From positions 858-64,857 of the forward strand of contig JAZDOT010000047.1 in the NCBI GenBank assembly GCA_043798355.1: a DNA stretch of 64,000 nt. Reading direction: 5' to 3'. Below, piece by piece: positions 1 to 64,000 of the stretch. Positions within the stretch are counted from its first letter, which is position 1. The number at the start of each line of letters is the position of its first letter. This stretch comes from Candidatus Peregrinibacteria bacterium. Its GTDB lineage: Bacteria; Patescibacteriota; Gracilibacteria; Peribacterales; Peribacteraceae. A program made the translations under genes and the position numbers. The notes beneath the pieces were generated by a model. It worked only from the letters and a program-made list of their open reading frames with translations. It ran no database searches and was not told the origin of the DNA.

Positions 1-31
1 GATCAATCGGGCTGAAGCGGCAAAGATTGCG

Positions 32-379
32 ATGGTGGCACGCAGGAAATTCGGCACCCCGGGAAAAGGAAGAACCCTGCGTAACGCAAAAATAGATTTT
101 AACTACACGGTTGTGAATATGAGGTATACGAATGAGGGATTCGGTTCTTCTGACCTTCAAATCAAACAGGGATCTGCCATCAACATCTGCAATGAGAGTG
201 TCATCAAGCTAAAAGTGGCATCACCCGAAATTCCTTCGATGGATGACCTCGCCGAGGTTCCTGCTGGAAATCCTTCCATGTGCGCATCATTCCAATTCAA
301 ATTCATGGATCTGGGCACATTTCACATTCGTAATCAGTATGACGCTTCAAAGGAAATGACTGTCGAAGTCATTCCATGA
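32..379 (+). CDS. hypothetical protein (frame stays open to the window edge, so possibly 5' truncated)
   Basis: 115-aa ORF. Positions 2-31 have no stop in frame. GC is lower than in neighbouring genes. No family recognised. Confidence 0.4.
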   Translation: MVARRKFGTPGKGRTLRNAKIDFNYTVVNMRYTNEGFGSSDLQIKQGSAINICNESVIKLKVASPEIPSMDDLAEVPAGNPSMCASFQFKFMDLGTFHIRNQYDASKEMTVEVIP

Positions 380-488
380 TCCATCGCTCCACCGTAAAGA
401 TCTCTCATTCAACTTCACAGCAACACAGAGGTCGCGGAACACATGTGCGAGCTCTTCAGACCCGAATTCAATTCTGAACCACCTCTTC

Positions 489-1079
489 TTAGTCACTCGC
501 TTGAAACTCCGGATCGCTGTCGAGGCGGCTCTCCTCGGGCAACATCTGCCCCTGATACTTGCTCCCCGGCTTTTTGTCGTACGGCATTTCGGCAGGGCTG
601 CTCATGGTCTCGAACGCCAGCTGGCAGACGCGCATCCCGGGATACAGGACGACGGGGAGGCGGTTCAAGTTGCTGATTTCAAGCGTGATCGTCCCCGAGA
701 ACCCGGGATCCACGAATCCCGCCGTCGAGTGCACGATGATCCCAAGACGGCCGAGTGAACTTCTTCCCTCCACGCGCACGACCATATCGTCGGGTACGGT
801 GAGTTTCTCCTTGGTGACTCCCAGGACGAATTCCCCCGGTTGTACGATGAACGAATCCCCGTCCGGGACGGTGATGGTCCGCATGTTGCCGGAGAATGTT
901 TCGGGAACCTTGGGATCGAGGATGGCAAAGCGGCTGTGCTCGTAGAGCTTGAAGGTGTTCCCCAACCGCAGATCCATGGAACTGGCATGGATGTGCCGCA
1001 GAAGCTCCGGCTGATCCGACTCCACCTTCAATCGGCCTTCCGCGAGGAGCCGGCGAATGTCCCGGTCAGAGAAGATCAT
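489..1079 (-). CDS. dcd: dCTP deaminase
   Basis: ORF 489..1280 trimmed to the internal ATG at 1079. MIFSDRDIRRLL...VEGRSSLGRLGIIVHSTAGFVDPGF...LYPGMRVCQL is typical of the Dcd/dUTPase fold over its full length. Confidence 0.93.
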   Translation of the reverse strand: MIFSDRDIRRLLAEGRLKVESDQPELLRHIHASSMDLRLGNTFKLYEHSRFAILDPKVPETFSGNMRTITVPDGDSFIVQPGEFVLGVTKEKLTVPDDMVVRVEGRSSLGRLGIIVHSTAGFVDPGFSGTITLEISNLNRLPVVLYPGMRVCQLAFETMSSPAEMPYDKKPGSKYQGQMLPEESRLDSDPEFQASD

Positions 1080-1163
1080 GAGTCGGGAGGATAGCAGAAA
1101 GAAGAAGGAGAAACATGCAACATTCGTTGCCTGCAACGGCAAAAGCCGCAACAATGTTTCCCC

Positions 1164-2909
1164 ATGCCCGCCACAATGAGCAATCTTGACCGGCAGGAGC
1201 GGGAAGACGTCTGGGAGGAGGGTAGCGAATTCGCAGAGCGGCTTTCGCAGTTGCATCACTACTTCCGGGAATATGTGCACTACACATTCGACGTTCTGGG
1301 TGCGGCTTCAGAAGAGCAAACGAGGGAGCTGCTGGAAGGCTTGCGCTATATCTCTTCCGCATCGCAACTGAAAGAATGGGAGGAATCGATCCCAAAATAC
1401 GAAGAGATGAAACACGCCGCCCACGAGCTCTACCACACAAAGCTCATGGATCGGCTGCTGGAAACCTATAACAGCTCTCCGCGCGCCATGTGCATGGATA
1501 AGATCAAAAAATGGGGTGAGCGTTTCCGCGATAAAGATGTGCACTACAAAGTGAAGGAAAATTTCATTGAAAAAATCCTGCCCACGTACATTGCCCGCTG
1601 GAAGAAAATCGCACAGGAAAGAGAGGAGCTCTTACAAGTGGCACGCAAGAGGCCACTTTCAGGAAAAGCGCTGGATGAACTCAAAGAGTTCTTCGATGAA
1701 GAAGCATTCCTCCATCTGAGCTACCCCGAACGCGTCGGAATCGTCGCCCAGGCACGATCGAAACTTTCCATCACGACAAAGGATGGAGCGATTCAAAATC
1801 TCTACGAAAACGCATTTGCCCTGCTGCAGACAACGGCGAGAAACGGAGACATGAGCAAAGGGAAAGTCGGCGTGTGGATGGAACGGATCTTCTCAAGCAA
1901 AGCCTCACCTAAACAAATCGCGGATTTCCTCGATAAACGTAAATCAATGTCTCTCCCGCGTCTGATCGAACAATGGGCGATCGTACGGAAAAAATTCGAC
2001 ACCATCGAGGACCGCCGGAAGAAGGAAGGCACGCCGCGCGGGTTCAACTTCGTTTCACAGGACAAATTTTTGGACTGGCACTACACTCAGCGCCTCGCAT
2101 ACGTCAGGGAAGCCGAGCAGCGATTTACGGACATCAGCAGAGAAAACCCCCTGCTCCTTGCGATCCGCCACGAACTGGATGCGGAAGATTGGGAAGAGGC
2201 GAAAGCGCTGATCGCGGAAGCGGAAGCAGGTGACCTTTCCGAAAAGGACCGCGGAAAAGTGGCCTCCATGAAGAACTACCTGAAGGAGCACGAGGCGAAG
2301 AAAACGGTGAAGAAGACGGCCGGAGAGAGCCCGCTGGAGGCGCAGCAAGAATTGGGGTATCTCATCGGTCTCCTTCCCGATTCCCTCCAACCGCTCTACT
2401 GGAAAGCGATTGCAGCGAAGAAATTCCGCTGTCTCACCTCCCTCATGTACAACCGCGTGTGGTGCCGCAGGCGCTTCTATCTCGATGACAGAAAAGAGGA
2501 AGAGCAACGCGTGCGTTCCACCGAGGAAACGCGCATGCACGTGGAATACGGACACGGAAAAGGCCTCGAGAACGAAGATATCGACAATTTCCAGAAGCCT
2601 TCCATCCGCTCATACAAGGACCCGAACGTGAACGCACCGCAGGTTCTCTTCACCACGAGCGAGGGACACAACGCGCTCGTTTCCAGAATGATCGAAGAGG
2701 ACAATCACATGTTCCGCTACTGGTCGACTCTCGTTCCCATCGGCGTCGACTACGCGACCCACGCATTCGTCGTGGAACACCTCCACCACCGCATGAAGCG
2801 GTGCCTGCGCATCCTGGAGGGGGCGGGCATCTCACCCGTCCCCGCAGCCGAGATCATTCACAAGGACCAGTTCGATGCGGCCGAAGCTCATCTGGCGATT
2901 GCCGCGTAG
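1164..2909 (+). CDS. hypothetical cytosolic alpha-helical protein (581 aa)
   Basis: Long ORF with protein-like composition, divergent from dcd. No signal peptide and no recognised motif. Confidence 0.7.
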   Translation: MPATMSNLDRQEREDVWEEGSEFAERLSQLHHYFREYVHYTFDVLGAASEEQTRELLEGLRYISSASQLKEWEESIPKYEEMKHAAHELYHTKLMDRLLETYNSSPRAMCMDKIKKWGERFRDKDVHYKVKENFIEKILPTYIARWKKIAQEREELLQVARKRPLSGKALDELKEFFDEEAFLHLSYPERVGIVAQARSKLSITTKDGAIQNLYENAFALLQTTARNGDMSKGKVGVWMERIFSSKASPKQIADFLDKRKSMSLPRLIEQWAIVRKKFDTIEDRRKKEGTPRGFNFVSQDKFLDWHYTQRLAYVREAEQRFTDISRENPLLLAIRHELDAEDWEEAKALIAEAEAGDLSEKDRGKVASMKNYLKEHEAKKTVKKTAGESPLEAQQELGYLIGLLPDSLQPLYWKAIAAKKFRCLTSLMYNRVWCRRRFYLDDRKEEEQRVRSTEETRMHVEYGHGKGLENEDIDNFQKPSIRSYKDPNVNAPQVLFTTSEGHNALVSRMIEEDNHMFRYWSTLVPIGVDYATHAFVVEHLHHRMKRCLRILEGAGISPVPAAEIIHKDQFDAAEAHLAIAA

Positions 2910-2992
2910 CAGAAGTGAAGGAAATACACTTTTTGTCTTGAAATAAGCCAGCGCCGGATGCAAAGTACACTCCCGTTTTTTCTCCTCTTCCT

Positions 2993-3574
2993 ATGAAACT
3001 CCGCGCTCTCTCCTTGATGCTGCCGCTCCTTCTCGCCGGATGCGCGAAGAGCGCTTGGAATCCCCCCGTGCAAACCCTCCTCGCAAATCCCCTCTACGCA
3101 GAACGCTACGCTGCAGACATGGTCAACCGCCTGACGGACATGGAGATTCGTCAGGATCCCCTTCTGCAAGATGCCGGAAAAAAAGGCCTCATTGAACGGA
3201 CGAAAGCTGAGTGGCTCCTCAGAGTGAAATCCGCCCGGGATGCCCAGAAGAAAGGATTCGTCGGGGAATTCGTCACGGGCTCCGAAGAGGTGCTCGGCAG
3301 AGCACTCTCCCTCAATGACACGCTCTACTTCTCGGAGGAATTTCTGACCTATCCCGGACCGGACCTGCGGGTCTTCCTCACGCACGCCCTCGACCCGCGC
3401 GACGCACCCTTCCCTGATGCCACGAGCATCGATTTAGGACCGATCGAATCCCCCTACGGCGCAAAAACGCTCATTGTCCCTCATCAGGAAGATCCCGCAT
3501 ATCTCCGCACAGTCGTCCTCTGGGACGTCCGCCTCCAGCGCCTCTACGGGTTCGCACAGCTCCACAAAGAGTAA
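2993..3574 (+). CDS. hypothetical lipoprotein
   Basis: N-terminus MKLRALSLMLPLLLAGC carries a lipobox (LAGC). Confidence 0.75.
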   Translation: MKLRALSLMLPLLLAGCAKSAWNPPVQTLLANPLYAERYAADMVNRLTDMEIRQDPLLQDAGKKGLIERTKAEWLLRVKSARDAQKKGFVGEFVTGSEEVLGRALSLNDTLYFSEEFLTYPGPDLRVFLTHALDPRDAPFPDATSIDLGPIESPYGAKTLIVPHQEDPAYLRTVVLWDVRLQRLYGFAQLHKE

Positions 3575-3624
3575 GAATGAGCAGGAAACTTTCCCTATCC
3601 TCTTCGACTTCTTCGGTTTCCTCG

Positions 3625-3671
3625 GCTTCCCGCGCCTCGGCAGAGCCGCGAGGCGACGCCGGGTCTGTTTC
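3625..3671. repeat. 47-nt GC-rich hairpin element, copy 1 (perfect inverted copy at 8146..8192)
   Basis: gcttcccgcgcctcggcagagccgcgaggcgacgccgggtctgtttc, with internal stem CGCCTCG/CGAGGCG. It lies between convergent genes. Confidence 0.85.
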
Positions 3672-3672
3672 T

Positions 3673-4266
3673 TCAGAGTTTCTGCTGCATCGTCTTCACC
3701 GCCGCTTCAATAGCCGCACTGAGCGTATCGAACCCCGCTTCCACCTGTTGCCCGTTCACAAAAAATGTGGGAGTGCCTTCCACACCCAGCTTCTGCCCTT
3801 CATCCTCATCGGCCAGAACGAGATCTCTCTTGCTCCGGGACTTCCAGCAGCTCTCGAACGTGGAAACGTCTAATTTCAGGATGCCTGCCCACGAGAGGAG
3901 CGCATCGTAACTCAGGCGACTCTGCTGCTCGAACGAAAGATCCACGAACTCCCAGAATTTCCCCTGATCCGCGGCGCACTCGCTGGCTTCAGCGGCATCC
4001 AGAGCGAAGCGGTGGACAGAGCGAAGTGGGAAATGCTTGAAGTCGAGGCGGATGACGGAACCGTACTTCTGGAGGATGGGGAGCACGACCCCTTTGTGCA
4101 CCACCTGACAGGCCGGACACTGCAGATCCGTGTACTCCACGACACGGATGATCCCGTTGGCATTCCCGCGGGGAGGACGCGCGGACACGAGCGGCTCGCT
4201 CGGCGTGCATGCAGAAAAAACGGTGGAAAGCAGAACGGCGAAGGCGAGGAGAGAGGCGCGTCGCAT
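3673..4266 (-). CDS. DsbA-family thiol:disulfide oxidoreductase (exported or lipoprotein)
   Basis: Trimmed to the ATG at 4266: MRRASLLAFAVLLSTVFSAC signal/lipobox and a CPAC active site in VVEYTDLQCPACQ. Confidence 0.85.
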   Translation of the reverse strand: MRRASLLAFAVLLSTVFSACTPSEPLVSARPPRGNANGIIRVVEYTDLQCPACQVVHKGVVLPILQKYGSVIRLDFKHFPLRSVHRFALDAAEASECAADQGKFWEFVDLSFEQQSRLSYDALLSWAGILKLDVSTFESCWKSRSKRDLVLADEDEGQKLGVEGTPTFFVNGQQVEAGFDTLSAAIEAAVKTMQQKL

Positions 4267-4413
4267 AGCCGGGATAGAATGGCAGGATCTCTTTGGAGGG
4301 GCAAACAATCGAATGACCTTTCTGCCCTCTTTTTCTTCTTTGCCCTCTTTGCCCTCCCACATTCCTCCAAACAATTGCCCCCCTCCTCCAAGCCAAGTAC
4401 ACTAATCACCCCA

Positions 4414-5958
4414 ATGTCTCTCTACCGCAAGTACCGGCCGCAGAGTTTCGCCGACGTCGTCGGCCAGGATCCGGTCGTCGACACGCTCGAACAGGCGGCC
4501 AAGCAGGATAAATTGGCGCACGCCTACCTGTTCGCTGGCGGCCGCGGGACGGGGAAGACCTCCGTTGCGCGCATCCTGGCGAAGATCCTGATGATTCACA
4601 ACGTCGAAGACGAGAACATACGGCAGACGATCGTACGGGGCGTCGAGGAGGGCAGCAGCATCGATCTCCTCGAGATCGACGCAGCCAGCACGCGCGGCAT
4701 CGATGACGTCCGCGACCTCATCGAGAAGATCCAGTTTTCGCCGGTGGTTTCAGGCGCGAAGGTGTACATCATCGACGAGGTGCACATGCTCACGAAAGAG
4801 GCATTCAATGCTCTCCTGAAAACGCTGGAAGAGCCGCCCTCCTACGCTTTCTTCATCCTCGCAACCACCGAACTGAACAAGATCCCCCTCACCATCCAGT
4901 CCCGCTGCCAATGCTTCCCTTTCCGCTCGATCGGTGAAGAGGAGATCATCCGCCGTCTGCAGTTCATCGCGGATCAGGAGAGGATCACTGTGGAGCGCGA
5001 TGCCCTGCGGGCGATCGCCCACGCCGTCCAGGGCGGGATGCGCGACGCCATCTCGCTCCTCGACCAACTCCAATCCCTCCCGAAGATCACCAAGAAAGAT
5101 GTGGAGGATCGGATCGGCGCGAGCGCAGATCAGTATGCGGAAACAGCGATGGAGGCCGTCATGGACGCAGATCTTCCCGTCATCATCGAGACGATCCGGC
5201 AGGTGGAAGAAGCGGGCATCGCACTGGATGTCTTCGTGCGAAAACTCCTCGCAGCTGCCCGACAATCGCTCCATACCGCTATCGCGGAGAAGAAGCCGAC
5301 GCTCGGAATCCAACGCGCCCTCGACATCCTGCTCTCTGCAATGCGCGACCTGCGCGTCGCAGCGGTTCCCGGGCTTGTGGTGGAGTCTGCACTCATCCGG
5401 CTCTGCTCGCCGGAAGAAGAGCCGGCTGCTTCGCGGGAGAAAGGCGCCGTGTTCGCCGCCCCGAAAAGCACAAAAGAAAAAACCAAGGCCGCCACAGAAA
5501 AACAGCCAGGAGCGGCCGCCTGTGGTGAGCACGGTCGAACCATTCCTGGCCACGGGGAGAGCGAGCCTGGCCGCGGGGGGAACGAACCGCATCAGGAGAC
5601 ATCCGACATCCAGAACGCCGCCATCGAGGCGCCGGATCTGACCCTCGAAACCCTGCGAAGCGCATGGGAGAACATCATTGAACAGACGAAACCCGCTTCC
5701 GTACGCATGTCCCTGAAGAACGGACAGATCCTCTCTCTGGAAGAGCGCAGGGTGACCGTGGGCTTCGCTTCCACATTCCATCGCGACAAAGTGGCGCACC
5801 CCGAAGCCAGCCGTTCCATCGAAGAGATCATGCAAACCATTTTCAAGCGATCGCTGAAACTGGAGTGCATCGTCGGTGATATCCACAGCGAAGAGGACCA
5901 CACGGCAGAGCAGCCGGACATCGATCTGGCTGAAGCGGCAGCCGAAGTATTCAAATGA
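4414..5958 (+). CDS. dnaX: DNA polymerase III subunit gamma/tau
   Basis: Start at MSLYRKYRPQSFADVVGQD. Contains Walker A GGRGTGKTS and DEVHML, then a low-complexity C-terminal half. Confidence 0.93.
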   Translation: MSLYRKYRPQSFADVVGQDPVVDTLEQAAKQDKLAHAYLFAGGRGTGKTSVARILAKILMIHNVEDENIRQTIVRGVEEGSSIDLLEIDAASTRGIDDVRDLIEKIQFSPVVSGAKVYIIDEVHMLTKEAFNALLKTLEEPPSYAFFILATTELNKIPLTIQSRCQCFPFRSIGEEEIIRRLQFIADQERITVERDALRAIAHAVQGGMRDAISLLDQLQSLPKITKKDVEDRIGASADQYAETAMEAVMDADLPVIIETIRQVEEAGIALDVFVRKLLAAARQSLHTAIAEKKPTLGIQRALDILLSAMRDLRVAAVPGLVVESALIRLCSPEEEPAASREKGAVFAAPKSTKEKTKAATEKQPGAAACGEHGRTIPGHGESEPGRGGNEPHQETSDIQNAAIEAPDLTLETLRSAWENIIEQTKPASVRMSLKNGQILSLEERRVTVGFASTFHRDKVAHPEASRSIEEIMQTIFKRSLKLECIVGDIHSEEDHTAEQPDIDLAEAAAEVFK

Positions 5959-5984
5959 TACGTTGATCTCTTCATTTCTCACGT

Positions 5985-6563
5985 ATGCATCCCTCCGAAG
6001 CGAAACGTGAACTCAGGCGTTCCATCGAAGAACGCCTTGCCCATCTCAGCAACGCTGCTCGCCTCCGCGAGAGCAGAACCCTCTGCCGATGCCTCCTCGA
6101 AGCGCTCCCGCATGACAGGGCTGTCTGCGCATACAGCGCGCTCCCGACCGAGGCGGACATCTCCCTCCTCCTCGAGGAGCTGAACAAGAGAGGGACTGCC
6201 GTTTACCTGCCCTGCGTCGAGAAGAGCGGCCTCACCTTTCGACGCAGCGATCCGTCTGCGGAACTGAAACCGGGCCCCTTCCGCATTCCTGAACCCCCCA
6301 AAGAAGCAGAGGCGCTGGATCTGAGCTGCCAAATGATCGTCCTCGTCCCGGGACGGGCATTCGATCGGGAAGGGCACCGCCTCGGCCGCGGCAACGGCGG
6401 CTACGACCGGTGGATCGCTTCCGTACGCGGAATCAATCCCGCGGCCCGCATGTGGGGAGTCGCTCTGGAATGCCAACTGGTCGAGAGCGTCCCTACGGAA
6501 GAGCACGATCAAACAATGGATGCTGTCTTCACGGCTCGCGGGGTCGTCATGGGAGAACCCTGA
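5985..6563 (+). CDS. 5-formyltetrahydrofolate cyclo-ligase
   Basis: 192 aa with the C-terminal motif PGRAFDREGHRLGRGNGGYDRW, typical of the MTHFS family. Adjacent to glyA. Confidence 0.85.
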   Translation: MHPSEAKRELRRSIEERLAHLSNAARLRESRTLCRCLLEALPHDRAVCAYSALPTEADISLLLEELNKRGTAVYLPCVEKSGLTFRRSDPSAELKPGPFRIPEPPKEAEALDLSCQMIVLVPGRAFDREGHRLGRGNGGYDRWIASVRGINPAARMWGVALECQLVESVPTEEHDQTMDAVFTARGVVMGEP

Positions 6564-6770
6564 CGCTCTACTGATTGTAGTAGTAGATCAAACCGAAAGC
6601 GATGATCACGATGAGGACGGCGAAGCTGATGAGCATAATGCATCCAGCATACGTGATCCACAAGTGTCCTGTCGAACACTCGCTGATCGCACAAGCAATG
6701 TGCTCATCGTTTCCTTGTGCTCCGCTCTAAAATCATTAGTCTAAAGATACTTTCCTCTCTTTTTCTTCCC

Positions 6771-8036
6771 ATGCCAGTCTACGACGCACTCAAAGCCTCT
6801 GACCCGGACGTGTACAGAGCCCTCATCGGCGAAATGCGCCGCCAAGCAGAGGGCGTGGAACTCATCTGCTCGGAGAACTACGTCTCCCCCGCTGTGCTGG
6901 AAATTATGGGATCCGTCTTCAACAACAAGTACTCCGAAGGATACCCGGGAAGGCGCTACTACGGAGGGCAGGAATTCACCGATGCCGTCGAAACGCTTGC
7001 CATCGAGCGGGCGAAGCAGCTCTTCCATGCAGGGCATGCCAACGTGCAGCCGCACGCCGGAGCTCCCGCGAACATCGCAACGTACTTCGCCCTCATGGAA
7101 CCGGGGGACACAATCATGGGGATGGACCTGAGCCATGGAGGCCACCTGACGCACGGCCATCCCGTGACCTACATCACGAAGATTTTCAAATTCGTCCGCT
7201 ACAAGATGAAGGACGTCGAAACCGGCGAACTGGACTACGACGAGATGCGGGAAGTGGCGAAGCGCGAGAAGCCGAAAGTTATCATGGCAGGGTACTCCGC
7301 CTACCCGCGGGAGGTGAACTACGCCGCCATCCGGTCGATCGCGGACGAGGTCGGCGCCGTCGCCATCATGGATATGGCCCATGTCGCAGGACTCATCGCG
7401 GGAGGCGTGCACCGAAATCCCTTCGATGACGGGTTCGATATCTGCCTCACGACGACGCACAAAACGCTGCGTGGCCCGCGCGGCGGGATGATCCTCTGCC
7501 GCGATGGCGAATTGGGAAAGAAGATCGACAAAATGGTCTTCCCGGGTTTCCAGGGCGGCCCCATCATGCAGATGGTTGCTGCCAAAGCGGTCGCCTTCGG
7601 CGAAGCCCTCCGCCCGGAGTTCCGGGACTATGCCGCGCAAATCATCCGCAACTCTAAGCACCTCGCAAAAATCTTCATGGATCACGGCGTGAAACTCATC
7701 ACCAACGGAACCGATAATCACCTGCTGCTCGTCGACTGCGTGAAATCATGGAACATGGCCGGCAATGAAGTGGAGCACCTCTTCGACAGCATCAATATCA
7801 CCCTTAACAAGAACATGATTGCTGATGACCCGCGGAAACCCATGGATCCGTCCGGCGTGCGTCTCGGCACCCCCGCCATCACGACCCGCGGCATGAAGGA
7901 AAAGGAGATGGAGGTGCTCGCTGGCTTCATGCTCGCAGCGATCGAGAAACGGGGCAATGCCACGGCCATGCGGGACATCCGTGAAGACGTGAAACGTTTC
8001 TGCCTGAAATTCCCGGTACCCGGCGTTACGCTCTAA
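6771..8036 (+). CDS. glyA: serine hydroxymethyltransferase
   Basis: Trimmed to MPVYDALKASDP. Contains SENYVSPAVLE...YSEGYPGRRYYGG and the TTTHKTLRGPRGG PLP-lysine motif. Confidence 0.96.
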   Translation: MPVYDALKASDPDVYRALIGEMRRQAEGVELICSENYVSPAVLEIMGSVFNNKYSEGYPGRRYYGGQEFTDAVETLAIERAKQLFHAGHANVQPHAGAPANIATYFALMEPGDTIMGMDLSHGGHLTHGHPVTYITKIFKFVRYKMKDVETGELDYDEMREVAKREKPKVIMAGYSAYPREVNYAAIRSIADEVGAVAIMDMAHVAGLIAGGVHRNPFDDGFDICLTTTHKTLRGPRGGMILCRDGELGKKIDKMVFPGFQGGPIMQMVAAKAVAFGEALRPEFRDYAAQIIRNSKHLAKIFMDHGVKLITNGTDNHLLLVDCVKSWNMAGNEVEHLFDSINITLNKNMIADDPRKPMDPSGVRLGTPAITTRGMKEKEMEVLAGFMLAAIEKRGNATAMRDIREDVKRFCLKFPVPGVTL

Positions 8037-8039
8037 TGC

Positions 8040-8759
8040 CTATCGCCGGGAAGGCGGCTTCTGCGCTCGAAATGGCCACCTGAGCAACCGGAGGAGAGAG
8101 GGCTTGCTTGAAATGGAGGAAGAAAAGGGAAGAGAAGAAGTAGAGGAAACAGACCCGGCGTCGCCTCGCGGCTCTGCCGAGGCGCGGGAAGCAGAAGAAG
8201 CAGAAGACACCGAGAATTCTAACAGGGGGGCAACCGGCTTCAGGAGAACGGCGTCGGCCGTGTAGGTCTCGCGATTGCGTGCGCGGATGGCGACCATGAC
8301 CCGCTGCCCGTAGGTGACCGTCACGGTCCCAAAGCTCTGCCACGGGACGCCGTTCTCCACGGGACCGTTCGGGAGCGCATCCTGTGCAAAGGCGTGGACA
8401 AGGAGCTCATCCTTCGCATCCGCCACTCTCAGTTCTAATCGCGGCGCCTGGTGCTCCACGATTGCAGGCCACGTGACGAACACCTCATAGACACCGGCAG
8501 GAACATCCACGAATGTCCAGCTGGCAGACGCCCACTGATTCCTCCACTGTGTATGGCTGTGGAGGTGATAGCTCCCGCCGTATCCTCCGCCCTCGACAAC
8601 CGTCCAGCGCTGTCCAAGCGTATTGAATCGACCGAGCACATCACGATCATCGATGAGGAGAGACGGCTCCTCCGGTGAAACGAGGGCGAGCAGTTTCGCC
8701 CCTGCGACCGACGATGCAATGAGAACGGAGAGAACGATGACAATGGAGAAACGGCTCAT
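8040..8759 (-). CDS. secreted protein with golvesin C-terminal-like (carbohydrate-binding-like) domain
   Basis: Signal peptide MSRFSIVIVLSVLIASSVAGA. Domain pattern W..GGYGGSY...ASWTF.DVPAGVYEVFVTW...ADAVLL. The C-terminal tail reads through the repeat at 8146..8192. Confidence 0.7.
   Translation of the reverse strand: MSRFSIVIVLSVLIASSVAGAKLLALVSPEEPSLLIDDRDVLGRFNTLGQRWTVVEGGGYGGSYHLHSHTQWRNQWASASWTFVDVPAGVYEVFVTWPAIVEHQAPRLELRVADAKDELLVHAFAQDALPNGPVENGVPWQSFGTVTVTYGQRVMVAIRARNRETYTADAVLLKPVAPLLEFSVSSASSASRASAEPRGDAGSVSSTSSLPFSSSISSKPSLLRLLRWPFRAQKPPSRR
8146..8192. repeat. 47-nt GC-rich hairpin element, copy 2 (reverse complement of 3625..3671)
   Basis: 47/47 identity to copy 1 in inverted orientation, by manual alignment. 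Confidence 0.85.
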
Positions 8760-9421
8760 GCGGAAGAGAAAGAGGATGAAGAAGAGGATAGAGAGGAGGA
8801 ACGACGCATGAGGAGAACAGCATCAGCGCTGTATTTCTCGGTATTCGGCGCGGAGGCGCTGACCGTGAGCATCCCGGAGAGCCGGAGTGAGCCGATCTGC
8901 TGCCACATAACCCCATCATACAGCATCCCATGAGGGGCTGTGTTCTGATCGATGGTTGCGGACACGGCGGGAGAAGACCCCCCCTGAATGCCGTACGAAA
9001 CGTTTCGGGAAGCCCCAACGGTTGGAACCCACGTCACGAAGACGTCGTACGTGCCCTCGGGAAGGGCTCTGAAGCGCCACCGCGCGCTCGTCGCAATGTT
9101 CCTCCCGAACGTGAAGAGATGGAGGAACGATGATCCTCGGTACCCCCCGACGGTGTTATCCCGTCCCGTGAGCCATCCCACGCCCTGCGTCTTGAAGGCG
9201 TCGGGGCCGACAGTGTCGTCGATGATGAAGACAGATGAGAGAAAAGAGAAGGAGGAAACAGAAGAAGCAAAGGAAGAAGAGGCAGAAGAGGAAGAGGATT
9301 GCGATACAAAAATGGCTCCGGGGGTGAAGACGTGTTCCTGTATCCAGACCCGAAACACTTTCGATGTCGAGAGCACGCCGCACACGGTCACGAGAAAGAG
9401 GAAGCCGATTTTCATGCGCAT
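8756..9421 (-). CDS. secreted golvesin C-terminal-like domain protein (tandem paralogue)
   Basis: Trimmed to MRMKIGFLFLVTVCGVLS. Contains ARWRFRALPEGTYDVFVTW...ADAVLL. Its stop overlaps the downstream paralogue's start (ATGA at 8756-8759). Confidence 0.7.
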   Translation of the reverse strand: MRMKIGFLFLVTVCGVLSTSKVFRVWIQEHVFTPGAIFVSQSSSSSASSSFASSVSSFSFLSSVFIIDDTVGPDAFKTQGVGWLTGRDNTVGGYRGSSFLHLFTFGRNIATSARWRFRALPEGTYDVFVTWVPTVGASRNVSYGIQGGSSPAVSATIDQNTAPHGMLYDGVMWQQIGSLRLSGMLTVSASAPNTEKYSADAVLLMRRSSSLSSSSSSFSSA

Positions 9422-9435
9422 GGAGAAAGCGTACA

Positions 9436-9458
9436 GCGAATAGCGAATAGCGAATAGC
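9436..9458. repeat. heptamer tandem repeat (GCGAATA)x3
   Basis: gcgaatagcgaatagcgaatagc lies just upstream of the 8756..9421 start. A solo unit gaatagcg follows the pgi stop at about 23540. Confidence 0.9.
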
Positions 9459-9537
9459 AACAGTAATGACAGGCAAAGCATGAAACTCGCTCCGCGCAAT
9501 TGCATGCCATCCCGTGCGATGTTACAACCACCCTCCT

Positions 9538-10065
9538 ATGAAAAAATCCTCCGCCTTCTTCCTCCTCGCAACTCTCCCCCTCCTCGTGTCTGCGGCAAAT
9601 GCTTCCGAGTGTGCGGGCATTCGTTCCGAGAAGGGGCAGGACGCGTACGAAGAGTGCCTCCTGTCGAAAGAAGAAGAGCAAACGGCAGACTCCATACAGA
9701 AATATAGCGACAGTCTTTCTCGGAGTCGCGACTCTATCTCGCGGTATTACAAGCGTCGGCGCACGGAGATCGAGGATGAGAAGCAGTACAGAGACCGCGA
9801 CTTTGAACTGAAGGAAGATGATGCCAACAGAGATATTCGCTACGCACGGGATGATGGGGTATCCGAAGACCGGATCCGCCTCATGGAGGCAAAACTGAGG
9901 ATTCTCCAGAACAAACGGCGCGTAACGCAGGAATACTTTGACCGGAGACTGGATCTTCTGAACACCAAAGAAGAGAAGGAGACGCGTGAGCTCGACCTCT
10001 CAGCTGCCGAAGAGGCAAAGCAGGCGTGGGGAAACGCACTTCAAAGGGCAGGGGTCCATGAATAG
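9538..10065 (+). CDS. secreted coiled-coil protein, hypothetical
   Basis: MKKSSAFFLLATLPLLVSAANA signal peptide, followed by charged E/R/K/D-rich helices. Confidence 0.65.
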   Translation: MKKSSAFFLLATLPLLVSAANASECAGIRSEKGQDAYEECLLSKEEEQTADSIQKYSDSLSRSRDSISRYYKRRRTEIEDEKQYRDRDFELKEDDANRDIRYARDDGVSEDRIRLMEAKLRILQNKRRVTQEYFDRRLDLLNTKEEKETRELDLSAAEEAKQAWGNALQRAGVHE

Positions 10066-10237
10066 TAAGAATGGCAGACGAAAAACACGCCTTTTTAGAT
10101 AGAGATGTTATTTTAGAATTATTCGCATACAGAAGAGATAAACATCGCATCAATTCTTGAACAAATAATATACTCACAAAATAATTATATGTTCCTGCCA
10201 TGGTAAAAACTTGCACGACTCTGGTCACATGAGTACA

Positions 10238-10722
10238 ATGGCCGGATTTGCATCGATTGCAGATCAAGGCCATCAGCCAATGCACTCTTCACATCTTAAG
10301 AGAAATACACACACCCAGGAAAACAAACACACACCCGCCCCGGGGCACACACAAACAATACAGACAATTGAGCTCCTTCACACCACCGCTGAAGAGGAAT
10401 AGAGCAGAAAGAAGGGTAGCCACCAAGGGTAGCCGCATATGCTGCCGCTCAGTCACCCTTTCACACCACCTGTGACCCTGCTGAGGATCGGGCACCATCC
10501 CTGTCGTGTTCACCCCGCGGGCTACCGTTCTCTCTGCTCTGTAATGACGTGCCGTTGATGAGAGGCCGCTCTACGGCATGCAAAAACTACTCCCCATGGT
10601 TTCCTTCGCTCCGGCGATGTTTTGAAGCCTGGCACGGGGACCTCGTCGGGTTGCGAGGAGAAACAAGAAACCAAAGCAAGGCAGAGAATCGAGGGCTCCT
10701 CCCCTCAGTCAGCTTCCATTCA
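10238..10722 (-). ncRNA. rnpB: probable RNase P RNA (boundaries uncertain; core about 10238..10622)
   Basis: About 750 nt of non-coding DNA. The minus strand reads ACAGAGCAGAGAGAACGGUAGCCCGCGGGG...GGUGUGAAAGGGUGACUGAGCGGC, resembling E. coli M1 ACAGAGAGCAAACCGCC...GGGUGAAAGGGUGCGGUAAGAGCGC. GAAGGAAACCAUGGGG is CR-I-like and AAGAUGUGAAG...GAUGGCCUUGA is CR-IV/V-like. AAGG/CCAU can pair with AUGGCCUU (P4-like). A closing helix AUCGCCGGA/UCCGGCCAU is possible. Confidence 0.55.
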
Positions 10723-10775
10723 GTTCGGCTCAGAGACATGAATATATGTCACTGATAGCCGCGGAGGCGAGACAT

Positions 10776-10816
10776 AAAAACAAAAAAGGCCAGAGGTTAC
10801 TTCTGGTCTTTTTTGC
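10776..10816 (-). terminator. bidirectional intrinsic terminator downstream of the ATPase gene
   Basis: aaaaacaaaaaaGGCCAGAGgttacTTCTGGTCtttttt: a hairpin flanked by an A-run and a T-run. Confidence 0.75.
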
Positions 10817-10827
10817 GTGAGAGGAAA

Positions 10828-13518
10828 TCAAGCCTTCTTCTCCTTCCTCTCTTTCAGCTCCAGCATCACCTTACTCGGCGGAGGAATGCCCCCGCTCTTC
10901 TCCAGTTTCTTCTCCAGATCCGCCTTGGATATCACCTCTTCGGGAGTCAGTGCCTCCCCTGCATACTCCTTCTTGCGGATCATATTGTAATCGTTCGTCC
11001 ACATCTCACGATCCCGCCACGCACGATACTCTTCGAGCTTCATTCCCTTCTTGCGGGCTTTCTTCAGTTCCTCTTCCTCTTTTTCCTTGGATTTCTCCGC
11101 GGTCTTCGCCTGCTTCTTCGCCGCTCCGGCACTGGCCGCCCATATGCGGATTTTTTCTTCGACTTCCTCGCGCGACACCGAGTACCGCTCCCGCGAGAGA
11201 TCGCGGATGATCGCCGTACGCTTGGAATCCTCATCGTACTGCGGCGGCGGAAGCATGGAGACGGAGAAAGGCTTCGAGGGGATGCCGTCGATCATGAGCC
11301 GGACGTACGCGTGGTACTTGGGGAGACTCAGAATATCTTTCGGGAGCACCACCTCCTCGAACTGAAGGCTCATCTCCTCGGCATCATCACTCCCGATCTG
11401 GAAGCTGATGAGGGACCCGACGTTCCCGAACACCGCATCCTTGAGCGCCGTACTCTTCTCGCCGATCGTCAGCTGCGCGATGTACTGGTTCGCCATGGTG
11501 AGGTTGAGACGATACTTGCGCGCCTCGGAGAGGATGGTCGCGAAGGACTCGGTCGCGAAGTTCTGAAACTCGTCCACGTAGAGGTAGAAGTCTCTCCGCT
11601 CCTTCTCGGGAATGTCCGCGCGGCTCATGGCCTCGATCTGGAACTTGGTAACCAGCATGGCGCCGAGGAAGGCCGACATATCCTCGCCGATCCGCCCCTT
11701 GCTCAGGTTCACAAGAATGATCTTCCCCGTATCCATGGCAGAGCGGATGTCGAGGCTGCTCCTGATCTGCCCCACGATGTTACGGATGAGCGGCGTGGAG
11801 AGGAGCTGTCCGACTTTGTTCTGGATGGCGGAAATGGCTTCGGTACGGTACTTCTCGGACCACACGGCATACTCATCCTCCCAGAAACTCTTCACCAGCG
11901 GATCCGTGACGTGACTGACGATCTTCGCTCTGTACGCGTCGTCAGCGAAGATGCGCATGATGCCGAGCATGCTCGTCCCTTCGTTCTCGAGGAGCGCGAG
12001 CAGGGTGTTTCTCAGAATGTGCTTCATGCGCTCGCTCCACGTATCGGGCCAGAGCTTCTCGAACACGCCCATGAGACCCGACGCAACAATGGGACGCTGC
12101 GATGGATCGCGGTACTCCAGCATGTTGAAGGAAATGGGAAAATCACGGTCCGCGGGATCGAAGAGAACGACGTCGTTCGATCTATTCTTCGGCACCGCCT
12201 TCAGCGCCGCTTCGAAGAGGTCGCCATGCGGGTCGATCACGGCGATCCCCTTCCCCGCGCGGATATCGCTGTAGATCATGTTTTCGAGCAACGTGGACTT
12301 GCCCATGCCCGTTTTCCCGATGCTATAGATGTGCCGCCGCCGGTCGTCGGGCCGGATGCCGAAGGTCGTGCGCTGTCCGCGGAAGACCGCCTGTCCCAGC
12401 GCCGTCACGTCCTCCTCCGTCGAGAGCGGCAGGTTGATGGGCGGCTCCACCTTCTTGGAGTACACCCAGTCGATGTTCGGCGTCTGGACGAGGAGAGTCG
12501 GGATATGCCAGAGAGTCGCGATCTCTTCTACGGAGAGAATGAACGGCCGCGAGTGGAACCCGTGATCTATCTCCGTGATGCGCCGGATCGGCTCTGTTTT
12601 GAATCCGTTGCAGTGCGGCAGCGTGAACTGCCGGAAGCTGCCCGCCATTTCCTCCAATTTGTCCTCCGCCTGCGCGGCAGTATCACTCGTTGCGATGACC
12701 GTGAGACGGACGTTGCAGACGAAGAGGAGCCGGTTCATTTTGTCGAGCGCGGCGGCGACGTGGTCTTCCCGATCGTGGGATCTGGCACTCTGGCGCTCTT
12801 TTTCTTCATCATCCTCACGGCGCGTCGGGCGCATCTCGGGAGAGAGGAGGGGTGGCAGAGAGAAGTAACGGTTGAACCCCGGCCACGCGCGGAACCCCCC
12901 GAGGAGCGTCGCAATGGGCAAGAACAGGAGACGCCGCCATCCGCGGGCGAGCTGCATGCGCGTGAAGAGCTTGGCGTAGGTGCCCGAGAGCGCGGGGAGT
13001 CCTTTGGTGAGAAGCGGAATGAACCTCAGAGCCCGCTTGCGGTAGCTGTCCCCGATAGGTTTCACGATGATTTCGACCATGGCACGCATGCCCGGACGCG
13101 CGTAGCGCGCGAGGGCGGAGGTGATGCCGGCGATGGAGTCCACATTCGTCCGCGTGAGAAGATCGTCAAACTGGGGATGTCTCTTGATAGGAAAAGGCTC
13201 CGGATTTTCAAGGACGAGGTCGCGAGTCACGAGGATCTCCCCTTCGTGCAACTGGAAAGGGTCTTCTTTGGCCTGCTCGATGTCCACATCCGGGTACTGC
13301 GCGTAGAGCTGGCTCTCCGCGAGGCGCACGCCCCGCTCCGTCCCGCGGATGAAGAAGGCGATCTTCCCGTCGCGTGCCATAGAGATGGAGAGACCGACCT
13401 TGGCGTGTATGCCCGAGAGCGAGTGGAGTGCCGCAACCGCGGGCTCCATGTAGATGGGACCGCGGTCATTATCTTCGTTCTGGGCGGCGCGGACGCGGAG
13501 GAGAATTGTTTCTGGCAT
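10828..13518 (-). CDS. TraD/VirD4/TraG-like (type IV coupling-protein-type) P-loop ATPase with a large N-terminal domain of unknown function
   Basis: 896 aa. Walker A IGKTGMGKST and Walker B-like FYLYVDEFQNF, plus RKYRLNLTMANQY and a Lys/Glu-rich tail. The N-terminal ~330 aa are unassigned. Confidence 0.8.
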   Translation of the reverse strand: MPETILLRVRAAQNEDNDRGPIYMEPAVAALHSLSGIHAKVGLSISMARDGKIAFFIRGTERGVRLAESQLYAQYPDVDIEQAKEDPFQLHEGEILVTRDLVLENPEPFPIKRHPQFDDLLTRTNVDSIAGITSALARYARPGMRAMVEIIVKPIGDSYRKRALRFIPLLTKGLPALSGTYAKLFTRMQLARGWRRLLFLPIATLLGGFRAWPGFNRYFSLPPLLSPEMRPTRREDDEEKERQSARSHDREDHVAAALDKMNRLLFVCNVRLTVIATSDTAAQAEDKLEEMAGSFRQFTLPHCNGFKTEPIRRITEIDHGFHSRPFILSVEEIATLWHIPTLLVQTPNIDWVYSKKVEPPINLPLSTEEDVTALGQAVFRGQRTTFGIRPDDRRRHIYSIGKTGMGKSTLLENMIYSDIRAGKGIAVIDPHGDLFEAALKAVPKNRSNDVVLFDPADRDFPISFNMLEYRDPSQRPIVASGLMGVFEKLWPDTWSERMKHILRNTLLALLENEGTSMLGIMRIFADDAYRAKIVSHVTDPLVKSFWEDEYAVWSEKYRTEAISAIQNKVGQLLSTPLIRNIVGQIRSSLDIRSAMDTGKIILVNLSKGRIGEDMSAFLGAMLVTKFQIEAMSRADIPEKERRDFYLYVDEFQNFATESFATILSEARKYRLNLTMANQYIAQLTIGEKSTALKDAVFGNVGSLISFQIGSDDAEEMSLQFEEVVLPKDILSLPKYHAYVRLMIDGIPSKPFSVSMLPPPQYDEDSKRTAIIRDLSRERYSVSREEVEEKIRIWAASAGAAKKQAKTAEKSKEKEEEELKKARKKGMKLEEYRAWRDREMWTNDYNMIRKKEYAGEALTPEEVISKADLEKKLEKSGGIPPPSKVMLELKERKEKKA

Positions 13519-13526
13519 GAGGTATT

Positions 13527-14240
13527 TTAGGAGCCGGAACGGAGAAGATCGGCGACGAGGGTGAGAGCGACGGTGTTGTAGGCGTAATCCATGCGCATGG
13601 GCCCGAGAACGCCGATGGCACCAGCCTGTCCGCGAACGGAGTACGCGGTGACCATCAGGCTGCAGCTCGGCACCCGCTCCAGGATGTGTTCATCCCCGAG
13701 GTAGTACCGGACGCGCTCGTCGATCTCCACTTGTTCGAGAATCCTGCTGAGCTTTTCTTCCAGGAACTCCGCCACCCCGCTCGCGAGGAGCGGATTACCC
13801 TGGAACTCCGGCTGCTTGAGGACGTTGGCCAGTCCCATGAAGTACACGTTGTTCTTGTGCGGAACCGTGGCGAACGCCGCATTCGGAATCATGTGGGCAA
13901 GGAGAGCGACGGCTTCATACACGCGCTCCTGATCCTTGCGACGGAAGTACTGTTCTTTGAGCGCGTCGAATCTCCTTCGTACAGCCCGCTCCGTGCGTGA
14001 CGGCTCCATGAACTCCTGCACGTATGCTCTATACCCCTTGGCCGTGGGGATGCGTCCGGCGGAGACGTGCGGCTGTCCGAGGAACCCCTCATCTTCTAAA
14101 AAACCCATCTCGCTGCGGATGGTCGCCGACGAGCAGCAGAAATCCCCCGCCTCGAGGAGCTTCTTGGACCCGACCGGTAATGCGGTTGCGATGAACTGAT
14201 CGATAATGGCCACCAGAAGCTTTCCCTGTCGCTCGTTCAT
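13527..14240 (-). CDS. hrcA: heat-inducible transcription repressor HrcA (short form, 237 aa)
   Basis: MNERQGKLLVAIIDQFIATALPVGSKKLL...SSATIRSEMGFLEDEGFL.QPHVSAGRIPT.KGYR. A CIRCE element lies immediately upstream. Confidence 0.88.
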   Translation of the reverse strand: MNERQGKLLVAIIDQFIATALPVGSKKLLEAGDFCCSSATIRSEMGFLEDEGFLGQPHVSAGRIPTAKGYRAYVQEFMEPSRTERAVRRRFDALKEQYFRRKDQERVYEAVALLAHMIPNAAFATVPHKNNVYFMGLANVLKQPEFQGNPLLASGVAEFLEEKLSRILEQVEIDERVRYYLGDEHILERVPSCSLMVTAYSVRGQAGAIGVLGPMRMDYAYNTVALTLVADLLRSGS

Positions 14241-14246
14241 GGGTGC

Positions 14247-14276
14247 AGTATAGCACTCGGGTGGCTGGAGTGCCAT
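14247..14276 (-). promoter_or_regulatory. CIRCE-like operator overlapping a TATACT -10 box of hrcA (near-leaderless)
   Basis: TAGCACTC-gggtggctg-GAGTGCCA (14251..14275) versus consensus TTAGCACTC-N9-GAGTGCTAA. On the minus strand, TATACT ends 6 nt before the ATG. Confidence 0.7.
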
Positions 14277-14294
14277 TCTTCACTGTCCACTCGC

Positions 14295-14585
14295 TTACTT
14301 CTTCTTCGCCTTCACTGCGGCTTTCGTTTTCGCTGCCGTCGCCTTCGTCTTCACCACCTCCGTCTTCTCCGTCACAGTCTTCCCCGCCGCCATGCGCTTG
14401 CGGAAGCGCTCCACACGGCCGCCGCGGGCCTCCCCCTGCTTCTTACCGGTGTAGACCGGATGGCACATGCGGCATGTTTCAACCGAGATTTCTTTGACCG
14501 TCGCCGGGATCCGGAAGATCGCCCCGCACGTCGAGCAGGTGATTTTCGCGTCCGCAAACATTTCGGGGTGGATTCCGGGTTTCAT
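14295..14585 (-). CDS. rpmE: 50S ribosomal protein L31 (Zn-ribbon type) with Lys/Ala-rich C-terminal extension
   Basis: MKPGIHPEMFADAKITCSTCG...ETCRMCHPVYTGKKQ, followed by the tail ...KTKATAAKTKAAVKAKKK. Confidence 0.9.
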   Translation of the reverse strand: MKPGIHPEMFADAKITCSTCGAIFRIPATVKEISVETCRMCHPVYTGKKQGEARGGRVERFRKRMAAGKTVTEKTEVVKTKATAAKTKAAVKAKKK

Positions 14586-14594
14586 AACGGGGGC

Positions 14595-14622
14595 AGTGTA
14601 GCGACGGATAGGGCGATTGCAA
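14595..14622 (-). promoter_or_regulatory. candidate sigma70-type promoter of rpmE (TTGCAA-16-TACACT), giving a very short leader
   Basis: Minus strand reads ttgcaa tcgccctatccgtcgc tacact gcccccgtt ATG. The -10 box ends 9 nt before the start codon. Confidence 0.4.
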
Positions 14623-14777
14623 GAAAAAGGACGGGGACTGGTATAAGGGAATACGGGTGTATGGGTACGGGTACTCCTCAAAAATGGAGCTGGCATAACG
14701 AAGACCAATACACTCATATTCCCATATACTCATACACCTCCTCCCGCATCCAAAAAACTTCACCGAAGTCTCGTCCA

Positions 14778-17432
14778 TCACTTCGCACTGGCCTTCGCCG
14801 CCCTCTTCACCCTGCGCTCTTCTTTCTTGATCTCCAGGACTTCCTCCTCGCGCAATTCATCCGCCGCAGAGAGCACCGCTTCCTGCCCCTCTTTATCCTC
14901 CATCACGACACTCATCGTCGCCACTTTATCTTTGGCATTCAACCGCATGACGATCACGCCCTGCGTCGCGCGGCCGCGGGACGGAATATCGGAGAGACGC
15001 ATGCGGATGGCCTGCCCCTGCTTCGAGAGACAGAACAAGTCCCCCTCCTCCCCCTGCTTCAGCACACACCCTCCGACCACATCCCCCGTCTTCGCCGTCA
15101 GCTGCGCCGCTTTGACACCGGTCCCGCCACGCCCCTGAAACCGGTACTCCTCGACGGGCGTCATTTTCCCGAGGCCGTTCTCCATGACAACGAGCAGCTT
15201 GCTGGTCTTGGGATCCTCGATGACCGCCGCTTCGATGACCTTGTCCCCGGCCCCCAACCGGATACCCCGGACTCCCGCCGCGGCACGGCCCATGGGACGG
15301 ACGTCGCCCTCCGGGAAGCGGATGGCCTTCCCCTTCTTCGTGAGAATGAAGATCTCGTTCTTCCCGTTGGTGGCAACCACCCACTTCAGCTCGTCGCCCG
15401 CTGGCACCTTCTGCGCGATGAGGCCGCTCCTGCGGATATTCTCGAACTCTTTGAAGTCCGTGCGCTTCACCGTCCCCTTCTCCGTGACCATGAAGAGGTT
15501 GCTCACGCCTTCCGTCCCCGCCTTGAGGATGGCGGTAATCCGCTCTTCCGGGAGTAACTGGAGGAAGTTCACGATCGCCTGGCCCTTCGCCGTGCGGCTC
15601 CCCTGCGGCATCTCGTAGACGGGCGCGCGGAAGACGCGGCCGGTATTCGTGAAGAAGAGCACGTCGTCGTGGTTCATGACATGGAGGAGCGACATGATCT
15701 CGTCATCCTCCTTCGTCGTCATCCCCTTTACCCCCTTGCCGCCGCGGTGCTGGGCCCGGAACTGCATGGGGCTGAGGCGCTTCACGTAGCCGGTCTGCGT
15801 GAGAGCGACGATCATCGGCGCATTCGGAATGGTGTCCTTGGCGGAGAATTCCCCGACCGGATGCTTCACGATAGTCGTGCGGCGTCCGTCTTCGTACGAA
15901 TTCTTGAGTTCCGCAAGTTCCGTTTTGATGACGGCATCCATTTTCTTCTGGCTCTTCAGGAGATCCTCGCACTCCGCAATGAACTTCTTCTTCTCTTTGA
16001 GCTCGTCCTCGATCTTCTTCTGCTCCAATCCCGCCAGCGTCTGGAGCCGCATCTGGAGAATGGCGTCCGCCTGAAGATCCGAAAGCTTGAACTTCTTCAT
16101 GAGGTTCACCTTCGCGATCTCCTTGGTTTCGCTCTTCTTGATGGTCTCGATGACTTTGTCGATGTTATCGAGCGCGATTGTGAGCCCTTCGAGAATGTGC
16201 GCCCGCTCCCTGGCCCGGTCGCGGTCGAACGTGATGCGGCGCTTGACCACTTCCCGCCGGTGCGCGATGAAGATGGAGAGCGCCTCCTGCAGATTGAGGA
16301 GACGCGGCTGCAGCCCGCCGTCGAGCGCGATCATGTTGTATCCGAAACTCGACTGGAGCTCCGTGTGCTTGAAAAACTGGTTGAGGACTTTCTGCGGATA
16401 ACTGTCCTTCTTGAGTTCGATGATGATGCGGATCCCCTCGCGATCGGATTCGTCGCGGATATCCGAAACACCCTCGATGGTCTTCTCCTGCACGAGCTCC
16501 GCCATCCTCTCGATCAGCGTGGACTTGTTCACCTGATAGGGAATCTCGGAAATGCGGATCTGATAGCGGCCTTTCACCTCCTCGATCTCCGCTTTGGCGC
16601 GGACGATCACGGAACCGCGACCCGTGAGGTACGCCTGCTTGATCGCCTCCTGATTGTAGACGATGCCGCCGGTCGGGAAGTCCGGACCCTGCACGAACTG
16701 GAGCAGATCTTCCACTGTCGCATCGGGATGATCGATGAGGTGCGCCGTCGCGTCGACGACTTCCCCTAAATTATGCGGAGGAATGTTCGTCGCCATGCCG
16801 ACGGCGATACCGACAGAACCGTTGATGAGGAGATTGGGGAACTTCGACGGCAGAACGACCGGCTCGCGGCGCGTGCCGTCGTAGTTGGCAATGAATTGCA
16901 CGGTGTCCTTCTCCAGATCCTGCAACATCTCCTGCGTCATCCTGGACATCTTCGCTTCCGTATAACGCATGGCGGCCGGCGGGTCCCCGTCGATGGAACC
17001 GAAGTTTCCCTGCCCGATCACCAAAAGATGGCGCATGGAGAAGTCCTGCGCCAGACGGGCCAATGACGGATAGACGATGACCTCGCCATGCGGGTGGTAG
17101 TTACCGGAGACGTCGCCGCAGATCTTCGCGCACTTGCGAAATCTCCCGCCCGGACTGAGCCCCAGGTCACGCAGCGTCACGAGAATCCTGCGGTGGACGG
17201 GTTTGAGTCCGTCCCGCGCGTCCGGCAGCGCCCGCGCGACGATGACGCTCATGGCGTAATCGAGGTAGCTGGTCTCCATCTCCAGAACGATGGGCCGCGG
17301 GTGAATGGTGCCGATGGATGCGAGAGTCTCCGCGCTCACAGCAGCTGCGGTCGGCTCCTCCTTCTTCTTCTGATCATCCCCGAGGGGGAGAGCGTCCTGT
17401 TGGCCGGGAGTGGGCTTGTCCTTTTTAGCCAT
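14778..17432 (-). CDS. gyrA: DNA gyrase subunit A
   Basis: 884 aa. Contains YLDYAMSVIVARALPDARDGLKPVHRRIL and the active-site region AAMRYTE, plus C-terminal beta-pinwheel repeats. Confidence 0.97.
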   Translation of the reverse strand: MAKKDKPTPGQQDALPLGDDQKKKEEPTAAAVSAETLASIGTIHPRPIVLEMETSYLDYAMSVIVARALPDARDGLKPVHRRILVTLRDLGLSPGGRFRKCAKICGDVSGNYHPHGEVIVYPSLARLAQDFSMRHLLVIGQGNFGSIDGDPPAAMRYTEAKMSRMTQEMLQDLEKDTVQFIANYDGTRREPVVLPSKFPNLLINGSVGIAVGMATNIPPHNLGEVVDATAHLIDHPDATVEDLLQFVQGPDFPTGGIVYNQEAIKQAYLTGRGSVIVRAKAEIEEVKGRYQIRISEIPYQVNKSTLIERMAELVQEKTIEGVSDIRDESDREGIRIIIELKKDSYPQKVLNQFFKHTELQSSFGYNMIALDGGLQPRLLNLQEALSIFIAHRREVVKRRITFDRDRARERAHILEGLTIALDNIDKVIETIKKSETKEIAKVNLMKKFKLSDLQADAILQMRLQTLAGLEQKKIEDELKEKKKFIAECEDLLKSQKKMDAVIKTELAELKNSYEDGRRTTIVKHPVGEFSAKDTIPNAPMIVALTQTGYVKRLSPMQFRAQHRGGKGVKGMTTKEDDEIMSLLHVMNHDDVLFFTNTGRVFRAPVYEMPQGSRTAKGQAIVNFLQLLPEERITAILKAGTEGVSNLFMVTEKGTVKRTDFKEFENIRRSGLIAQKVPAGDELKWVVATNGKNEIFILTKKGKAIRFPEGDVRPMGRAAAGVRGIRLGAGDKVIEAAVIEDPKTSKLLVVMENGLGKMTPVEEYRFQGRGGTGVKAAQLTAKTGDVVGGCVLKQGEEGDLFCLSKQGQAIRMRLSDIPSRGRATQGVIVMRLNAKDKVATMSVVMEDKEGQEAVLSAADELREEEVLEIKKEERRVKRAAKASAK

Positions 17433-17496
17433 ATGCTAAGAATTGAGCAAAATGAATGAATGGCGACTGAGCACTTTCTCGGCCATCAAAAGACCA

Positions 17497-17563
17497 CTTT
17501 CCGCTGCCCTTCGCCCCCTCAGAAGGGGGAGAAGATGGATGAGGGGGAGGAGAGGATGGGCAA
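17497..17563. repeat. GC-rich hairpin repeat family Q, copy 1 (inverted orientation)
   Basis: The reverse complement reads ccccctcatccatcttctccccc-ttctga-gggggcgaagggcagcggaaag. It matches the copies at 34591, 38377 and 51883. Confidence 0.8.
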
Positions 17564-17669
17564 ACATAGTTCGCGCTCGGGTTAAAAGATGTCCGGAAGA
17601 TCATAGCGAATTTTACGGAAGAGAAAAGGGATTTGAAGGGAGATGATTTTGGCCGGAAGAACATTCCTG

Positions 17670-17759
17670 TTTTTAGTTTTTAGTTTTTTGTTCTAGGCCT
17701 ACAAACGAAGCCACACTCAAAACAAAGAACGAAAAACGAAAAACTATCAACGAAAAACG
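17670..17759. repeat. two heptamer tandem-repeat tracts: (TTTTTAG)x3 and (AACGAAA)n
   Basis: tttttagtttttagttttttg at 17670-17690, and aacgaaaaacgaaaaac...aacgaaaaacg at 17728-17759. Confidence 0.85.
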
Positions 17760-17814
17760 TACGGTTTACGTGCCTGCCGTCGTATTCCACCACGCCATCT
17801 GCTATGGTTCCCCC

Positions 17815-18492
17815 ATGCTTTCAATAGTATCAACTCCCATAGGGAACCTCGGCGATATCACGCTGCGGGCAATCGAGACGCTGAAGAAGTGTGAAGGGAT
17901 CATCTGCGAGGACACGCGGGTCACGGGCCAACTCTTGAAGCTCCTCAACATAGAGAAGAAGGAGCTCATCAGTTTCCACGGACACAGCGCGAAGGAGAAG
18001 GCCAATGCGATCCTCCGGAGACTGAAAGAAGGTAAACACTTCGCCCTGGTCTCGGATGCCGGAACGCCGGGCATTTCGGACCCGGGATACGCGGTCGTTT
18101 CGCAGGCGAGAGAGGCAGGTATCGCGCTGGAAGTTGTCCCCGGTCCGTCGGCTTTCCTCGCAGCACTGAGCGCAAGCGGGCTCCCCATCAATCAATTCCT
18201 GTACCTTGGGTTCCTGCCCATCAAGAAAGGCCGAAAGACATTGCTGCAATCATTGAAGAATGAGGAGAGAACGATCGTCTTCTACGAGTCGGTCCATCGC
18301 ATCGAGCGGACGCTCACCGAACTCTCAGATGCCCTGAAAGAACAACCGAACCGCACCGTCGTGATTGCGCGGGAACTCACAAAAATGCATGAGGAAATCA
18401 TTTCGACAAAGGCGTGTGAGCTTCCGGAGTGCTCGAAGAAGATTGTGAAGAAGGGGGAGTTTGTCGTCGTGATAGGACCAATCTTTCTGTGA
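17815..18492 (+). CDS. rsmI: 16S rRNA (cytidine1402-2'-O)-methyltransferase
   Basis: MLSIVSTPIGNLGDITLRAIETLKKCEGIICEDTR...VSDAGTPGISDPG, a tetrapyrrole-methylase fold. Confidence 0.92.
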   Translation: MLSIVSTPIGNLGDITLRAIETLKKCEGIICEDTRVTGQLLKLLNIEKKELISFHGHSAKEKANAILRRLKEGKHFALVSDAGTPGISDPGYAVVSQAREAGIALEVVPGPSAFLAALSASGLPINQFLYLGFLPIKKGRKTLLQSLKNEERTIVFYESVHRIERTLTELSDALKEQPNRTVVIARELTKMHEEIISTKACELPECSKKIVKKGEFVVVIGPIFL

Positions 18493-18612
18493 AAAAACTG
18501 TTCTCACCGGACTCAAAAATTTCCCCCGATTGTTCCACGGATAGACCCCCCTTGTCCCGCCGTAGTCCCTCACCATCGCAATGGTGACGGGACGAAGGCG
18601 GATCCCCTTGAT

Positions 18613-18658
18613 CCCCTCCCACCCTTCGACTGCGCTCAGGGTCTACGAATGGGAGGGG
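18613..18658. repeat. hairpin carrying the conserved loop CCCTTCGAYTGCRCTCAGGGT (copy 1)
   Basis: Stem cccctccca/tgggagggg around cccttcgactgcgctcagggtctacgaa. Related copies are at 57714..57761, 18961..18983 and 60109..60133. Confidence 0.75.
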
Positions 18659-18740
18659 CGGTCGTTGGCGTGAAGACGTTTGGGACAAGGTACGAGGTCT
18701 GAGGCGCTCTCTGTCTTTCTGCCCTTCACGCATGCAATAG

Positions 18741-18781
18741 CCTCCCCCTCTCCCACGGGGAGAGGGGCGGGGTGAGGGGGT
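18741..18781. repeat. GC-rich hairpin CCCCTCTCCC-acg-GGGAGAGGGG followed by GGGGTGAGGGGG
   Basis: Read directly from the sequence. Same motif class as the arms of the foldback elements at 36715 and 57941. Confidence 0.8.
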
Positions 18782-18835
18782 CAATTCGTCTCCCTCCCCT
18801 TGTGATCTCCCCCCATCTCTGTTTGTGTAGGAGAT

Positions 18836-19732
18836 ATGAGGACGAACGCAAAAAATCACTGGAAACGCACTGTGCTTATCCTCACGATCCTCTTCTGCTG
18901 CATTCCCATTCGCATTCAATCTCAATCCGTTGCGGAGCAACCAATAACCAATCAACCAATCCTTCGGCTGCGCTCAGGACAGGTAACCAAAAACCTGCAG
19001 AAGGCCACTCAAACAACCCTCCAATTCTTCGGCCACCCTTTCCATCTCTCCACTGCAGAAGGTCCGCAGCCGATCCCCATCCTCACCTACCACTACATCG
19101 CACCCGTCCCGGCAGGGAAATCATTTGGACTCTCCATCCCGCCGCCGATCTTTGAGAAACAACTGAAAGCTCTTCAGTCACGGGGGTATCGGTCATTCTT
19201 CGTCCGAGACATTCCCTCTTTTCTGCATGATCCCGCGACACTGCCCTCAAAAGCCATCGTCCTCACATTCGACGACGGCTTCCGAGACTTCTTCCTCTAT
19301 GCTCTTCCGCTCCTGAAGAAATATTCCGTGCGCGCAACGCTCTACCTCGTTCCCGGTTTTCTCGATACCCCCGGCTATCTCACCACCGATCAGGTGAGAA
19401 CTATTCTCAAGAGCCGCCTCGTTGAAGTGGGCGCACACACCATGCATCACACGAATCTCACCGAGATCCCTCTTGGGGAAGCAAAAAGGGAAATCACGGA
19501 GAGTAAAGAGTGGCTGGAGGACACATTCGGCATCACGGTTTCGACCTTCGCCTATCCATTCGGCGCACATTCACCCGCGATCGTCGCAGTGGTGAACAAA
19601 GCCGGATTCTCCGCCGCCGTCTCAACCGATCCGGGATGGATGCAGTCAGAACATGAGCTCTTCTCGCTGAAGCGCATCCGGGCGGGGGCGTTTCTCGGCA
19701 GTCGGAAGTGGAGTGTAATTGGAGTGAAGTGA
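18836..19732 (+). CDS. polysaccharide deacetylase (NodB homology domain) family protein
   Basis: N-terminal hydrophobic anchor. Contains VLTFDDGFRDFF...RATLYLVPG...GAHTMHHTNL. The N-terminal region includes a repeat-derived segment (ILRLRSGQ). Confidence 0.85.
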   Translation: MRTNAKNHWKRTVLILTILFCCIPIRIQSQSVAEQPITNQPILRLRSGQVTKNLQKATQTTLQFFGHPFHLSTAEGPQPIPILTYHYIAPVPAGKSFGLSIPPPIFEKQLKALQSRGYRSFFVRDIPSFLHDPATLPSKAIVLTFDDGFRDFFLYALPLLKKYSVRATLYLVPGFLDTPGYLTTDQVRTILKSRLVEVGAHTMHHTNLTEIPLGEAKREITESKEWLEDTFGITVSTFAYPFGAHSPAIVAVVNKAGFSAAVSTDPGWMQSEHELFSLKRIRAGAFLGSRKWSVIGVK

Positions 19733-19785
19733 TGAAGATAGAGCGCACAGGAGAACGTGCGAAACTTTCAAGAATCAAAAGCCAA

Positions 19786-20165
19786 GGTTCAAACAAATAT
19801 CAAAAATGGAAATGTCACTGACTACCGGCAGAGCCGGTAGCATGGGAAAAGCCCCTAGAAGGGGCTGACCACACTCCTGGATCTGAATCATTTCTTCTCT
19901 GCACTGATCCACACGCATCTTCGCCATCATCCATGGTCTTTCGCTCTGCATTTCCCTCTTCCCCAACCCTTCCCCCGGCGGGGGAAGGGAGCTTCAAGAC
20001 ATTCCCCCTCCCCCCCCGGGGGAGGGGGAAGGGGGAGAGGGAAAAACAGAAACACACAAAAAAACCGGAAACGCCGGAACGGGAGAACCTGCGGATGTCT
20101 CACCGGCAGAGCCGGTGGATTACCAATTCCTTTTTAAAATTTTGGTTTTGATCCTTGTTTGAACC
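19786..20165. mobile_element. MITE-like foldback element (about 380 bp) with imperfect terminal inverted repeats
   Basis: Left end GGTTCAAACAAatATCAAAA...ACCGGCAGAGCCGGT. Right end ACCGGCAGAGCCGGT...TTTTGATccTTGTTTGAACC. The centre carries hairpins ccttccccc-ggc-gggggaagg and ccccctcccc...ggggaggggg. There is no ORF. Confidence 0.45.
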
Positions 20166-20224
20166 CTGATCCTTGAATCTTGAACCTTCACCCATCGGTG
20201 TCCGCCGATGGCACGCGCTATCAT

Positions 20225-20293
20225 TTTGCATTTCGCATTTTCAATTTTCAATTATCAATTCCCTTCGCCCTAACCCTAACCCTAACCCTAATC
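20225..20293. repeat. heptamer tract (GCATTTY/CAATTWT units) followed by the hexamer tract (CCCTAA)x4
   Basis: tttgcatttcgcattttcaattttcaattatcaattcc, then ccctaaccctaaccctaaccctaatcc flanked by ccttcgcc on both sides. It abuts the stop of the M23 peptidase gene. Confidence 0.9.
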
Positions 20294-20303
20294 CTTCGCC
20301 CTA

Positions 20304-21530
20304 CTACGGCAGCTCCCCCCGCGGATTCACATTCACTCCTCCTTTCACAACCTCGAAATGGAGATGCGCCCCCGTCGTCGTCGGACCCGCGCCGTGCGTA
20401 CCGGGGGTCCCGCCGCTCAAGCCAATCACTTCCCCTGCACGGATATCCTGTCCGGCGCTCACGGAAATGACGGAGAGGTGACCGTAGAGCGTGGCATAGC
20501 CGCCGCGGTGCCCGACGAGGACGTAGGAGTAGCCGCTTCCCCCGCCGTCGCGCGCGAGGAAGACGACGCCGTCGGCGGCGCTCACGACGGGACTCCCCTG
20601 ACCGATGACGATGTCCATGCCGCAGTGCGGGATGCCGAAGAATTTCTGGTACGCGCTGTCCATGAATCCCGCCGAAATCGGTCCGTATGCAGGCCAGATG
20701 AATGATTGGTCGAACGGCATGATGCCGTCCGCATACTGTCCCGGCCGCGCATCCCTGAGCCCTTTTTCGATGAGGGTGCGCTCGGCCCGAGCGCGCAGCC
20801 GTGCATCGATCCGCGCGAGCTCTCCCTGTAACCGCAAGACCTGCCGGTGCACCTCCTCGAACACCTGCTTGATGCGTGCGGTATCGGGCGTGCCGGTGTA
20901 GGAGCCCCCCTGCACGCGGTCCACCGTCTTGTCCTTGGCCACATACTCCTTCTGGAGCAGAGCGTACTCCCCCGCCGAAGCGCGCAACACGGCATCGTGG
21001 GCGCCGACGGAATTGATGAGCGAGAGAAGCTCGCCATGCGCTCGCAGATTCGTTCTGAGTAACGCATCGGACCCAAGGAAAGCGTTCAGAGGAGACGAGA
21101 GGAGGAAGGACAGGAGATCCGTACCCGAGACATCCTCTCCGACATCCATTGTCTGGACTGCGATACGCCGGAGCAGGTCAACAAGGGTCATCTGCTGTCC
21201 CAAAGCAAGATCGGGGAATGACGGATCCGTCGTGACCACCCCATGCTCCGATTGCAATGCTTCGAGCTCGCTCTTCGCTGAAGCGATCTTCAGACGTACT
21301 TCGCGCTTCTCCTTGGCGATGGCGGCCAGCGCATTCTGCGCCTCCGTGATTTCTTTCGCTTGCACGGTCCGCGGGCGCGACTGGTATGTTTTTGCCGCCC
21401 GATCGATGGCCTGACGGAGCTCCTGCTCGGTCTCGGAGCGCTTTGCAGGAACGCTGAGCGCGAGCGTTGCGAGAGGAAGACAGCCAAGGCCGAGAACCAT
21501 CATGGTGGTCAGGCGTTGCAGGGTATGCAT
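20304..21530 (-). CDS. M23 family metallopeptidase with N-terminal coiled coil (EnvC-like)
   Basis: Signal peptide, a coiled-coil region, and C-terminal HCGMDIV...GGYATLYGHLS...GAHLHFEV. Confidence 0.9.
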   Translation of the reverse strand: MHTLQRLTTMMVLGLGCLPLATLALSVPAKRSETEQELRQAIDRAAKTYQSRPRTVQAKEITEAQNALAAIAKEKREVRLKIASAKSELEALQSEHGVVTTDPSFPDLALGQQMTLVDLLRRIAVQTMDVGEDVSGTDLLSFLLSSPLNAFLGSDALLRTNLRAHGELLSLINSVGAHDAVLRASAGEYALLQKEYVAKDKTVDRVQGGSYTGTPDTARIKQVFEEVHRQVLRLQGELARIDARLRARAERTLIEKGLRDARPGQYADGIMPFDQSFIWPAYGPISAGFMDSAYQKFFGIPHCGMDIVIGQGSPVVSAADGVVFLARDGGGSGYSYVLVGHRGGYATLYGHLSVISVSAGQDIRAGEVIGLSGGTPGTHGAGPTTTGAHLHFEVVKGGVNVNPRGELP

Positions 21531-21644
21531 CTTTACTCCAAATTATAGCGGATAATTGTCATATTGAAAATCGACGGATTCAGGAGAATATCGTCAAGCA
21601 AGATCGACAGCAATCATGCAACGGACGTGGTACGATCCTCTGCA

Positions 21645-22226
21645 ATGATCTCACTCCTTCGAGGCACCATTCGGCGAGGCGTTCCCGGATCCGTGGTGGT
21701 GGATACCGGAGCTGTGGGGTACAGCGTCACTGTGCCGCTCGGGAGCTGGGATGAACTCAAAGAGGGGGAAACGCAGGAACTCCTCATCGTGCCTTTCATC
21801 CGCGAGGACCGCTTCGATCTCTTCGGGTTCAGAGACGAAGCAACGAGGCAGCTCTTCAGCGCCTCGATCAATCTGCAGGGGGTGGGGCCGCGCATGGGCA
21901 TGGAACTCTGTTCGGTTCCGCGCTCGCTGCTCGCAAAAGCCATCGACGAAGAAGATGTAAAAATCCTTACAAAGATCAAAGGCATCGGGAAGAAGACCGC
22001 CGAAAAGCTCATCGTGGATCTCCGGTCCCTCAAAGAGAGGCAACCCGGTCTCTTCTCTGCAGAGGACGGCCGGGGAACCGGAAAAGCCGCTTTCGACTCC
22101 GATGCCGTGGAGGCGCTGCGCACGCTGGGCTACGAATCCTCCGTGATCATGAAGACTCTGAGGAACCTCCCGCACGATCTCGCGACCACCGAGGAACGCG
22201 TCGCCGCCGCCCTCCGTTCCCTCTGA
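21645..22226 (+). CDS. ruvA: Holliday junction branch migration protein RuvA
   Basis: MISLLRGTI...VVDTGAVGYSVTVP...FIREDRFDLFGF...LQGVGPRMGMELCS, followed by HhH motifs. Confidence 0.9.
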   Translation: MISLLRGTIRRGVPGSVVVDTGAVGYSVTVPLGSWDELKEGETQELLIVPFIREDRFDLFGFRDEATRQLFSASINLQGVGPRMGMELCSVPRSLLAKAIDEEDVKILTKIKGIGKKTAEKLIVDLRSLKERQPGLFSAEDGRGTGKAAFDSDAVEALRTLGYESSVIMKTLRNLPHDLATTEERVAAALRSL

Positions 22227-22229
22227 ATT

Positions 22230-22260
22230 CCCTTAGCCTTAGCCTTAACCTTAACCTTAC
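22230..22260. repeat. hexamer tandem repeat (CCTTAG/CCTTAA)x5 filling the ruvA-pgi spacer
   Basis: ccttagccttagccttaaccttaaccttac ends 1 nt before the pgi ATG. Confidence 0.9.
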
Positions 22261-22261
22261 A

Positions 22262-23545
22262 ATGCTCGACCTCAACATCGCCGCGACACTCGCCAAGGCC
22301 ATCACCCCCTCGATGGGAATCCCCGATCAGGAACTCTCGGCCCTGCGCTCGTCCATGCGGCGGTACACGGAGGACTGGCTGAAAGAGCGCCAGCAGGGCA
22401 AGCACCAATGGTCAATGAATCCCTACGACAAGGAGGCGCTCAAAGCGGTGAAGAACGCCGTACAGCGCACCAAGCCCGACAAGCTCAAGACAGTCGTCTG
22501 GGTGGGGATCGGCGGTTCCGCCCTCGCTCCGCAGGTCATCCAGGAGGTGTTCGAATCACCGGAAACGATGGAGTTCATCCTCCTCGACTCCATCGATCCC
22601 GCCGCCCTCGAGCTCGCGCTGAAAGTGATCGACTGGAGGAGCTCCCTCCTCGTCGTCGCCAGCAAATCGGGCTCTACGCTGGAACCCATGAGTACCTTCT
22701 TCCTCTGCTTCGATCGTCTGCAGGGGGCGGTACGGGAGAAGGCAGCCGAACGCACAATCGCGCTCACGGATCCGGACACAGGAGTGCTGCGCAGTTTCTG
22801 TGTGGAGAAGGGCATCCCTATGCTTCCCATTCCGCCGGATGTGGGAGGACGGTACTCCGTCTTCTCCCCCGTCGGGCTCCTGCCGCTCGTGCTCCTCTCC
22901 GCAGACGTCGATGCGTTCGTTCGCGGCGCGAAGGAGATGGATACCCTCTGCCAGTCCACCAGCATCGATACCAATCCTGCAGCGCTCCTGGCCAGCGTGC
23001 AGTTCCTCCTCGACACGAAGCGGGGCTATCTCCTGCGCGTCATCATGCCGTACTCAAGCCGCCTCGCCTCCCTCGCCCGGTGGGACCAGCAGCTCATCGC
23101 AGAGAGCCTCGGCAAGGCGGAGACCCTCAACCCCTTCCCGATGGCAGCCATCGGGACGCAGGATCAGCACTCGCTCCTCCAGCAATGGATGGCAGGACCG
23201 CGCAAATGCTGGCACCTCTTCATCCGTGAGGAGGAGAAACCGCGTCTCTCCGTCCCCGAACGTGTCCCGGATGCGTTGCGCGCAGTCGCAGGCAAGACGT
23301 TCGGCCAGCTCATCGACGCATGCTACGAAGGCACCAGCCGCGCCCTCACCCGCGCCAAGCGCCCGCACGGAACGATCACACTCCCCCGCCTCGACGCCCT
23401 GCATCTGGGCCAGCTCTTCTTCCTGCTCCTCGCCGAAACCGTCTTCCTGGGCAAACTCTACCGCATCGATCCCTATGGCCAGCCGGCCGTCGAAATCGGT
23501 AAGCAGATCACCAAGGACATCCTCACCCACGGTAAGGGGGAATAG
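22262..23545 (+). CDS. pgi: glucose-6-phosphate isomerase
   Basis: VVWVGIGGSALAPQ...VVASKSGSTLEPM...DVGGRYSVFSPVGLLP. Confidence 0.9.
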   Translation: MLDLNIAATLAKAITPSMGIPDQELSALRSSMRRYTEDWLKERQQGKHQWSMNPYDKEALKAVKNAVQRTKPDKLKTVVWVGIGGSALAPQVIQEVFESPETMEFILLDSIDPAALELALKVIDWRSSLLVVASKSGSTLEPMSTFFLCFDRLQGAVREKAAERTIALTDPDTGVLRSFCVEKGIPMLPIPPDVGGRYSVFSPVGLLPLVLLSADVDAFVRGAKEMDTLCQSTSIDTNPAALLASVQFLLDTKRGYLLRVIMPYSSRLASLARWDQQLIAESLGKAETLNPFPMAAIGTQDQHSLLQQWMAGPRKCWHLFIREEEKPRLSVPERVPDALRAVAGKTFGQLIDACYEGTSRALTRAKRPHGTITLPRLDALHLGQLFFLLLAETVFLGKLYRIDPYGQPAVEIGKQITKDILTHGKGE

Positions 23546-23550
23546 CGAAG

Positions 23551-23590
23551 AATTATCAATTATCAATTATTCATTTCTTCTCTTCACCTC
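23551..23590. repeat. dispersed about 40-nt element starting with (AATTATC)x2.5, copy 1 (copy 2 at 49730..49760)
   Basis: aattatcaattatcaattattcatttcttctcttcacctc versus aattatcaattatcaattcttcattctcttcccc. Both copies start within 5 nt of a stop codon. Confidence 0.85.
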
Positions 23591-23625
23591 AAGAAAGTCT
23601 CCTCCCCTTTGCCCTAGTACTCTAG

Positions 23626-23644
23626 TCCCCAATCCCCAATCCCC
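23626..23644. repeat. heptamer tandem repeat (CCCCAAT)x2.7, identical to the cyanobacterial STRR1 unit
   Basis: tccccaatccccaatcccc directly abuts the trxA ATG. Confidence 0.9.
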
Positions 23645-23965
23645 ATGTCCTCCCCCGTCACCGATGCATCCTTCGCAACAGAAGTGCTCCAGTCAAAGAT
23701 CCCCGTCCTCGTGGACTTCTGGGCTCCGTGGTGCGGCCCGTGCAGGGCCATGGGTCCGGTCGTGGACGAGCTCGCCACCGCGTACGAGGGCAGAGTGAAG
23801 GTGATGAAGATGAACGTGGATGAGAATGCTGAAATGCCTCAGCAGTTCAACGTGATGAGCATCCCCATGTTCATCCTCTTCAAGGACGGATCTCCCGTCT
23901 CCTCCTTCGTCGGCGTCCGCTCGCAAGCGGACATCGAAGCGGAGTTCCAGAAAGCACTCTCTTAA
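23645..23965 (+). CDS. trxA: thioredoxin
   Basis: 106 aa with VDFWAPWCGPCR. Confidence 0.96.
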   Translation: MSSPVTDASFATEVLQSKIPVLVDFWAPWCGPCRAMGPVVDELATAYEGRVKVMKMNVDENAEMPQQFNVMSIPMFILFKDGSPVSSFVGVRSQADIEAEFQKALS

Positions 23966-23971
23966 GAAGCT

Positions 23972-24226
23972 ATGCATATCATCCTCGGACTCGTCGGCAT
24001 CGCGCTTTCCTTCTTCATGATCCGTCACCGCGAGTCGGTGGGCGATACCATCGGAGATGCGGAATGGATGCATAAGCTGGGCGGCGTCTACAACGTCGTC
24101 GTCATGAGTTCCATCCTGCTCTTCCTCATCTCCGTCGCCGCCATCTTCAACCTCACCTCCGTCGCCCTCATGCCGATCGTCCGCTTCCTCATGCCCTTCT
24201 CGCTGAAAACTCCTCCGGCACCGTAA
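23972..24226 (+). CDS. small membrane protein, hypothetical
   Basis: 84 aa with two or three hydrophobic helices. It starts 6 nt after trxA. Confidence 0.55.
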   Translation: MHIILGLVGIALSFFMIRHRESVGDTIGDAEWMHKLGGVYNVVVMSSILLFLISVAAIFNLTSVALMPIVRFLMPFSLKTPPAP

Positions 24227-24410
24227 AGAAGGGACAGGCTCAAGGGGAGCCTATCCCTGCATTCATCCAATGCCACAAAGCTTCCTCTTCGACCATAAAA
24301 TGGTCGCCCCTTGATTTCAATGAAGACTTTTTAGAGGGGCACTGGACGCCGACAGTCTATTTCCAAAAACAGAAGCTTCAAAGGAAAAACTCTGATAAAA
24401 TGATAAACGT

Positions 24411-24486
24411 GGGGCATTAGCTCAGCTGGTAGAGCGCCTGCTTTGCAAGCAGGAGGTCGCCGGTTCGAACCCGGCATGCTCCACCA
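24411..24486 (+). tRNA. tRNA-Ala (anticodon UGC), CCA encoded
   Basis: The cloverleaf folds by hand. Acceptor GGGGCAT/ATGCTCC has G3:U70, the anticodon loop is TTTGCAA, and the T-arm is GCCGGTTCGAACCCGGC. Confidence 0.95.
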
Positions 24487-24522
24487 ACCTCCGCAGGAGG
24501 TTGCCCACCGTAGCTCGCCCCT

Positions 24523-24729
24523 TCACTCCCTTTTCTTGCTGCCGGGAAAGCCGCTGCCTCCCGCACCTTGCAGGCGAAGAAAGACACGCATCGCCTCCTC
24601 ATACCTGCTCTGTTCCATCCTCTCAATCCTTTGCCGGAACAGAGCGCTTTCACGGTATGCCAGATGATTTTTGTCCAACAGGCGGCTGAGGACTTCCTCA
24701 TCCGTAAGCGGATCCAGATCGGGGAGCAT
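24523..24729 (-). CDS. hypothetical small helical protein
   Basis: 68-aa ORF with plausible composition, downstream of the TA pair. No family recognised. Confidence 0.3.
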   Translation of the reverse strand: MLPDLDPLTDEEVLSRLLDKNHLAYRESALFRQRIERMEQSRYEEAMRVFLRLQGAGGSGFPGSKKRE

Positions 24730-24819
24730 AAGGAAAGGAACGTACGATCCGCGCCCACTGCCGTCAACTGAAACGGAGAAGTGCAGGCGACAGCCGAAGA
24801 AAATCCTCTGCTGGATTCC

Positions 24820-25062
24820 TTAAAAATCCCGATAGGTGGCTTCGTTCCTCCTGCGAATCGCTCTGAATATGATCCGCGCGCCATCGTCAAAGTAGATCAC
24901 GCGGTAATTGCCAATGCGGATCCGGTAAATGTGCTCATATCCTTTCAACTGTCTTCGATCCAATGATCCGAAATCCCGTGACTGCAAGAGCAGAAGCGCT
25001 GCCATGACTCTTTGGCGGCTTGAGTACGGCATCTTCCGGAGCTGCTTTTTCCACTCTTCCAT
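24820..25062 (-). CDS. relE: type II toxin, RelE/ParE (StbE-like) family
   Basis: 80 aa with ...KGYEHIYRIRIGNYRVIYFDDG.RIIF.AIRRRNEATY. It starts 1 nt after the antitoxin stop. Confidence 0.85.
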   Translation of the reverse strand: MEEWKKQLRKMPYSSRQRVMAALLLLQSRDFGSLDRRQLKGYEHIYRIRIGNYRVIYFDDGARIIFRAIRRRNEATYRDF

Positions 25063-25063
25063 A

Positions 25064-25306
25064 TTAACGCCGTAACTTGCGCATTTCCTTCAAAACCTTT
25101 TCAATTGGAACACCTTCCGTCTTTCCCCCGTCCGTGAAATCCACCACGGTCTCCCAGCCCTCCTCAGGCACTTCGGCGTCGATCTTCACGATATAGAATG
25201 AAGGCTTCGAGCGGCGGATAACGCGGTATGATTCCCCTCTTTCTACATGATCGGCGATCAAAGAGAGATTCGCCCGCAGTTCTTTGATGGAAATGTCCTT
25301 AGGCAT
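25064..25306 (-). CDS. type II antitoxin, Phd/YefM-like
   Basis: 80 aa. MPKDISIKELRANLSLIADHVERGESYRVIRRSKPSFYIV is typical of a Phd/YefM N-terminal fold. Confidence 0.8.
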   Translation of the reverse strand: MPKDISIKELRANLSLIADHVERGESYRVIRRSKPSFYIVKIDAEVPEEGWETVVDFTDGGKTEGVPIEKVLKEMRKLRR

Positions 25307-25310
25307 AGTA

Positions 25311-25350
25311 ACACTTGAAAAGTATCTTAAGTGTACATTTGAATGGACAC
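25311..25350 (-). promoter_or_regulatory. overlapping palindromes upstream of the TA operon (candidate operator)
   Basis: ACACTT-N12-AAGTGT, overlapping GTGTACATT-tg-AATGGACAC. Confidence 0.45.
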
Positions 25351-25382
25351 TGAATCAAGAGAGAATCTGAAAGCAGACGCAC

Positions 25383-26561
25383 TCACGTGACGATCTCCTC
25401 CACCCTCCCCTCCTCCACCGCCCTGCGAATCTCCATACCTATTCTCTCACCCACACTCATCGTCTCGCCATAGAGGTAGCGCGTGTACGGGGTGGCGAAG
25501 GTGCCAGGCGAGCCCGGGATGCGCATGGAGACGTCGAAGATGACGATATCCTCCCTGCCATCCTCCGCAACCACGGCACCCTGCAAGGCGAACGGTCCGA
25601 TGATCCCCTTGCCGGAGGGATCGATCTCGGGAGAGAGATTCTTCGTCGCAGAGACGAAGCGTTCCCCGATCTCGAATGCCTTCTCGAGGAGGGATTCCTT
25701 GACCGTGCAGGCGACGTGACCGGTCTCGATCATTTTCAGATCAATCCCTGCCTTCAGCACTTTCTCCTGCTCACTCCCGAGCATCCGGAGGAACCCATCC
25801 AGATTGGTCTGGCGACGCATGTCCGTGCCGAGAAGTTCTAATTGTCCCGTGAGTGGAGAGGAGAAGAAATTGAAATTCACCGGAGCACCCATGACGAATT
25901 CTTCGATGGTCGCCTTCCTCCAGGCGGAAGAAACCTTCCCCTCCTTCTCCATGCGAGTCCCCTCTTTCTCCCACTGCGCTGCACTATTGACGATGAAGAA
26001 CGCCCGCTCGTACTTCCGTTGTACCTCGCTCGCTTTCACGATGACCGGTCCGTCGATGTCTGCGGGACTCTTAAACATCCTCGGTGCGCGGATGCCGGCG
26101 ACGGAGAGGAGGTCGTACTGCGAGAAATGCTGGTCGCGCTCCTCGATCTTCAGGAGCGATCTGGAACCGAAGATCGGCAGTCTGAGCTCATGTTCCACTT
26201 TCGCGAAGTCGGAGAAGTACACCCAGAAGTAGCGATTATGTATAAATATTGTATTCAATTTTCTAAGCTTCTCCTGAATGTCCTTGTTCAATATATCCTC
26301 GAAATTATCGACAACGATTACTTCATCAATACAGCCAATGCTATCACGAGTCCTTCGTCCTAAGTCCTTCGTCCTAAGTCCTTCGTCCTTCGTCCTAAAA
26401 TATTCCGTGTACGTTCGCTCCCTCCCCTTCCGCGCTATGCACACCGTCCGGAATCCGTGCTTCTTCGCGCCATGCGAGACGTCCAGTGCGCTATGACCGC
26501 CAAGAACGCCGACTGTGAGATTGGCGAGATCGTAGCCCCTGAGGAGATCAGCAATATTCAT
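25383..26561 (-). CDS. purP: PurP-like ATP-grasp protein (archaeal-type FAICAR synthetase family), paralogue 1 with a repeat-encoded insert
   Basis: LGGHSALDVSHGAKKHGFRTVCIARKGRE.TY... aligns along its whole length with paralogue 2 and with my recollection of archaeal PurP (IATLGSHSAL...). Confidence 0.75.
   Translation of the reverse strand: MNIADLLRGYDLANLTVGVLGGHSALDVSHGAKKHGFRTVCIARKGRERTYTEYFRTKDEGLRTKDLGRRTRDSIGCIDEVIVVDNFEDILNKDIQEKLRKLNTIFIHNRYFWVYFSDFAKVEHELRLPIFGSRSLLKIEERDQHFSQYDLLSVAGIRAPRMFKSPADIDGPVIVKASEVQRKYERAFFIVNSAAQWEKEGTRMEKEGKVSSAWRKATIEEFVMGAPVNFNFFSSPLTGQLELLGTDMRRQTNLDGFLRMLGSEQEKVLKAGIDLKMIETGHVACTVKESLLEKAFEIGERFVSATKNLSPEIDPSGKGIIGPFALQGAVVAEDGREDIVIFDVSMRIPGSPGTFATPYTRYLYGETMSVGERIGMEIRRAVEEGRVEEIVT
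26349..26398. repeat. tandem repeat (TCCTTCG+TCCTAAG, 14-nt period) inside the purP paralogue 1 CDS
   Basis: agtccttcgtcctaagtccttcgtcctaagtccttcgtccttcgtcctaa. It encodes RTKDEGLRTKDLGRRTRD, which is absent from paralogue 2. Confidence 0.9.
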
Positions 26562-26612
26562 ACATTGGAGTGTAAACTAAAAAACCAACAACCAAAAACC
26601 AATAACTGCGTG

Positions 26613-27668
26613 CTATCCCAGTACTTCATCCAGCCTCCCCGCAGCAATAGCCTCCTTGATGTCCCGTGCAAGCCTGCGTCCCGTGCTCATCGGCTCCTTG
26701 TAGCGAAGTTGCGTGTACGGCGACCCTTCGATGAAGGGATTGGTGCCGGCGACGATGCGGGCGGAGATCTCGAAGACGAAGATCTGCAGTTTGCGTGTCA
26801 CGATGCATTCGAGACAGAAGGGGCCGAAGAGACCTTTACCGGCACCGAGATTCCGGCTCTCCGAAACAACGCGTTCGCCCATGGCGAAGAACTCGGGGAG
26901 TAATGACTCGCGCACCACGACGGGGATGTTCCCGACGATGGTGTAACTGGTGAAGATGTTTGTGGCCAGTTGGTCCTCGGCGCGGATGCGGCCGATACTG
27001 TCAGCGTTACTCTCGTAGCGCTTGTCGAAGCTCATGATTTCGAGCTCCTTTGTGATCGGCGAGTAGAAGTAGTGCACATAGAGCGGCACGCCGACGATGT
27101 ACTCCTGCAGCACGTAATCACTCAGCTCCGGATACTTGCGGTTCTTCACCTCCCAGAACTGCTCGGCATTCTTCGCGATGAAGTAGCCGAATCCTCCTCC
27201 GGCGCCGTGGAACTTCACGATGGCCGCGCGATCGATGTCCTCGGGTTTCTCGAAGACGCGGGGGAGGAGCAACCCGGACTTCAGCAACCACTGCCGCTCC
27301 AGCGTGCGGTCGCTCTCCCACTTGAGGATCTCCTTGGTGCCGTAGTACATGGCCTGCGTCTTCAGGACGCGCTCGGGGCCGAGGTAGGCCACGAAGGATC
27401 CGTGGGGAATCACGATGGCATTGCGCTTGATCAGTTCCTCCTCGAGCGCTTCATTCCACTCTGCCCAGTCATCGACGAGGAGGATCTCGTCCGCGACACC
27501 GTAACTCTTGTACGGCCGCTCGGAACCCCTCTTGCAGATGACGAGGTTGCGCATCCCCTCGTCGCGCGCCCCCTTGAGGATCTGGAGTGCGCTGTGGCTC
27601 CCGAGCGTTGCGATGCAGTAGTCCTTCGGATTCGCGGATGCCGGCATGATGGGCTTTGGCTTTGCCAT
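26613..27668 (-). CDS. purP: PurP-like ATP-grasp protein (5-formaminoimidazole-4-carboxamide ribotide synthetase family), paralogue 2
   Basis: Trimmed to MAKPKPIMPASANPKDYCIATLGSHSALQILKGARDEGMRNLVICKRGSERPY. The start codon choice is uncertain. Confidence 0.8.
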   Translation of the reverse strand: MAKPKPIMPASANPKDYCIATLGSHSALQILKGARDEGMRNLVICKRGSERPYKSYGVADEILLVDDWAEWNEALEEELIKRNAIVIPHGSFVAYLGPERVLKTQAMYYGTKEILKWESDRTLERQWLLKSGLLLPRVFEKPEDIDRAAIVKFHGAGGGFGYFIAKNAEQFWEVKNRKYPELSDYVLQEYIVGVPLYVHYFYSPITKELEIMSFDKRYESNADSIGRIRAEDQLATNIFTSYTIVGNIPVVVRESLLPEFFAMGERVVSESRNLGAGKGLFGPFCLECIVTRKLQIFVFEISARIVAGTNPFIEGSPYTQLRYKEPMSTGRRLARDIKEAIAAGRLDEVLG

Positions 27669-27764
27669 GGTATTTCGGGCATCATAGCAATCTTCAGGGA
27701 AAAGGCAAGGTCTCATCTGAGCCCCTTTCTGTGTTCCTTGCCACAGCATACTCATTTCCTGCAC

Positions 27765-28208
27765 TCAAGATTGATCTCTGCCAGATTTAGGATTGCGACT
27801 GTCGTATTCAAAATGATAGAGACTTCGCACAAACACAGCACACTCCTGCTCCCGCCCACGCGTCATGATGGCACCGATACGCACTTTAATCGTTTGATTT
27901 CCAATATCATCTTCAAAGTGAAGCAGTCCCTTCGTCGCCAACGAATTCATTGCCTTATCAACGATATTTTCAGCGATTTCTATATCAGGCAACTCAAGTC
28001 TCGCGGCCTGAAAAACGTGCGACTGGAGTATCCCCCAACTGACTCTTTCCCCCAACAAAAAGAGTGCAATAGCCTTTTGCATGGCAAACTCTTCCACAGG
28101 AGAAAGCGACTCTTGTCGCATGCGCTGCAGAATCGCTTCTAGGGCATACATCCGTTCTGACGCGGGAACATCGATGAAAGATGGATGATCGGGATGTTCC
28201 GTAGACAT
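27765..28208 (-). CDS. hypothetical protein (lower-GC ORF)
   Basis: 147 aa with protein-like composition. A very AT-rich divergent promoter region lies upstream (28209..28367). Confidence 0.55.
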   Translation of the reverse strand: MSTEHPDHPSFIDVPASERMYALEAILQRMRQESLSPVEEFAMQKAIALFLLGERVSWGILQSHVFQAARLELPDIEIAENIVDKAMNSLATKGLLHFEDDIGNQTIKVRIGAIMTRGREQECAVFVRSLYHFEYDSRNPKSGRDQS

Positions 28209-28367
28209 GTAGTAACAATATATAATTATTAATGTTAGTCAATGCATAGACTCTTTAATAAAATACTGTACAATATACATGCTTCTCAGAAGGAGCTAGA
28301 ATGGACATTATTGCTTATTAAGCAATTTTATATTATAATATCTATTACAATCTTTTCTCACATACAT

Positions 28368-30008
28368 ATGGATCGCACATGTTCCCGACCAAGCGTTCTT
28401 TGGGCAGTGTTCCTCTCGATCACTGCACTCTTCTACACAACAATCGGTGTACAGTCGTGGAGAGAGAAAAGCATCACCGCAACAATGAGTGATATCGTGG
28501 TGCCAAGTGTCGGTAAGGGCACCTGCGTTCCGGCACCGGGCATGCCGTGCGGTGGGAGAGGAAATACGCAGAATACTCCGACAACACCTGTTCGCTCATC
28601 GTCATCGTCATCGGCTTCTCCGGCGCAGGCTGTAAGCAGCACGCCGGCAACGGACACCATCCCGGTATGCAGGGATGTCTCTTTTTCCGGAAACCAGAAA
28701 GGAGCATGTGCTCAGCGGGCAAAGCGCGCTTGCATGCGCGCATACCCCAACGGGGGCAAGGCATTCGCAACGTGTGTGTATGATGCAATCACCGGTCGCG
28801 GGGTGAAACCCACTCCCCTCTTCACTCCCACTCTGCCTCTTCCGCAGGTGATGAGCTCCTCTTCCAGAACATCCACACGCTCTTCTTCCGCTTCTTCGGC
28901 ATCAACAACTCGCACGACGACGACACACGCCACAGCCCCATCCCTGCCGCCAAAAGGATCCTGGGACGGTGCCTACCCCGTCAATGGGACAGTGAAATGT
29001 ACAAACCTCAGCGACGGCACGACGAAGCTGGAGACGACGAATGATATCTTCACCGTGAAAAATAACGTCGTCACCAGCGGGAACCTGAGCGCACCCATCG
29101 ATGCCCAAGGCAACGCCGTCCTCTCGACGGGCACCATTACAGCCAAAATCCACTTCACACGCTCGAACGACACGGTCTTCGCGAGCGCGCAGGCGACGGG
29201 CAGGCTCTCCGTCACGAGCAGCAGCGGACAGCCGGTTCCCGTCTCGTGCACGACAGACGTCTCCGGCGGCTGGTCGCCCCTCTCGGCAACGACGTCCGCC
29301 GCCGCTCCCGTCTCCACGCAACAGACGCCGGCACCACAACAAATCCGGCAGCCACAACTTCCTTCAGTACCCTCCAGTCCTCAGACATCTTCACAGACGA
29401 GCAGCATACCCGCTCTACGCTCTCCGTCGACGGGGGGGACGTGGGATGGGGCATACGGACTACACGGGACGATCAAGTGCACGAGCGACGATGGTCAGAC
29501 TCTCAAGCAAGACTTCAATGAAGGAGGGACCGTCGTCAACAACGTGTTGCCGACGGCTGCCGGCTCCACCCGTATCGATGGAAACGGGAATGTGTCTTTC
29601 ACGCTCCCCATCACACAAGGGGTTTCCGTAACCTACAGTCTCCACTTCACACGATCGGGTCGTTCACTCGGTGTGAGCGGATCCATCAACGGAGGCGGGC
29701 AGGTGAACCACGCAGACGGGACAGTCACGAACTGGAAGTGCTCCGCACCCGTCAACGGGAGCGCAGACGCTCCGGAAGAGGAGTGTCCGGAGGACACCCC
29801 GACTGCACCGGCACCGCAGTCCTCGCCACCCTCCAGCCCATCGACACCCTCCGTCCCGCGGACGTGCGTCCAGCCGGAATACAACTGCTGGCAGAAGTGC
29901 GGGAACCTCCCGAGTTACCCGACGTACCAGAAGGAGGCATGCCTCACCCAGTGCGGCAACGAGTATCAGGCTGCGCAGGACGCCTACAACCAGTGCATAG
30001 GGTACTGA
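28368..30008 (+). CDS. exported Ser/Thr/Pro-rich surface protein with two internal ~110-aa domain repeats and Cys-rich termini
   Basis: Trimmed to MDRTCSRPSVLWAVFLSITALFY. The repeats are GSWDGAYPVNGTVKCT...IHFTRS... and GGTWDGAYGLHGTIKCT...LHFTRS.... Confidence 0.7.
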   Translation: MDRTCSRPSVLWAVFLSITALFYTTIGVQSWREKSITATMSDIVVPSVGKGTCVPAPGMPCGGRGNTQNTPTTPVRSSSSSSASPAQAVSSTPATDTIPVCRDVSFSGNQKGACAQRAKRACMRAYPNGGKAFATCVYDAITGRGVKPTPLFTPTLPLPQVMSSSSRTSTRSSSASSASTTRTTTTHATAPSLPPKGSWDGAYPVNGTVKCTNLSDGTTKLETTNDIFTVKNNVVTSGNLSAPIDAQGNAVLSTGTITAKIHFTRSNDTVFASAQATGRLSVTSSSGQPVPVSCTTDVSGGWSPLSATTSAAAPVSTQQTPAPQQIRQPQLPSVPSSPQTSSQTSSIPALRSPSTGGTWDGAYGLHGTIKCTSDDGQTLKQDFNEGGTVVNNVLPTAAGSTRIDGNGNVSFTLPITQGVSVTYSLHFTRSGRSLGVSGSINGGGQVNHADGTVTNWKCSAPVNGSADAPEEECPEDTPTAPAPQSSPPSSPSTPSVPRTCVQPEYNCWQKCGNLPSYPTYQKEACLTQCGNEYQAAQDAYNQCIGY

Positions 30009-30178
30009 CGTGTCGAACATTGCTAAGCTCTGCAAGACGTTTTCTTCTCCATTCTGTTTTCTGGTACGCTTCCTCCGCTCTGGTGCCGTAGCCCCACCGT
30101 CGCTCCTCATTTCTTTCGGAGCTATGGCGGGCGGGAAGATGTCGTTATAGTTCCTTCAGATCGATTGGCAGTTATGCT

Positions 30179-30253
30179 GGTGCCGTAGCCAAGTAGTAAG
30201 GCAGGGGTCTGCAAAACCCCCATACGTGGGTGCAATTCCCACCGGCACCTCCA
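30179..30253 (+). tRNA. tRNA-Cys (anticodon GCA), CCA encoded; unusual T-loop TGCAATT (G at position 55)
   Basis: Acceptor GGTGCCG/CGGCACC, discriminator U73 (typical of Cys), anticodon arm GGGGT-CTGCAAA-ACCCC, T-stem GTGGG/CCCAC. Confidence 0.85.
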
Positions 30254-30258
30254 ACCGG

Positions 30259-30837
30259 CTACGTACTGCTCTCGCCCTCCTCCTCCGCCGGAGCAACGAA
30301 TGTCGAACTCTCGAGGATGAGCGTAATCTGGGAAGCAAGATCGTCTTCGATGAACATCGGCACCGCCGCCGTCACGGTGTACCCGACGGAATCCTGCACC
30401 GTACTCACTTGGAAGAAACGCCGTCCCGGATCGGACTCTACGGGTTGCGAAGAGAAGGTATGGAGGGACACTTCGTTCCCGTCGATGGAAACTTTCTTCG
30501 TATCGATGAGGGCGTACTTCGGCAGCACGCTCACCGAGCGGATGGAGGCATCGCTGTAATCGGCGGGCGTGAGCGGCTGCGTGAGGACTTCGCGCGTCAC
30601 GGTGATGGTGGGGAACTGCCCCGACACTGATTTTTCAGCTTTGAATGCCGTCACCGTTTCACTCGGGACCCCGCGCGCTGCGAGCGTCTCCTTATCCATC
30701 ACGACCCACCCCGCAGGCAGACAGGTACCGTACGTCCCGTCCCAGTAATCCTTGTTGCAACTGGCCGTCGTTGCCGCCGTCCCGCAGGACGCGAGGAACA
30801 TGCACGAAAAGAGGAGGAGAGTGAGGGATTTCTTCAT
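30259..30837 (-). CDS. hypothetical lipoprotein
   Basis: Trimmed to MKKSLTLLLFSCMFLASCG (lipobox). Confidence 0.7.
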   Translation of the reverse strand: MKKSLTLLLFSCMFLASCGTAATTASCNKDYWDGTYGTCLPAGWVVMDKETLAARGVPSETVTAFKAEKSVSGQFPTITVTREVLTQPLTPADYSDASIRSVSVLPKYALIDTKKVSIDGNEVSLHTFSSQPVESDPGRRFFQVSTVQDSVGYTVTAAVPMFIEDDLASQITLILESSTFVAPAEEEGESST

Positions 30838-31000
30838 AGTGAACGTCATCATACGCTCACGGCGGATACTGTGAAGTGTTCGTGGTTTACGGGAACACGC
30901 CCACCACCGTAAGGTGGCATCGACAAAATTATTGGACATGGTCAAATACACGACTTAGGAATTGAGCCGAAGAGCCTTTTCTGCTAGACTGAGAGGATTT

Positions 31001-33514
31001 ATGCGAAAACTCACACTCCTCTCGCTTACAGGAATCATTGCCCTGGCCATCCCGCTGCAGGCAATCGGCGCGTTCGCCCTCTCCGCGGCAGACACCGTTG
31101 CCGGCCTCGGAACGGAAATCTCCGCGGAGGGCATCGCATCCGGGAGCAACCCGACCCTCGTCGTCACCCCGCCGCTCGGCAGTGAAATCCCCTTCGCCCT
31201 CTCGAGCGATACGACGGGACATGCGACCGTGCGGGTGAGCGGATCGGAGACCGAAGCTGCAGGCATCTACAATGTCGAACTCCTGCTGGGCGAAACGGTG
31301 GAAACATCGTCATCGTTCGAAGTGCTGCCGGAGAGTCTGGATACGGCCGCGAGCAGCCTCCAGAGCGATCGCACCAGTATCACGCCCGACGGCGCGGATG
31401 CGGCGGAAGTGACCGTCATCCTCCGCGACCGTTTTATGAATCCCCTGCCTGAGCGCCCAATGGAACTGATTTCCAGCAGAGACAATGACGTGATCACTCC
31501 GCTCGGGAGCGAAACCGACGACAGCGGCACGCAGCGTTTCTCCGTCACAACGACGCAAGCGGGCACGGCGACCTTCCGCGCGCTCGATCTCATGAGCGGG
31601 AAAACCCTGGAGGGATCCGTTTCCCTCTCCGCGGGAATAGTCCAGAACGCAGGAGGATACGCGGGACAGGCGGCAGCGTCCATGCCATACCCCTTCTACG
31701 TCATTCAGATGCCGTACGGCATGCAGCAGGGCATGCAGCAAATGCCGACGGGCACGACTACCACCGCAGGAATTTCGGGAAGCCGCATCGTCGGCGACGT
31801 CGCGGGCCGGCCGCTCTACGCACAGGCATCCGCCTTCGATGTGGTCGCCGCCTTCGTCCTCGACGTGCCCGAAACGATGAAGCCCAACGAAGACACGACC
31901 ATGCGCATCACGGCAGTCGACAAGAACGGAAACCGCGTCGAGGACTACATGGGAACCGTCCTCCTGTCCTCCACCGATCCCACGGCGCTCCTGCCGCTCA
32001 ACGGAGAAGTGCAGTTCCAGCCGCAGAACCTGGGACAGAAAGTGCTCACGCTGGGCCTCAGGCTGCGCACCCCCGGACAGCACACCATCCATGCGGAGGA
32101 CAGTGCGAATGCCTCTGTCTTCGGAGAGAAAACAGTGACCGTATCGGGCGGAAGTACGGGGTCATCTTCCATTCAGATCACCTCCCCCAAACGGGAAAGC
32201 ACGGTGAGAGAGACGCGGATCACTGTCCAGGGCAAGGGTCCCGCCTTCATGAATCTCATCATCAGCGGCGGTGAAGAAGATGTCACAGGTGAAACGGATG
32301 ACACCGGTACGTTCGAAATCCCCGTGGAACTCAGTCCCAATCAGATCGACCATACCCTGCGCGTTCGCGATGATACGGGGCGCGTCGATTCCGGGAACAT
32401 CCACATCCGCTTCGATGCCACTGCACCGGAAATCGGAGACATCACCTTCGAACCCGCCAGCCCCAAGGAAGGGGAAACGGTGACACTCACCGTCCAGAGC
32501 GAACCTGCACTCGCCTCCATGAAAGTGAAAGTGGGCAAGGATGAATTGACTCTTGTAGAGAATAAAGGAGCTTCGGGATCGTATCGGGCGACGTTCACCG
32601 CACCAGTCGCCAATACCTACCAGCCGAGCATTACGGCAGCCGACGGAGCCGGGAATACCGTGGAAGTCCGCGGGACTCTGGTCGTCGAAAAGCGCAGCCT
32701 TCCGGGCGTGACCGGCGTCAAGGCCGAAGCGAAAGTGGATGCCGTCATCCTGACGTGGGAACCCGTCACATCCGAGCGCGTGGATGCGTACCGCATCTAC
32801 GTCGGCGAGACTGCCAACGACTTCGGCTACACGCTGGAAACCGATCGCGCCGCCTCCTCGGCCACCGTCGCGGGACTCAAGGGCGGAACTCTGTACTTCT
32901 TCGCCGTCACTGCCCTGCAGGGCGATCGCGAGAGTGCGGCAAAGAGCGAGACCGTGAGCGCCTCTCCGCTCGGATTGGACTTGAAAATCACCCCGCAGAA
33001 CGGCGCGCTGCAGATCGAGTGGTCCAACCTGTCACAGGGAACGCCGCTGGCTTCGTACCTCCTCGAATACGGCGTAGAGGCCGGGAACTTCGCCGAGAAG
33101 CGCATGATCAACGGAACGCAGCAGAGCTACATGCTCCGTGATTTGCTGAATGGTATCCCCTACTTCATCCGGATCACGCCCATCGCAACGACCGGCAACG
33201 CCCTCAAGGAGCTGGCCGCTGACGGAACGGGCACGCCCGCAGGGGCCGGTAACGTGTTCACCCCGCAGCCTTCCGCCCCCGTGACGGTCAACGGACAGCC
33301 GCTGCAGGGAACCGTAATCCCCAAACAGGAACAACCGACAGGAACGACACACGCCGGCGCTCCGCGCACACCGACGGTGGGGCTGCCCGCCTCGTTCGTC
33401 TGGATCGCGCTCTCCGTGAGCGGCCTCTTCCTCATCCTCCACTGGCACCGCCGACGCACGCTGAAGCTCACCATGGAATTCCGGGAGAAAGCACAGGAGC
33501 GCTACCATCTCTGA
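31001..33514 (+). CDS. large cell-surface protein with Ig-like/fibronectin-III-like repeats and a C-terminal membrane anchor
   Basis: Signal peptide MRKLTLLSLTGIIALAIPLQAIGAFA, beta-rich repeats (for example YRIYVG...LKGGTLYFFAVTA, FN3-like), and a C-terminal LPASFVWIALSVSGLFLILHWHRRR. Confidence 0.8.
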   Translation: MRKLTLLSLTGIIALAIPLQAIGAFALSAADTVAGLGTEISAEGIASGSNPTLVVTPPLGSEIPFALSSDTTGHATVRVSGSETEAAGIYNVELLLGETVETSSSFEVLPESLDTAASSLQSDRTSITPDGADAAEVTVILRDRFMNPLPERPMELISSRDNDVITPLGSETDDSGTQRFSVTTTQAGTATFRALDLMSGKTLEGSVSLSAGIVQNAGGYAGQAAASMPYPFYVIQMPYGMQQGMQQMPTGTTTTAGISGSRIVGDVAGRPLYAQASAFDVVAAFVLDVPETMKPNEDTTMRITAVDKNGNRVEDYMGTVLLSSTDPTALLPLNGEVQFQPQNLGQKVLTLGLRLRTPGQHTIHAEDSANASVFGEKTVTVSGGSTGSSSIQITSPKRESTVRETRITVQGKGPAFMNLIISGGEEDVTGETDDTGTFEIPVELSPNQIDHTLRVRDDTGRVDSGNIHIRFDATAPEIGDITFEPASPKEGETVTLTVQSEPALASMKVKVGKDELTLVENKGASGSYRATFTAPVANTYQPSITAADGAGNTVEVRGTLVVEKRSLPGVTGVKAEAKVDAVILTWEPVTSERVDAYRIYVGETANDFGYTLETDRAASSATVAGLKGGTLYFFAVTALQGDRESAAKSETVSASPLGLDLKITPQNGALQIEWSNLSQGTPLASYLLEYGVEAGNFAEKRMINGTQQSYMLRDLLNGIPYFIRITPIATTGNALKELAADGTGTPAGAGNVFTPQPSAPVTVNGQPLQGTVIPKQEQPTGTTHAGAPRTPTVGLPASFVWIALSVSGLFLILHWHRRRTLKLTMEFREKAQERYHL

Positions 33515-33517
33515 CAC

Positions 33518-34519
33518 ATGACGAAGCGACCCCGGACCATCTCCATCGGCGGCGCGACGGAGGATCTCTTCGTGCGCATCCCCTCCGCATCCATACAACG
33601 CACGGGCGACCGTCAGGCGTTCGTCCTCGCCATCGGTGAGAAAGTGCGCGTGAGCGACGTCCGGGAGACGAGTGGCGGCGGAGCGGCGAACACTTCCGTC
33701 GGGCTCTCGCGCCTCGGCTGCGATGCCGGTTTCTGCGGCATCGTGGGATCCGACCAGTGGGGTGAACGACTCCTCGAGACCTTACGGAAAGAGCGCGTGG
33801 ACATCCGCTCTGCCGTGGTCGTGGAAGATGAAGTTTCCAGTTTCTCCATCATCCTGACCGCTCTGTCCGGCGACCGGACCATCCTCTACACCCCGGGGGC
33901 GAACACGCATCTGCACGACGCCACGTTCGACCGCGAAGCGGCGGGACAGGTGGACTGGGTGTACCTCAACCGGATCCAGGACGACAGCTGCGACATCCAG
34001 GACAATATCGTGAATCTCTTCCGGGACAAGAAGGGACCCGGCCTCACGTGGAATCCGGGGGGATGTCACATCACGGCTGGATTACGCACGGAAGGAAACC
34101 GGAGTCTCGTTGCCGCGTCAAATCTCTTCCTCGTCAATGATGAAGAAGCGCTGATCTTCACAGGAGAACCGACCGCGGAGAAAGCCCTTCGTTCCCTGCT
34201 CAACGCGGGCGCTCTGAACGTCTGCATTACATGCGGAAAAGAAGGATGCATCGCATCGGATGGGCATGCCCTCTATCACTGCCCTATACAATCCAATGTC
34301 TCTGTCGTTGAAACGACGGGGGCCGGAGACGCCTTCGGCACCGGCGCAACGTGGGCACTCCTCTCGGGAGAGAACTTGCCGACGGCGCTCAAGGCGGGTA
34401 CCATGAATGCAGCGAGTGTCGTTGGTTTCATCGGCGCTCAGGCAGGACTCCTCACAGACATCGAAATCCGTCGCCGTCTCCGGGAAGTCAACCTGAATAT
34501 CCGCGTCGAGGAACTCTGA
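33518..34519 (+). CDS. PfkB-family carbohydrate kinase
   Basis: GGGAANTSVGLSRLG near the N-terminus and VVETTGAGDAFGTG near the C-terminus. Confidence 0.88.
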   Translation: MTKRPRTISIGGATEDLFVRIPSASIQRTGDRQAFVLAIGEKVRVSDVRETSGGGAANTSVGLSRLGCDAGFCGIVGSDQWGERLLETLRKERVDIRSAVVVEDEVSSFSIILTALSGDRTILYTPGANTHLHDATFDREAAGQVDWVYLNRIQDDSCDIQDNIVNLFRDKKGPGLTWNPGGCHITAGLRTEGNRSLVAASNLFLVNDEEALIFTGEPTAEKALRSLLNAGALNVCITCGKEGCIASDGHALYHCPIQSNVSVVETTGAGDAFGTGATWALLSGENLPTALKAGTMNAASVVGFIGAQAGLLTDIEIRRRLREVNLNIRVEEL

Positions 34520-34590
34520 ACGACAACCCGCGAACATCCTCACCCCCACTCCTCCATACCAAAGTGCACCTTACGTTTCACATCACACAC

Positions 34591-34641
34591 GCCCCCTCAC
34601 CCATCCTCTCCCCCCTCCGGGTGGAGAGGGGAAGCGGAAAT
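34591..34641. repeat. GC-rich hairpin repeat family Q, copy 2
   Basis: gccccctcacccatcctctcccccc-tccgggt-ggagaggggaagcggaaatg. Confidence 0.85.
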
Positions 34642-34705
34642 GTGCAAGCAGTCCCGCCCTCTGGAATGATGTTGTTTTCCCTTCTAGCTTAATTCTTTTT
34701 TTCCT

Positions 34706-35320
34706 ATGTCCGACGATAAGCTCCTCCAGATTCAGGAATTGGTCGACTCCGCCATGTCGTCTCTCAAGACGGCCAGATCGCTCCTGCGCGACTTCACCGG
34801 CGTGTCCGATACCGACCGAGAACGCATCGTCTCCCGCGCCGAGTCCTTCACGGGCAACAGCGCCGTGAGCGGCCGCGTGATCGAGGGCGTCTTCGACGGG
34901 CAGAACATGGTCGACAATACCGGCCAGACGTACCCCGTTCCGGCGAACTACGCTTCGAAGAGTAAACTGGCAGAGGGCGACGGCATGAAGCTCACCATCA
35001 CGGACGAAGGCAAATTCATCTACAAGCAAATCGCCCCCATCCCCCGCCGCACGATCATGGGTGTGCTCATCCAGGAGGACGGGCAGTACAAGGTCCTCGC
35101 CGAGGGAAAGGCCTTCCGCGTGCTCCTCGCTTCCGTCACATTCTACCGCGCGGAAGTGGGCGATCAGGTGACCATCCTGCTCCCCAAGGACACTGAGGCG
35201 AAGTGGGGCGCCATCGAGGCGGTCATCCCGAAACACCTCGCGGAAGCCGCGGCGAAAGAGCACTTCAAGAAAGCGAGCAAAGAGGAGGAAGACGGGGAAC
35301 TGAGTCCGAGGGTGGAGTGA
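34706..35320 (+). CDS. hypothetical protein
   Basis: 204 aa with balanced composition and a conserved-looking core GVFDGQNMVDNTGQTYPVPANYASKSKL.EGD. No family assigned. Confidence 0.65.
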   Translation: MSDDKLLQIQELVDSAMSSLKTARSLLRDFTGVSDTDRERIVSRAESFTGNSAVSGRVIEGVFDGQNMVDNTGQTYPVPANYASKSKLAEGDGMKLTITDEGKFIYKQIAPIPRRTIMGVLIQEDGQYKVLAEGKAFRVLLASVTFYRAEVGDQVTILLPKDTEAKWGAIEAVIPKHLAEAAAKEHFKKASKEEEDGELSPRVE

Positions 35321-35362
35321 AGACTGGCATCTCTCCCTCAACCTTGCTAGGCTTCACACCCT

Positions 35363-36670
35363 GTGAAGATCAGCCCCCGCGTCCTCTTCCCCGTCGGCCT
35401 CGCCCTCGCTCTCTGCGCGCTGTTCGTCAGTTTCCTCTGGTGGCAGATCGAGTCCTCGACGGCGCTCCTCACCATGCATCCGGAGGCGACGACCCGGACG
35501 GATTCCGGAGCGGTGGTGATCGCGGATGATCCGTCCGCCATCGACCCGCGCGATACCGCCCTCCTCAAACTACGGTCAGGAGACCTTTTGGCACTCAAAG
35601 GTGACTGGAAAGGAGCCGAAACCGAGTACCAGAAATCGGTGGATGCGGGCGGAGGACTGACGGCGCTCCGGAAACTGGCGCAGGCACAGCTGCAGCGGCG
35701 CAACATCGAAGCGGTCGGGAAAACCATCCAGAAAATGAAGCAGGCCGGTGCCCGGGCGGAGGATCTGCTCCTCCTCGAATCGATTACGCTGCTTCGGTCC
35801 GGCGAACTCCTCCGGGCGAAAAACCTCCTGAATGGCGCCGACGATTCCCCGCAGAAACACTACGGGCTTTCGCTGCTCGCCATCGTGCAAGGGGAACATG
35901 AAAAGGCACAGGAGGAGCTCAGGAGCGTGAGCGGCGGATGGGAACCCACGCTCCGGTCCTACGCGCGCACTCTGCAGGCAGCCTACGACGAGTTCGCGCT
36001 CTTCCCTGAGGGAAATAATCTTCACCTGATCACACTCCTCTCCCGGGCTCTGGCACAGGTGCAGGAATGCGAACTGGCCATCCCGCTCCTCGTGCAGGTG
36101 ACGAACAGCAAGGAGGACTACCGCGACGCATGGATCGTGCAGGGCTACTGCGAACTGGTGACGGAACGCTACGCGGAATCGCTCACGTCCCTCGAGCACG
36201 CCTACAACATCGACCCGCAGAAGCCCGAGATCCAGTACTTCCTCGGACGGACGTACGGAGCACTCGGAGAGCACGACAACGCCATCACGTTCCTCGAGTA
36301 CGCTCTGGAGAACGGCTTCCAACCGAAATCGGAAGTGCAGAGGTGGATCGCGGAGGAGGCAGAGCTCGCCGGCAACACCGATCTCGTGCTCGCACAGAAG
36401 AAAGCCCTCACGGAAGAAAAGGATGCCTCCCTCCAGACATTCGAGGATTTCATCCGCACAGCCATCGACCTCAAAGACGCAGAAACCGCCTACGTGAAAG
36501 CGGAGGAAGCGGTGAAGCGCTGGCCGGAGGATCCGCTCAGCTTCGAACTCCTCGGACTCGCCGCGCAGGCAACCGGGCACACGGACGAAGCGAAGAGCGC
36601 CTTCGAAAAAGCACTACAACTCAATCCGGAAATGGCGGGGGTGCGGGAAGAGCTGGAGGCGCTGAAATGA
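35363..36670 (+). CDS. TPR-repeat protein with N-terminal membrane anchor (GTG start)
   Basis: VLFPVGLALALCALFVSFLWW is followed by repeated A/L/Y-rich TPR-like helices (AYNIDPQKPEIQYFLGRTYGALGEHDNAITFLEYAL). Confidence 0.75.
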   Translation: MKISPRVLFPVGLALALCALFVSFLWWQIESSTALLTMHPEATTRTDSGAVVIADDPSAIDPRDTALLKLRSGDLLALKGDWKGAETEYQKSVDAGGGLTALRKLAQAQLQRRNIEAVGKTIQKMKQAGARAEDLLLLESITLLRSGELLRAKNLLNGADDSPQKHYGLSLLAIVQGEHEKAQEELRSVSGGWEPTLRSYARTLQAAYDEFALFPEGNNLHLITLLSRALAQVQECELAIPLLVQVTNSKEDYRDAWIVQGYCELVTERYAESLTSLEHAYNIDPQKPEIQYFLGRTYGALGEHDNAITFLEYALENGFQPKSEVQRWIAEEAELAGNTDLVLAQKKALTEEKDASLQTFEDFIRTAIDLKDAETAYVKAEEAVKRWPEDPLSFELLGLAAQATGHTDEAKSAFEKALQLNPEMAGVREELEALK

Positions 36671-36714
36671 GGACTCCTCATGACAGCCTCCTTCCTCGTC
36701 TCCGCCGCAATCGA

Positions 36715-36941
36715 CCTCACCCCTTTCCCCTCTCCACTGCGGTGGCGAGGGGAACTGTAAATGTTTTTGTTTGTTTTTTCCCTCTTCCCCAACCCTCCCC
36801 CTCCTTGCCATCCGGAGCATTGGCGAAGGCTGGCGGGGGAGGGGGCAGGGGGAGAGGGAAACACACACAATACAACTCCCTTCTCCTCCGCAGAGGAGAA
36901 GGGCTGGGGATGAGGTCGGAAGGAGGGGGACAGGGGTGAGG
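36715..36941. mobile_element. nested GC-rich foldback (MITE-like) element
   Basis: The outer arms CCTCACCCCT...AGGGGTGAGG are homologous to the element at 57941..58082. The centre (about 36777..36868) is homologous to the core of the 19786..20165 element. Confidence 0.5.
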
Positions 36942-36993
36942 CTTGAACGAATTCATTTTTCTTCAACCGCGTTCATCCGTACACTCAAACCGC

Positions 36994-38370
36994 ATGAAGC
37001 ACCGCACGCGGACACTTGTCGCTCTCGGCATGGCCGCCATCGTGGCAGGCGCACTTGGCATCCTCTTCTTCCAAATGACGAGGACGGTCACCGTCATGGG
37101 AATGCAGCCTGCGGATTTCCTCCCCGCAGATCGTACCGTCGCCCTCTTCATGCGTACACCACCCACGGCACTCCAATACTTCGCAAAGAGCCTGCACATG
37201 GGCGAACTGGCGGAACCTGCGGACGCAGTGGCACTCCTCCGAACCCCTGCCGGAGAACTGGCATCCGTGTCCTTCACGCGCTCGCAGGAAACACCCCCCG
37301 ACGGGAGCATCGTCCTCGGCCCGTTCCTCGTGACGAGCTCCCACCCGGAGATCGTGAATACCCTGAGAGGGCAAACCGGTCGCCTGCAGTCGGATCAAAC
37401 GTTCCGGACATTCATGCGACAGACAGCTCCCGACGGATCCTTTGCGTTCATTGCTCTCGCGATTCTCCCTCCGCCCGCATCCCTCATAGACTCCCTTGCG
37501 CTCTCTCTCCTCCCGCCTAATGTGACACACGCACTCATCCGCTGGACGGCATCCGGCACCGAGCTCACGTTCAACGGCCGGAGCCCGCAGCTGCTCCGCT
37601 CCGTAAAACCATTCCTGCCCGAGGGTAATGGCCTGTCCCTTCGCTTCGCGCAACCCCGGCAATCGTGGAAGGAACTCCTGACGCGCATCGATCTCCCGGC
37701 TCAAAGCCTCCTCGAAGGAAGACTGCGTTTCGGACTGGAGCAGTATTTCGGAGAGACCGTCAGTCTCCCCTTTGACGTCCTCCCGCTCCTCGAACGGGAA
37801 ACGACCTTCATCATCAAACCCACCGCATCGGGGACCCTCGCCATGGGCATCCGTGGAGAACACAACGACCCGGCCTTCGTCCGGGAAACGCTCGAAAAAA
37901 TGACGGAGGGATTCCTCGCGCAGGAAAAGAGCGTAGCGGTCTTCCGGAAAGAGCTGCCCAATCATGGTCTCTGGACGGATGTGCGTTCGGTCACGAAGAA
38001 CATGCGGAAGCGTTCCTCCCGCCAGGGCGCGTGGCAGATCTCGCGGATGGAGCGCGATTCTGATGCCGCACTGTTCCTCGCGAGAGCAGACGGAACCTTC
38101 ATCATCAGTAATGATGCGCAGGTGTTCGACTCGCTCCTCTCCGGGAAAGACTCTGACTCCTTCCTCCCGGAGAATCCCATGAAGGGGGGGATGATCACCG
38201 CAGGAGGATTCATCGAAAGCCAATCCATCCCACCCATCATGAACATCGCGCTCCCATCTCTCTTGAACACCGATCCCCCTCTCCTCTGCCCTGTCCCCCT
38301 CACGGGATCCCTGCGGTGGTCGCTCGAGCGGAGCTGGAATATGTCCAAGCTGACGGTCGAAAAACAGTAG
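36994..38370 (+). CDS. hypothetical membrane-anchored protein
   Basis: Trimmed to MKHRTRTLVALGMAAIVAGALGILFF. 458 aa with no recognised motif. Confidence 0.65.
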   Translation: MKHRTRTLVALGMAAIVAGALGILFFQMTRTVTVMGMQPADFLPADRTVALFMRTPPTALQYFAKSLHMGELAEPADAVALLRTPAGELASVSFTRSQETPPDGSIVLGPFLVTSSHPEIVNTLRGQTGRLQSDQTFRTFMRQTAPDGSFAFIALAILPPPASLIDSLALSLLPPNVTHALIRWTASGTELTFNGRSPQLLRSVKPFLPEGNGLSLRFAQPRQSWKELLTRIDLPAQSLLEGRLRFGLEQYFGETVSLPFDVLPLLERETTFIIKPTASGTLAMGIRGEHNDPAFVRETLEKMTEGFLAQEKSVAVFRKELPNHGLWTDVRSVTKNMRKRSSRQGAWQISRMERDSDAALFLARADGTFIISNDAQVFDSLLSGKDSDSFLPENPMKGGMITAGGFIESQSIPPIMNIALPSLLNTDPPLLCPVPLTGSLRWSLERSWNMSKLTVEKQ

Positions 38371-38376
38371 AGCGCC

Positions 38377-38429
38377 GCCCCCCTCACCCATCCTCTCCCC
38401 CATGTGCGGGGGAGAGGGGCAGCGGAAAG
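38377..38429. repeat. GC-rich hairpin repeat family Q, copy 3
   Basis: cccccctcacccatcctctccccc-atgtgc-gggggagaggggcagcggaaagg begins 7 nt after the stop codon. Confidence 0.85.
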
Positions 38430-38538
38430 GCAAGAACCTTTTCCTCCGAGAAAGCACTTCCGGATTCTTTGCACTTTTTATCGCTTTTTTGTTTGAGACC
38501 CGCTAGGCTCTTTCGCGATATTTCCTCTTTTCCCGATC

Positions 38539-39438
38539 ATGAGTTTCCTCGGTACCGCCAGAGTCCTCCTCGTCTTTTCCGGCCTCGCCGCCGTGACGAG
38601 CATCGTGCTCCTCTTCACCCCCGGGCTGAAGCTGAGTATCGAGTTCTCGGGAGGGAGCCTCATCGAACTCGCACTGCCCGAAGCAACAACAAAAGAACAA
38701 CTCACGAGTGCCCTTGAGACGTTTCGCCTGACGGACGGTTCCACCCTCGTGAACCCCTCCGTCACCGCAACGCAAGATGGATCCGTCCTGATCCGTCTCA
38801 AGACCATGACGAATGAGGAGCACCTCGCACTGCTCTCCCATCTCACGACCGCACTCGGCGAAATCAAGGAGCTTCAATTCACCACCATCGGACCCACGGT
38901 GGGCGCCACCATGAAGAGCCGCGCGCTCTTGGCACTCCTCGCCGCGAGTGTCGGCATCATCCTCTACCTCGCCTTTGCCTTCCGGAATGTCCCACGTCGC
39001 TTCAGTCCATGGAAATTCGGCGTCCTTGCCGTCCTCGCCCTCCTCCATGACCTGCTCATCACGACGGGGATCTTCGTCATCCTGAGTCTCTTCACCACGT
39101 TCGAATTCGACACGCTCTTCGTTACGGCGCTCCTCACGGTGCTGGGGTACTCCACGAACGACACGATCGTCATCTTCGACCGCATCCGCGAGAACGTCTC
39201 CCTCGCGAATCGTAATGAAGATTTCGAACAGGTCGTCGAGCGCAGCCTCCAAGAGAGCGTCGTCAGAACCATGGGAACGGGGCAGACCGCCCTCTACATG
39301 CTCTTCGCCATGGTCTTCTTCGGACCGGTGAGCATCCGCTGGTTCATGCTCGCGCTCATCATCGGAACCATCATCGGAACATATTCCTCCTTCTTCATCG
39401 CAACCCCGCTCCTCGTCTACTGGCGGAAGCGAGAGTAA
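38539..39438 (+). CDS. secF: protein translocase subunit SecF
   Basis: LSIEFSGGS...FTTIGPTVG...LGYSTNDTIVIFDRIREN. No secD lies adjacent. Confidence 0.9.
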   Translation: MSFLGTARVLLVFSGLAAVTSIVLLFTPGLKLSIEFSGGSLIELALPEATTKEQLTSALETFRLTDGSTLVNPSVTATQDGSVLIRLKTMTNEEHLALLSHLTTALGEIKELQFTTIGPTVGATMKSRALLALLAASVGIILYLAFAFRNVPRRFSPWKFGVLAVLALLHDLLITTGIFVILSLFTTFEFDTLFVTALLTVLGYSTNDTIVIFDRIRENVSLANRNEDFEQVVERSLQESVVRTMGTGQTALYMLFAMVFFGPVSIRWFMLALIIGTIIGTYSSFFIATPLLVYWRKRE

Positions 39439-39442
39439 GTCC

Positions 39443-40807
39443 ATGCCCAAGAACACTTCCACCATCAAGCGGCTGAAGGGAAAGCGCTCCGTGTGCACCG
39501 TCACGATCGAGGATGCCCGTAAAAAGAACGCTGAATTGGCCGCGCTGAAGCACCTCGGCTCTTCGCTCAACCTGAAAGGCTTCCGTCCCGGGAAAATCCC
39601 GGAAAACCTGGTCGCGAGCCGGGTGAACCCGGATCAGCTCTTCGAAGAAACCGTCCGTTCCCTCCTCCCCGAAACCTTCCGGTCCCTCATCGAAGAGCAC
39701 GCACTCAACCCCATTCTCCCGCCCAAAGTCGAGATCACGTCCAAAGAACCCCTCACGCTCTCCGTCACCTTCGTCGAGAAACCCGATGTCACCGTGAAAG
39801 GATCGTTCACGATCAAGAAGAATGACCTCCCGTTGAAGGAGGAAGACGTGCGGAAGATGATCGACTTCATCCTCGAGAAGCACCAGACCGCGAAAGAAGT
39901 GGATCGTGCAGCGAAGGAAGGCGACCAAGTCACCATCGATTTCCGTGGATTCGATGACCAGGGGAAGCAAATCGAAGGAACGGAAACGACCGGACACGTC
40001 GTCGTCATCGGGAGCTCCTCGCTCATCCCCGGCTTCGAGGAAGCGCTCAAGGGCATGAAGAAGCGCGAACGGAAATCCTTCACGATCAACTTCCCGAAGC
40101 CCTACCACGCGGAAGCGCTGGCCGGGAAGCCGGTCACCTTCCACGTGACCATCGACAAGGTGGAAGAAATCTCAAAGCCGTCTCTCACGGATGCTTTCGC
40201 CCGCGAACACCTGGGTGTTTCCACAGCGGAGGAATTCCATAACCGCCTCAAGGAGCAAATGCGCCGCGAGCAGGATCACGCGGAGCGCAGTCGCCGCGAG
40301 CGCCTGCTCTTCGAACAAATCCGCACTGGAACGGTCGTCGACCTGCCGGAGGAGCTCATCGAAGAGGAACAGCGCGATCTCTTTGAGGATCTCAATCGAC
40401 GCATCGCCGGTGAGAACATGACGATGGAGGAATGGCTGAAGCAGATGAAGAAGAGCGTGGAAGATTTCCGGAAAGAACTGAACGAGCAGGCCAAGTCCCG
40501 CCTCACGCTCCGTCTCGGCATCCAGCAGCTCGTCCTTGACCGGAAGATCGAAGCGAGCGAAGAAGAAACCGAACAGGCGGCACAGGCGTTCTTACGTTCC
40601 CTTGATCCCGGCGAACGAAGCAAACAGGAAACGCACTACCAAAAAGGACACCAGGGGTGGGAGCAGATGCGCTGGCAGACGCAGGTCGGAAAGCTCATCG
40701 AACAGCTGCTCGCATCAAGCCTCCTCACTCGCCCCCCTTCCGTGACTTCTCCTGCAAATACGCGGGAAGCAGAAGCGGAGGAAGGAGACCTGGAATCTGC
40801 TCGATGA
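39443..40807 (+). CDS. tig: trigger factor
   Basis: LKGFRPGKIPENLV, an FKBP-like middle region (VTIDFRGF.D) and a helical C-terminal domain. Confidence 0.9.
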   Translation: MPKNTSTIKRLKGKRSVCTVTIEDARKKNAELAALKHLGSSLNLKGFRPGKIPENLVASRVNPDQLFEETVRSLLPETFRSLIEEHALNPILPPKVEITSKEPLTLSVTFVEKPDVTVKGSFTIKKNDLPLKEEDVRKMIDFILEKHQTAKEVDRAAKEGDQVTIDFRGFDDQGKQIEGTETTGHVVVIGSSSLIPGFEEALKGMKKRERKSFTINFPKPYHAEALAGKPVTFHVTIDKVEEISKPSLTDAFAREHLGVSTAEEFHNRLKEQMRREQDHAERSRRERLLFEQIRTGTVVDLPEELIEEEQRDLFEDLNRRIAGENMTMEEWLKQMKKSVEDFRKELNEQAKSRLTLRLGIQQLVLDRKIEASEEETEQAAQAFLRSLDPGERSKQETHYQKGHQGWEQMRWQTQVGKLIEQLLASSLLTRPPSVTSPANTREAEAEEGDLESAR

Positions 40808-43103
40808 GATCCAAATCATCCAACGATACCTTCCCAATGTACAACCGACGCAGGTCGCCGCCGCCGGACACAAACTGCTCGATCATCTGCTGGCCCCGGA
40901 GATACACCAATCCCTTGGTGAATCCGCCCGGGAGGCTGGTATCGGATAACCCCCGCTTGATATCGATCGCTTTGGTGAGCGCCTTCTCTGGAGAGTACCG
41001 GAGAACCTCCTCGAGGTACGTACGCGTCTCGGCGAAGGAATGTGTGAGACCGAACGCGATGCCCACGACGCTCCTCGCCGGCCCGAAGCGCTTCTCGTGT
41101 CCCGGAAGGAGCACGCGGTTCTGGTTGTACACCGCCAGCCCTTCCTGTGTTTCAAGATATGCTGCACACCCCCGCTGGAGGAGGAGGAAAGGCTGGTGCC
41201 GACCATTCTCCACGGTGAGCACGTGTGTTTCGATCTCGTGGGCAATGAGTGCCTCCATGCGCGTGCGCGTAAAAGAAGCTCCTTCCCGCAGAAAGACGGT
41301 ATTCTTCCCGGCTGCACAGTCGGACACCATCTTCGGCCGGACGACGACCTCCCAATCGCGAAGAGAATAGCGATCCAGAGCGGCGCGCAGCAGAGTCACG
41401 GCATCCGCGAGTGCGATGGGTTTTTCCGTGTTGACCCCATCCGCTCTCATCCCGGCAAGTGCGGCTTCCGCCGTGCGGATGAGGGCGGAGGTCGGCGCCC
41501 CGAAGAGTTCCTCGGATGCACGGGTGAACCTCACCGCATCTCCCCGCGCACGCAGGAGGACGATGCGCCTCAGCAGTTCCAGACGCTTCTTCTCGAGGAG
41601 CACCCCCAGAGGAGAATGATCAGTCACCCTCAGAGAGAGGCGGGACTCTGCCTCTTCGAGCGGGGAATCAAATGGAGGGTAGAGGAAATGAGGATGGTAG
41701 GAACGGTCGCTTCGCAGATGTTCCAATTCCCCGAGGAGATTCTCCGGCTTGAGCCAGCGAAGGGAGGAGAGGTCATCGTCGATCCGCGCGAGCAGGCGAT
41801 CCGCCGCCCGTCTGTCCATCCCGGAGCGTCTGCGTGGAAGAGGAGACGATGCCTGGCGTCCGGGGTCAAGGAGGAATCCAGTGAGATCGCGCTTGCCGAT
41901 CAACAGACGACCGGGCGCAGTGACCTGCCCCTCTGCAATGAGAGTCTGCACCTTGCGCCCGCCCAGCGTGAATTTGATCCGGTACGCTCCGCTCTTCTCC
42001 GTTTCGGGCTCAACGGCTCCTTTCTCCAACAACTCCGAGAGAAGACTCTGTTCGCATGTCGTCCTCTCCTGCCGCGGATCGATCACGGCCGGAACAGCGA
42101 ACTCGATGCCGGCTCCCGCAATGTGCACCGTTTCCATGAGCCCGAGCACGGGTCGCACGATTCCGGCCTTCTCCTGCAGTTTCTCGCCGAACAGATCCTG
42201 TCCGATCCGCACTCCTTTTTCCGGAAAGCGTACACGAATCCCCTTCACCCGTTCGAGACGCGACTGGAGGGGGGCGAGATTGGCGACCTGCACGCTGAGA
42301 CCCGCCCGCGCATTGACCTCGAGGAGAGCGGGGCCCATTTCGCGCGTGATGGTGATGTCGCAGGCGAGGTAGCCGATGTTGGTCATGTACTGGATGCGCG
42401 AGCACAAGAGGAGAATGTCATCCCAGAAAGGGATAGTGATCCCGGCAGGATCCGTCCCGTGCGGAAGTCGATCGATGGTGTGGTGGTACTGCGCCGCATG
42501 CGTCGTCACGCCCTTGGCAAGATCGATGCCGATGCCGATCCCCCCGAGGTGCAGGTTCGCCTTTCCGGAGCTCACGGAGGTCGGAATCCGCAGCATCGCC
42601 ATAATCGGGACGAGGTTGAAGACGATGACCCGGATGTCGGGGAGACCGTCCGGACGGAAGGGGGCGAAACAGGGGTGCGCTGTGAGCAGTTGCTCGAAGA
42701 ACGCCGTATCGCGCCGCCCGCCGATGGAGTACCGCCCTTCGAAGATGTCTTCGATATGGCGCGTGAGATCGCGCTCCGTGAGGATGCCGCGCCCCTTCGA
42801 AGAGAACGACCCGTCGTTCCGATGGAGCAGGAGAATCCCCTCGCCACCGTAGCCGCTGTTCGGCTTCAGGACACAGTCGGAAGGCAACGAGGAAAAATCG
42901 AACTGGCGAAGCTGTCCGCGCGTAGCGATGCGCGCATAGATCTTCGCAGTCGGGATCCCGCGTGCGGCGAGGAACATCTTCGTCTGCAGCTTATCGTCGG
43001 CGAACGCAACCGCTTTCCGTGGATTGAACGGGCGGATGTAGAGGAGATTGCGGGCATTGATGCCCAGCAGTCCGTTGCCGAGGATGCGTAGAAGATTGAT
43101 CAT
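40725..43103 (-). CDS. fusion protein: RimK-related ATP-grasp ligase (alpha-L-glutamate ligase-like) N-terminal half plus DUF1704/QEGLA-motif (MATCAP-like) zinc peptidase C-terminal half
   Basis: MINLLRILGNGLLGINARNLLYIRPFN...VLKPNSGYGGEGI in the N-terminal half. AHEIETH (HExxH) and ETQEGLAVYNQ in the C-terminal half. The start overlaps the upstream stop (ATGA). Confidence 0.8.
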   Translation of the reverse strand: MINLLRILGNGLLGINARNLLYIRPFNPRKAVAFADDKLQTKMFLAARGIPTAKIYARIATRGQLRQFDFSSLPSDCVLKPNSGYGGEGILLLHRNDGSFSSKGRGILTERDLTRHIEDIFEGRYSIGGRRDTAFFEQLLTAHPCFAPFRPDGLPDIRVIVFNLVPIMAMLRIPTSVSSGKANLHLGGIGIGIDLAKGVTTHAAQYHHTIDRLPHGTDPAGITIPFWDDILLLCSRIQYMTNIGYLACDITITREMGPALLEVNARAGLSVQVANLAPLQSRLERVKGIRVRFPEKGVRIGQDLFGEKLQEKAGIVRPVLGLMETVHIAGAGIEFAVPAVIDPRQERTTCEQSLLSELLEKGAVEPETEKSGAYRIKFTLGGRKVQTLIAEGQVTAPGRLLIGKRDLTGFLLDPGRQASSPLPRRRSGMDRRAADRLLARIDDDLSSLRWLKPENLLGELEHLRSDRSYHPHFLYPPFDSPLEEAESRLSLRVTDHSPLGVLLEKKRLELLRRIVLLRARGDAVRFTRASEELFGAPTSALIRTAEAALAGMRADGVNTEKPIALADAVTLLRAALDRYSLRDWEVVVRPKMVSDCAAGKNTVFLREGASFTRTRMEALIAHEIETHVLTVENGRHQPFLLLQRGCAAYLETQEGLAVYNQNRVLLPGHEKRFGPARSVVGIAFGLTHSFAETRTYLEEVLRYSPEKALTKAIDIKRGLSDTSLPGGFTKGLVYLRGQQMIEQFVSGGGDLRRLYIGKVSLDDLDLIEQIPGLLPPLLLPAYLQEKSRKGGE

Positions 43104-44614
43104 TCCTCCTGGAGATGTCCGAGGACTTCGCGGAAGCGGAAGTACTCGACGAGTCGGAGTCCCGACCAGCGTCCCAGCGCGATGTTCACGAAGATCGTTG
43201 CGAGGATGAGCTCAGGGTACGCGAGGATGAAGGACTGGAGGAGCGGCCACTGGACGACGGCGACGCAGAGGAGCGAAGCGAGGATGGTCTGGGCCGTCCC
43301 GGCGACGGCGCTGCGCCAGCCTTCCTCGGCCTTGAGACTGAGGAAGCTCTCCGTGAGCGTCGACATGATGAGGAGAATGAAGATGGTATCCCGCTCGTAC
43401 GTAACGCCGAACGCTGCGGAAGCAGAGAGGAGGAGGAGCAGGGTGATACTGACCGCGCAGATGACGATCGCCATGCGCGGCACGTGGAGGAGCCGGAAGT
43501 GCGCAACGAGCGCGCGCGTCGTGTAGCCGGCGAAGAGGATGATCAGAAGGAACATGACGCCCACCTGCCATCCCAGCGCGAGGAAGCTCAGGGTCACGAT
43601 GGACGGGGTGAAGAGGCCGAACGTCGTCAATCCGATCACCTGCCGGAGGAATGCGAGGATCGTCGCGATGATGGGAAGGATCAGGAGCAAAATGACGGTC
43701 TGGCTGGAAACGCCGTGCGTCAGCATGTAGTTCACGAGCGAGGACAACACGTTCCATGGACGGATGGCGACGGCGGACGCGTCGATCACACGAACATCGA
43801 TGTCGCGCTTCGAAAGTTCCTCCAGGAATGCGGGGATGTCCTTCTCTGTTAAGAGCGGATTGATGGACTCTTTGCGCGTCAGCACGATGCTGTCCGGCTT
43901 GAGCACCGCGAAGGGGCCGCCCGCCGTCCGCGCGAGGACGGCGAGACTGCGGCTGGTGATCACGATGATGTACTGTTTCTCGAGAAAGGGTATGCCGCTC
44001 GTGTCGGCCGCGTTCATGAGCGCCTGGAGACCGGATGCGGGATCGTCTGTCCAGAGCACAACCGCTTGCGCTCCGGCGACGGCATCAATATTTGCGCCGA
44101 TAACGGTGGCGAGCGGTTCAGAGGCGGATCCGTCTTTCTCGGCGGGACGCAGCACGAGAAGGTAGACGCCCGCCTCCTTCGCCTGTTCCTGATGGAGAGC
44201 AATCTTCTCCTCCGTCACATCGGACGTATCGGCAATCAGGACAATCTTCCGCTCGAACACCACAACTGTATGCTGCTTCTCCACCTCGTACTCCTGACCA
44301 GAGATGGTGGTGCGGATGACGAGTCGGAAGACGATGGTGCCCGGCTTCTCGGGCGTGTAGACCGCCTCCACCGTATCGCTCGCGCGCGCGGAGCGGTCAC
44401 GATACCACCGGTACGTCGTGTTCTCGCCCAGCCCCTGCGTCTGTGATGCATCCAGAACGATCGTCCGTCCGACGACGATGTTGTCGGGACCCGTGATGAC
44501 CGCAGTGACGGGGCCGGATGTTCCGGAGGGTTCCTGAGGTTCGCTGGACTGTGCGAATACGGGAGAGAAACCGATGCAGACCAGCAAAGAGAGGACGAGG
44601 AAGGCGTTCTTCAT
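43100..44614 (-). CDS. exported domain plus C-terminal polytopic module of the '7TM fused to inactive transglutaminase' type
   Basis: Trimmed to MKNAFLVLSLLVCIGFSPVFA. It has a PKD-like beta region, then about seven hydrophobic helices ending ...GRWSGLRLVEYFRFREV. Confidence 0.7.
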   Translation of the reverse strand: MKNAFLVLSLLVCIGFSPVFAQSSEPQEPSGTSGPVTAVITGPDNIVVGRTIVLDASQTQGLGENTTYRWYRDRSARASDTVEAVYTPEKPGTIVFRLVIRTTISGQEYEVEKQHTVVVFERKIVLIADTSDVTEEKIALHQEQAKEAGVYLLVLRPAEKDGSASEPLATVIGANIDAVAGAQAVVLWTDDPASGLQALMNAADTSGIPFLEKQYIIVITSRSLAVLARTAGGPFAVLKPDSIVLTRKESINPLLTEKDIPAFLEELSKRDIDVRVIDASAVAIRPWNVLSSLVNYMLTHGVSSQTVILLLILPIIATILAFLRQVIGLTTFGLFTPSIVTLSFLALGWQVGVMFLLIILFAGYTTRALVAHFRLLHVPRMAIVICAVSITLLLLLSASAAFGVTYERDTIFILLIMSTLTESFLSLKAEEGWRSAVAGTAQTILASLLCVAVVQWPLLQSFILAYPELILATIFVNIALGRWSGLRLVEYFRFREVLGHLQEE

Positions 44615-44751
44615 AGGCATGCAGTATAGCGCCCCGTGCGCGTCACGCACGTACGTCGGAGATCTTTGTGGAATGAAAACGTTGGCTCAGAAAAGGCAAT
44701 CTGACTGAAACGCTTGTCTCCCTTATGGAAAGTAATTAGGCTTCCTCTACG

Positions 44752-45717
44752 ATGAAATTAATCGCTGTGTTCTTCAATGAGCCAAACTTCCTCGATGATC
44801 CTTTCGACGAGGAAGAGTACCGGATCGCCTACCGGCAGATTGGGGAGCTCTTCGAAACGCGGGGCGGACGTTTCGCCATCGTCCGAAGTCCCGAGTCCTA
44901 CCGCGGCGGGAATACGTTCAAGGGGGGGTGGATCTTCCGGGATGGCGAATTCCAGAGGACTGAGGACATCCTCACGCCCGCCGTCATCTTCAACCGCGGA
45001 TCGTTCCTCGGCGATGGCAAGGCCGTCGTAGTCAATGACCCGGAACTGGAAACGCTTTGCACTGACAAAGCACAAACGTACGCACTCTTCCCCCACCTGT
45101 TCCCTCTCACGAAAACAGTCCACACCAAAGAGGAAGCAACGGCCTTTCTCCGCTTGATCCCGACCGCGATGGCTGTTGCCAAACCCATCGACGAAGAGGC
45201 GGGGCGGGGCGTGTTCATCCTCCCCAAGAAACAAATCCTGAAAGCGATTCCATCGTACCCATACCTGCTGCAGGAATTCATCGACACGTCCGCGGGCATC
45301 CCCGGCATCACGGAGGCGATCCACGACTTCCGCATCATCGGTATACGCGGCAAGCCTGTTGTCGCATACGTCCGCATGGCGAAACCCGGAAGTTACCTCG
45401 CGAACGTCGCCCGGGGGGCGACGATGCGGGAGGTGCCGCTCCCAACTGTCCCGCCCGAACCCATGCGCATCTTCGAGGAAGTGGATGCCGCTCTTCAGCG
45501 CTTTCCCGACCGCCTGTACTCCGTGGATACCGGCCGGGACAGAAGCGGCGTCTGGAAAATCATCGAGCTCAATACCAAACCGGGGACGTCCGTCATGGAG
45601 CAGGACCCCGGCACCCGCCGCTACCTCACGGGCATCGTCGAACTGCTCCTGTCGGTTGCGGAGAAATCGCCGTACAGCCATGAGCCCTTAGCTATCAGCC
45701 ATCAGTCTTCATCATAA
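44752..45717 (+). CDS. ATP-grasp family protein (YheC/YheD / RimK-like)
   Basis: AVAKPIDEEAGRGVFI...LLQEFID...DFRIIGIRGKPV.AYVR...ANVARGA...IELNTKPG. The C-terminal tail is encoded by heptamer repeats. Confidence 0.75.
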   Translation: MKLIAVFFNEPNFLDDPFDEEEYRIAYRQIGELFETRGGRFAIVRSPESYRGGNTFKGGWIFRDGEFQRTEDILTPAVIFNRGSFLGDGKAVVVNDPELETLCTDKAQTYALFPHLFPLTKTVHTKEEATAFLRLIPTAMAVAKPIDEEAGRGVFILPKKQILKAIPSYPYLLQEFIDTSAGIPGITEAIHDFRIIGIRGKPVVAYVRMAKPGSYLANVARGATMREVPLPTVPPEPMRIFEEVDAALQRFPDRLYSVDTGRDRSGVWKIIELNTKPGTSVMEQDPGTRRYLTGIVELLLSVAEKSPYSHEPLAISHQSSS

Positions 45718-45743
45718 GACGACCACCGCAAATGATTGCTAAA

Positions 45744-45762
45744 GGCTCATGGCTCATGGCTA
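45744..45762. repeat. heptamer tandem repeat (GGCTCAT)x2.7
   Basis: ggctcatggctcatggcta. The preceding stretch 45677..45717 (cagccat gagccct tagctat cagccat cagtctt) also has a 7-nt period. Confidence 0.85.
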
Positions 45763-45766
45763 ACAA

Positions 45767-47674
45767 TTACACTTTCACTCCTGTCAGCCATCGCGCCTTC
45801 ACTCTCCGTTCGGGGTTCGCGAGCGAGAGCAGCTTACACTTTTCGCGGTGGAGAATCACTTCCCCGGAGCGGCTGACGACGCCGATGATCTTCTCCCGCT
45901 TGCCCTCGGAGGGCTTGCAGCACTTCGCGTAGCGGATGGGCATCGGGAGCCCGCTCTCGATCTCCACGAGCGCATCTTTCCGCTGTCTGCGGTGCAGAGG
46001 GGAGGACGAGGCGGCATCGGAAAAATCCACCTTCTTGAGCGCTCTGAGATGGGACAGAACCACCGTGACTTTCTCCGCCTCCTGCCCGATCTTCATGAGG
46101 AGATCTTCCCGCTTCACGAGAGGCAGCACCGTCTGATCAAAGAACCGGAAAACGGAGAGATCCGTATCGAGGGGCGGAAGGTGATGCTTCGCGAGTTCCG
46201 CATTCGTAATTTCCTTGCCGCGTACGATGAATTCATCCCGGCGCTCGGCATAGAGGTGCCGCTTCAGCTTGGAACGGGAAGACGCCATGTGGAGGAGCTG
46301 CATCCACTGCGGGGAGGGACGGGGCGAGCTGAACTTCTGCACCTCGACGACATCGCCGTTCTCGAGCGTGTGATCGAGGGGAACGATAGAGCCATTCACT
46401 TTGGCGGACTTGAACGCGAGTCCGAGATCGGTATGGACCTGGAACGCGAAATCGAGCGGCGTGGCTCCTTCGGGCAGTTCGATGATTTCCCCCTTCGGCG
46501 TGAGGACGAAGATGTGATCCGCGAAAACCGGCTGACCTGAACCGGCGGCAACCTCCTCCTGCGAAGAGAGCATGGCATGGAGCTGCGCGTGCTCCATGGC
46601 TGCGCGCGTCGCACCGTGCTCCTTGTAGCTCCAGTGCGCGGCGATACCGTACTTGGCTTCGCGGTGCATCGTCTCAGAACGGATCTGCACCTCAATGAAC
46701 GTGTCCTGAGGTGCTGCGGGGAGCTGCGCGAGCGTGGTATGGAGACTCTGGTAGCCGTTCGGCTTCGGGAAGGCGATGTAGTCCTTGAAGCGGTTCGCGA
46801 CGGGGCGGCCGACCTGGTGCAGAACACCCAGCACCCGGTAGCACTCCTCGGCCGTCGGAACGATGAGGCGGATAGCGAAGAGATCCCTGACATCTTCCAC
46901 GTGCGTGATGCTCTTCGCGCACATCTTCCGGAAGATGCTGTAGGTCTCCTTCTCGCGGTACTCCATGGAAGCTTGCATCCCCTGCTCGCCGATCGTGCGC
47001 ACCAGTTCCCGCGCCGTCCGTTCGAGGAACCCTCCTTTTTTCTCCCGCACCTGTGCGAGTTGTTCCTGGATGCGCTCCGCATCGGAAGGGTAGCAGATGG
47101 GGAATGCCTTACGTTCGAGACAGTGCTTGAGCGCGTAGATACCGAGGCGCGCCGCCACGGGGGCAAAGAGGTTGAGGACGTCACTGGCGACCCTCCTCGC
47201 CTCCTCACCGGTCTTCTCTGAGAACTGATCCAGGAGCCGACAGCGGTCGCAGAGCGTGATGAGGATGACATGCAGATCGTCGGAGACGCTGAGAAGCATC
47301 AGACGCAGATCTTCGATGGAGTTCCGGCGGCTCTTCAGCGTCACATTGGAAAGGAGGTGGACCTCGCCCACGATGGAACGCACCTTCGGCCCGAACTGCT
47401 CCGCGATGTCGACGAGGGTCATCCCGTTTTTCGTGCGGAGCGCGTGGTGCAACAGAGCCGCGATGATGGCGTCTTCGTCCGGCTGGAACGGGAGAAGGAT
47501 CTCAAAAACCCCCAGCACATGTTCGAGGATGGATCCTCCGGCCCAGTGTTCCCCCTTGCCGACAAGCTCCTGCGCAATGCTGAATGCACGCATAACGCGG
47601 TCCGAATCGAAACCTTTCTTTTCAGCTTCGATGCGCTTGATGGCAGCCGTGAATTCGGCAGTAGTCATAGACAT
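45767..47674 (-). CDS. relA: bifunctional (p)ppGpp synthetase/hydrolase, RelA/SpoT homologue
   Basis: HD domain (HWAGGSILEHVLGV...ALLHH), synthetase domain (FKDYIAFPKPNGYQSLHT), then TGS and ACT-like C-terminal domains. A GTG at 47680 is an alternative start. Confidence 0.93.
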   Translation of the reverse strand: MSMTTAEFTAAIKRIEAEKKGFDSDRVMRAFSIAQELVGKGEHWAGGSILEHVLGVFEILLPFQPDEDAIIAALLHHALRTKNGMTLVDIAEQFGPKVRSIVGEVHLLSNVTLKSRRNSIEDLRLMLLSVSDDLHVILITLCDRCRLLDQFSEKTGEEARRVASDVLNLFAPVAARLGIYALKHCLERKAFPICYPSDAERIQEQLAQVREKKGGFLERTARELVRTIGEQGMQASMEYREKETYSIFRKMCAKSITHVEDVRDLFAIRLIVPTAEECYRVLGVLHQVGRPVANRFKDYIAFPKPNGYQSLHTTLAQLPAAPQDTFIEVQIRSETMHREAKYGIAAHWSYKEHGATRAAMEHAQLHAMLSSQEEVAAGSGQPVFADHIFVLTPKGEIIELPEGATPLDFAFQVHTDLGLAFKSAKVNGSIVPLDHTLENGDVVEVQKFSSPRPSPQWMQLLHMASSRSKLKRHLYAERRDEFIVRGKEITNAELAKHHLPPLDTDLSVFRFFDQTVLPLVKREDLLMKIGQEAEKVTVVLSHLRALKKVDFSDAASSSPLHRRQRKDALVEIESGLPMPIRYAKCCKPSEGKREKIIGVVSRSGEVILHREKCKLLSLANPERRVKARWLTGVKV

Positions 47675-47701
47675 GGACACCCGAGGGAAGGAACTGGAAT
47701 G

Positions 47702-48154
47702 CTACTCCGCTTTCCTCTCCAATTCCAGTGTCACCGGCCCATCGTTGATCAAGGAAACCTCCATCTCTGCGCCAAAAACCCCCGCTTCCACTTTTTTGAT
47801 CCCGCTCGACTTCAAGAGAGAAATGAATGTCTCATAGAGCTTCTCGGCATCCACCGGAGGAGCAGCCAGCGTGTAGTCCGGCCGGTTGCCGTTTGCAATG
47901 TCCGCTGCGAGCGTGAATTGGGAAATAACCAGGACCTCGCCGCCGATATCGAGAATGCTCCAATCGTTGACCTTGCCGCTGTCACTATCGAATAATCTGA
48001 GTTTCGATACTTTCTCCGCTAACCATTTCGCTTCAATTTCGGAATCCCCTTTCATGACTCCGAGAAAGAGAAGATACCCTTGAGCGATTGCCCCGACGGT
48101 TTTTCCGTCGACGTTCACCTGAGCCTGAAGAACACGCTGGAGGAGGAGACGCAT
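47702..48154 (-). CDS. dtd: D-aminoacyl-tRNA deacylase
   Basis: MRLLLQRV..A.V.VDGK.VG.I.QG.L.FLGV...D...A.WLA.K...LR.F... ISQFTL. Confidence 0.92.
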   Translation of the reverse strand: MRLLLQRVLQAQVNVDGKTVGAIAQGYLLFLGVMKGDSEIEAKWLAEKVSKLRLFDSDSGKVNDWSILDIGGEVLVISQFTLAADIANGNRPDYTLAAPPVDAEKLYETFISLLKSSGIKKVEAGVFGAEMEVSLINDGPVTLELERKAE

Positions 48155-48241
48155 TTGGAAACTATTGTAACGGAAACGACCGTCACGATCCCAAGAATGG
48201 AAAAAGATATTGACCTCTATCTTTATAATAAATGCTAAGAT

Positions 48242-48829
48242 ATGTTCAATATGAGATTTGTCTTGGCTCTGATAGCAGTCCTATTAATCGGGATAGATGC
48301 AATAGTGGTGATAAAATTAATTGAGTCGCACATTAAGAAATCCGATAATGTTCATGTTTGGTTTCAAATGTTCTCAATGCTAATCGCAGTATCGGCAATA
48401 TTTTTCCCAATGTACCAAAACCACAAACAGGACATGTGCAAGTATAGAACCGAACTAACAACAAAAATTGTTGAACTTACAACGGAACTATCCTATGCAA
48501 TTCGTATTGATATGGGGATTCCATATATTTGCTACATTCCTGATGACAGGGGAGATCTAAAAAACGTCCCCGAAAGGGAATATCAGATATATACAAAATT
48601 TCGCTTGAACGCCCAACTCGTTAAGCACTATATGAATTCAATGAATCATTCGAAAGAGACAGCAGATGCATTCAATTCTTTCATAAATAATATCAAGAAG
48701 CTTGAGAGTAAATGTGGAAAAAAAGATGCTAACTTCCACGAGACTTGGCGTGACGTCGATGAATCCGGAGATGCTTTTCTTACCAGAATTTCTAGATATT
48801 CTAGTGAATGCTTCGAGTCGTTTTTTTAA
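48242..48829 (+). CDS. orphan membrane protein in a strongly AT-rich island
   Basis: 195 aa with two N-terminal TM helices. Its Lys/Asn/Ile-rich composition is unlike the rest of the window. Confidence 0.6.
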   Translation: MFNMRFVLALIAVLLIGIDAIVVIKLIESHIKKSDNVHVWFQMFSMLIAVSAIFFPMYQNHKQDMCKYRTELTTKIVELTTELSYAIRIDMGIPYICYIPDDRGDLKNVPEREYQIYTKFRLNAQLVKHYMNSMNHSKETADAFNSFINNIKKLESKCGKKDANFHETWRDVDESGDAFLTRISRYSSECFESFF

Positions 48830-48936
48830 AAAAATCAGGAAGCAATATCTGTTGCTTTGTGAAATGAAACACCTACAATTTGACATTCACCTCTCTTATT
48901 TTCTTATCTCTCACACAAAAGAAGTGTTCAGAATTG

Positions 48937-48964
48937 TTGACGCAGCCGCTCTTGTCAGTAGAAT
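48937..48964 (+). promoter_or_regulatory. sigma70-type promoter TTGACG-16-TAGAAT
   Basis: ttgacg cagccgctcttgtcag tagaat, about 230 nt upstream of rplJ. Confidence 0.6.
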
Positions 48965-49112
48965 AGCCACTGTCCGAAGACCGAGGGCATTAGGCTGATG
49001 GCCGAAGGTAAGTCCCTCCGAGGCATACAGCAGCGGTTACATGGCTCCGGCTAAGTGATTCGTGCCGTGTGCCTCGCTGGTCTCCCGGACAAACTGAAGG
49101 GAGACCTTTTTT
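48965..49112 (+). promoter_or_regulatory. structured 5' leader of rplJ-rplL (L10-leader-like attenuator) ending in an intrinsic terminator
   Basis: It lies between the promoter and rplJ. The terminator GGTCTCCC-ggacaaactgaa-GGGAGACC-TTTTTT is at 49079..49112. Confidence 0.5.
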
Positions 49113-49160
49113 ATACCATATGTCCCCCTAACCCTTCGGCGCTTAGCGCCTCAGGGCAAG

Positions 49161-49191
49161 CCCTAATCCTAACCCTATCCCTAACCCTACC
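49161..49191. repeat. telomere-like hexamer repeat (CCCTAA/CCTAAT variants) abutting the rplJ start codon
   Basis: ccctaatcctaaccctatccctaaccctacc, followed directly by ATG. Confidence 0.9.
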
Positions 49192-49728
49192 ATGGCTGTC
49201 ACCCGCCAACAGAAGAAAGAGCAACTCGCCGTCCTCAAGGATAAGCTCAAGAAGTCACAGTCCGTCATGTTCGCGCACTTCATCGGCATGAACGTCCTCG
49301 ATACCAGTGAACTGCGACGCAAGCTGAAGGAGAAGGACGCCGAGATGAAGGTCGCGAAGAAGACCCTCATGCAGATCGCCGCCAAAGAGACGGGATTGCC
49401 GGAAGTGCCTGAATCCTCCCTCACGGGACCGATCTCCTGCATCTTCAGTTACACGGACCCCCTCTCCGGCGCGCAGGTCGCCTTCACATTCGGAAAAGCG
49501 CACGCGCAGGTGAAACTCCTCGGCGGGATTTTTGACGGCCGCGTCCTTTCGAAGGAAGAGGCGCTGGAGATGGCCATGATGCCGGGCCGCGAAGTGCTGC
49601 TCGCGACCTTCGCGTCCATGATCCGCGCCCCTCTCTATCAGTTTGCCGGCATGTGCGCCTCCCCGCTCACCGGTTTCGCCCGCGCCCTGTCCGAGCTTGC
49701 TAAGAAACAACCCGCCCTCCAAGCGTAG
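49192..49728 (+). CDS. rplJ: 50S ribosomal protein L10
   Basis: 178 aa: [35 protein letters not shown]...ELRRKLKE. Followed by rplL. Confidence 0.93.
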
Positions 49729-49729
49729 T

Positions 49730-49760
49730 AATTATCAATTATCAATTCTTCATTCTCTTC
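49730..49760. repeat. dispersed element starting with (AATTATC)x2.5, copy 2
   Basis: aattatcaattatcaattcttcattctcttc starts 1 nt after the rplJ stop. Confidence 0.85.
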
Positions 49761-49772
49761 CCCCCCTCCCTC

Positions 49773-50183
49773 ATGGCTGACGAAGCAGCAACCATCACCC
49801 TCTCCGCGAAAGAGAAAGCCGTCATCGATGCACTCGAGAAGCTCAACGTCATCGAGCTCAATACCGTCGTGAAGTACATGGAGAAGACGTACGGTATCTC
49901 CGCTGCCGCTCCGGTTGCGATCGCCGCCGCTCCCGCCGCAGGAGGGGGAGCAGCAGCCGAGGCCGATGAGAAGAGCGCCTATAACCTGGAGCTCACGGAC
50001 TCCGGCGCCCAGAAGATCGCCGTCATCAAGGTCGTCCGCGAGATCACCGGTCTCCCGCTGGGCGAGGCCAAGGCCGCCGTCGACGGCGCCCCGAAGGTGC
50101 TCAAGGAAGGCGTCCCCAAGGCCGAGGCGGAAGAGATGAAGAAGAAGCTGGAGGCCGCCGGTGCGAAGGTCACACTGAAATAA
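49773..50183 (+). CDS. rplL: 50S ribosomal protein L7/L12
   Basis: ...[56 protein letters not shown]. Confidence 0.96.
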
Positions 50184-50201
50184 CATGTTCATAGGATCAT
50201 G

Positions 50202-50231
50202 TGTAGAGACGCACCGCCGGTGCGTCTCTAC
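50202..50231 (+). terminator. strong hairpin after rplL (T-run displaced about 16 nt)
   Basis: TGTAGAGACGCACC-gcc-GGTGCGTCTCTACA, with tttttttt at 50248..50255. Confidence 0.5.
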
Positions 50232-50316
50232 ATCGCCGTAACCGATCTTTTTTTTGAAACACCGGCGGCGCGCATTCCCCTACCACCGTCCCCTCCCACC
50301 CGCTACACTCTTTACT

Positions 50317-51849
50317 ATGTCTTTCTCCGTTCGCACTCTCAAGGAAAAGAAACGTTCGTTCACCCTGCCCATACTCGGGAAGATGATCCACGCTCTCCTG
50401 CAATCCGCCGGACCTCTGTCTCACTGGTACGCGGGGTGGAAGACGCGTAAGAAAGAGGATCAGAAAAATCACAAACGCGTCTACGTGCTGAAACGCATCC
50501 TTATCAGTCTGGTCTCGGTGCTCTGCGGGATCCTCATTCTTGCCGGAGTTGCGCGCGCGCTCGTCGCCTTACGCATCCTCTCGTTCCAGACATTTAGCGC
50601 CATCACGGCGTCTTCCCCCGGACAGGATGAGAACGGCTTCACGAACATCCTCCTCGTCGGACAAGGCGACAAGGATCACGACGGACAGGACCTGACGGAC
50701 ACGATCATCATCGCCAGTCTCGACCCGAAGAAGTCCCGGGGCGCCGTTCTCCTCTCCCTCCCGCGCGATCTGTACTTCCTCGAAACGGAGAAAATGGGCA
50801 AGGGTCGGCTCAATTCCCTCTACCGCGATTACAAAATCCTCCTGAAGCGCCAGGGCATGAGTGAGGCGGACGCCTCCCTCGCAGCCACACAGGAGCTGGG
50901 AGCGGAGATCGGCCGGACGTTCGATCTGCCCATCCACGGCGTCATCAAAGTGAATTTCACCGCGTTCATTCAGGCGGTGGATGCGCTCGGAGGAGTGGAC
51001 ATCGAGGTGCCGTACGATATCAATGACACGGCGTATCCGGACGAAGCGTACGGCTTCGAGCCCTTCGCGATCGCCAAGGGGCTCCACCACCTCGACGGTG
51101 CGACCGCACTCAAGTACGCCCGCAGCCGTCATACAACCAGCGACTTCGACCGCTCCTCTCGCCAACAACAGCTGATCAAAGCCCTCGCCGAGAAAGCACG
51201 GGCAGAGGGGATCGAGAAGAGCCCGGGAGCGCTCCTGAAATTCTTCCGGATCTTCCAGCAGAACACGACGACGACGTTCAGCTTAAACCAGCTCATCGGT
51301 CTCGCCGAGATCGCGAGAGGCGTCGATCAGTCGCAGGTCCTCAGCATGCAACTCAACGACAGGAACGCCCTCTACGACAGCTTCATCGAGCCGGGTGGCT
51401 TCCTCTACACCCCTCCGCGCGACCAGTTCGAGGGCGCTGCGGTGCTCCTCCCCGTTTCCATCCCGCCTTTCCCGGTCACCTGGAAACAGATCAAGGCCAT
51501 GAGCCGCCTCTTCTTCAAAACCCGCGAGATCCTCCTCTCTCATCCGACCATCGCAATCCTGAATGCTTCCGGGAGGACCGGACTCGCGCGCAAGCTCTCG
51601 ACGGAACTTCTACGCTACGGCTTCACGGTTGACATCGTCCAGAATGCTTCCGTAAAAAATCTCGCAGAATCCTTCATCACGACGAACGAAGAGAACAGCG
51701 CAAATGGCCTCTTCCTGAACTCTCTCCTGAAGATGAAAACTGCGCCGTTCCCGGGAGGACTGAATGCGGAGGAAACTCGGCAGGTGACGATCGTGCTCGG
51801 CAAGGATTACGCGTACGAGCCGTTCCAGTCCCTCCTCTTGCCTGATTAA
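50317..51849 (+). CDS. LytR-CpsA-Psr (LCP) family protein with LytR_C-like C-terminal domain
   Basis: TM anchor, then LLVGQGDKDHDGQDLTDTIIIASLDP...LSLPRDL...VNFTAFIQAVDALGGVDIEV...ALKYARSRH. Confidence 0.88.
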   Translation: MSFSVRTLKEKKRSFTLPILGKMIHALLQSAGPLSHWYAGWKTRKKEDQKNHKRVYVLKRILISLVSVLCGILILAGVARALVALRILSFQTFSAITASSPGQDENGFTNILLVGQGDKDHDGQDLTDTIIIASLDPKKSRGAVLLSLPRDLYFLETEKMGKGRLNSLYRDYKILLKRQGMSEADASLAATQELGAEIGRTFDLPIHGVIKVNFTAFIQAVDALGGVDIEVPYDINDTAYPDEAYGFEPFAIAKGLHHLDGATALKYARSRHTTSDFDRSSRQQQLIKALAEKARAEGIEKSPGALLKFFRIFQQNTTTTFSLNQLIGLAEIARGVDQSQVLSMQLNDRNALYDSFIEPGGFLYTPPRDQFEGAAVLLPVSIPPFPVTWKQIKAMSRLFFKTREILLSHPTIAILNASGRTGLARKLSTELLRYGFTVDIVQNASVKNLAESFITTNEENSANGLFLNSLLKMKTAPFPGGLNAEETRQVTIVLGKDYAYEPFQSLLLPD

Positions 51850-51882
51850 CCCGAACCTGAGATATGTTTTTGTATCCTCTTG

Positions 51883-51937
51883 CCCCCCTCATCCATCTTC
51901 TCTCCCCTCCCGGTGGGAGAAGGGCAGCGGATAGCGG
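51883..51937. repeat. GC-rich hairpin repeat family Q, copy 4
   Basis: cccccctcatccatcttctctcccctcc-cggt-gggagaagggcagcggatagcgg. Confidence 0.85.
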
Positions 51938-51997
51938 TTTCTTGAGGGACGTGAAAATTTCCGGTCGTTGTTCATTCTATTCTGCTCTCCTTTTTTC

Positions 51998-52903
51998 ATG
52001 ACTCCACGTGAAATCATCGCGACGTCCTGGGCCATCAGCAAGAGAGAACGACAGATGCGTCACTGGGGCTATACCTCCTCGCTCCTCGAAACGCTCCTCA
52101 ATACGAAGCTCCTCATCTACCAGACGTGGTTCCTCATCAGCTATATCCAGGGGGATCCCATCGGATTTTTCACCGTCGAAGCCACCCTTTTCGATTACGT
52201 CCCGCTCTGGTTCTTCCTCACGTTCGTGATCGTTCTCGTCGTCCTGATCGCCATCGAGTGGCTCTTCCCGCACATGGCTCGCGGGGCAATCATCGGGCTC
52301 GGGGCGAAATCCTCCCTCGGTGAAGAGGCGAAGGGCGGACTGGTGCTGGCCATCTACAATTTCTTCCCGATGTTCGCCATCCACGAGTTCTTCTTCCTCA
52401 GTCGCATCACCGTCGTCATCACCATCATCTCTCTGCTCCTTCGCTACGGCGGAGGGATGGCCGGTGCGGGGATCCTCATCGTCATCATCGCCTTCATCAT
52501 CTCCAACGTGTTCCGCTTCTTCTTCCTCTTCTCGGAAGAAGCCGTCGTCATCCGCAAGATCGGCATCCGCCAAGCGCTCAAAGTGAGTTTCAAACTGGTC
52601 ATCAGCTATCTCGGCCGTGTCGTCTTCCTCATGATCCTCTTCTTCCTCATCTCCATCCGCATCCTCCTCAATGCCGTCGCGATTTTCCTGATCCCCGGCG
52701 TCGTCATCGGTCTCGGCATGCTGCTCGCAATGGTCCTCCCGACGATCGCCGTCGTGATCATCGTCTCCCTCGTCGGCCTCGGAATCATCGGCTTCACGAG
52801 CTATATCCTGGGCTACCTCGAGGTCTTCCAGCAGACGGTATGGACCATCACCTACATCGAGCTCAGCCGCCTGAAAGAACTGGATATCATCGAAGCAAAA
52901 TGA
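51998..52903 (+). CDS. polytopic membrane protein, hypothetical
   Basis: Trimmed to MTPREIIATSW. It has at least six hydrophobic helices. Confidence 0.7.
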   Translation: MTPREIIATSWAISKRERQMRHWGYTSSLLETLLNTKLLIYQTWFLISYIQGDPIGFFTVEATLFDYVPLWFFLTFVIVLVVLIAIEWLFPHMARGAIIGLGAKSSLGEEAKGGLVLAIYNFFPMFAIHEFFFLSRITVVITIISLLLRYGGGMAGAGILIVIIAFIISNVFRFFFLFSEEAVVIRKIGIRQALKVSFKLVISYLGRVVFLMILFFLISIRILLNAVAIFLIPGVVIGLGMLLAMVLPTIAVVIIVSLVGLGIIGFTSYILGYLEVFQQTVWTITYIELSRLKELDIIEAK

Positions 52904-54096
52904 ACATGAATGATCGCTCTCCTCTCCTCCGGGCGAATATCCGATACCTCTTTGTTCTCAGTGCGCTCGGGAACATCGGCTTCTCGGTCCCGATCGTCAT
53001 CCTCTTCCAGGAATCCATCGGCCTCTCTCTGGAAGAAGCATTTCTCATCCAGGCCTTCTTCGCCATCTCCCTCGTCATTTTCGAGATCCCCTCCGGGTAC
53101 CTCTCCGACCGCTGGGGGAGGAAACGGACGACAGTCACCGGGTCCGCAGCCCTCTTCGTCGGCATGCTCTTCTACTGTTTCGGCGGCGGCTTCACGAGCT
53201 TCCTCCTCGCGGAGATCTTCCTCGCCCTCGGCATCAGTTTCCACTCGGGCACGCTGGAGGCCATCACCTACGAATCGCTCGCCGAGCTCAAGGAGGAGGA
53301 CCGGTACCGGAAAGTCAACGGGCACATGGGGTTCATCAGTCTCTCTAGCCGCGCCATCATGTCCCTCATCGTCGGATTCATCGCTGCGGTGAATCTCCGC
53401 ACCCCCTTCTGGGCGGATCTCTCGGTTCTCGCAATCGTCGTCATCGCCTCCCTGCTCCTCACCGAACCAGCCCGGAAGAAAATGCAGGAAGAGACGCACC
53501 TCACAGCCATCTGGAACATCTGCACCCATGCCCTCATCCGCTCCACCGTGCTCCGGAGCCTCATCCTGCTCTACACGGTGGTCGCCGCCATCAACCTCAT
53601 GCTCTTCTGGTTCCTGCAACCCTTCCAGGAGATGGTGAAGATGCCGCTCAGTGCATTCGGCTTGGTCAATGCATTGATCTACCTCGGAAGCGCGCTCGCT
53701 TCCAAGTACACCTATCTCGCCAAGCGCTGGATAGGCGACCGCGCCTTCCTCTTCCTTCTCGCAATCATTGCCGTGGGCAGCTGCTTCGTGCTCGGCTTCA
53801 TGACAACCATCATCGGCGTCACGTTCTTCTTCCTCGGAGAGACAACCTTCAATGCGTTCGAAACCCTCACGAGCGACCTCATGAACCGAGCTTTGACATC
53901 AGACATCCGCGCAACCGTCCTCTCACTGCGCTCGTTCACCTCCCGCCTCTTCTTCGCCTTGATCTCGCCCATGCTCGGCGCCGCCGCAGACCTCTACTCC
54001 GTCAATACCGCTCTCCTCATCACGGGCATCCTCGGCCTCGTGACCCTCGCCCTGACGGCTGTGATGCTCCGACCGGCGTGGAGGAAGATGACGTGA
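52900..54096 (+). CDS. MFS transporter
   Basis: The start overlaps the upstream stop (ATGA). It has about 12 TM helices and an MFS loop motif, GYLSDRWGRKRT. Confidence 0.85.
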   Translation: MNMNDRSPLLRANIRYLFVLSALGNIGFSVPIVILFQESIGLSLEEAFLIQAFFAISLVIFEIPSGYLSDRWGRKRTTVTGSAALFVGMLFYCFGGGFTSFLLAEIFLALGISFHSGTLEAITYESLAELKEEDRYRKVNGHMGFISLSSRAIMSLIVGFIAAVNLRTPFWADLSVLAIVVIASLLLTEPARKKMQEETHLTAIWNICTHALIRSTVLRSLILLYTVVAAINLMLFWFLQPFQEMVKMPLSAFGLVNALIYLGSALASKYTYLAKRWIGDRAFLFLLAIIAVGSCFVLGFMTTIIGVTFFFLGETTFNAFETLTSDLMNRALTSDIRATVLSLRSFTSRLFFALISPMLGAAADLYSVNTALLITGILGLVTLALTAVMLRPAWRKMT

Positions 54097-54150
54097 GTTG
54101 TGAGCTATGAGCTATGAGCTTTGAGCGGGCAACGGACAGCGGACAGCTGG
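54093..54150. repeat. heptamer tracts (RTGAGYT)x5 and (CGGACAG)x2
   Basis: gtgagttgtgagctatgagctatgagctttgagcg starts at the MFS stop codon. It is followed by acggacagcggacagc. Confidence 0.9.
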
Positions 54151-54158
54151 TTTAGGAC

Positions 54159-54203
54159 TTGACTCGAGTACGCTCGTCCACCTACACTGGTGTACGCTCG
54201 TTC
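54159..54203 (+). promoter_or_regulatory. lexA promoter (TTGACT-18-TACACT) with two direct copies of a candidate LexA box, GTACGCTCGTYC
   Basis: aGTACgctcGTCC at 54167..54179 lies in the -35/-10 spacer. tGTACgctcGTTC at 54191..54203 lies just downstream. The second copy is one mismatch from GAAC-N4-GTTC. Confidence 0.45.
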
Positions 54204-54214
54204 TCCACACCCCT

Positions 54215-54820
54215 ATGACTCTCACTCCCCACCAGCGCACCGTCCTCAATTACATCCGCGAGTTCCAGGTGAAGCGCGGCTACTCACCCGCTCTCTCCGA
54301 CCTCGCCATCGCCTTCGGCGTCCGCTCGAAGAATGCGGTCGCGAAAGTGGTCAACGCCCTCGAGCGCGAAAGACAACTGGCGAAGGACCCGAAAGGACGC
54401 ATCAAGATCATCGATCTCATCGAACAAGACGATAAACCGCAACCCATGATCCTGCCCCTCTTCGGTCCCATCTCCGCAGGATTCGCCGCGACGGCCGAGG
54501 AGCAGGCGGAGGAGATGGTCACGCTGGACCAGTACCTCGTGCGCGACCGCGCGTCCACGTTCCTACTGCGCGTGAAAGGCGACAGCATGATTAATGCCGG
54601 CATCCAGGAGGGTGATCTCGTCATCGTCGAGCGGGGAAAGGAACCGCGCGTAGGAGACATCGTCGTCGGCGTTCTGGACGGGGAATTCACATTGAAGCGC
54701 CTCAAGCGCGCCAAGGGAAAGTTCTATCTTCAGGCCGAGAACGACGCCTATCCGGACATGTTCGCCCTGGAAGAGCTGAACGTCGCGGGAATCGTGCGGG
54801 GGGTGATCCGGAAATATTAA
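54215..54820 (+). CDS. lexA: LexA repressor
   Basis: N-terminal wHTH (LTPHQRTVLNYI..F....GYSPALSDLA), a cleavage-site region, and S24 peptidase motifs KGDSMINAGI..GDLVIV and TLKRL. Confidence 0.93.
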   Translation: MTLTPHQRTVLNYIREFQVKRGYSPALSDLAIAFGVRSKNAVAKVVNALERERQLAKDPKGRIKIIDLIEQDDKPQPMILPLFGPISAGFAATAEEQAEEMVTLDQYLVRDRASTFLLRVKGDSMINAGIQEGDLVIVERGKEPRVGDIVVGVLDGEFTLKRLKRAKGKFYLQAENDAYPDMFALEELNVAGIVRGVIRKY

Positions 54821-54838
54821 GCAGCAGATGCCTGTGGT

Positions 54839-54870
54839 GAGCGCAGCCGAACCATTCCTGGCTGCGGCTC
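54839..54870. terminator. hairpin between convergent lexA and valS
   Basis: GAGCGCAGCC-gaaccattcct-GGCTGCgGCTC. There is no T-run. Confidence 0.4.
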
Positions 54871-54892
54871 TGATGTGAATCGGTTTCGCTCG

Positions 54893-57672
54893 TCAGAACG
54901 CCCTCAATCGCGCTTCGATCTTCTTCAGTTTCTCCTTGGCGCCCAAAAGCCTCTCACGCTCAGTTGCGATGACTCCCTCGGGCGCATTCTCGAGAAACTT
55001 CTTGTTCTTCATTTTCGCTTCGATGCCGTGCATAAATTTTCGCACATGTTCGGATTCCGCAAGGAGTCTGGCCTGTTCTTTGGCGAGATCGATGACGCCG
55101 ACGAGCGGAAGGTGAACCTCCATGTCCTTCAAAAACACGCTCGCAGCGTGCTCGTGAGTCTGAGGAGCGGCATCAATCGAGAGCGAACTCAGCTTCCCCA
55201 TACGGATGATGCGCTCCCGTTCCGCTTTCAGCGTTTTTTCAAATTTCTTCGAATGGATGAAGACGGGAACGCAGGTCCCCTGCTCGATCATGTGCTCCGC
55301 ACGAATGCTGCGGATGGCGGAGATCGCTTCAATGATGGCCTGCATCCCCTCTTCGGCATCGCTGTCACGCAAGGATTCATCGACCTCCGGCCACGGCTCG
55401 CGGATGAGGAGGCCCGCACCTTCCGGCCTGATCTGCGACCATAACTCCTCCGTGACGAAGGGGCAGTACGGATGGAGCAGGTGAACGATCGTGCGCAGCG
55501 CATGAACGAGGACGGCGGGATTCGCTGAGCCTTTTTGGATCTCCAGATACCAGTCGCAGAAGTAGTCCCACACGAAGGCATACAAACGCTCCCCGACCTC
55601 GCTCAGGCGGTCATGTTCCAGCCCGCTCGTCACATCCGCAACCACTCGTTGCAGGGAAGACAGAAGCGCCCGATCTGCCGTCGACAAGTTAACTGTTAAC
55701 AGTTGACAGTGAACTGCTTGCGGATCGATTTTGGCCTTTTCACATTGAAGTAATACAAATCGCGACGCATTCCACAGTTTATTGATGAAGTTCCGGTACC
55801 CCGCGATCTTCTCCGTGTACAACTGGAAGTCATTCCCGGGCATCTGCCCGACGATCATCGCGAGACGCAGCGCATCCGCCCCGTACACCGGAATAATCTC
55901 GAGAGGATCGACACACGTCGTTGGATCCGACTTGCTCATCTTCTTCCCCTCGCGCGTCCGGACCAGCCCGTGGAGGTACACGGTTTTGAAGGGGATCTGT
56001 CCGATCGCGTAGGTCGTCATGAGGATCATCCGCGCCACCCAGAAGAAGAGGATATCCCCGGCGGTCTCGAGCACGTCCGTGGGATGGAACTTCCGGAAAT
56101 CAGGGCTCTGCTTGAGCAGATCCTCAAAGGAGAGGGAGAAATCCGAAGCAATCGCGGGATCGATGAGGGTGGACCACGTCCAGAGGCCGGACGAGAACCA
56201 CGTATCGAGCGTGTCAGAGTCCTGTTCCACCTTCCCACCGCAACGAGGGCAATGATCGACCGGTTGGGATGAAACGATGACCCCCACATCCCCGCCAGCT
56301 GTGAGCTGTGAGCTGTGAGCTGCTCATCGCTGATCGCTGATCGCTCAACGCTTGCATGAACGCTCTTTCCATCCGCACACTTTGAACAATAATAAACAGG
56401 AATCCGATGCCCCCACCAGATTTGGCGCGAGATGCACCAGTCGTGGAGGTTATCGATCCAGTTGAAATACACCTTCTCGAAGCGGTCCGGAATGATCCGG
56501 ATGTCGCGGCTCCGAATGACGTCCTGCATCACCTGCTTGAGGCTCAGCTTCGCCCCTTTCCAGTGCACTGCCGGCTTATGAACATCGATGAACCACTGCT
56601 CTTTGACCTGTGGTTCCACGATGCCTTTCCCCCGATAGCTCACTGCCACACGGTGCACGTAGTTCTCGTCCACCTTCACGAGGAGCCCCTTGCTGCGGAG
56701 CTTCTCAACCACACGCGGACGCGCCTCTTCGATAGGCATCCCCGCGAATTCTCCGGCAACGGAGAGGAGCTTCCCGTCGAAATCGATGATCTGCTCGCGG
56801 TCGAGCCCATGCCGCTCCGCCAGATCGAAGTCCACCTTGTCATGCCACGGCGTCACGGTCATGACACCCGTCCCGAACGCGGGATCGATCGCATCTTTAT
56901 CTTTAATGACCGTCGCTTTGACCGGCCCGTTGATCCACTCGCACTCGAACGTGGCGCCGTTCTTATACTTGGCATAGCGCTCGTCGTCGGGGTGCATCAC
57001 CACGTACTTGTCACCGAATTTGGTCTCGGGCCGCGCGGTCGAGATCTGGAAGGGGCCGTACTGGAACGTATAGTACGGGGCTTTCTCCTCGCGGTACTCG
57101 ATTTCATCGTCCGAGACCGTCGTCTGCATGACGGGATCCCAGTTCACGATCCTCTGTCCGCGGTAGATGAGGCCGTCCTTGTACATCTTCACGAAGACCT
57201 CGTGAACTGAGCGGTTCAGTGCCGGATCCAGCGTGTAGCGCTCGCGGCTCCAGTCGCAACTGGCGCCCATCTTCCGGACCTGGGAACGAATGGTTGCCTG
57301 GCTCTTCAGGACGAAGTCGGCAATGCGCGCGACCAGTTTCTCCCGCCCGAGTGCGGCACGGGGATCTTTCATTTTCTCCTCTTTCTGAATTTTCTTGATG
57401 ACCACGCTCTCCGTTGCGATGGCGGCATGATCCGTACCGGGCAGCCATAATACCTCCTTCCCGCGCATCCGGGCGAAGCGGATGAAGATGTCCTCGAGCG
57501 CCAGCATGACGGCATGCCCGATGTGCAATTGCCCCGTCGCATTGGGCGGGGGCATGGAGATGACGAAGGGGTCTTTCTTGCTATTGGCATCGGCTTTAAA
57601 CGCCCCGCTCTCCTCCCAGAGAGCATAGATTTTATCCTCACAGGCCTTTGGATCGTACGCTTTAGGAAGCAT
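54893..57672 (-). CDS. valS: valine--tRNA ligase, reading frame broken (apparent -1 shift) within a heptamer repeat tract at about 56290..56323
   Basis: The N-terminal ORF (MLPKAYDP...PPPNATGQLHIGHA...WWGHRIPVYYC) runs into the repeats. The C-terminal ORF (VIVSSQPVDHCPRCGGKVEQDSDTLDTWFSS...KMSKS...coiled coil) is in another frame. Confidence 0.9.
56297..56345. repeat. two adjacent heptamer tracts, (AGCTGTG)x3.7 and (SATCGCT)x3, inside valS
   Basis: agctgtgagctgtgagctgtgagctg ctc atcgctgatcgctgatcgct. Confidence 0.92.
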
Positions 57673-57713
57673 TGTGATGCAGAGTGTACGAGCACTTGCG
57701 TAAAAACGGCAAG

Positions 57714-57761
57714 CCACGTCGGTCGCCCTTCGATTGCACTCAGGGTAAACGACCGACGTGG
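57714..57761. repeat. hairpin carrying the conserved loop CCCTTCGAYTGCRCTCAGGGT (copy 2), about 40 nt upstream of valS
   Basis: A perfect 12-bp stem CCACGTCGGTCG/CGACCGACGTGG encloses cccttcgattgcactcagggtaaa. Confidence 0.8.
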
Positions 57762-57940
57762 CAAGGGGGGAATGGCAAAAAAATCCGCAAAAACGTTGAC
57801 GTATGAAAAAAACCGTTTGAATAGGCGCGACAGTTCGTGAACCGACAGAAAGGAGGTGCTGATGCACCACAAAAAAAGGGCCCGCGACGCGATCTGTCAC
57901 CGGGACCTGCGGCTACGGAGCCATGGGTCCCCACTTTCAT

Positions 57941-58082
57941 CGACCTCACCCCTGCCCCCTCTCCACTCTCGTGGAGAGGGGAACTGTGTATGTTTCTGTT
58001 TGTTTTTCTTCCTGAAGAAAACAAACAGTACACAAAACATCTCCCTTCTCCATCGCGATGGAGAAGGGCTGGGGATGAGGTC
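57941..58082. mobile_element. GC-rich foldback (MITE-like) element, un-nested sibling of 36715..36941
   Basis: tcgacCTCACCCCTgCCCCCTCTCCAC...GGAGAGGGGAACTGT...ctgtttgttttt/aaaacaaacag...CTCCCTTCTCC...GGAGAAGGGCTGGGGATGAGG. The arms are mutually reverse complementary. Confidence 0.5.
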
Positions 58083-58334
58083 CAAAACTGCGCGAAGGCA
58101 AGCTCCGCTTGCATGGACCACGGAGGGAAAACCGTAGGTTTTCCTCTCCACGCATTAAAAAAGACCGCCCAACGGCGGTCAGAAAGAAGAAGAGAAAGAA
58201 CGAAACTATTGTTCCTATCGGAACGTAAGCCGGAAATTTATACAGGAACGGAAAACGCAACGCAAGCGTATCTTCAAAAAAACAAAGGGAACAGATGGAC
58301 GCCCCATCTCGTCCTCTTTAAAATGTGAATTCCT

Positions 58335-58748
58335 ATGGCAGCACGCGAATACACCGGTTCACGGCTAACAGCGACAGGAGCTCTCATGGTAAATGACCTG
58401 CAGGAAGGGATAGATTTCAGAAATAATGACACGGTCGGCAACGTGTGGAATAGCGTACGCAATATCGCAGTAGCCACATTGCACGGTATTCAGGGAATCA
58501 TCCCATCGATTGCGAATGCATTCAACGGACAGCAGTTCCATGTGAGGAGACGACAAAGCACATGGGATGGAACAGGGGCTTCTGTAAGGAAAATTGTGGA
58601 CACGAAGGGCATCCTCGGCAAAGCGAGCGCGGTTCTGGCAGAAGCAACTGATGGCCCTGTTGATGATCTCATCAGTGCTACGACAGGCGGATCGCAGTGG
58701 ATCGTGGAACCGACGCGCTCCCGCATGAACATGACCCTCGCTCTCTGA
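58335..58748 (+). CDS. hypothetical protein
   Basis: 137 aa with balanced composition. The overlapping minus-strand ORFs are Arg/Cys/His-rich and look spurious. Confidence 0.5.
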   Translation: MAAREYTGSRLTATGALMVNDLQEGIDFRNNDTVGNVWNSVRNIAVATLHGIQGIIPSIANAFNGQQFHVRRRQSTWDGTGASVRKIVDTKGILGKASAVLAEATDGPVDDLISATTGGSQWIVEPTRSRMNMTLAL

Positions 58749-58760
58749 GCATCCTTGTCC

Positions 58761-58922
58761 ATGCCACACGCCCCCCTCCTCGGCCATACGCCAGCAGTCG
58801 CTTCTGCCCCCCATGCGCTCCTCGGCCACCACCTCGCGGAAATCGCGGTGGGCGTCGGCGGCGTCCTCCTCATCGTCTGGGGTTTCAAAAAACTCTACGA
58901 GAAAACGATCGGCTCTTCGTGA
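58761..58922 (+). CDS. possible small single-pass membrane protein (53 aa; not in the ORF track)
   Basis: Hand translation gives MPHAPLLGHTPAVASAPHALLGHHLAEIAVGVGGVLLIVWGFKKLYEKTIGSS, a TM helix followed by KK. Confidence 0.3.
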   Translation: MPHAPLLGHTPAVASAPHALLGHHLAEIAVGVGGVLLIVWGFKKLYEKTIGSS

Positions 58923-58934
58923 TACCCTGCCCCC

Positions 58935-59213
58935 ATGCCACGCTTCGACTTCGAGTGCCAGAACTGCGGAAAGGTTTTCGAGAGAGAGCTCTCCTTCGGC
59001 TCACGCCGGTTCCCGCGGTGTGCGGAGTGCGGCGGTAAAACAGAGAAGCTCATTCTCCCTCCCGTCATCCACTTCAAGGGATCCGGATTCTATGCGACAG
59101 ATGCAAAGAAGGGACACGAGATCAAGCCGACCTCTCCGAAAGAGGAGAAGAAGGCTGAAACGACGACAAGCGAGCCAAAAGCAGAAAAGAACTCAAAAAA
59201 GAGCGAAAAATGA
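58935..59213 (+). CDS. FmdB-family zinc-ribbon protein
   Basis: MPRFDFECQNCGKVFE......CAECGG is a CxxC...CxxC pattern. The tail is Lys/Glu-rich. Confidence 0.85.
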   Translation: MPRFDFECQNCGKVFERELSFGSRRFPRCAECGGKTEKLILPPVIHFKGSGFYATDAKKGHEIKPTSPKEEKKAETTTSEPKAEKNSKKSEK

Positions 59214-60097
59214 TGTATAATAGAGTGGATATGCTCCCGCAAAAACCAAATCTCAGAAAAACGCTCACCGGACGACTGGATGCCCTCGCAGGTATGACTT
59301 ACACGCGTCTCCTTCTGCTCTGGTGCGCACTCACGGTGATCTTCACGGCCATCTACTTCGTCCTGAGCCGTTTCGTCCCTGCACATGCCCCGCAGGCTCT
59401 GGTCCCGCTGGACGCGCTCCATGCACTCACCGACAGCCTGTACTTCAGCATCATCACTGCGACCTCCACCGGATACGGAGACATCGTCCCGATGGGTTTC
59501 TCCAAGGTGCTCGTGTGCATCCAGATCACGAGTTCGCTCGGGATCTTCGCGGTCTTCGTCACCAAACTGGTCTCGCGCAATCAGGAGGCGACGCTCCGGG
59601 AGGTGCATCGCCTGACGTACGAGGATATCTTCCATAACTCCCGCGAGGATCTCTTCCTCATCCGGCACGATCTGGACCTCATCATTGAAGAAGCGCATGC
59701 ACTCGGGAAGGTCCGCGAGGAATCGTGGGGAAATCTCACTGCCGCGCTGCGGCAGGCCCAGAGCATCATCCAGGAGATTCCCGACTTCTACGACACGGAG
59801 GAGAAGCTCTATACCATCGACCCCCGGCGCGAAGAAATCCTCCTCGAGGCGGTCCACCGGACGCTCCACCGCATCGATAAGATGCTGGAAATCTTCAGTC
59901 TCTCGGCGATCGAATGGACCGGTCATGAAGAGAGCCTGCGGGAACTCGTCGCTCTTCTGCACCTCGTAGAGGAAACAGCGTTCCTCTGGCAGGAACGTTC
60001 GCCGTACCAGAACATGGAGGCGTTCGCCGATATTATCGCCGTACGGCAGAAGATGCACGGACGAATAGAGAAAGATTTCGAAGCGAAGCACTCATAG
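59210..60097 (+). CDS. potassium channel family protein (2TM pore with cytosolic helical domain)
   Basis: Selectivity filter TSTGYGD. The start overlaps the FmdB stop (ATGA). Confidence 0.85.
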   Translation: MMYNRVDMLPQKPNLRKTLTGRLDALAGMTYTRLLLLWCALTVIFTAIYFVLSRFVPAHAPQALVPLDALHALTDSLYFSIITATSTGYGDIVPMGFSKVLVCIQITSSLGIFAVFVTKLVSRNQEATLREVHRLTYEDIFHNSREDLFLIRHDLDLIIEEAHALGKVREESWGNLTAALRQAQSIIQEIPDFYDTEEKLYTIDPRREEILLEAVHRTLHRIDKMLEIFSLSAIEWTGHEESLRELVALLHLVEETAFLWQERSPYQNMEAFADIIAVRQKMHGRIEKDFEAKHS

Positions 60098-60173
60098 CTC
60101 ATGACTCACCCCTCGATGCCACTCGGGGCAAGCAGCGTATAGCTGCGCTCTCGGCTCTTTCGCATGCATCATG

Positions 60174-62435
60174 CTACCTTCTTGGCGGTCCCCGGTGCGG
60201 CCCCCCCGGCTTGCCCTGAGAGGAGCCGAAGGGTCCTCTCCTCGGAGGTCCTCCGAAGGCAGGGCGCTGGACGAATCCTTCCGGCGGAGGAGTCATTTGC
60301 TTGAGGGACATACGCGTCTTCCCTTCGACCGCGTCGTACTCCACGCACTTGGCCTGCACCGTATCCCCCAGCTTGAGAACATCCTCCACATTCTCCGTCC
60401 GCTGCCACTGGAGCTCGGAGATGTGAATCATGGCATCCTTGCCGCGCAGGAATTCCACAATCGCCCCAACCCCGTCGATGATACGCACAACTTTGCAGTC
60501 ATAGACCTTGCCAATCTCCGGCTTCGCGACGATGCCCTCGATCCACTCCTTCGCCTTCTGCATGGCGTCACCGTTCAAAGCGGTGACGAAGACGAGACCG
60601 CTGTCCTCGATATCGATCTCCACGTTGAGTTCGCCCGTGATCTTCTGGATGGTCTCGCCGCCCTTGCCGATGACGAGGCGGATATCGTCGGGATTGATGT
60701 GAATGACTTCGATCCGCGGCGCGCGCGGGGAGAGTTCTTTGCGCGGTTCCGCAATGGCCGCTTTCATCACGGACAGAATGACGAGCCTCCCCTTCCGGGA
60801 ACGCTCGAGAGCTTCCGCGAAGACCGCATCGGGGAGACCTTTGATCTTGATATCCATCTGGATGGCCGTGATTCCCATCGAAGTTCCGCCTACTTTGAAG
60901 TCCATGTCGCCGCCGAAGTCCTCCTCGTCCTGCAGATCCGAGAGGATGACGTATTGACTCTTCGCCTCATCGGAAATGAGTCCGAGTGCGATGCCCGCGA
61001 CAGGGGCCGTAATGGGAACGCCTGCCGCCATGAGCGCGAGCGTAGAGCCGCAGGTCGCAGCCATGGAGGATGACCCGTTCGATTCGAGAATCTCGGTCAC
61101 CGTCCGGATGGTGTAAGGGAACTGTTCCTCGTTCGGGAGCACCGGCTCGAGGGCCCGCTGCGCAAGATTCCCGTGGCCGATCTCGCGGTTGCCCACCATG
61201 AGGCGGTTAGAAGTCTCCCCCACCGAGAACGGCGGGAAGTTGTAGTGGTGGAAGTAGCGCGATTTGCGCTCTCCCGTCATCCCCTCCACGATCTGCCGAT
61301 CGCCGGGCGCACCGAGCGTGCACGTCGTGAGACCCTGCGTCTCGCCGCGCTGGAAGAGGGCGCTGCCGTGCACGAAGTTCGGCAGAACGTCCACCATCGC
61401 ACCGAGCGGTCGGATTTCTTCGACCTTGCGGCTGCTCATGCGCACCCCCTCCTCGAGGATGAGACGGCGCACCTCCGTTTTGATCACTTTATCCATGAGT
61501 TCGCTGGCGTGCGCATAGAGCTCGACAAGCTCCGCTTTCTCCCCGGCCGCACCGAAAGTCTCCTGCAACTTCTCGGCAGCCCCTTTCATGAACTGGTTGA
61601 AGACGGCGCGGCGGACAAGCTTGTCGAGCGGATCGCGGACGGCCTTGGTCACCGTCGGAAGAGCCCAGGCTTGTAGAATTTTGGTCGCCTCTGCATGTTC
61701 GTACGAAACGGGAGCTTCAAATTTCGCTTTGCCGACCTCCTTCGCTATCCCTTCGAAGAATTTCGCGATCTTCTGCGCCCACTTCTTGCCGAACTCGATA
61801 GCGCGGAGAACGTCGGCTTCGGGCACCTGATTGGCTCCCGCTTCGATCATCACGACGCTGTCCAGCGACGCGGTGACGAACATATCCAGATCGGACTTGG
61901 TTCTGGCCTCGCGTGAAGGATTCAGCGCGAGTTCCCCCCCGATCAGCCCCACGCGCACAGTACCGAGCGGGCCGGAAACGGGGCAATCGGAGAGCGCGCA
62001 GGCGAGGTTTGCCGCATTCGCGGATGCGATATCGTGCTCGTTCTCATAATCGTAGGAGAGAACTGTGCAGAAGACCTGCACATCCCTCCGCAGATACTTG
62101 GGGAACATGGGACGCAGTCCGCGGTCGATGACCCGTCCGAGGAGCACGTACTCGTCTCCCGGACGGCCCTCGCGCTTGCGGAACCGGCTCCCCGCGATGC
62201 GTCCTCCGGCGTAGTACTTCTCCTGATACACCACCTGGAGCGGCAGGAAATCGACACCCTCGCGCGCCTCGGCGGAGAGGGTGCAGTTGCCCATGCATAC
62301 GGTTTCACCCATCTGACAGAGGACGGTGGCGCTGGCCTGCGTGCCCCAGCTGCCGGTGCGGATGACGAGCGGCTTGTCGCCGAGCGAGAGCGTGTACTCT
62401 TTCGAAGGACGGATGGCGGAACTCTGAGCAGTCAT
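60174..62435 (-). CDS. pnp: polyribonucleotide nucleotidyltransferase (PNPase)
   Basis: 753 aa with two RNase PH domains, then KH (GKGGETIQKI) and S1 (GKVYDCKVVRIIDGVGAIVEF) domains and an Arg/Gly/Pro tail. Confidence 0.96.
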   Translation of the reverse strand: MTAQSSAIRPSKEYTLSLGDKPLVIRTGSWGTQASATVLCQMGETVCMGNCTLSAEAREGVDFLPLQVVYQEKYYAGGRIAGSRFRKREGRPGDEYVLLGRVIDRGLRPMFPKYLRRDVQVFCTVLSYDYENEHDIASANAANLACALSDCPVSGPLGTVRVGLIGGELALNPSREARTKSDLDMFVTASLDSVVMIEAGANQVPEADVLRAIEFGKKWAQKIAKFFEGIAKEVGKAKFEAPVSYEHAEATKILQAWALPTVTKAVRDPLDKLVRRAVFNQFMKGAAEKLQETFGAAGEKAELVELYAHASELMDKVIKTEVRRLILEEGVRMSSRKVEEIRPLGAMVDVLPNFVHGSALFQRGETQGLTTCTLGAPGDRQIVEGMTGERKSRYFHHYNFPPFSVGETSNRLMVGNREIGHGNLAQRALEPVLPNEEQFPYTIRTVTEILESNGSSSMAATCGSTLALMAAGVPITAPVAGIALGLISDEAKSQYVILSDLQDEEDFGGDMDFKVGGTSMGITAIQMDIKIKGLPDAVFAEALERSRKGRLVILSVMKAAIAEPRKELSPRAPRIEVIHINPDDIRLVIGKGGETIQKITGELNVEIDIEDSGLVFVTALNGDAMQKAKEWIEGIVAKPEIGKVYDCKVVRIIDGVGAIVEFLRGKDAMIHISELQWQRTENVEDVLKLGDTVQAKCVEYDAVEGKTRMSLKQMTPPPEGFVQRPAFGGPPRRGPFGSSQGKPGGPHRGPPRR

Positions 62436-62442
62436 AGAAAAG

Positions 62443-62471
62443 AAGGAAAAAGGTATAACGTCCTTTTCCTT
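62443..62471 (-). promoter_or_regulatory. stem-loop immediately upstream of the pnp start codon
   Basis: AAGGAAAAAGG-tataacgt-CCTTTTCCTT ends 8 nt from the ATG. Confidence 0.4.
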
Positions 62472-62651
62472 TTGAAGTTCTTCTCCCTGCTGTCTGTGGA
62501 TTCACGCGGGAGGGCAATCAGCCTTGCTATTGCGCTCCAGTGTAAACCCAGTGACAGTCTGAAGAGAGAACGAGAGGAAAGGATGATATCAATCTAGCAC
62601 AGAAAATGGTAAAGAGAAGGATTTTCCTGGCTTCTCCGCCATCTTCATGTT

Positions 62652-62682
62652 CCCTAACCCTAATCCTAACCCTAATCCTACC
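62652..62682. repeat. telomere-like hexamer repeat (CCCTAA/CCTAAT variants) overlapping the methyltransferase stop codon
   Basis: ccctaaccctaatcctaaccctaatcctacc is near-identical in style to 49161..49191. Confidence 0.9.
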
Positions 62683-63220
62683 ATCGGTACACCAGCACCC
62701 TCGTCGGCCCGAAGATCCCCTGCACTGAAAATTCTCGCTCGGGCGTGTGCCCCGGAAACCGAAACGCGTGCGAGACGACCGTCGTCCCTTTCCTGAGCTC
62801 GGCATCGAACTTCTTCTGAAACCGCGGCATCACGTCCGTAATGAGATACACGAAAATGCAATCTGCATCCCTCAGATCCTGCGAGAGCGCATTGCCGAGT
62901 CTGAGCGAAACCGGGTGTCCGTACCACCACACGAACACTTTCCCGAGCAGCCACACCACAGGAACCAGTTCCACGCCGATGGCGCGGATGGAGGGATGCA
63001 GGCGCTTCGCGGTAATGAGGATGCGTCCGTCCCCCGCCCCCAGATCGTAAACGGTCTCCGTCCCCTTGAGCCCCGCCGCCTCCACCATCGCCCGCGCCGT
63101 CTTCCACGAGGTGGGAACGTAGGGAACGTGCACAAAGAGAAACCCAAGCACCGTGGAGAGGAGGGTGAGAAGGAGCGCGAGAACGAAGAGGCTGAGGAGT
63201 GAAAGAATGAAGATGTCCAC
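62678..63220 (-). CDS. class I SAM-dependent methyltransferase with N-terminal TM helix (GTG start)
   Basis: The motif I-like sequence VYDLGAGDGRILI follows a hydrophobic N-terminus. Confidence 0.75.
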   Translation of the reverse strand: MDIFILSLLSLFVLALLLTLLSTVLGFLFVHVPYVPTSWKTARAMVEAAGLKGTETVYDLGAGDGRILITAKRLHPSIRAIGVELVPVVWLLGKVFVWWYGHPVSLRLGNALSQDLRDADCIFVYLITDVMPRFQKKFDAELRKGTTVVSHAFRFPGHTPEREFSVQGIFGPTRVLVYRW

Positions 63221-63236
63221 AGATGCATTCTACACT

Positions 63237-63854
63237 TCATCGCACGCACGTCCCTCCCGTCCTGCGATAGCATCGATTCTTGACCGTCCCGTAGTAGTAG
63301 CTGTCGTACGACGCATCATAGTAATCAATCCGACGGTCATACGGCCGGGACGTGCAGTTTTGGCAATGGAGTCCGGCGCATCGGCCGGAGGACTGCCTGC
63401 AGGTGTAATCATCGTAGCGGCCGTCGTACGTGCGGCGGTACCGGTAGCGGATATCGCTCGTGCAGCGGCTGCGGTTACTGACGGTGCATCGGGTGTTCGG
63501 AGTTCTGGAATACACGCCGCTCTCGTAGGAGGGCAGCGTCGAATAGTTGTAGGAACGATTATCGTTGTAATACCCGTCCTCGTCATCATTCCAATCATCG
63601 CCATTCCAATCCTCATCATCTCCATAGTAATAATTGTCATCGTAGGAGTAGCGAGAACGGGAAACAGACGCCGAGCCACCCACGTACGGATCGGTGTGGC
63701 TGTCCACGCACGTGTAGTTCGTGCAGATGCCGTTGCGGTCGTAGTAGTGACAGATGCGCTCGGGGCAGGCGACCGAAGCGGCCTCCGCGGGCAGAGCCGC
63801 GAAGAGGAGAGCGGAGAAGAGAAGGCCGGAGATGAGGGTAGAGCGTATGAACAT
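63237..63854 (-). CDS. secreted Tyr/Asp/Arg/Cys-rich low-complexity protein
   Basis: Signal peptide MFIRSTLISGLLFSALLFAALPAEA, followed by YYDRNGICTNYTC...YYYGDDEDWNGDDWNDDEDGYYNDN...RYRYRRTYDGRYDDYTC. Confidence 0.6.
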   Translation of the reverse strand: MFIRSTLISGLLFSALLFAALPAEAASVACPERICHYYDRNGICTNYTCVDSHTDPYVGGSASVSRSRYSYDDNYYYGDDEDWNGDDWNDDEDGYYNDNRSYNYSTLPSYESGVYSRTPNTRCTVSNRSRCTSDIRYRYRRTYDGRYDDYTCRQSSGRCAGLHCQNCTSRPYDRRIDYYDASYDSYYYGTVKNRCYRRTGGTCVR

Positions 63855-64000
63855 AGGAGGGGAAAGGTATCCCTCCCCTCTCCTTTCTTCAACCGCAGGA
63901 GATGGACAAGAATTAAATCAATGTTGATTTCTGATACTGGCAATTGAGTCCCGACATTGCAGGTAAAAGCGTTAAAACTGACTCGCAATCGTGAGCGTAC

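Follow-up and report, generated by a model that had tools for sequence, protein, structure and literature searches.

Heptanucleotide tandem arrays concentrated past stop codons in Peribacteria are probably slippage-made microsatellites

The DNA analysed here, a 64-kb stretch from a Candidatus Peregrinibacteria bacterium (the window), carries a diverse and pervasive repertoire of short heptamer arrays that is real, far above chance and tied to gene boundaries, as the original prediction had proposed. The arrays cluster in the first ~30 nt past stop codons, and the trait is lineage-wide in Peribacteria and almost absent from other bacteria. They are a known kind of bacterial microsatellite, found here in a lineage for which a limited full-text literature search, covering the candidate phyla radiation and Peribacteria, returned no heptamer repeats. 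We consider it probable that these heptanucleotide microsatellites are made by slippage, filtered by selection and partly co-opted, and that they do not form a family of related elements. A candidate-phyla-radiation lineage is thereby added to the bacteria that accumulate heptamers, namely cyanobacteria, Xanthomonas, Burkholderia and Beggiatoaceae.

Perfect tandem arrays of at least 2.5 copies were counted in the window and in 100 dinucleotide-preserving shuffles. Ten arrays of period 7 were observed against 0.03 expected, while the corresponding values were 5 against 0.33 for period 6, 2 against 1.35 for period 5 and 9 against 15 for period 4, and no array had a period of 8 to 13. All the tracts named beforehand were found in place, and TRF returned 19 period-7 rows for the window. 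The TRF best-period histogram, which covers the window and the compared loci, is led by period 7 (59), followed by periods 8 (27) and 14 (22), so that 7 is the dominant non-triplet period in this set. The intergenic spacers of the window are rich in heptamer tandem repeats of 2 to 7 copies, and 7 of the 10 perfect period-7 arrays are intergenic.

Non-redundant Peribacteria DNA totalling 1.56 Mb yielded 79 perfect arrays of period 7, together with 17 of period 5 and 17 of period 8. The valS loci of Peribacteria contain 22 arrays in 309 kb and those of non-Peribacteria 6 in 353 kb, five of these six coming from one odd contig. Unit diversity is high (71 distinct units among 89 arrays), the mean unit GC content is 0.40, and most arrays are not G-rich. 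The commonest hexamer array type in the lineage is (CCCTAR)n, with 17 of 67. Across the 1.56 Mb, 49% of the arrays lie under a long open frame compared with 80% of random sites.

This pattern resembles the LSSR of Mrazek, Guo and Shah (2007), which, as summarized in later articles, are likewise perfect or near-perfect tandem arrays of many different units, are dominated by 7 nt among lengths of 5-11 nt, are depleted in coding sequence and have been ascribed to polymerase slippage; tandem excess, period-7 dominance and depletion in coding sequence were all found here. Unlike the LSSR so described, the Peribacteria arrays are short (median 2.7 copies), lie in the ~30-nt zone past stop codons and are paired as inverted copies in one third of cases. 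Among bacteria with many repeats of 5-11 nt, the GC-rich Burkholderia and Xanthomonas included, heptanucleotides have been reported as the commonest long SSRs (Mrazek, 2007, via PMC4679880 and PMC4692102). The view that such a repertoire is unexpected in a GC-rich genome is therefore partly fair, given that heptamers had already been reported in these two genera. An idea that links heptamer slippage to the polymerase footprint has been proposed in the literature; the present observations do not themselves account for the 7-nt step.

A link to the cyanobacterial STRR families had also been suggested, and this was not supported. The CCCCAAT unit of the array at 23626-23645 (2.9 copies), which we take to be identical to the STRR1 unit, is not amplified: CCCCAATCCCCAAT has a single occurrence in the window and none in the compared loci, which amount to about 2 Mb and include 1.56 Mb of non-redundant Peribacteria DNA. 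Genes of the window are 62-75% identical to those of Candidatus Peribacteria/Peregrinibacteria metagenome-assembled genomes (MAGs), not of cyanobacteria, and such MAGs are also the closest relatives of pgi and valS. Taxonomy and the single occurrence of the tandem unit thus exclude a cyanobacterial origin and membership of the STRR1 family. STRR1-3 of the heterocystous cyanobacterium Calothrix PCC 7601 are described in PMC4692102, with reference to Mazel et al. (1990), as three heptanucleotides repeated in tandem. Both they and the Peribacteria arrays are tandem heptamers in non-coding DNA; however, the latter belong to another phylum, show no amplified family and share the unit through a single 20-nt tract.

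The arrays of the window are listed in Table 1. The predicted association with gene boundaries was borne out, since 12 of the 22 listed 6- and 7-nt arrays overlap a stop or start codon or have an edge within 10 nt of one, a proximity that persists even in spacers of 242-1037 nt. Across the 1.56 Mb, 40% of the intergenic arrays start within 10 nt past the stop of a long ORF compared with 9% of random non-coding positions, while the ATG of a long ORF is no more than 10 nt away for 2%, compared with 3% at random. At 1130 stop codons, trinucleotide recurrence at lag 7 rises from 0.02 within genes to 0.05-0.065 at +3 to +27, whereas other lags remain at 0.02-0.03. Array density falls from 0.99 per kb in convergent spacers to 0.62 in tandem and 0.34 in divergent ones.

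Table 1. Heptamer and hexamer arrays of the window (positions in the 64-kb stretch; a point marks features without assigned strand).
Array	Position	Strand	Context
(AGCGAAT)x3.4, perfect	9435..9458	+	Includes TAG ending ORF 8988-9443, TAG again at +7 and +14; alternatively a leader ~13 nt upstream of the ATG of minus-strand ORF 8756-9505
(GTTTTTA)x3.4	17669..17692	.	Left stem-loop arm, gyrA / rsmI-like divergent spacer
(AAAACGA)x5.9	17719..17759	.	Right stem-loop arm; ends 10 nt before GTG of 17770-18492
(TTGAACC)x4.3 at 20159-20188; (CATTTCG)x2.7 + (ATTTTCA)x3.4 at 20222-20260	20159..20260	.	Convergent spacer; partly complementary periodic arms, inner hairpin 20193-20212
(CCCTAA)x4.7, minus strand (TTAGGG)n	20268..20295	-	8 nt past TAG of M23 peptidase 20304-21530(-)
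(CCTTAG/CCTTAA)x4.8	22231..22259	+	ruvA-pgi spacer, from 4 nt past ruvA stop to 2 nt before pgi ATG
(AATTATC)x2.9	23551..23570	+	5 nt past pgi stop
(TCCCCAA)x2.9	23626..23645	+	G-free leader reaching trxA ATG at 23645
(AGTCCTT/CGTCCTA)x6.9; also 14-nt unit x2.9, perfect	26349..26396	-	Inside PurP-like paralogue 25383-26561(-)
(AAAAACC)x3.9, minus strand (GGTTTTT)n	26580..26606	-	6 nt past stop of PurP gene 26613-27764(-); unstructured
(CAGCCAT)x4.4	45675..45705	.	Left arm of long stem-loop between convergent genes; overlaps final codons of ATP-grasp gene 44752-45717
Right arm, including (GGCTCAT)x2.6 at 45744-45761	45733..45761	.	Minus (ATGAGCC)n, 5 nt past relA/spoT stop
(CCCTAA)x4.8	49161..49189	+	G-free leader, ends 2 nt before rplJ (L10) ATG
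(AATTATC)x2.6	49730..49747	+	1 nt past rplJ stop, 44-nt rplJ-rplL spacer
TGAGTTG TGAGCTA TGAGCTA TGAGCTT TGAGCGG, then (AGCGGAC)x3.4	54094..54147	+	First TGA is the stop of MFS gene 52840-54096; TGA every 7 nt, five in all
(AGCTCAC)x3.7 + (GATCAGC/GATGAGC)x4.4, coding strand	56297..56352	-	Two adjoining arrays within valS
CTCATAG CTCATGA CTC	60091..60107	+	Weak, imperfect, about 2.4-2.7 copies; TAG is the stop of ion-channel gene 59210-60097, following unit gives TGA in a different frame
(CCCTAA/CCTAAT)x4.8, minus (TTAGGG/TTAGGA)n	62652..62680	-	Starts within TAG stop of 62678-63220(-)

In the explanation we favour, an array would originate by slipped-strand duplication, on the spot, of whatever 7 nt lie there, and further slippage would keep the copies alike. 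Slippage alone does not explain the concentration past stop codons or the paired inverted arrays. The observed distribution points to selection, which would leave arrays mainly in the first ~30 nt past stops, while arrays inside genes would be kept rarely, when their net length is a multiple of three. Inverted pairs would fold into a long stem-loop whose stem tolerates register shifts of 7 nt, probably serving as a 3'-end structure that aids termination or forms a barrier to 3' exonucleases such as PNPase, a gene for which is present in the window. Before start codons, G-free C-rich arrays may act as short unstructured leaders without a Shine-Dalgarno sequence, of a type used by the lineage. 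The onset past stop codons and the G-free leaders suggest how transcripts are ended and translation is started in these uncultured organisms.

We also considered a cassette in which TGA or TAG repeated every 7 nt would place stops in all three frames. A sense-strand stop triplet is present in 15 of 25 post-stop arrays compared with a background of about 35%, and an identical stop recurs at +7/+14 at frequencies of 0.030-0.033 compared with about 0.013. However, the stop codon is a member of an array no more often (0.030) than the downstream triplets are (0.05-0.065), and the cassette was therefore rejected and is treated as a by-product.

About one third of the arrays pair with a nearby inverted copy to give a long stem-loop: 30 of 89 have a reverse-complement partner within 150 nt, compared with 2 of 89 controls. 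The arms at 17669..17692 and 17719..17759 are 83-85% complementary (hairpin of -23.1 kcal/mol, z -3.4), and those at 45675..45705 and 45733..45761 up to 91% (-38 and -46 kcal/mol, z -6). Folding with z<-2 was found for 39% of periodic downstream regions and 20% of other downstream regions. Rho-independent terminators and REP/BIME elements share with these stem-loops the location right after stop codons and the enrichment in convergent spacers. Such terminators nevertheless consist of a GC-rich stem with a U-tract, while the Peribacteria stems are AT-rich, long, imperfect, 7-nt periodic and devoid of a U-tract; no T-run follows the stem at the hairpins 17669-17759 and 45676-45761. REP/BIME or MITE elements are many copies of one palindrome, whereas the hairpin arms differ in sequence at every site of the window, and between species at the pgi site. 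The absence of a common sequence between sites shows that the hairpins are not a dispersed family.

These properties could also be read as functional punctuation under direct selection, with the 7-nt periodicity itself selected and not a mutational by-product, which we regard as possible though unlikely. The sharp onset of lag-7 recurrence directly past stop codons and the density gradient from convergent to divergent spacers speak for it. Register-tolerant stem-loops and (UUAGGG)n at stops would then be factor-independent terminators or 3' stabilizers, an equally doubtful extension. It is favoured by the enrichment of hairpins downstream of genes (21% compared with 5.6% with z<-2) and by a consensus scan of the window in which canonical stem and U-tract terminators were not enriched (15 against 14.1; 25 against 18.3). 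Were this so, the repeats would be kept by selection and not be slippage debris, in a genome poor in canonical terminators. Strongly periodic tracts are, however, present at only about 6% of gene ends and therefore cannot be a general terminator. Other arrays lie inside genes, one of them breaking valS, and the hairpin 17669-17759 sits between divergent genes, a setting that calls for no terminator. Stem stability also lacks strand bias. When whole spacers are compared, the antisense strand gives the better fold in 100 of 122 cases because of the G-free leader; after removal of the leader the bias disappears (36 against 48, p 0.09), and the equal stability on both strands gives no sign of selection on the sense RNA, which was rejected.

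With respect to translation starts, G-free C-rich arrays (CCCCAAT, CCCTAA, CCTTAA) directly precede trxA, rplJ and pgi. At trxA, the CCCCAAT tract fills most of the gap between a weak -10-like TAGTACT and the ATG. Relatives carry TATACT at this site; trxA leaders have a -10 box TAYAMT at -30 to -35, and G makes up 0.06-0.07 of the bases at -20 to -1. The most suitable reading of the tract places it among several C-rich, G-free leaders ending at a start codon. No 16S 3' end, as needed to define the anti-Shine-Dalgarno sequence, was present among the compared loci. It is conceivable, but again not probable, that the repeat leaders (CCCUAA)n and (CCCCAAU)n constitute an initiation signal without a Shine-Dalgarno sequence as part of the same selected punctuation. 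In its favour, (CCCTAR)n occupies the position of the window array 22231..22259 in the ruvA-pgi spacer of relatives and is kept before pgi in four species, and the highly expressed genes rplJ and rplL are flanked by arrays. The 44-nt spacer between these two genes has a predicted folding energy of 0 and contains G only in the flanking stop and start codons.

The arrays that are C-rich on one strand and G-rich on the other (CCCTAA, CCCCAAT and complements) might instead act through a G-quadruplex or i-motif, by analogy with repeats in Xanthomonas and Nostoc. Xanthomonas GGGAATC and Nostoc/Anabaena GGGGA(C/T)T repeats are intergenic and nearer the upstream ORF; at distances of 0-50 nt, their G-rich strand is the non-coding one ahead of starts and the coding one beyond stops, some arrays overlapping the stop; inverted pairs occur in Xanthomonas, and length and sequence vary between close relatives (Rehm et al., 2015, PMC4692102). 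The C-rich arrays of the window match this strand and distance rule exactly: ahead of three starts (22231, 23626, 49161) the mRNA carries the C-rich strand, and right after two stops (20304, 62678) it carries (TTAGGG)4.7. Moreover, the CCCCAAT of the window is the complement and rotation of Nostoc GGGGATT, and (CCCTAR)n is the most frequent hexamer array. Xanthomonas and Nostoc nevertheless amplify one unit, while the window has a single CCCCAAT array and the recurrent C-rich type is the hexamer CCCTAR. A role of such structures appears quite unlikely overall, as they would account for no more than 5 of the approximately 22 window arrays, and in two of these 5 the number of C/G tracts is below four (three at 23626 and at 62652, compared with four at 20268 and at 49161). 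In addition, G-free leaders are general in the window genome, repeated or not, so that composition alone may explain the strand rule.

A further comparison concerns the TAACTGA repeats of marine Beggiatoaceae, some cyanobacteria and Bacteroidetes, which have 2-6 copies with one dominant unit and of which many lie a few nt upstream of starts without a canonical ribosome-binding site, including those of ribosomal protein operons; binding by S1-, Csp- or CsrA-type regulators has been proposed (MacGregor, 2015, PMC4679880). The Peribacteria arrays are likewise short heptamer arrays, some a few nt upstream of starts, but their units are diverse and their main association is with stop codons, while related heptamers are rare in Beggiatoaceae. 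It seems very unlikely that our arrays are binding sites for such a sequence-reading regulator of translation or transcription, or for a SARP-like DNA binder. The similar placement upstream of starts, with C-rich arrays within a few nt of start codons, would fit, and AATTATC, which is found in other species as well as at three sites of the window, has a reverse complement, TAATTGA, that is one substitution from TAACTGA. The diversity of units argues against a common site, as do units that differ between species at one orthologous position and the location of most arrays after stops and not next to start codons. The orientation of AATTATC relative to the genes is also not constant, and TAATTGA lies on the strand opposite the flanking genes. 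The window contains no TAACTGA array; the nearest sequence is TAATTGATAATTGA on the minus strand at 23556-23569, with 2 mismatches.

Some units do recur, AATTATC five times across species in addition to (CCCTAR)n before pgi, which hints at a sequence-specific function for a subset of the arrays. Within the window, AATTATC is accompanied by a similar CT-rich tail at both 23551 and 49730. Of 105 species, 9-20% carry 7-periodic sequence at the orthologous pgi-trxA spacer, and the unit is different in every one of them. Between two relatives, L021 and L025, the difference is precisely one unit. Indels among close strain pairs are too sparse for a clear peak at 7 nt (7 nt, n=6; 6 nt, n=5; 5 nt, n=7), and just one 7-nt event is a clean tandem change. 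Genome and metagenome contigs yielded no near-identical relative for comparison of copy number, the best matches having 75-79% amino-acid identity, and exact-protein look-ups of Pgi, TrxA and L7/L12 gave no match. Hundreds of Peribacteria MAGs with a common gene order and differing arrays in matching spacers form a natural comparison set, which could help to explain why seven bases are preferred and whether the arrays do anything.

Arrays within genes affect the encoded proteins. The PurP-like paralogue 25383-26561(-) carries a 48-nt in-frame loop insert (RTKDEGLRTKDLGRRT) that is absent from the neighbouring paralogue. In valS, the frame changes at 56297..56352, the N-terminal part being in one frame to about 56350 and the C-terminal part in another from 56287, and the break lies exactly inside the (AGCTCAC)3.7 array. 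One unit more or two fewer would restore the frame, and a one-unit change of the array has probably put valS out of frame in the assembly. Although internally perfect in two genera, the array of this loop shows a concerted change at one position of the unit, which is AGCTCAC in the window and AGCTCAA in the relative L161. Many database matches of ~460 aa had suggested a recurrently split valS; this was ruled out, as all 35 testable relatives with complete orthologous loci are in frame, and the short matches are probably contig-end fragments. Arrays can thus break reading frames or add 7-residue repeats to proteins, which matters for the annotation of MAGs and for estimates of their completeness.

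The valS break, with its repair by one unit more or two fewer, would fit a contingency locus (phase-variable switch) or an assembly artefact. As an account of the arrays in general, either is extremely unlikely. The neighbours have housekeeping roles (pgi, trxA, rplJ/L, relA, valS, purP), whereas contingency repeats belong to the promoter spacer or 5' coding region of surface or adaptive genes. Most arrays lie 3' of genes, a position from which a change in copy number cannot turn expression on or off. They are 18-48 nt long, far below read length, and similar heptamer arrays recur in over 100 assemblies made independently from relatives, which argues against an artefact. As a separate observation, valS also contains a poor array of AGTTAAC at 55687, which may be due to chance.

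All the 7-nt tracts named in the original prediction, at least a dozen of some three copies each, were found in the window sequence. Tandem Repeats Finder (TRF) reported 19 period-7 rows there, plus four arrays of CCCTAA/CCTTAA-type hexamers. Perfect arrays (2.5 copies or more) were counted in the window and in 100 dinucleotide-preserving shuffles of it. Ten arrays were observed at period 7 with 0.03 expected, five at period 6 (expected 0.33), two at period 5 (1.35), nine at period 4 (15) and none at periods 8-13, which bears out the original observation. The heptamer feature is real and far beyond chance. The main features are listed in the table.

Repeat arrays and associated stem-loops in the window (z, folding-energy z-score)
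Feature	Position	Context	Detail
Stem-loop	17669-17692 with 17719-17759		-23 kcal/mol, z -3.4
Stem-loop	45675-45705 with 45733-45761	convergent genes	-38 and -46 kcal/mol (two strands), z about -6
Stem-loop	20159-20188 with 20237-20260		loose pairing around inner hairpin
(AATTATC)x2.9	23551-23570	5 bases past stop of glucose-6-phosphate isomerase gene (22262-23545)	
(TCCCCAA)x2.9	23626-23645	reaches into thioredoxin ATG (gene 23645-23965)	
CCCTAA/TTAGGG hexamer arrays	20268-20295, 49161-49189, 62652-62680 (and 22231-22259)		4.7-4.8 copies
In-frame 48-nt insert	26349-26396	PurP paralogue (25383-26561, minus)	heptamer array

The window has a G+C content of 57.8% and codes for RuvA, Pgi, TrxA, GyrA, RelA/SpoT, L10, L7/L12, LexA, PNPase and ValRS, together with two PurP-type enzymes. 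The best relatives of Pgi (62-75% identity) all come from MAGs that carry the label Candidatus Peribacteria, Peribacteraceae or Peregrinibacteria, and those of ValRS agree. No near-identical genome was found in genome or metagenome collections, nor was any exact match found for three window proteins (Pgi, TrxA, L7/L12). Judged from the Pgi and ValRS relatives and from this lack of a near-identical genome, the host is an undescribed bacterium of the Peribacteria, within the candidate phyla radiation (CPR), and no cyanobacterium. The likening of CCCCAAT to STRR1, the CCCCAAT family of heterocystous cyanobacteria, fails on account of this host and because a tandem CCCCAAT array is present only once in the window and in none of the roughly 2 Mb of fetched loci. 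The window also codes for an 896-residue protein (10828-13518, minus) that weakly resembles conjugative coupling proteins of the TraD/VirD4 type and so may serve a mobile element or DNA uptake in this small CPR genome.

Heptamer arrays are a trait of the lineage and no local oddity. Perfect period-7 arrays numbered 27 in 80 Pgi loci of different species (528 kb) and 79 in 1.56 Mb of Peribacteria DNA, pooled from loci with duplicates masked; in the latter set periods 5 and 8 had 17 arrays each and period 6 had 67, the majority within coding sequence. The non-triplet peaks of the TRF best-period histogram were 7, 14 and 21, and block-shuffled sequence gave nothing at period 7. The ValRS search provided a built-in control, with 22 arrays in 37 Peribacteria loci (309 kb) versus 6 in 42 loci of other phyla (353 kb), five of the six lying in one 4-kb contig. 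This 4.1-kb contig (CAYHOD010000070.1), labelled uncultured Gammaproteobacteria, carries five different perfect heptamer arrays at 1206-3878, one of 5 copies, and its ValRS is 37% identical to that of the window; either a further lineage shares the trait or the bin is mislabelled. Overall, 89 arrays comprised 71 canonical units, with a median length of 2.7 copies, a maximum of 13.6 and a unit GC of 0.40, i.e., the arrays are AT-richer than the genome. The longest, (CAATCAA)x13.6, lies at 19815-19909 of a Peribacteria metagenome contig (L112) and starts within the stop codon that ends a long ORF. As an explanation of the arrays, dispersed elements of palindromic or mobile type were rejected, since no sequence was common to any two sites.

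In the window, arrays adjoin gene ends, long spacers included. At 1130 Peribacteria gene ends, the lag-7 recurrence of trinucleotides was ∼0.02 within genes and 0.03 at the stop codon, rose to 0.05-0.065 from +3 to +27 and dropped by +30, while lags 5, 6, 8 and 9 stayed flat at 0.02-0.03. Array starts fell at most 10 nt after a long-ORF stop for 40% of intergenic arrays versus 9% of random non-coding sites. Convergent spacers carried strongly periodic tracts most often (16.4%, 0.99 per kb), followed by tandem (8.6%, 0.62 per kb) and divergent ones (6.0%, 0.34 per kb). The predicted link to gene boundaries thus holds, and given the post-stop recurrence, the array starts and the spacer-type gradient, the chief association is with gene 3' ends. 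A three-frame-stop cassette was rejected, since the stop codon is part of the arrays less often than downstream triplets, and the housekeeping neighbours and 3' placement make classical phase variation unlikely.

Alignment of post-pgi spacers from many species revealed an imperfect heptamer run just past the stop codon followed by its reverse complement, the unit differing from species to species. Of the 89 arrays, 30 had a reverse-complement partner of two units no more than 150 nt away, compared with 2 of 89 reversed or complemented controls. Folding with z below -2 was obtained for 21% of downstream regions versus 5.6% of gene interiors, and for 39% of periodic downstream regions. Because the periodic stems lack a U-tract, a consensus terminator scan of the window gave no enrichment (15 versus 14.1 and 25 versus 18.3) and stem stability was equal on both strands after leader removal, an RNA-level function of these predicted stem-loops is only plausible.

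Arrays also occur directly before start codons: 0-2 nt separate the ATGs of trxA, rplJ and pgi from the ends of (CCCCAAT)n, (CCCTAA)n and (CCTTAR)n, respectively. Across 105 distinct pgi-trxA spacers (from loci L001-L160 of relatives), positions -20 to -1 relative to the trxA ATG contained 6-7% G and 41-48% C, and a TATACT-like -10 box lay at -30 to -35. Many other window genes likewise have CT-rich, almost G-free leaders without a Shine-Dalgarno sequence; the 16S 3' end was not found in the fetched loci, which were without rRNA. The C-rich arrays before ATGs are repeated versions of these leaders. G-rich heptamers of Xanthomonas and Nostoc follow a strand rule relative to ORFs (PMC4692102), which the window's C-rich arrays obey exactly, with the C-rich strand on the mRNA before starts and the G-rich strand after stops.

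Some units recur. CCCTAR forms the most common hexamer array among Peribacteria and stands upstream of pgi in four species, while AATTATC is the most frequent heptamer (5 of 89 arrays). Recognition by a sequence-specific binding protein is possible for these recurrent units and unlikely for the bulk of the arrays. AATTATC arrays occupy three window sites (23551-23600, 49730-49772 and 20243-20260), two with a similar CT-rich tail, and the reverse complement, TAATTGA, is one base off the TAACTGA unit repeated in Beggiatoaceae and cyanobacteria. The CCCTAA/TTAGGG hexamer is also the vertebrate telomere repeat unit. Besides the rplJ leader there are two CCCTAA arrays that directly follow stop codons and have (TTAGGG)n on the mRNA strand; such (UUAGGG)n tracts might conceivably fold into an RNA quadruplex.

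Arrays within genes were also found. PurP, a formate-dependent FAICAR synthetase, is typical of archaea, and this CPR bacterium has two tandem PurP-type genes (25383-26561 and 26613-27764, minus). The insert in the first codes for RTKDEGLRTKDLGRRT (16 residues) and is missing from the adjacent paralogue. The valine-tRNA ligase gene valS (54893-57900, minus) occupies two reading frames, the first up to about 56350 and the second from 56287. This change falls in a perfect (AGCTCAC)x3.7 array (junction 56287-56352), in the loop between the two Cys pairs of the zinc knuckle, and the frames would rejoin with one unit more or two fewer. The closest orthologue (L161) has an in-frame (AGCTCAA)x4.4 in the equivalent loop, and another (L162) a periodic tract there. 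The window and L161 arrays are each internally perfect and differ between genera at one unit position, a pattern that would indicate ongoing homogenisation. Since valS is in frame in 35 of 35 complete Peribacteria orthologues, its state in the window could be recent, a heterogeneous or population variant, or an assembly choice; the enzyme could also be genuinely split. Two related genomes, L021 and L025, show a difference of exactly one unit downstream of pgi. The indel spectrum of close pairs in general is sparse.

The unit diversity, replacement at orthologous sites, perfect internal identity, whole-unit differences between relatives and an occurrence in coding loops only where the reading frame is kept, or at the price of breaking it, fit a local origin by slippage followed by filtering. 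Heptanucleotide long simple-sequence repeats of bacteria are already understood in this way, and the arrays are members of that known class, for whose 7-nt step a polymerase-footprint idea has been proposed (Mrazek 2007, as summarised in PMC4679880 and PMC4692102). A limited full-text search yielded no published report of heptamer arrays in Peribacteria or other CPR bacteria. Slippage alone leaves the post-stop zone, the spacer-type gradient and the paired inverted arrays without explanation; we infer that selection may keep or favour arrays forming stem-loops at 3' ends, and arrays acting as unstructured G-free leaders. A repeat-built stem would still pair after gain or loss of one unit in either arm.

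Two further elements were observed in the window. A C-rich/G-rich palindromic element with arms of 25-45 nt and the pattern TTTCCCTCTTCCCCAACCCT.CCCCC ... GGGGGAG..GGGAAA is present in two similar copies (19945-20050 and 36777-36861) and resembles a short dispersed repeat, different in kind from the heptamer arrays. Upstream of lexA (54215-54820), a promoter-like TTGACT-18-TACACT (region 54159-54201) overlaps the palindrome TACACTGGTGTA (54183-54194), which is flanked by the direct repeat GTACGCTCGT (54168-54177 and 54192-54201) and may be the SOS box of the lineage.

What the first reader, a model, noticed from the sequence alone, without database searches (positions are those of the whole stretch)
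40725..45717. Candidate uncharacterised ligation/trimming system: 7TM protein + ATP-grasp::DUF1704(MATCAP-like) fusion + second ATP-grasp
Three genes make up the candidate system.
- Gene 43100..44614(-) has a signal peptide, an extracytoplasmic beta region and a C-terminal ~7TM module of the type usually fused to an inactive transglutaminase.
- That gene overlaps by ATGA the start of 40725..43103(-), a single polypeptide joining two domains. One is a RimK-related alpha-L-glutamate-ligase-like ATP-grasp domain. The other is a DUF1704/QEGLA-motif zincin domain (HEIETH, ETQEGLAVY).
- A YheC/D-RimK-like ATP-grasp gene (44752..45717) is divergent.
To my knowledge, the three families co-occur as separate genes in proteobacterial cassettes predicted only by comparative genomics, with no known substrate. 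The eukaryotic DUF1704 homologue MATCAP removes the C-terminal tyrosine of tubulin, and the opposing enzyme (tubulin tyrosine ligase) is an ATP-grasp. A covalent ligase-carboxypeptidase fusion therefore suggests a reversible C-terminal amino-acid addition/removal cycle on an unknown peptide or protein, possibly coupled to the membrane partner.
Basis: partly seen in the sequence, partly recalled or inferred. Interest (0 to 1): 0.8.

Follow-up and report, generated by a model that had tools for sequence, protein, structure and literature searches.

The report
Membrane-coupled peptide-tail ligase and trimmer operon
A candidate-phylum bacterium carries a conserved two-gene operon in which one protein joins an amino-acid ligase, a dead protease domain and a tubulin-type tail-trimming peptidase, next to a membrane protein whose invariant -Glu-Glu end is a plausible target of both.

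Summary
The three ORFs, their domains and the ATGA overlap are real. The fusion is not an artefact: hundreds of Peribacteria/Peregrinibacteria assemblies encode it full-length, with the 7TM gene directly upstream in 77 of 80 loci.

The "linker" (aa ~318-412) is a RimB/RloA-type retropepsin fold that has lost its D-T-G catalytic motif. The operon is therefore a compacted variant of the Rlo/Rim ligase-peptidase systems (P. aeruginosa rloABC; RimK-RimB). A MATCAP-type HExxxH metallocarboxypeptidase appears to have replaced the aspartic peptidase, and the ectodomain is PKD plus an alpha/beta domain, not an inactive transglutaminase.

New lead: the 7TM partner ends in Glu in 84 of 86 MATCAP-containing systems (mostly -EE) and in 0 of 54 MATCAP-less systems. 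Codon usage and gene spacing exclude a ribosome-binding-site artefact. The tail is cytoplasmic, so it is a candidate acceptor/substrate, like S6 -EE for RimK or tubulin -EE(Y) for TTL/MATCAP. This is inference. MATCAP systems form roughly one clade, so the statistics overstate independence.

The second ATP-grasp is not a core component. It is linked in only 3 loci and usually lies elsewhere.

Verdict: new variant of a known kind; interest 0.68.

The parts
43100..44614 (-). Gene 1: membrane partner, 504 aa. It comprises a signal peptide, a PKD domain, a 5-stranded alpha/beta ectodomain, a 7TM_transglut module and a cytoplasmic C-terminal helix ending ...HLQEE.
   Evidence: PF14402 E 4.7e-27. 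AF2 model pLDDT 79. PKD match TM 0.8 to ColG PKD. Seven hydrophobic segments. 436 homologues, full-length conserved.
44255..44503 (-). PKD (Ig-like beta-sandwich) ectodomain, aa ~38-120 of the 7TM protein.
   Evidence: Foldseek hits 2y72/4tn9/4jrw, prob 1.0, rmsd 2.1-2.4 A. Distant partners carry Pfam PKD/PKD_4.
43775..44251 (-). Alpha/beta ectodomain, aa ~122-280. It occupies the place where RloB has its inactive transglutaminase domain.
   Evidence: AF2 secondary structure is beta-alpha repeats, pLDDT 77-95. No PF14400 hit. No strong structural match.
43163..43705 (-). Seven-transmembrane module, aa ~304-484.
   Evidence: PF14402, AF2 helices, hydropathy.
43103..43162 (-). Cytoplasmic C-terminal tail, GLRLVEYFRFREVLGHLQEE-COOH. 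The terminal Glu-Glu codons are at 43103-43108. This is the candidate acceptor or recognition tail.
   Evidence: Terminal Glu in 77/77 Peribacteria partners, -EE in 70. Synonymous codon variation, and the tail is retained with gaps of 26-435 nt. Terminal Glu in 84/86 MATCAP systems versus 0/54 MATCAP-less systems.
40725..43103 (-). Gene 2: tri-domain cytoplasmic enzyme, 792 aa. Its start overlaps the stop of gene 1 (ATGA).
   Evidence: It is 100% identical to an NCBI MAG protein. Full-length homologues occur in 80/80 best genome loci.
42234..43076 (-). RloC-type ATP-grasp ligase domain (PF14397), aa ~10-290. Key residues are K38, K80, G87, D156, R158, R172, N183, D249, E262, N264 and G268. It has no pre-ATP-grasp N-domain.
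   Evidence: Pfam E 2.5e-58. Alignment to E. coli RimK: invariant columns K100, K141, G148, D187, R189, R203, N213, D248, E260, N262, G266. The residues are invariant in the family.
41868..42152 (-). Degenerate RimB/RloA-type retropepsin-like domain, aa ~318-412. D342-P343-R344 (nt 42072-42080) occupies the position of the catalytic D-T-G. The C-terminal IGKRDLxGFLLDP motif is retained.
   Evidence: AF2 beta domain, pLDDT 74-87. Foldseek hits to Ddi1 RVP domains, prob 1.0. Relatives score above threshold for PF05618 and carry AK[IVL]DTGA. D[TS]G is present in 0/80 Peribacteria loci.
40746..41816 (-). MATCAP/TMCP-type metallocarboxypeptidase domain, aa ~430-786. HEIETH is at aa 622-627 (nt 41223-41240) and TQEG at aa 652-655 (nt 41139-41150).
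   Evidence: PF08014 E 3.5e-42. PDB 7z5g profile E 2.7e-13. Foldseek E 4e-11, TM 0.73. pLDDT >85. HExxxH in 80/80 loci.
44752..45717 (+). GR2: stand-alone GshB/RimK-like ATP-grasp, divergent from the operon. It is a facultative neighbour, not a core component.
   Evidence: Catalytic columns are conserved. Only 60 homologues found. It is adjacent to the operon only in the window, L002 and L100. Elsewhere it forms tandem ATP-grasp pairs beside Peptidase_M23.

Best explanation
This is a compact variant of the Rlo/Rim family of ATP-grasp ligase plus peptidase systems, found in candidate-phyla-radiation bacteria (Peribacterales).

Shown here:
- It is a translationally coupled two-gene operon.
- Gene 1 encodes a membrane protein with an extracytoplasmic PKD domain, an alpha/beta domain and an RloB-type 7TM module. 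Its C-terminus is cytoplasmic and ends in -Glu-Glu.
- Gene 2 encodes a cytoplasmic tri-domain enzyme. The first domain is an RloC/RimK-related ATP-grasp with all ATP/Mg ligands intact. The second is a RimB/RloA-type retropepsin domain that has lost its catalytic Asp-Thr-Gly. The third is a MATCAP/TMCP-type HExxxH metallocarboxypeptidase with its metal ligands intact.

Inferred mechanism:
- The ATP-grasp adds amino acids, most likely alpha-linked glutamate, to a C-terminal carboxylate.
- The best candidate acceptor is the partner's own -EE tail, analogous to the S6 -EE tail used by RimK.
- The dead retropepsin domain serves as a dimerising, acidic-tail-binding or ligase-activating scaffold. RimB is known to bind and stimulate RimK.
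- The MATCAP domain trims added residues one at a time from the C-terminus and so sets tail length.
- The ectodomain and 7TM module couple this cytoplasmic write/erase cycle to an envelope signal or transport function, by analogy with the role of rloABC in hypo-osmotic tolerance and cell shape.

The second ATP-grasp (GR2) is an occasional accessory at most.
For: - Domain calls.
- Fusion conserved: 1902 hits, the best 120 all two-domain and full-length; 177 confirmed genome matches, of which the best 80 were kept and all 80 are full-length.
- The 7TM gene is directly upstream in 77/80 Peribacteria loci, in distant fusions and in 52/54 MATCAP-less relatives.
- ATP-grasp catalytic columns align with E. 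coli RimK.
- MATCAP: HExxxH plus (Q/E)EG align to 7z5g; fold match TM 0.73; motif present in 80/80 loci.
- Middle domain: retropepsin fold by Foldseek. Relatives exceed the PF05618 gathering score and carry DTGA. DTG is present in 0/80 Peribacteria loci. DTG and MATCAP are anti-associated, 4/56 versus 26/16, Fisher p 1.4e-9.
- Natural split forms break at the aa 420-429 linker.
- Tail: terminal Glu in 77/77. The constraint is on the protein, not an RBS effect. The tail is cytoplasmic. It is present in distant MATCAP systems L097, L098, L099, L100, L085 and L182. It is absent from 54 MATCAP-less partners and 2 proteobacterial RloB proteins.
- Precedents: RimB trims polyGlu, binds RimK and stimulates it 4-fold, and a RimBK hybrid exists (PMC11957791). 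RloA cleaves stretches of 8 or more Glu, and rloB/rloC deletions suppress the rloA1-3 mutant (PMC12239564). TMCP1/2 are deglutamylases that need a penultimate Glu (PMC10499314).
Against: - No biochemical data exist for any member. The amino acid added and the acceptor are unknown.
- The ATP-grasp scores below NCBIfam's equivalog cut-off for TIGR02291 (242 versus 314 bits). It also lacks the N-terminal acceptor-binding domain of RimK.
- The -EE tail is not universal among MATCAP systems: L087 ends ...PNH and L181 ends ...RHD.
- MATCAP-containing ligases form essentially one large clade plus one small group. The tail/MATCAP co-variation therefore rests on few independent events.
- In Pseudomonas the peptidase is periplasmic, which argues that the Rlo product crosses the membrane. 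That favours an export model over tail modification.
- The fusion model has pTM 0.52, and its ATP-grasp part is of mediocre confidence.
- No complex could be modelled.
Confidence: 0.6

Rival explanations
1. Free-polymer/export model. The ATP-grasp makes free poly-alpha-glutamate or another short anionic peptide. The 7TM protein exports or anchors it at the envelope. The MATCAP domain only degrades cytoplasmic excess. The -EE tail is a docking or pseudo-substrate element that tethers or regulates the enzyme rather than being extended.
For: - RimK with RimB makes free poly-alpha-Glu of up to 28-36 residues (PMC11957791).
- In P. aeruginosa the peptidase RloA is secreted, while RloC is cytoplasmic and RloB is the only membrane component. 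Deleting rloB or rloC suppresses the loss of RloA (PMC12239564). This implies that a product reaches the periplasm.
- MATCAP-less relatives keep the same 7TM partner without an acidic tail, so the 7TM protein has a role independent of such a tail.
Against: - In this clade all peptidase-type domains are cytoplasmic and fused to the ligase.
- The model does not explain why the terminal residue is invariant Glu at the protein level specifically where MATCAP is present.
- No transporter-like fold was found for the 7TM module beyond a weak TMEM175 hit.
Confidence: 0.25
2. A single non-acidic residue such as Tyr or Phe is reversibly added to and removed from a C-terminal -EE, as on alpha-tubulin.
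For: - The partner tail ends -EE, like detyrosinated alpha-tubulin.
- MATCAP removes Tyr after a required penultimate Glu (PMC10499314).
- NCBI names the domain tyrosine/phenylalanine carboxypeptidase.
- A few relatives give faint PF03133 TTL hits.
Against: - The ligase belongs to the RimK/RloC lineage, not TTL. The window protein has no TTL hit at E <= 0.01.
- The ancestral partner peptidase family (RimB/RloA) is polyGlu-specific (PMC11957791, PMC12239564).
- TMCPs also deglutamylate (PMC10499314).
- The encoded tails vary in Glu number (-EE, -EEE, -EEEE), as expected for a Glu-extension system.
Confidence: 0.12
3. Three-gene system. The second ATP-grasp (GR2, 44752..45717) is an obligatory third component, for example an initiating ligase working with an elongating one.
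For: - GR2 keeps all catalytic columns.
- A GR2 homologue (31% identity, E 1e-46) overlaps the fusion's stop codon in L100.
- GR2 is divergent-adjacent in the window and in L002.
- GshB-like ATP-grasps also pair with QEGLA/MATCAP-like genes in rhizobia and apparently in Photobacterium.
Against: - GR2 is absent from the flanks of 79 of 80 Peribacteria loci.
- Only 60 homologues were found, against more than 1900 for the fusion.
- In genomes that have both, GR2 lies elsewhere as a tandem ATP-grasp pair beside Peptidase_M23.
- GR2 is only 26% identical over 157 aa to the rhizobial GshB-like partner.
Confidence: 0.08
4. The fusion is an assembly or frameshift artefact that joins two separate genes.
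For: Natural split forms exist in other lineages: proteins of ~430 aa covering aa 10-417 and proteins of ~360 aa covering aa 429-786.
Against: - Uninterrupted full-length ORFs occur in all 80 best-matching loci, from many independent projects and assemblies, and in the best 120 protein clusters, at 51-67% identity.
- Conservation runs continuously across the junctions.
Confidence: 0.01

Closest known systems
rloABC operon of Pseudomonas aeruginosa (Lormand et al. 2025, PMC12239564)
   Same: - The same ATP-grasp family (PF14397/TIGR02291 type) is paired in an operon with a PF14402 7TM membrane protein and a PF05618 retropepsin-type module.
- Stop/start overlaps link the genes.
- I verified the canonical cassette in Legionella and Aeromonas.
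   Different: - Here the retropepsin module is fused to the ligase, is cytoplasmic and has lost D-T-G. RloA is a separate, secreted, active protease.
- The ectodomain is PKD plus an alpha/beta domain, not an inactive transglutaminase (PF14400 absent).
- A MATCAP metallocarboxypeptidase domain is added.
- The partner ends in -EE, whereas the two proteobacterial RloB tails examined are not acidic.
- The host is a candidate-phyla-radiation bacterium.
RimK-RimB and the RimBK hybrid (Little et al. 2025, PMC11957791)
   Same: - An ATP-grasp glutamate ligase is opposed by a dedicated peptidase.
- The retropepsin module binds the ligase.
- There is a precedent for covalent ligase-peptidase fusion.
- RimK's acceptor, ribosomal protein S6, ends in -EE (established knowledge, e.g. 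Kang et al. 1989 as cited in PMC12239564; not shown in the sections read here).
   Different: - The ATP-grasp subfamily differs: TIGR00768 scores 33 bits against a cut-off of 143, and there is no pre-ATP-grasp domain.
- The domain order is ligase then retropepsin, the reverse of RimBK.
- The retropepsin domain is inactive.
- Hydrolysis is presumably by an exo-acting metallopeptidase.
- The system has a membrane partner, which Rim lacks.
Eukaryotic tubulin tail enzymes: TTL/TTLL ligases versus MATCAP/TMCP1-2 (PMC10499314; PDB 7z5g)
   Same: - The peptidase fold and the HExxxH plus (E/Q)EG metal site are homologous.
- An ATP-grasp writer opposes this eraser.
- The substrate logic is an acidic C-terminal tail ending -EE(X).
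   Different: - Writer and eraser are in one polypeptide.
- The ligase is RimK/RloC-like, not TTL-like.
- There is no microtubule-binding region.
- The proposed target is a membrane protein.
- Sequence identity to the human MATCAP catalytic domain is only 20-22%.
Rhizobial FGase - QEGLA (632 aa) - GshB-like ATP-grasp operon (L081, L082)
   Same: A MATCAP-like peptidase is genetically paired with an ATP-grasp ligase.
   Different: - The ligase is a separate gene of GshB type with its N-terminal domain.
- There is no 7TM partner.
- An N-formylglutamate-amidohydrolase-like gene is present.
- The QEGLA protein has an unannotated 275-aa N-terminal region.

Membership tests
Rlo system (rloABC) | RloC-type ATP-grasp (PF14397 / TIGR02291) | tested here: met
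   PF14397 scores 197.9 bits against a cut-off of 31.4. TIGR02291 gives E 5.5e-72, but 242 bits is below the equivalog cut-off of 314. It is a family member, not an equivalog.
Rlo system (rloABC) | Adjacent, co-oriented 7TM_transglut (PF14402) membrane protein | tested here: met
   PF14402 scores 95.5 bits against a cut-off of 25. ATGA overlap. Conserved in 77/80 loci.
Rlo system (rloABC) | Inactive transglutaminase ectodomain (PF14400) on the 7TM protein | tested here: not met
   There is no PF14400 hit. The NCBIfam RloB model matches only the C-terminal half. The AF2 model shows PKD plus an alpha/beta domain. Aeromonas and Legionella RloB do hit PF14400.
Rlo system (rloABC) | Separate, secreted, catalytically active retropepsin-like peptidase (RloA; catalytic Asp in D-T/S-G) | tested here: not met
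   The fold is present but fused and cytoplasmic. The position of D-T-G reads D-P-R. D[TS]G is present in 0/80 clade members.
Rlo system (rloABC) | Role in hypo-osmotic tolerance; suppression genetics | not testable with these tools
   This requires genetics, and the organism is uncultured.
MATCAP/TMCP (PF08014, DUF1704) | Profile match above the curated threshold | tested here: met
   145.1 bits against a cut-off of 27. TIGR02421 gives E 1.8e-45 but is below its equivalog cut-off.
MATCAP/TMCP (PF08014, DUF1704) | HExxxH motif plus a third metal ligand in the (E/Q)EG motif | tested here: met
   H622, E623, H627 and E654 are invariant. They align to human HEIGTH/TEEGLA. The motif definition comes from PMC10499314.
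MATCAP/TMCP (PF08014, DUF1704) | Fold similarity to solved MATCAP | tested here: met
   Foldseek against 7z5g: E 4e-11, TM(target) 0.70-0.73. Model pLDDT is above 85 in this domain.
MATCAP/TMCP (PF08014, DUF1704) | Metallocarboxypeptidase activity on acidic C-terminal tails | not testable with these tools
   This requires an enzyme assay.
RimK proper / RimBK hybrid | RimK-family ATP-grasp with the N-terminal pre-ATP-grasp domain | tested here: not met
   TIGR00768 scores 33 bits against a cut-off of 143. The alignment shows that the protein begins at about RimK residue 85.
RimK proper / RimBK hybrid | Conserved ATP/Mg2+ catalytic residues of ATP-grasp ligases | tested here: met
   RimK columns K100, K141, G148, D187, R189, R203, N213, D248, E260, N262 and G266 are invariant. 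They correspond to window residues K38, K80, G87, D156, R158, R172, N183, D249, E262, N264 and G268.
RimK proper / RimBK hybrid | Glutamylation of ribosomal protein S6 | not tested
   S6 of this organism was not located or examined.
TTL/TTLL (PF03133) | Profile match to the tubulin-tyrosine ligase family | tested here: not met
   The window protein has no PF03133 hit at E <= 0.01. Two relatives give only faint hits.

The most novel reading that the evidence does not exclude
The 7TM partner's genetically fixed cytoplasmic -Glu-Glu C-terminus is reversibly extended by the fused ATP-grasp and trimmed back by the fused MATCAP domain. This would be a bacterial tail code on a membrane sensor or transporter, with writer and eraser in one polypeptide. 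It would be a prokaryotic counterpart, and possibly an evolutionary source, of the eukaryotic tubulin tyrosination/glutamylation cycle.
Probability: 0.35. Interest if true: 0.85.

Novelty: new variant of a known kind. Interest (0 to 1): 0.68.

Why it matters
- **A concrete candidate substrate.** The substrates of Rlo-type systems are unknown, even though rloB and rloC are reported to recur in antibiotic-susceptibility and virulence screens in Pseudomonas (PMC12239564). This variant offers a cheaply testable candidate: a 20-residue tail peptide ending -EE. It also places both opposing activities in one soluble protein that could be expressed.
- **A natural experiment in peptidase replacement.** An endo-acting aspartic peptidase appears to have been replaced by an exo-acting metallocarboxypeptidase, while the dead domain was kept. 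This points to a non-catalytic role for the RimB/RloA fold.
- **An evolutionary link to the tubulin code.** A MATCAP-type eraser is covalently joined to an ATP-grasp writer and opposite an -EE tail in bacteria. That is relevant to how the eukaryotic tubulin-tail enzymes arose.
- **Relevance to small-genome bacteria.** The operon is widespread in Peribacterales (177 confirmed matches among species-representative genomes) despite their small genomes. This suggests an important envelope-related function in this poorly understood group.

Tried and rejected
- **Shine-Dalgarno artefact for the -QEE end.** CAGGAGGAA precedes the next start codon. Rejected because the terminal codons vary synonymously (GAA 43/GAG 21; GAA 38/GAG 19), the commonest ending CAAGAAGAA is not SD-like, and 27 loci with gaps of 26-435 nt keep the tail.
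- **GR2 as a core component.** Rejected, but kept as a sporadic accessory after L100.
- **Direct sequence detection of the middle domain.** Pfam on the single sequence and on 22 members, and a PDB profile search, gave nothing significant. Identification came from fold search and from intermediate relatives.
- **PDB sequence search for the ATP-grasp.** Only marginal PurK hits. An explicit alignment to E. coli RimK was used instead.
- **Synteny of the window's flanks.** Trigger factor, RelA/SpoT, Dtd and SecF were not found next to the operon in any of 80 loci.
- **Promoter/terminator scan of 40400-45900.** Uninformative: 0 promoter-like sites, and terminator-like sites below the shuffled expectation.
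- **Taxonomy of distant representatives.** The sources carry no names.
- **Iyer et al. 2009 (PMC3268129).** It could not be read, so its predictions are not cited.
- **Proteobacterial three-family cassette including DUF1704.** Not seen in Legionella or Aeromonas. Plasmid-borne gammaproteobacterial QEGLA genes were singletons.
- **First tree attempt.** It failed on over-strict motif anchors and was redone with HMM envelopes.
- **RVP-domain regex.** It matched nothing and was ignored.


Full report
**1. Observation**

All three ORFs exist as described. The upstream ORF can be read from a GTG at 44650. The ATG at 44614 gives a classical signal peptide and is the start used in the public annotation (504 aa, 100% match). 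The stop of this gene and the start of the next overlap as ATGA.

Domain calls are strong:
- The 792-aa protein hits PF14397 ATPgrasp_ST (aa 18-287, 2.5e-58) and PF08014 MATCAP (aa 464-770, 3.5e-42).
- The upstream protein hits PF14402 7TM_transglut (4.7e-27).
- The divergent 321-aa protein gives weak RimK/GSH-S ATP-grasp hits.
- The motifs HEIETH and TQEGLA align with HEIGTH and TEEGLA of human MATCAP.

One correction: the motif is H-E-x-x-x-H, the family norm described for TMCP1/MATCAP together with an "EEG" third ligand (PMC10499314).

**2. The fusion is real and lineage-wide**

A search of 5.8 billion proteins gave 1902 hits at E <= 1e-10. The best 120 are all 780-840 aa, carry both Pfam domains and cover 93-100% of the query at 55-67% identity. 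The named ones are Candidatus Peregrinibacteria/Peribacteria. The window itself is a 73.9-kb NCBI MAG contig.

In one-genome-per-species contigs, 177 stretches were confirmed. The best 80 were kept, and all 80 are full-length fusions in Peribacteria-type MAGs. An assembly or frameshift artefact is excluded.

**3. What is conserved around it**

In those 80 loci the 7TM gene lies immediately upstream on the same strand in 77. The other three have the fusion at or near a contig end. None of the window's other neighbours (trigger factor, RelA/SpoT, Dtd, SecF) is syntenic. The second ATP-grasp (GR2) is adjacent only in L002, the closest relative. Other recurrent neighbours are housekeeping genes: an HPF/RaiA-like gene, L25/Ctc, a GT2 and UvrC. 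The core is therefore a two-gene operon.

**4. A third, overlooked domain**

The AlphaFold model has mean pLDDT 74. The MATCAP half is above 85 and the ATP-grasp half is mediocre. It shows a compact beta domain at aa ~318-412 (pLDDT 74-87), followed by a disordered linker at aa 420-429.

After MATCAP itself (E 4e-11, TM 0.73), the next Foldseek hits are retroviral-protease-like domains of Ddi1 (prob 1.0, ~90 aligned columns). ATP-grasp ligases (BacD, PsnB, Ddl) also appear.

Direct profile searches of this segment found nothing. An exhaustive search of 1.84 billion cluster representatives gave 3425 hits, including:
- full fusions down to 28% identity;
- split forms of ~430 aa covering aa 10-417, and of ~360 aa covering aa 429-786.

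In several of these relatives the middle domain exceeds Pfam's gathering score (27 bits) for PF05618, the RimB/RloA family:

| Protein | PF05618 score (bits) |
|---|---|
| P0173 | 38.1 |
| P0175 | 34.7 |
| P0192 | 31.1 |
| P0196 | 29.7 |

Those relatives carry the canonical AK[IVL]DTGA motif. The window reads AVIDPRQ at that position, and the clade consensus is LI[A/S]P..ER. The C-terminal IGRRDLxGFL[IV]DP motif is kept.

Across the 80 loci, D[TS]G occurs in 0/80. HExxxH occurs in 80/80 and the ATP-grasp E-x-N motif in 78/80. Among representatives of at least 400 aa, MATCAP and DTG are anti-associated: 4/56 versus 26/16, Fisher p 1.4e-9, uncorrected for phylogeny. The simplest reading is that a metallocarboxypeptidase took over hydrolysis and the aspartic domain was retained for a non-catalytic role.

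**5. Catalytic competence of the ligase**

I aligned the domain with E. coli RimK (fetched), GR2, a rhizobial GshB-like protein and four relatives. The only columns invariant across all eight sequences, apart from the shared start Met, are RimK K100, K141, G148, D187, R189, R203, N213, D248, E260, N262 and G266. That these form the ATP/Mg-binding set of ATP-grasp enzymes is established knowledge, not tested here. They correspond to window K38, K80, G87, D156, R158, R172, N183, D249, E262, N264 and G268, all invariant in the family.

The domain lacks the pre-ATP-grasp N-domain of RimK/GshB. Acceptor binding must therefore come from elsewhere; this is inference.

**6. The membrane partner**

The AF2 model has pLDDT 79. 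It shows a signal peptide, a PKD domain (TM ~0.8, rmsd 2.1-2.4 A to collagenase PKD domains), a five-stranded alpha/beta domain with no strong match, seven TM helices and a C-terminal amphipathic helix. There is no transglutaminase-like domain: PF14400 is absent. Aeromonas and Legionella RloB proteins do hit PF14400 strongly.

Hydropathy gives seven segments after the signal peptide, so the Arg-rich tail should be cytoplasmic.

**7. Relation to known systems**

NCBIfam's RloB hit led to the P. aeruginosa rloABC study (PMC12239564). Its findings:
- RloA is a secreted retropepsin that cleaves stretches of 8 or more Glu.
- RloB is an inactive-transglutaminase 7TM protein.
- RloC is a cytoplasmic ATP-grasp.
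- Deleting rloB or rloC suppresses the hypo-osmotic lethality of the rloA1-3 triple mutant.
- The substrate is unknown.

I verified the canonical order PF05618 -> PF14400+PF14402 -> PF14397 in Legionella and Aeromonas. Neither contains a MATCAP gene.

The cytoplasmic paralogue system is RimK-RimB (PMC11957791). RimB removes Glu from polyglutamylated S6, binds RimK, raises its ATPase about 4-fold and is needed for poly-alpha-Glu synthesis. A RimB-RimK hybrid exists. TMCP1/2 (MATCAP family) shorten polyGlu chains and need a penultimate Glu.

The window's operon thus contains all three Rlo families, with RloA-like and RloC-like modules fused, plus MATCAP.

**8. A candidate substrate**

The partner ends ...HLQEE.

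*Within the Peribacteria clade.* All 77 Peribacteria partners end in Glu: 70 in -EE(E) and 7 in -QE.

*Excluding the ribosome-binding-site confounder.* CAG-GAG-GAA is Shine-Dalgarno-like, so I tested this directly. The last codon is GAA in 43 loci and GAG in 21. The penultimate codon is GAA 38, GAG 19 and CAG 7. In 27 loci the next gene starts 26-435 nt away and the tail is still kept. The constraint is on the protein.

*Distant MATCAP systems*:

| Locus | Fusion identity / type | Partner tail |
|---|---|---|
| L097 | 45% | ...TEE |
| L100 | 41% | ...QEE |
| L098 | 33% | ...IEE, with diverged preceding residues |
| L099 | DTG + MATCAP form | ...IEE |
| L182 | 28% clade | ...TEE |
| L085 | 36% | ...LTE |
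| L181 | small separate group | ...RHD |
| L087 | 28% | ...PNH |

*MATCAP-less systems.* A metagenome scan with MATCAP-less queries gave 80 loci. Of these, 54 have a partner with a complete C-terminus, and in 52 the partner is directly upstream. Fifty of the 54 ligases keep DTG. None of the partners ends in Glu; 26 end in Lys. The two proteobacterial RloB tails are also not acidic.

*Tally.* Terminal Glu occurs in 84/86 MATCAP systems and 0/54 MATCAP-less systems. Before the last two loci were added, Fisher p was 6e-38. Using only six distant systems it was 1e-6.

*Caveat.* A neighbour-joining tree of the ATP-grasp domain shows MATCAP-containing ligases as essentially one large block plus a small group (P0199, P0180, P0168). 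Independent events are therefore few, and these p-values overstate the evidence. What remains solid is clade-wide purifying selection on a terminal Glu across lineages as divergent as 33% identity, and its absence everywhere MATCAP is absent.

**9. Mechanism**

Shown:
- operon structure;
- three domains, with two active-site sets intact and one lost;
- topology;
- tail conservation.

Inferred:
- The ligase adds residues, most likely alpha-Glu given its lineage and the specificity of its peptidase partners, to a C-terminal carboxylate.
- The partner's -EE tail is the best candidate acceptor.
- MATCAP trims from the end.
- The dead retropepsin domain dimerises, binds acidic tails or activates the ligase.

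The main rival is free-polymer synthesis and export, with the tail acting as a docking element. The periplasmic location of RloA in Pseudomonas supports that rival.

**10. GR2**

GR2 has intact catalytic columns but only 60 homologues. In other Peribacteria genomes it forms tandem ATP-grasp pairs beside Peptidase_M23 genes, far from the operon. In L100, however, a GR2 homologue (31% identity, E 1e-46) overlaps the fusion's stop codon. In rhizobia, QEGLA genes pair with GshB-like ATP-grasps. GR2 is therefore an occasional accessory at most, not a defining part.

**11. Novelty**

The searchable literature has nothing on the fusion, on the TIGR/Pfam identifiers or on Peregrinibacteria ATP-grasps. 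The proteins are annotated in public databases, and the parent systems are known. I classify it as a new variant of a known kind, with a specific and testable substrate hypothesis.

Noticed in passing
window 40725-40807: The trigger-factor ORF (39443..40807, +) and the fusion ORF (40725..43103, -) overlap convergently by 83 nt. This is an unusually long tail-to-tail overlap. The trigger-factor C-terminal extension may be over-called.
   Followed up: no
window 48001-50000 (ORF 48242..48829, +): GC drops to 0.489 against about 0.58 elsewhere. The region holds a 195-aa low-GC ORF with an N-terminal hydrophobic helix, between dtd and rplJ. It may be a recent insertion.
   Followed up: no
L003:6095-6451 and 33 other loci; L087 and L181: An HPF/RaiA-like 118-aa gene lies directly upstream of the 7TM gene in 34 of 80 Peribacteria loci, and L25/Ctc is nearby in 49. 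In the small distant group the operon sits between rplK-A-J-L and mreB. This ribosome-related neighbourhood could be mere synteny, or relevant given RimK's ribosomal target.
   Followed up: partly
L091:7001-8880, L092:7001-8862, L093:7001-8838: GR2 homologues normally occur as tandem pairs of paralogous GshB/RimK-like ATP-grasp genes with overlapping stop/start, in two of the three loci (L092, L093) beside Peptidase_M23 genes. This may be a cell-wall peptide ligase pair.
   Followed up: partly
L081:5325-9096, L082:1482-9096: Rhizobial megaplasmids carry an operon of N-formylglutamate-amidohydrolase-like, QEGLA/MATCAP-like (632 aa, with an unannotated 275-aa N-terminal region) and GshB-like ATP-grasp genes. 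In Photobacterium damselae a QEGLA gene and an adjacent 'GshB' are induced 27-38-fold at low salinity (PMC10308900).
   Followed up: partly
P0173 (916 aa), P0148, P0158, P0163: A few three-domain relatives keep the retropepsin DTG together with MATCAP. P0173's MATCAP domain has an HEIVH (HExxH) variant of the metal motif. These may be intermediates in the peptidase replacement.
   Followed up: no
L010, L074: Contigs labelled Kiritimatiellales and Candidatus Gracilibacteria carry the Peribacteria-type operon at 54-57% identity. This is probably mis-binning or mislabelling in the source MAGs.
   Followed up: no
L101-L180 (7TM partners of MATCAP-less ligases): Partners of MATCAP-less, DTG-positive ligases are mostly bare 7TM proteins of ~216-240 aa. 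Their tails are basic: 26 of 54 end in Lys, and the mean net charge of the last six residues is +1.4. This opposite charge bias is unexplained.
   Followed up: no

Follow-up and report, generated by a model that had tools for sequence, protein, structure and literature searches.

We found that the valS gene of a Peribacteraceae bacterium (candidate phyla radiation) was split into two reading frames within a perfect heptanucleotide array, and that this array was probably recorded one 7-nt unit short by assembly rather than shortened in the cell. In the window (the whole 64-kb stretch of DNA that was analyzed), valS was located on the minus strand, from an ATG at 57672 to a stop at 54893, with the frame change inside a (CAGCTCA)x3.7 array. 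Frame A started at ATG 57672 with MLPKAYDP, an N-terminus as in the orthologues, and read through the repeats to ...SVERSAISDEQLTAHSSQLAG; after this point it was out of frame and reached a stop at 56026-56028. The conserved continuation, DVGVIVSSQPVDHCPRCGGKVEQDSDTLDTWFSS, was in the -1 frame (frame B), which opened after a TGA at 56324-56326 and ended at the stop at 54893. Since this TGA closed frame B upstream, the frame change must lie 3’ of it. Translation and Tandem Repeats Finder (TRF) thus bore out what a sequence-only reading of this DNA had claimed, namely a valS frame broken at a heptamer tandem repeat and a continuation in the -1 frame opening at that TGA. The listed 624-aa open reading frame began at an upstream GTG (57900), and the real start was ATG 57672.

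The two parts together made up a complete valyl-tRNA synthetase (ValRS). The N-terminal part (frame A, 56290-57672, minus strand, 461 codons) contained the Rossmann half, the editing domain, the WCISRQ motif, and the first CxxC zinc knuckle, and was 82-84% identical to Peribacteria ValRS over that part. By translation and alignment, the C-terminal part (frame B, 54893-56290, minus strand) contained the second CxxC knuckle, DTLDTWFSS, KMSKS, and the anticodon-binding and C-terminal coiled-coil domains, as aligned to T. thermophilus ValRS (1GAX). Past the junction, frame A ran on as an out-of-frame tail (MWGSSFHPNRS..., 56026-56289, minus strand, 87 codons), which had no ValRS homology. When joined, the protein was 72% identical to Ca. 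Peribacter riflensis ValRS with 100% coverage, and its 926 codons were open apart from the 7-nt gap. valS is an essential gene, and the order ion channel, Zn ribbon, valS, LexA, LytR agreed with that of relatives. The gene is therefore the orthologous, essential valS of a Peribacteraceae bacterium in its usual neighborhood.

The break was located in a translated heptad-repeat element (56294-56349, minus strand) that forms the loop between the two CxxC zinc knuckles. On the coding strand its 8 heptads were GTTGAGC GATCAGC GATCAGC GATGAGC AGCTCAC AGCTCAC AGCTCAC AGCTGGC, and an in-frame form would have 9 (63 nt, 21 codons). TRF with period 7 detected 3.7 copies with 100% matches at 56297-56322 (minus strand), the site of the missing unit, and an imperfect array of 4.4 copies with 87% matches at 56322-56352. 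A perfect 26-nt run of period 7 in 64 kb is far beyond chance. The (CAGCTCA)x3.7 unit had been named correctly for the coding strand, whereas the GATCGCT and AGCTGTG given alongside it were plus-strand readings; the upstream array, described before as (GATCGCT)x3, was GTTGAGC GATCAGC GATCAGC GATGAGC on the coding strand, with only 2.9 perfect copies.

The distance from start to junction was 57672-56287 = 1385 = 3x461+2, in agreement with the 3k+2 calculated earlier. With the window valS at 3.7 units, 7 nt were lost, so that the frame was shifted by -1 and the gene was split. When copy number was simulated from 0 to 7, the addition of one unit gave one 928-aa frame, the removal of two units gave one 921-aa frame, and all others were broken, which agreed with the earlier proposal that the switch lay within the heptamer tract and that one unit more or two fewer would restore a single frame. 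The restored loop peptide, SDEQLTAHSSQLTAGG, was identical to the loop of the intact orthologue L007/P0028, which has 4.6 units; the repeat-encoded loop that had been predicted for the restored frame was thus found in a relative carrying exactly that extra unit, and alignment to L007 showed the same 7-nt gap in the window. The restored element was 88.9% identical to the L007 element, versus 62.8% for the whole gene. The functional form would accordingly be one of 4.7 CAGCTCA units, encoding ...SAISDEQLTAHSSQLTAGGDVGVIVSS... in a 928-aa enzyme.

We further compared the locus with its relatives. In 80 of 80 related loci, the two flanking motifs shared one reading frame uninterrupted by a stop, and a codon-usage map revealed no other broken gene in the 64-kb window. 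These observations, together with the full conservation of both valS halves, indicate that the break is neither an old pseudogene nor a conserved programmed frameshift. Three adjacent same-strand pairs flagged in the window (rplJ/rplL, thioredoxin and its neighbor, relA and dtd) were separate genes. An independent broken case was identified in L083, a MEGAHIT-named contig 99.8% identical to L007, from which it differed by 1 mismatch and one 7-nt gap in 4449 nt, the gap being in the same array. L083 had 3.6 units, whereas the same species was intact with 4.6 units in L007 and about ten other contigs. Real in-frame variation of exactly 3 units (21 nt, PSAVSCQ) separated L084 from L085, whose orthologues are at least 90% identical, and the loop arrays differed between species in both unit and length. 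The array is therefore a real, slippage-prone microsatellite in which only three-unit changes survive in the valS of this lineage. Exact look-ups of the window LexA and of the valS C-fragment gave no match, nor did a flank-anchored DNA pattern across metagenome contigs; a protein query of 175 aa spanning the loop gave only short distant fragments and no close relative; and a search with the N-fragment gave three other truncated ValRS entries, none of them heptamer-linked. Of these three, P0285 was frameshifted in a loop that has no repeat, L086 was a scaffold that turned chimeric past the second hot spot described below, and L087 had a stop plus substitutions at a low-quality contig end.

Of the explanations listed earlier, repeat collapse or assembly error was the best supported. 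The de Bruijn graph of the in-frame sequence was cyclic at k=21-26 for the window and at 21-25 for L007, with no cycle at k of 27 or more, and its shortest, cycle-free path was exactly the observed broken sequence. A 33-nt in-frame array would form such a cycle with k of 21-26, and a stretch with weak support that was assembled at a small k-mer, or a wrong choice at a bubble, could then leave the array short by exactly one unit, while living cells would carry an intact valS. In favor of this were the single frame obtained by adding one unit, the lack of any other lesion in the valS halves, and the independent parallel in L083. Against it, a 41-nt perfect period-14 array at 26349-26389 was kept although it is cyclic at k=21, so any collapse was local and not systematic. 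Coverage was presumably reasonable, given a contig of at least 64 kb, and SPAdes contigs at 3-4x coverage (L051, L084) kept arrays of 29-32 nt intact. The CAGCTCA unit was present in both broken cases, which could equally reflect a sequence-specific biological instability.

Copy-number heterogeneity, also listed before, is a less likely alternative, and we regard a real 3.7-unit allele as a secondary candidate. Here the population or cell that was sampled would have lost one unit through slipped-strand mispairing, leaving either a minority or recent lethal variant picked by the assembler, or one broken genome copy among several in a polyploid cell, with an intact one beside it; no working enzyme would come from the broken allele itself. 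In-vivo slippage clearly occurs in this lineage, as the three-unit differences among close relatives at the valS loop indicate expansion and contraction, so a real -1 allele is possible. The identical -1 state was also seen twice, in two species, and the otherwise undamaged valS is as expected of a very recent event. However, an allele that inactivates an essential single-copy gene would not be expected to become the consensus, slippage should be rare in arrays as short as 4-5 units, and both cases were -1 and never +1, as k-mer collapse specifically predicts. We favored the technical undercount over the real slipped allele. The gene is best annotated as an intact valS whose array is probably undercounted by one unit, and not as a pseudogene or recoding site. 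Other breaks of this type in metagenome-assembled genomes can be tested simply by asking whether the in-frame sequence has a cycle at k of 26 or less.

Neither recoding nor a pseudogene or split enzyme accounted well for the data. Recoding of the broken frame into full-length ValRS, which we consider very unlikely, could proceed by a -1 slip of peptidyl-tRNA(Gly) on G GGG at 56293-56290, giving ...SSQLAGDVGVIV..., by tRNA re-pairing at a distance of one or two repeat units, or through copy number acting as a reversible (phase-variable) on/off growth switch; the predicted junction peptides would be SSQLAGDVGVIVSS or SSQLTAGGDVGVIVSS. The G GGG A site is rightly placed, and as read from the sequence, a -1 slip there yields the conserved continuation; within the array the same codons return at 7-nt intervals, and, as in contingency loci, the unit length is not divisible by three. 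However, the coding strand at 56326-56280 had no X XXY YYZ slippery heptamer, only the G GGG run, and the window element folded no better than shuffled sequences (z -0.3 to -1.5). The orthologues were all in frame, the sequence after the array in L083 differed with no comparable slip site, and a Rfam search gave nothing at the valS junction. A phase-variable switch was further disfavored by the short array and by an essential gene that is neither a surface nor a restriction gene. Programmed frameshifting or phase variation, among the possibilities listed in the sequence-only reading, was therefore not supported, there being no slippery site and every orthologue examined being in frame. It is similarly improbable that valS is a true pseudogene backed by a second copy elsewhere, or a two-piece enzyme whose C-fragment restarts at GTG 56287. 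This GTG (56285-56287), the earliest codon at which frame B could restart, lies just where the conserved continuation begins, and split class Ia synthetases are known from Aquifex aeolicus LeuRS and from fragment complementation of E. coli IleRS. On the other hand, its upstream context was unlike the C/T-rich leaders of other window genes, the N-fragment would bear an 87-aa nonsense tail, and none of the orthologues examined was split. Split class I aminoacyl-tRNA synthetases have a start signal for each gene and a conserved split, and valS here had neither. Against a pseudogene, there were no further disabling mutations in 2.8 kb, valS was at its conserved syntenic position, and the ValRS sequences of four Ca. 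P. riflensis accessions were identical, as would fit a single copy per genome.

The valS array was part of a 56-63-nt heptad-repeat element that often forms a hairpin and is translated in frame, and the membership of the tract in a wider family, in the window, in other genes, and in other genomes, had been missed before. GCTCAnn heptad arrays occurred at 5 places in the window, with 11 matches versus 0.23 expected. TGAGC/GCTCA heptad family members were a plus-strand array that starts at the stop codon of an MFS transporter gene (54090-54126), an inverted pair forming a hairpin between convergent genes (45679-45763, no strand assigned, fold z-score -6.6), and a short plus-strand array at the 3’ end of the ion-channel gene (60090-60108). 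A period-7/14 array (26349-26398, minus strand) was translated in frame as RTKDEGLRTKDLGRRTRD inside a PurP-family gene. TRF also detected a decayed in-frame GTTAACT-like array of 4 copies with 76% matches (55687-55714, minus strand), which marks a second valS hot spot, the loop at the start of the anticodon-binding domain, where 13 related loci had perfect arrays. The element also occurred in the tail of an ATP-grasp gene and, beyond the window, its composite form was found in the GT4 domain linker of an unrelated glycosyltransferase gene (L081). Among perfect arrays in Peribacteria, period 7 stood out strongly, with 32 arrays against no more than 5 for each other period. These heptamer arrays clustered at the two valS loops, the same unit being present at both in L051 and in L046. 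There were 43 distinct units among 57 arrays. The two array-bearing loops are variable relative to T. thermophilus ValRS and are presumably surface-exposed. Perfect heptamer arrays are thus a lineage-wide feature of Peribacteria that recurs at tolerated loops of an essential enzyme. The conservation of the element at 89% between genes that are 63% identical, together with its presence in an unrelated gene, suggests that short translated repeats arise from a source that is active and sequence-specific. Such a source would act in very small genomes, and growth of the arrays is an evolutionary puzzle in that only three-unit steps are viable in essential genes.

We further compared these arrays with known systems. 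Rickettsia palindromic elements (RPEs) are palindromic repeats in frame in genes, translated as an extra tolerated surface loop (PMC10969869). Like RPEs, the heptad elements are a repeated family, hairpin-capable in several copies, that is both intergenic and in frame in unrelated genes, essential ones included, namely in two valS loops, a PurP-family protein, and a GT4 domain linker. RPEs are about 100-150 bp long, have a conserved family consensus, and are not internally repetitive, whereas the heptad elements are 30-63 nt, consist of 7-nt tandem units, and use many different units across genomes; being tandem, they behave as microsatellites able to change the reading frame. H. influenzae has heptanucleotide repeat units (PMC8262952). 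As in simple sequence contingency loci (tetranucleotide repeats in H. influenzae reading frames, heptanucleotides upstream of hmw1A), the unit is not a multiple of three, and the gain or loss of one valS unit switches the frame. In one species, 3.6 units (L083) and 4.6 units (L007 and about ten other contigs) occurred as candidate off and on copy numbers, although the off form may be an assembly artefact. However, the arrays of contingency loci are long, often exceeding 10 units, and lie in surface, restriction, or LPS genes that are non-essential, with both states viable, whereas valS is essential, its array spans 3.7-4.7 units, and its off state should be lethal. The cyanobacterial STRR, tandem heptanucleotide repeats reportedly described by Mazel et al. 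in 1990 as scattered through the genome, are likewise a lineage-specific heptanucleotide family, but belong to another phylum and mainly to the non-coding DNA of heterocystous cyanobacteria; STRRs are not known to sit in frame in essential enzymes at loops that are hit repeatedly. As in programmed -1 frameshifting (dnaX, IS elements), the frames of valS overlap and its downstream part is read in the -1 frame, but it has no canonical slippery heptamer, the region folded no better than shuffled sequences (z -1.5, and -0.3 to -0.4), and no orthologue has the frame change.

In the literature searched on heptanucleotide or tandem repeats in Peribacteria, Peregrinibacteria, and the candidate phyla radiation, no description of heptamer arrays was found, nor does the Peribacter genome paper mention them. 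The family of heptamer-array elements peppering Peribacteria genes is apparently undescribed. That an undescribed process in Peribacteria makes or spreads genome-specific heptanucleotide arrays, with the 3.7-unit valS a real off state or one that is decoded, is a long shot. If so, arrays would be translated inside essential proteins, and the off state would halt growth until a unit is regained or be tolerated in polyploid cells; alternatively, tRNA re-pairing from one repeat unit to another would decode the broken valS. In both versions, an essential enzyme of translation would be under the control of a microsatellite.

The folding of the elements was not uniform. The hairpin was strong in L007, L002, L059, L013, L081, and at 45670-45775 of the window (z -3.4 to -6.6), and was not significant in L029 (z +0.3) or in the window valS copy, which was rejected as a strong hairpin (z -0.3 to -1.5) and had a diverged left arm. 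Rfam found only two tRNAs in the window, and upstream of valS only miRNA-like noise. Palindromic 4-mers were weakly enriched among the repeat units, being present in 23 of 43 versus 15.7 +/- 3.2.

Translation of the minus strand from ATG 57672 gave the N-terminal reading frame of valS (frame A; N-terminus MLPKAYDP, the same in orthologues), which reached YYCSKCADGKSVHASVERSAISDEQLTAHSSQLAG and was then nonsense for 87 codons before the stop at 56026. The conserved continuation, AGGDVGVIVSSQPVDHCPRCGGKVEQDSDTLDTWFSS, was read in the -1 frame (frame B), opening 3' of a TGA at 56324-56326 and ending at the stop at 54893 on the same strand. The coding-strand sequence around this point is GTTGAGC GATCAGC GATCAGC GATGAGC AGCTCAC AGCTCAC AGCTCAC AGCTGGC GGGGATGTGGGGGTC. 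TRF placed a perfect (AGCTGTG)x3.7 array at 56297-56322, followed by an imperfect one, also of period 7, at 56322-56352. The sequence-only reading had located the break at a heptamer tract, with the continuation in the -1 frame behind that TGA and a start-to-junction distance of 3k+2; the array coordinates, both translations and the arithmetic (57672-56287 = 1385) bore this out. Its only slip was the GATCGCT unit, which is how the upstream array reads on the plus strand, not on the coding strand. When copy number was edited in silico, a single open frame was obtained only at 1, 4 or 7 full units (-2, +1 or +4), confirming the predicted rescue by one unit more or two fewer. The version with one added unit would encode SVERSAISDEQLTAHSSQLTAGGDVGVIVSS in a protein of 928 aa. 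Neither half of valS carried another lesion, and a crude codon-usage map of the 64 kb revealed no further split gene. The break is present in the sequence, and one missing repeat unit accounts for all of it.

Along its entire length, the joined ValRS shared 72% identity with that of Candidatus Peribacter riflensis, and all best matches came from Peribacteraceae or Peregrinibacteria of the candidate phyla radiation. Since the neighbours (ion channel, Zn-ribbon protein, LexA, MFS transporter and LytR-family protein) were the same in relatives, the window valS is the orthologous copy. In Peribacteria bacterium RIFCSPHIGHO2_02_FULL_51_15 (protein P0028, locus L007), the loop SDERSAMSDEQLTAHSSQLTAGGQSGIIVSS is encoded by (CAGCTCA)x4.6, and aligning the two genes at the array left exactly one 7-nt gap. 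The flanking motifs WCISRQ and DTWFSS shared one frame in 80/80 related loci. The in-frame relatives, the two halves free of other lesions and the lack of any other split gene make it unlikely that valS is an old pseudogene or that a programmed frameshift is conserved here. The CxxC zinc knuckles flanking the break are 44 residues apart in the window versus 16 in Thermus thermophilus ValRS (1GAX). A 1080-aa relative, P0100, carries a histidine-phosphatase domain (PF00300, ~180 aa) between WCISRQ and DTWFSS, which shows the large tolerance of this loop.

A second, independent break was found at the CAGCTCA array of valS. The 90% cluster of P0028 includes a 537-aa N-fragment ending DEQLTAHSSQ|PVGNPALLF and a 416-aa C-fragment, both on one 4449-nt contig (ENA k141_839004, a MEGAHIT-style name; hereafter L083). 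L083 matched L007 at 99.82%, with one mismatch and one 7-nt gap equal to one CAGCTCA unit, and valS is intact on ~10 other contigs of this species. The last 141 nt of L083 (4309-4449) matched two other places in L007 (599-739 and 9206-9342) at 100%; the contig thus ends at a repeat about as long as the final k-mer.

Cells most probably do not carry valS in this broken state, and the loss of one unit is probably a technical undercount in assembly. In de Bruijn graphs built from in-frame sequences, the array formed a cycle at k=21-26 in the window with one unit added and at k=21-25 in L007, no cycle remained from k=27 upward, and the cycle-free path was exactly the observed broken sequence in both cases. 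Metagenome assemblers usually begin at k=21, and a one-unit undercount is therefore the specific error to be expected where support from larger k is thin. Against a systematic artefact, the window has kept a perfect period-14 array of 41 nt, which likewise forms a cycle at k=21, and arrays of 29-32 nt are retained in low-coverage SPAdes contigs. A real allele that lost one unit by slippage in vivo is a less likely explanation; a biological slip could equally gain a unit.

Recoding or a switch is very improbable. Frameshifting or phase variation, as offered by the sequence-only reading, found no support, as no slippery X XXY YYZ site was present at the break and the related loci were in frame. 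A -1 P-site slip at G GGG (56293-56290), yielding SSQLAGDVGV, is conceivable in principle, but the L083 break is followed by different sequence without such a slip site, the window element folds no better than shuffles, and Rfam gave no match at the break. A pseudogene with a backup valS, or a two-piece enzyme, is just as improbable. GTG 56287 could restart frame B, yet the sequence preceding it does not resemble the C/T-rich leaders before most starts in the window. These leaders (ttcctcttcct, cccccctccctc) lie just before the start codon, with Shine-Dalgarno sequences absent from most genes, in the 30 nt upstream of ~30 starts surveyed (e.g. 2993, 34706, 38539, 49773 and 62435). This pattern suggests that the lineage may use an unusual mode of translation initiation.

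Perfect heptamer arrays recurred across Peribacteria in the loop between the zinc knuckles (hot spot 1) with differing units: CAGCTCA x4.6 (L007), AGCTCAA x4.6 (L059, and L002 with one mismatch), AAAACTC x4.1 (L013), AGGTGTC x4.4 (L029), AGTGGAA x3.6 (L012), GAAAATG x4.1 (L051) and GATCAGG x3.7 (L046). Hot spot 2, ~600 nt downstream in a loop where the anticodon-binding domain begins, carried arrays in 13 loci and a decayed one in the window (55687-55714). Six genomes had perfect arrays at both; the unit was identical at both in two, L051 (GAAAATG, 4332-4360 and 4947-4976) and L046 (GATCAGG, 1752-1777 and 2353-2385), and differed by one base in L049 (2180-2206 and 2735-2765). Independent local slippage would not yield matching units at two separate hot spots in one genome. 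Among 57 arrays, 10 of the 43 distinct units recurred. AAGTGGA was shared by four genomes, though not always at the same valS loop (L006 7847, L033 7841 and L055 2851 at hot spot 2; L012 7338 at hot spot 1). The close orthologues L084 and L085 differed by exactly three units (21 nt, PSAVSCQ). When tandem repeats of at least 3 perfect copies were counted, 688 kb of Peribacteria loci held 32 of period 7, five of period 6, two of period 9 and one of period 8, versus none of period 7 in 220 kb of loci from other candidate phyla. A scan for imperfect repeats gave 48 of period 7, and no other period exceeded 13.

Members of the CAGCTCA/AGCTCAA group have an inverted array, (nnTGAGC)n, ahead of the array itself, and the nine heptads fold into a hairpin that is long but imperfect (L007, L002, L059 and L013, z -3.4 to -3.9); the left arm of the window copy has diverged. 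The restored 63-nt element was 88.9% identical between window and L007, versus 62.8% for the genes, and only 0.28% of 63-nt segments reached that similarity. The same composite element, TTTGAGC GATTAGC TTTGAGC GATGAGC (AGCTCAC)x4, lies in frame inside a family-4 glycosyltransferase gene of another contig (L081, z -5.7). GCTCAnn heptad arrays gave 11 matches in the window versus 0.23 expected, at valS (56294-56349), 54090-54126, 60090-60108 and, as an inverted pair between convergent genes, 45679-45763 (z -6.6). The left arm of the resulting strong hairpin (45670-45775) encodes the C-terminal tail SHEPLAISHQSSS of an ATP-grasp ORF (44752-45717). The arrays at 54090-54126 and 60090-60108 begin at or overlap gene stop codons, and each of their units contains TGA (TCA when read on the opposite strand); three units place a stop in all three frames. 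A PurP-family gene (DUF1246 + DUF1297; ORF 25383-26561, minus strand) contains an in-frame insert, RTKDEGLRTKDLGRRTRD, from a period-7/14 array at 26349-26398, 41 nt of which are a perfect period-14 repeat.

The closest analogue is the family of Rickettsia palindromic elements, repeated palindromic DNA found in frame in many genes (PMC10969869). The Peribacteria elements are much shorter, and, being built of tandem 7-nt units, are therefore able to shift the frame too. They resemble cyanobacterial STRR in being heptamers, and also simple-sequence contingency loci, but differ from both in taxon, array length and essential host gene. No description of heptamer arrays in Peribacteria was found in the literature searched, and the Ca. 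P. riflensis genome paper does not mention them. What merits follow-up is the wider phenomenon: translated heptad-array elements that return at the same loops of essential genes and whose units are in part genome-specific.

Upstream of valS, within ~1.2 kb lacking a convincing gene, three near-perfect hairpins stand in a row (57955-58070), for which Rfam returned just weak miRNA-precursor-like noise on both strands. Telomere-like hexamer arrays of ~4.8 copies, (CCCTAA)n or (CCTTAG)n, occupy intergenic positions 20268-20295, 22231-22259, 49161-49189 and 62652-62680; two of them abut start codons, ATG 22262 and ATG 49192, the latter opening the gene for ribosomal protein L10.
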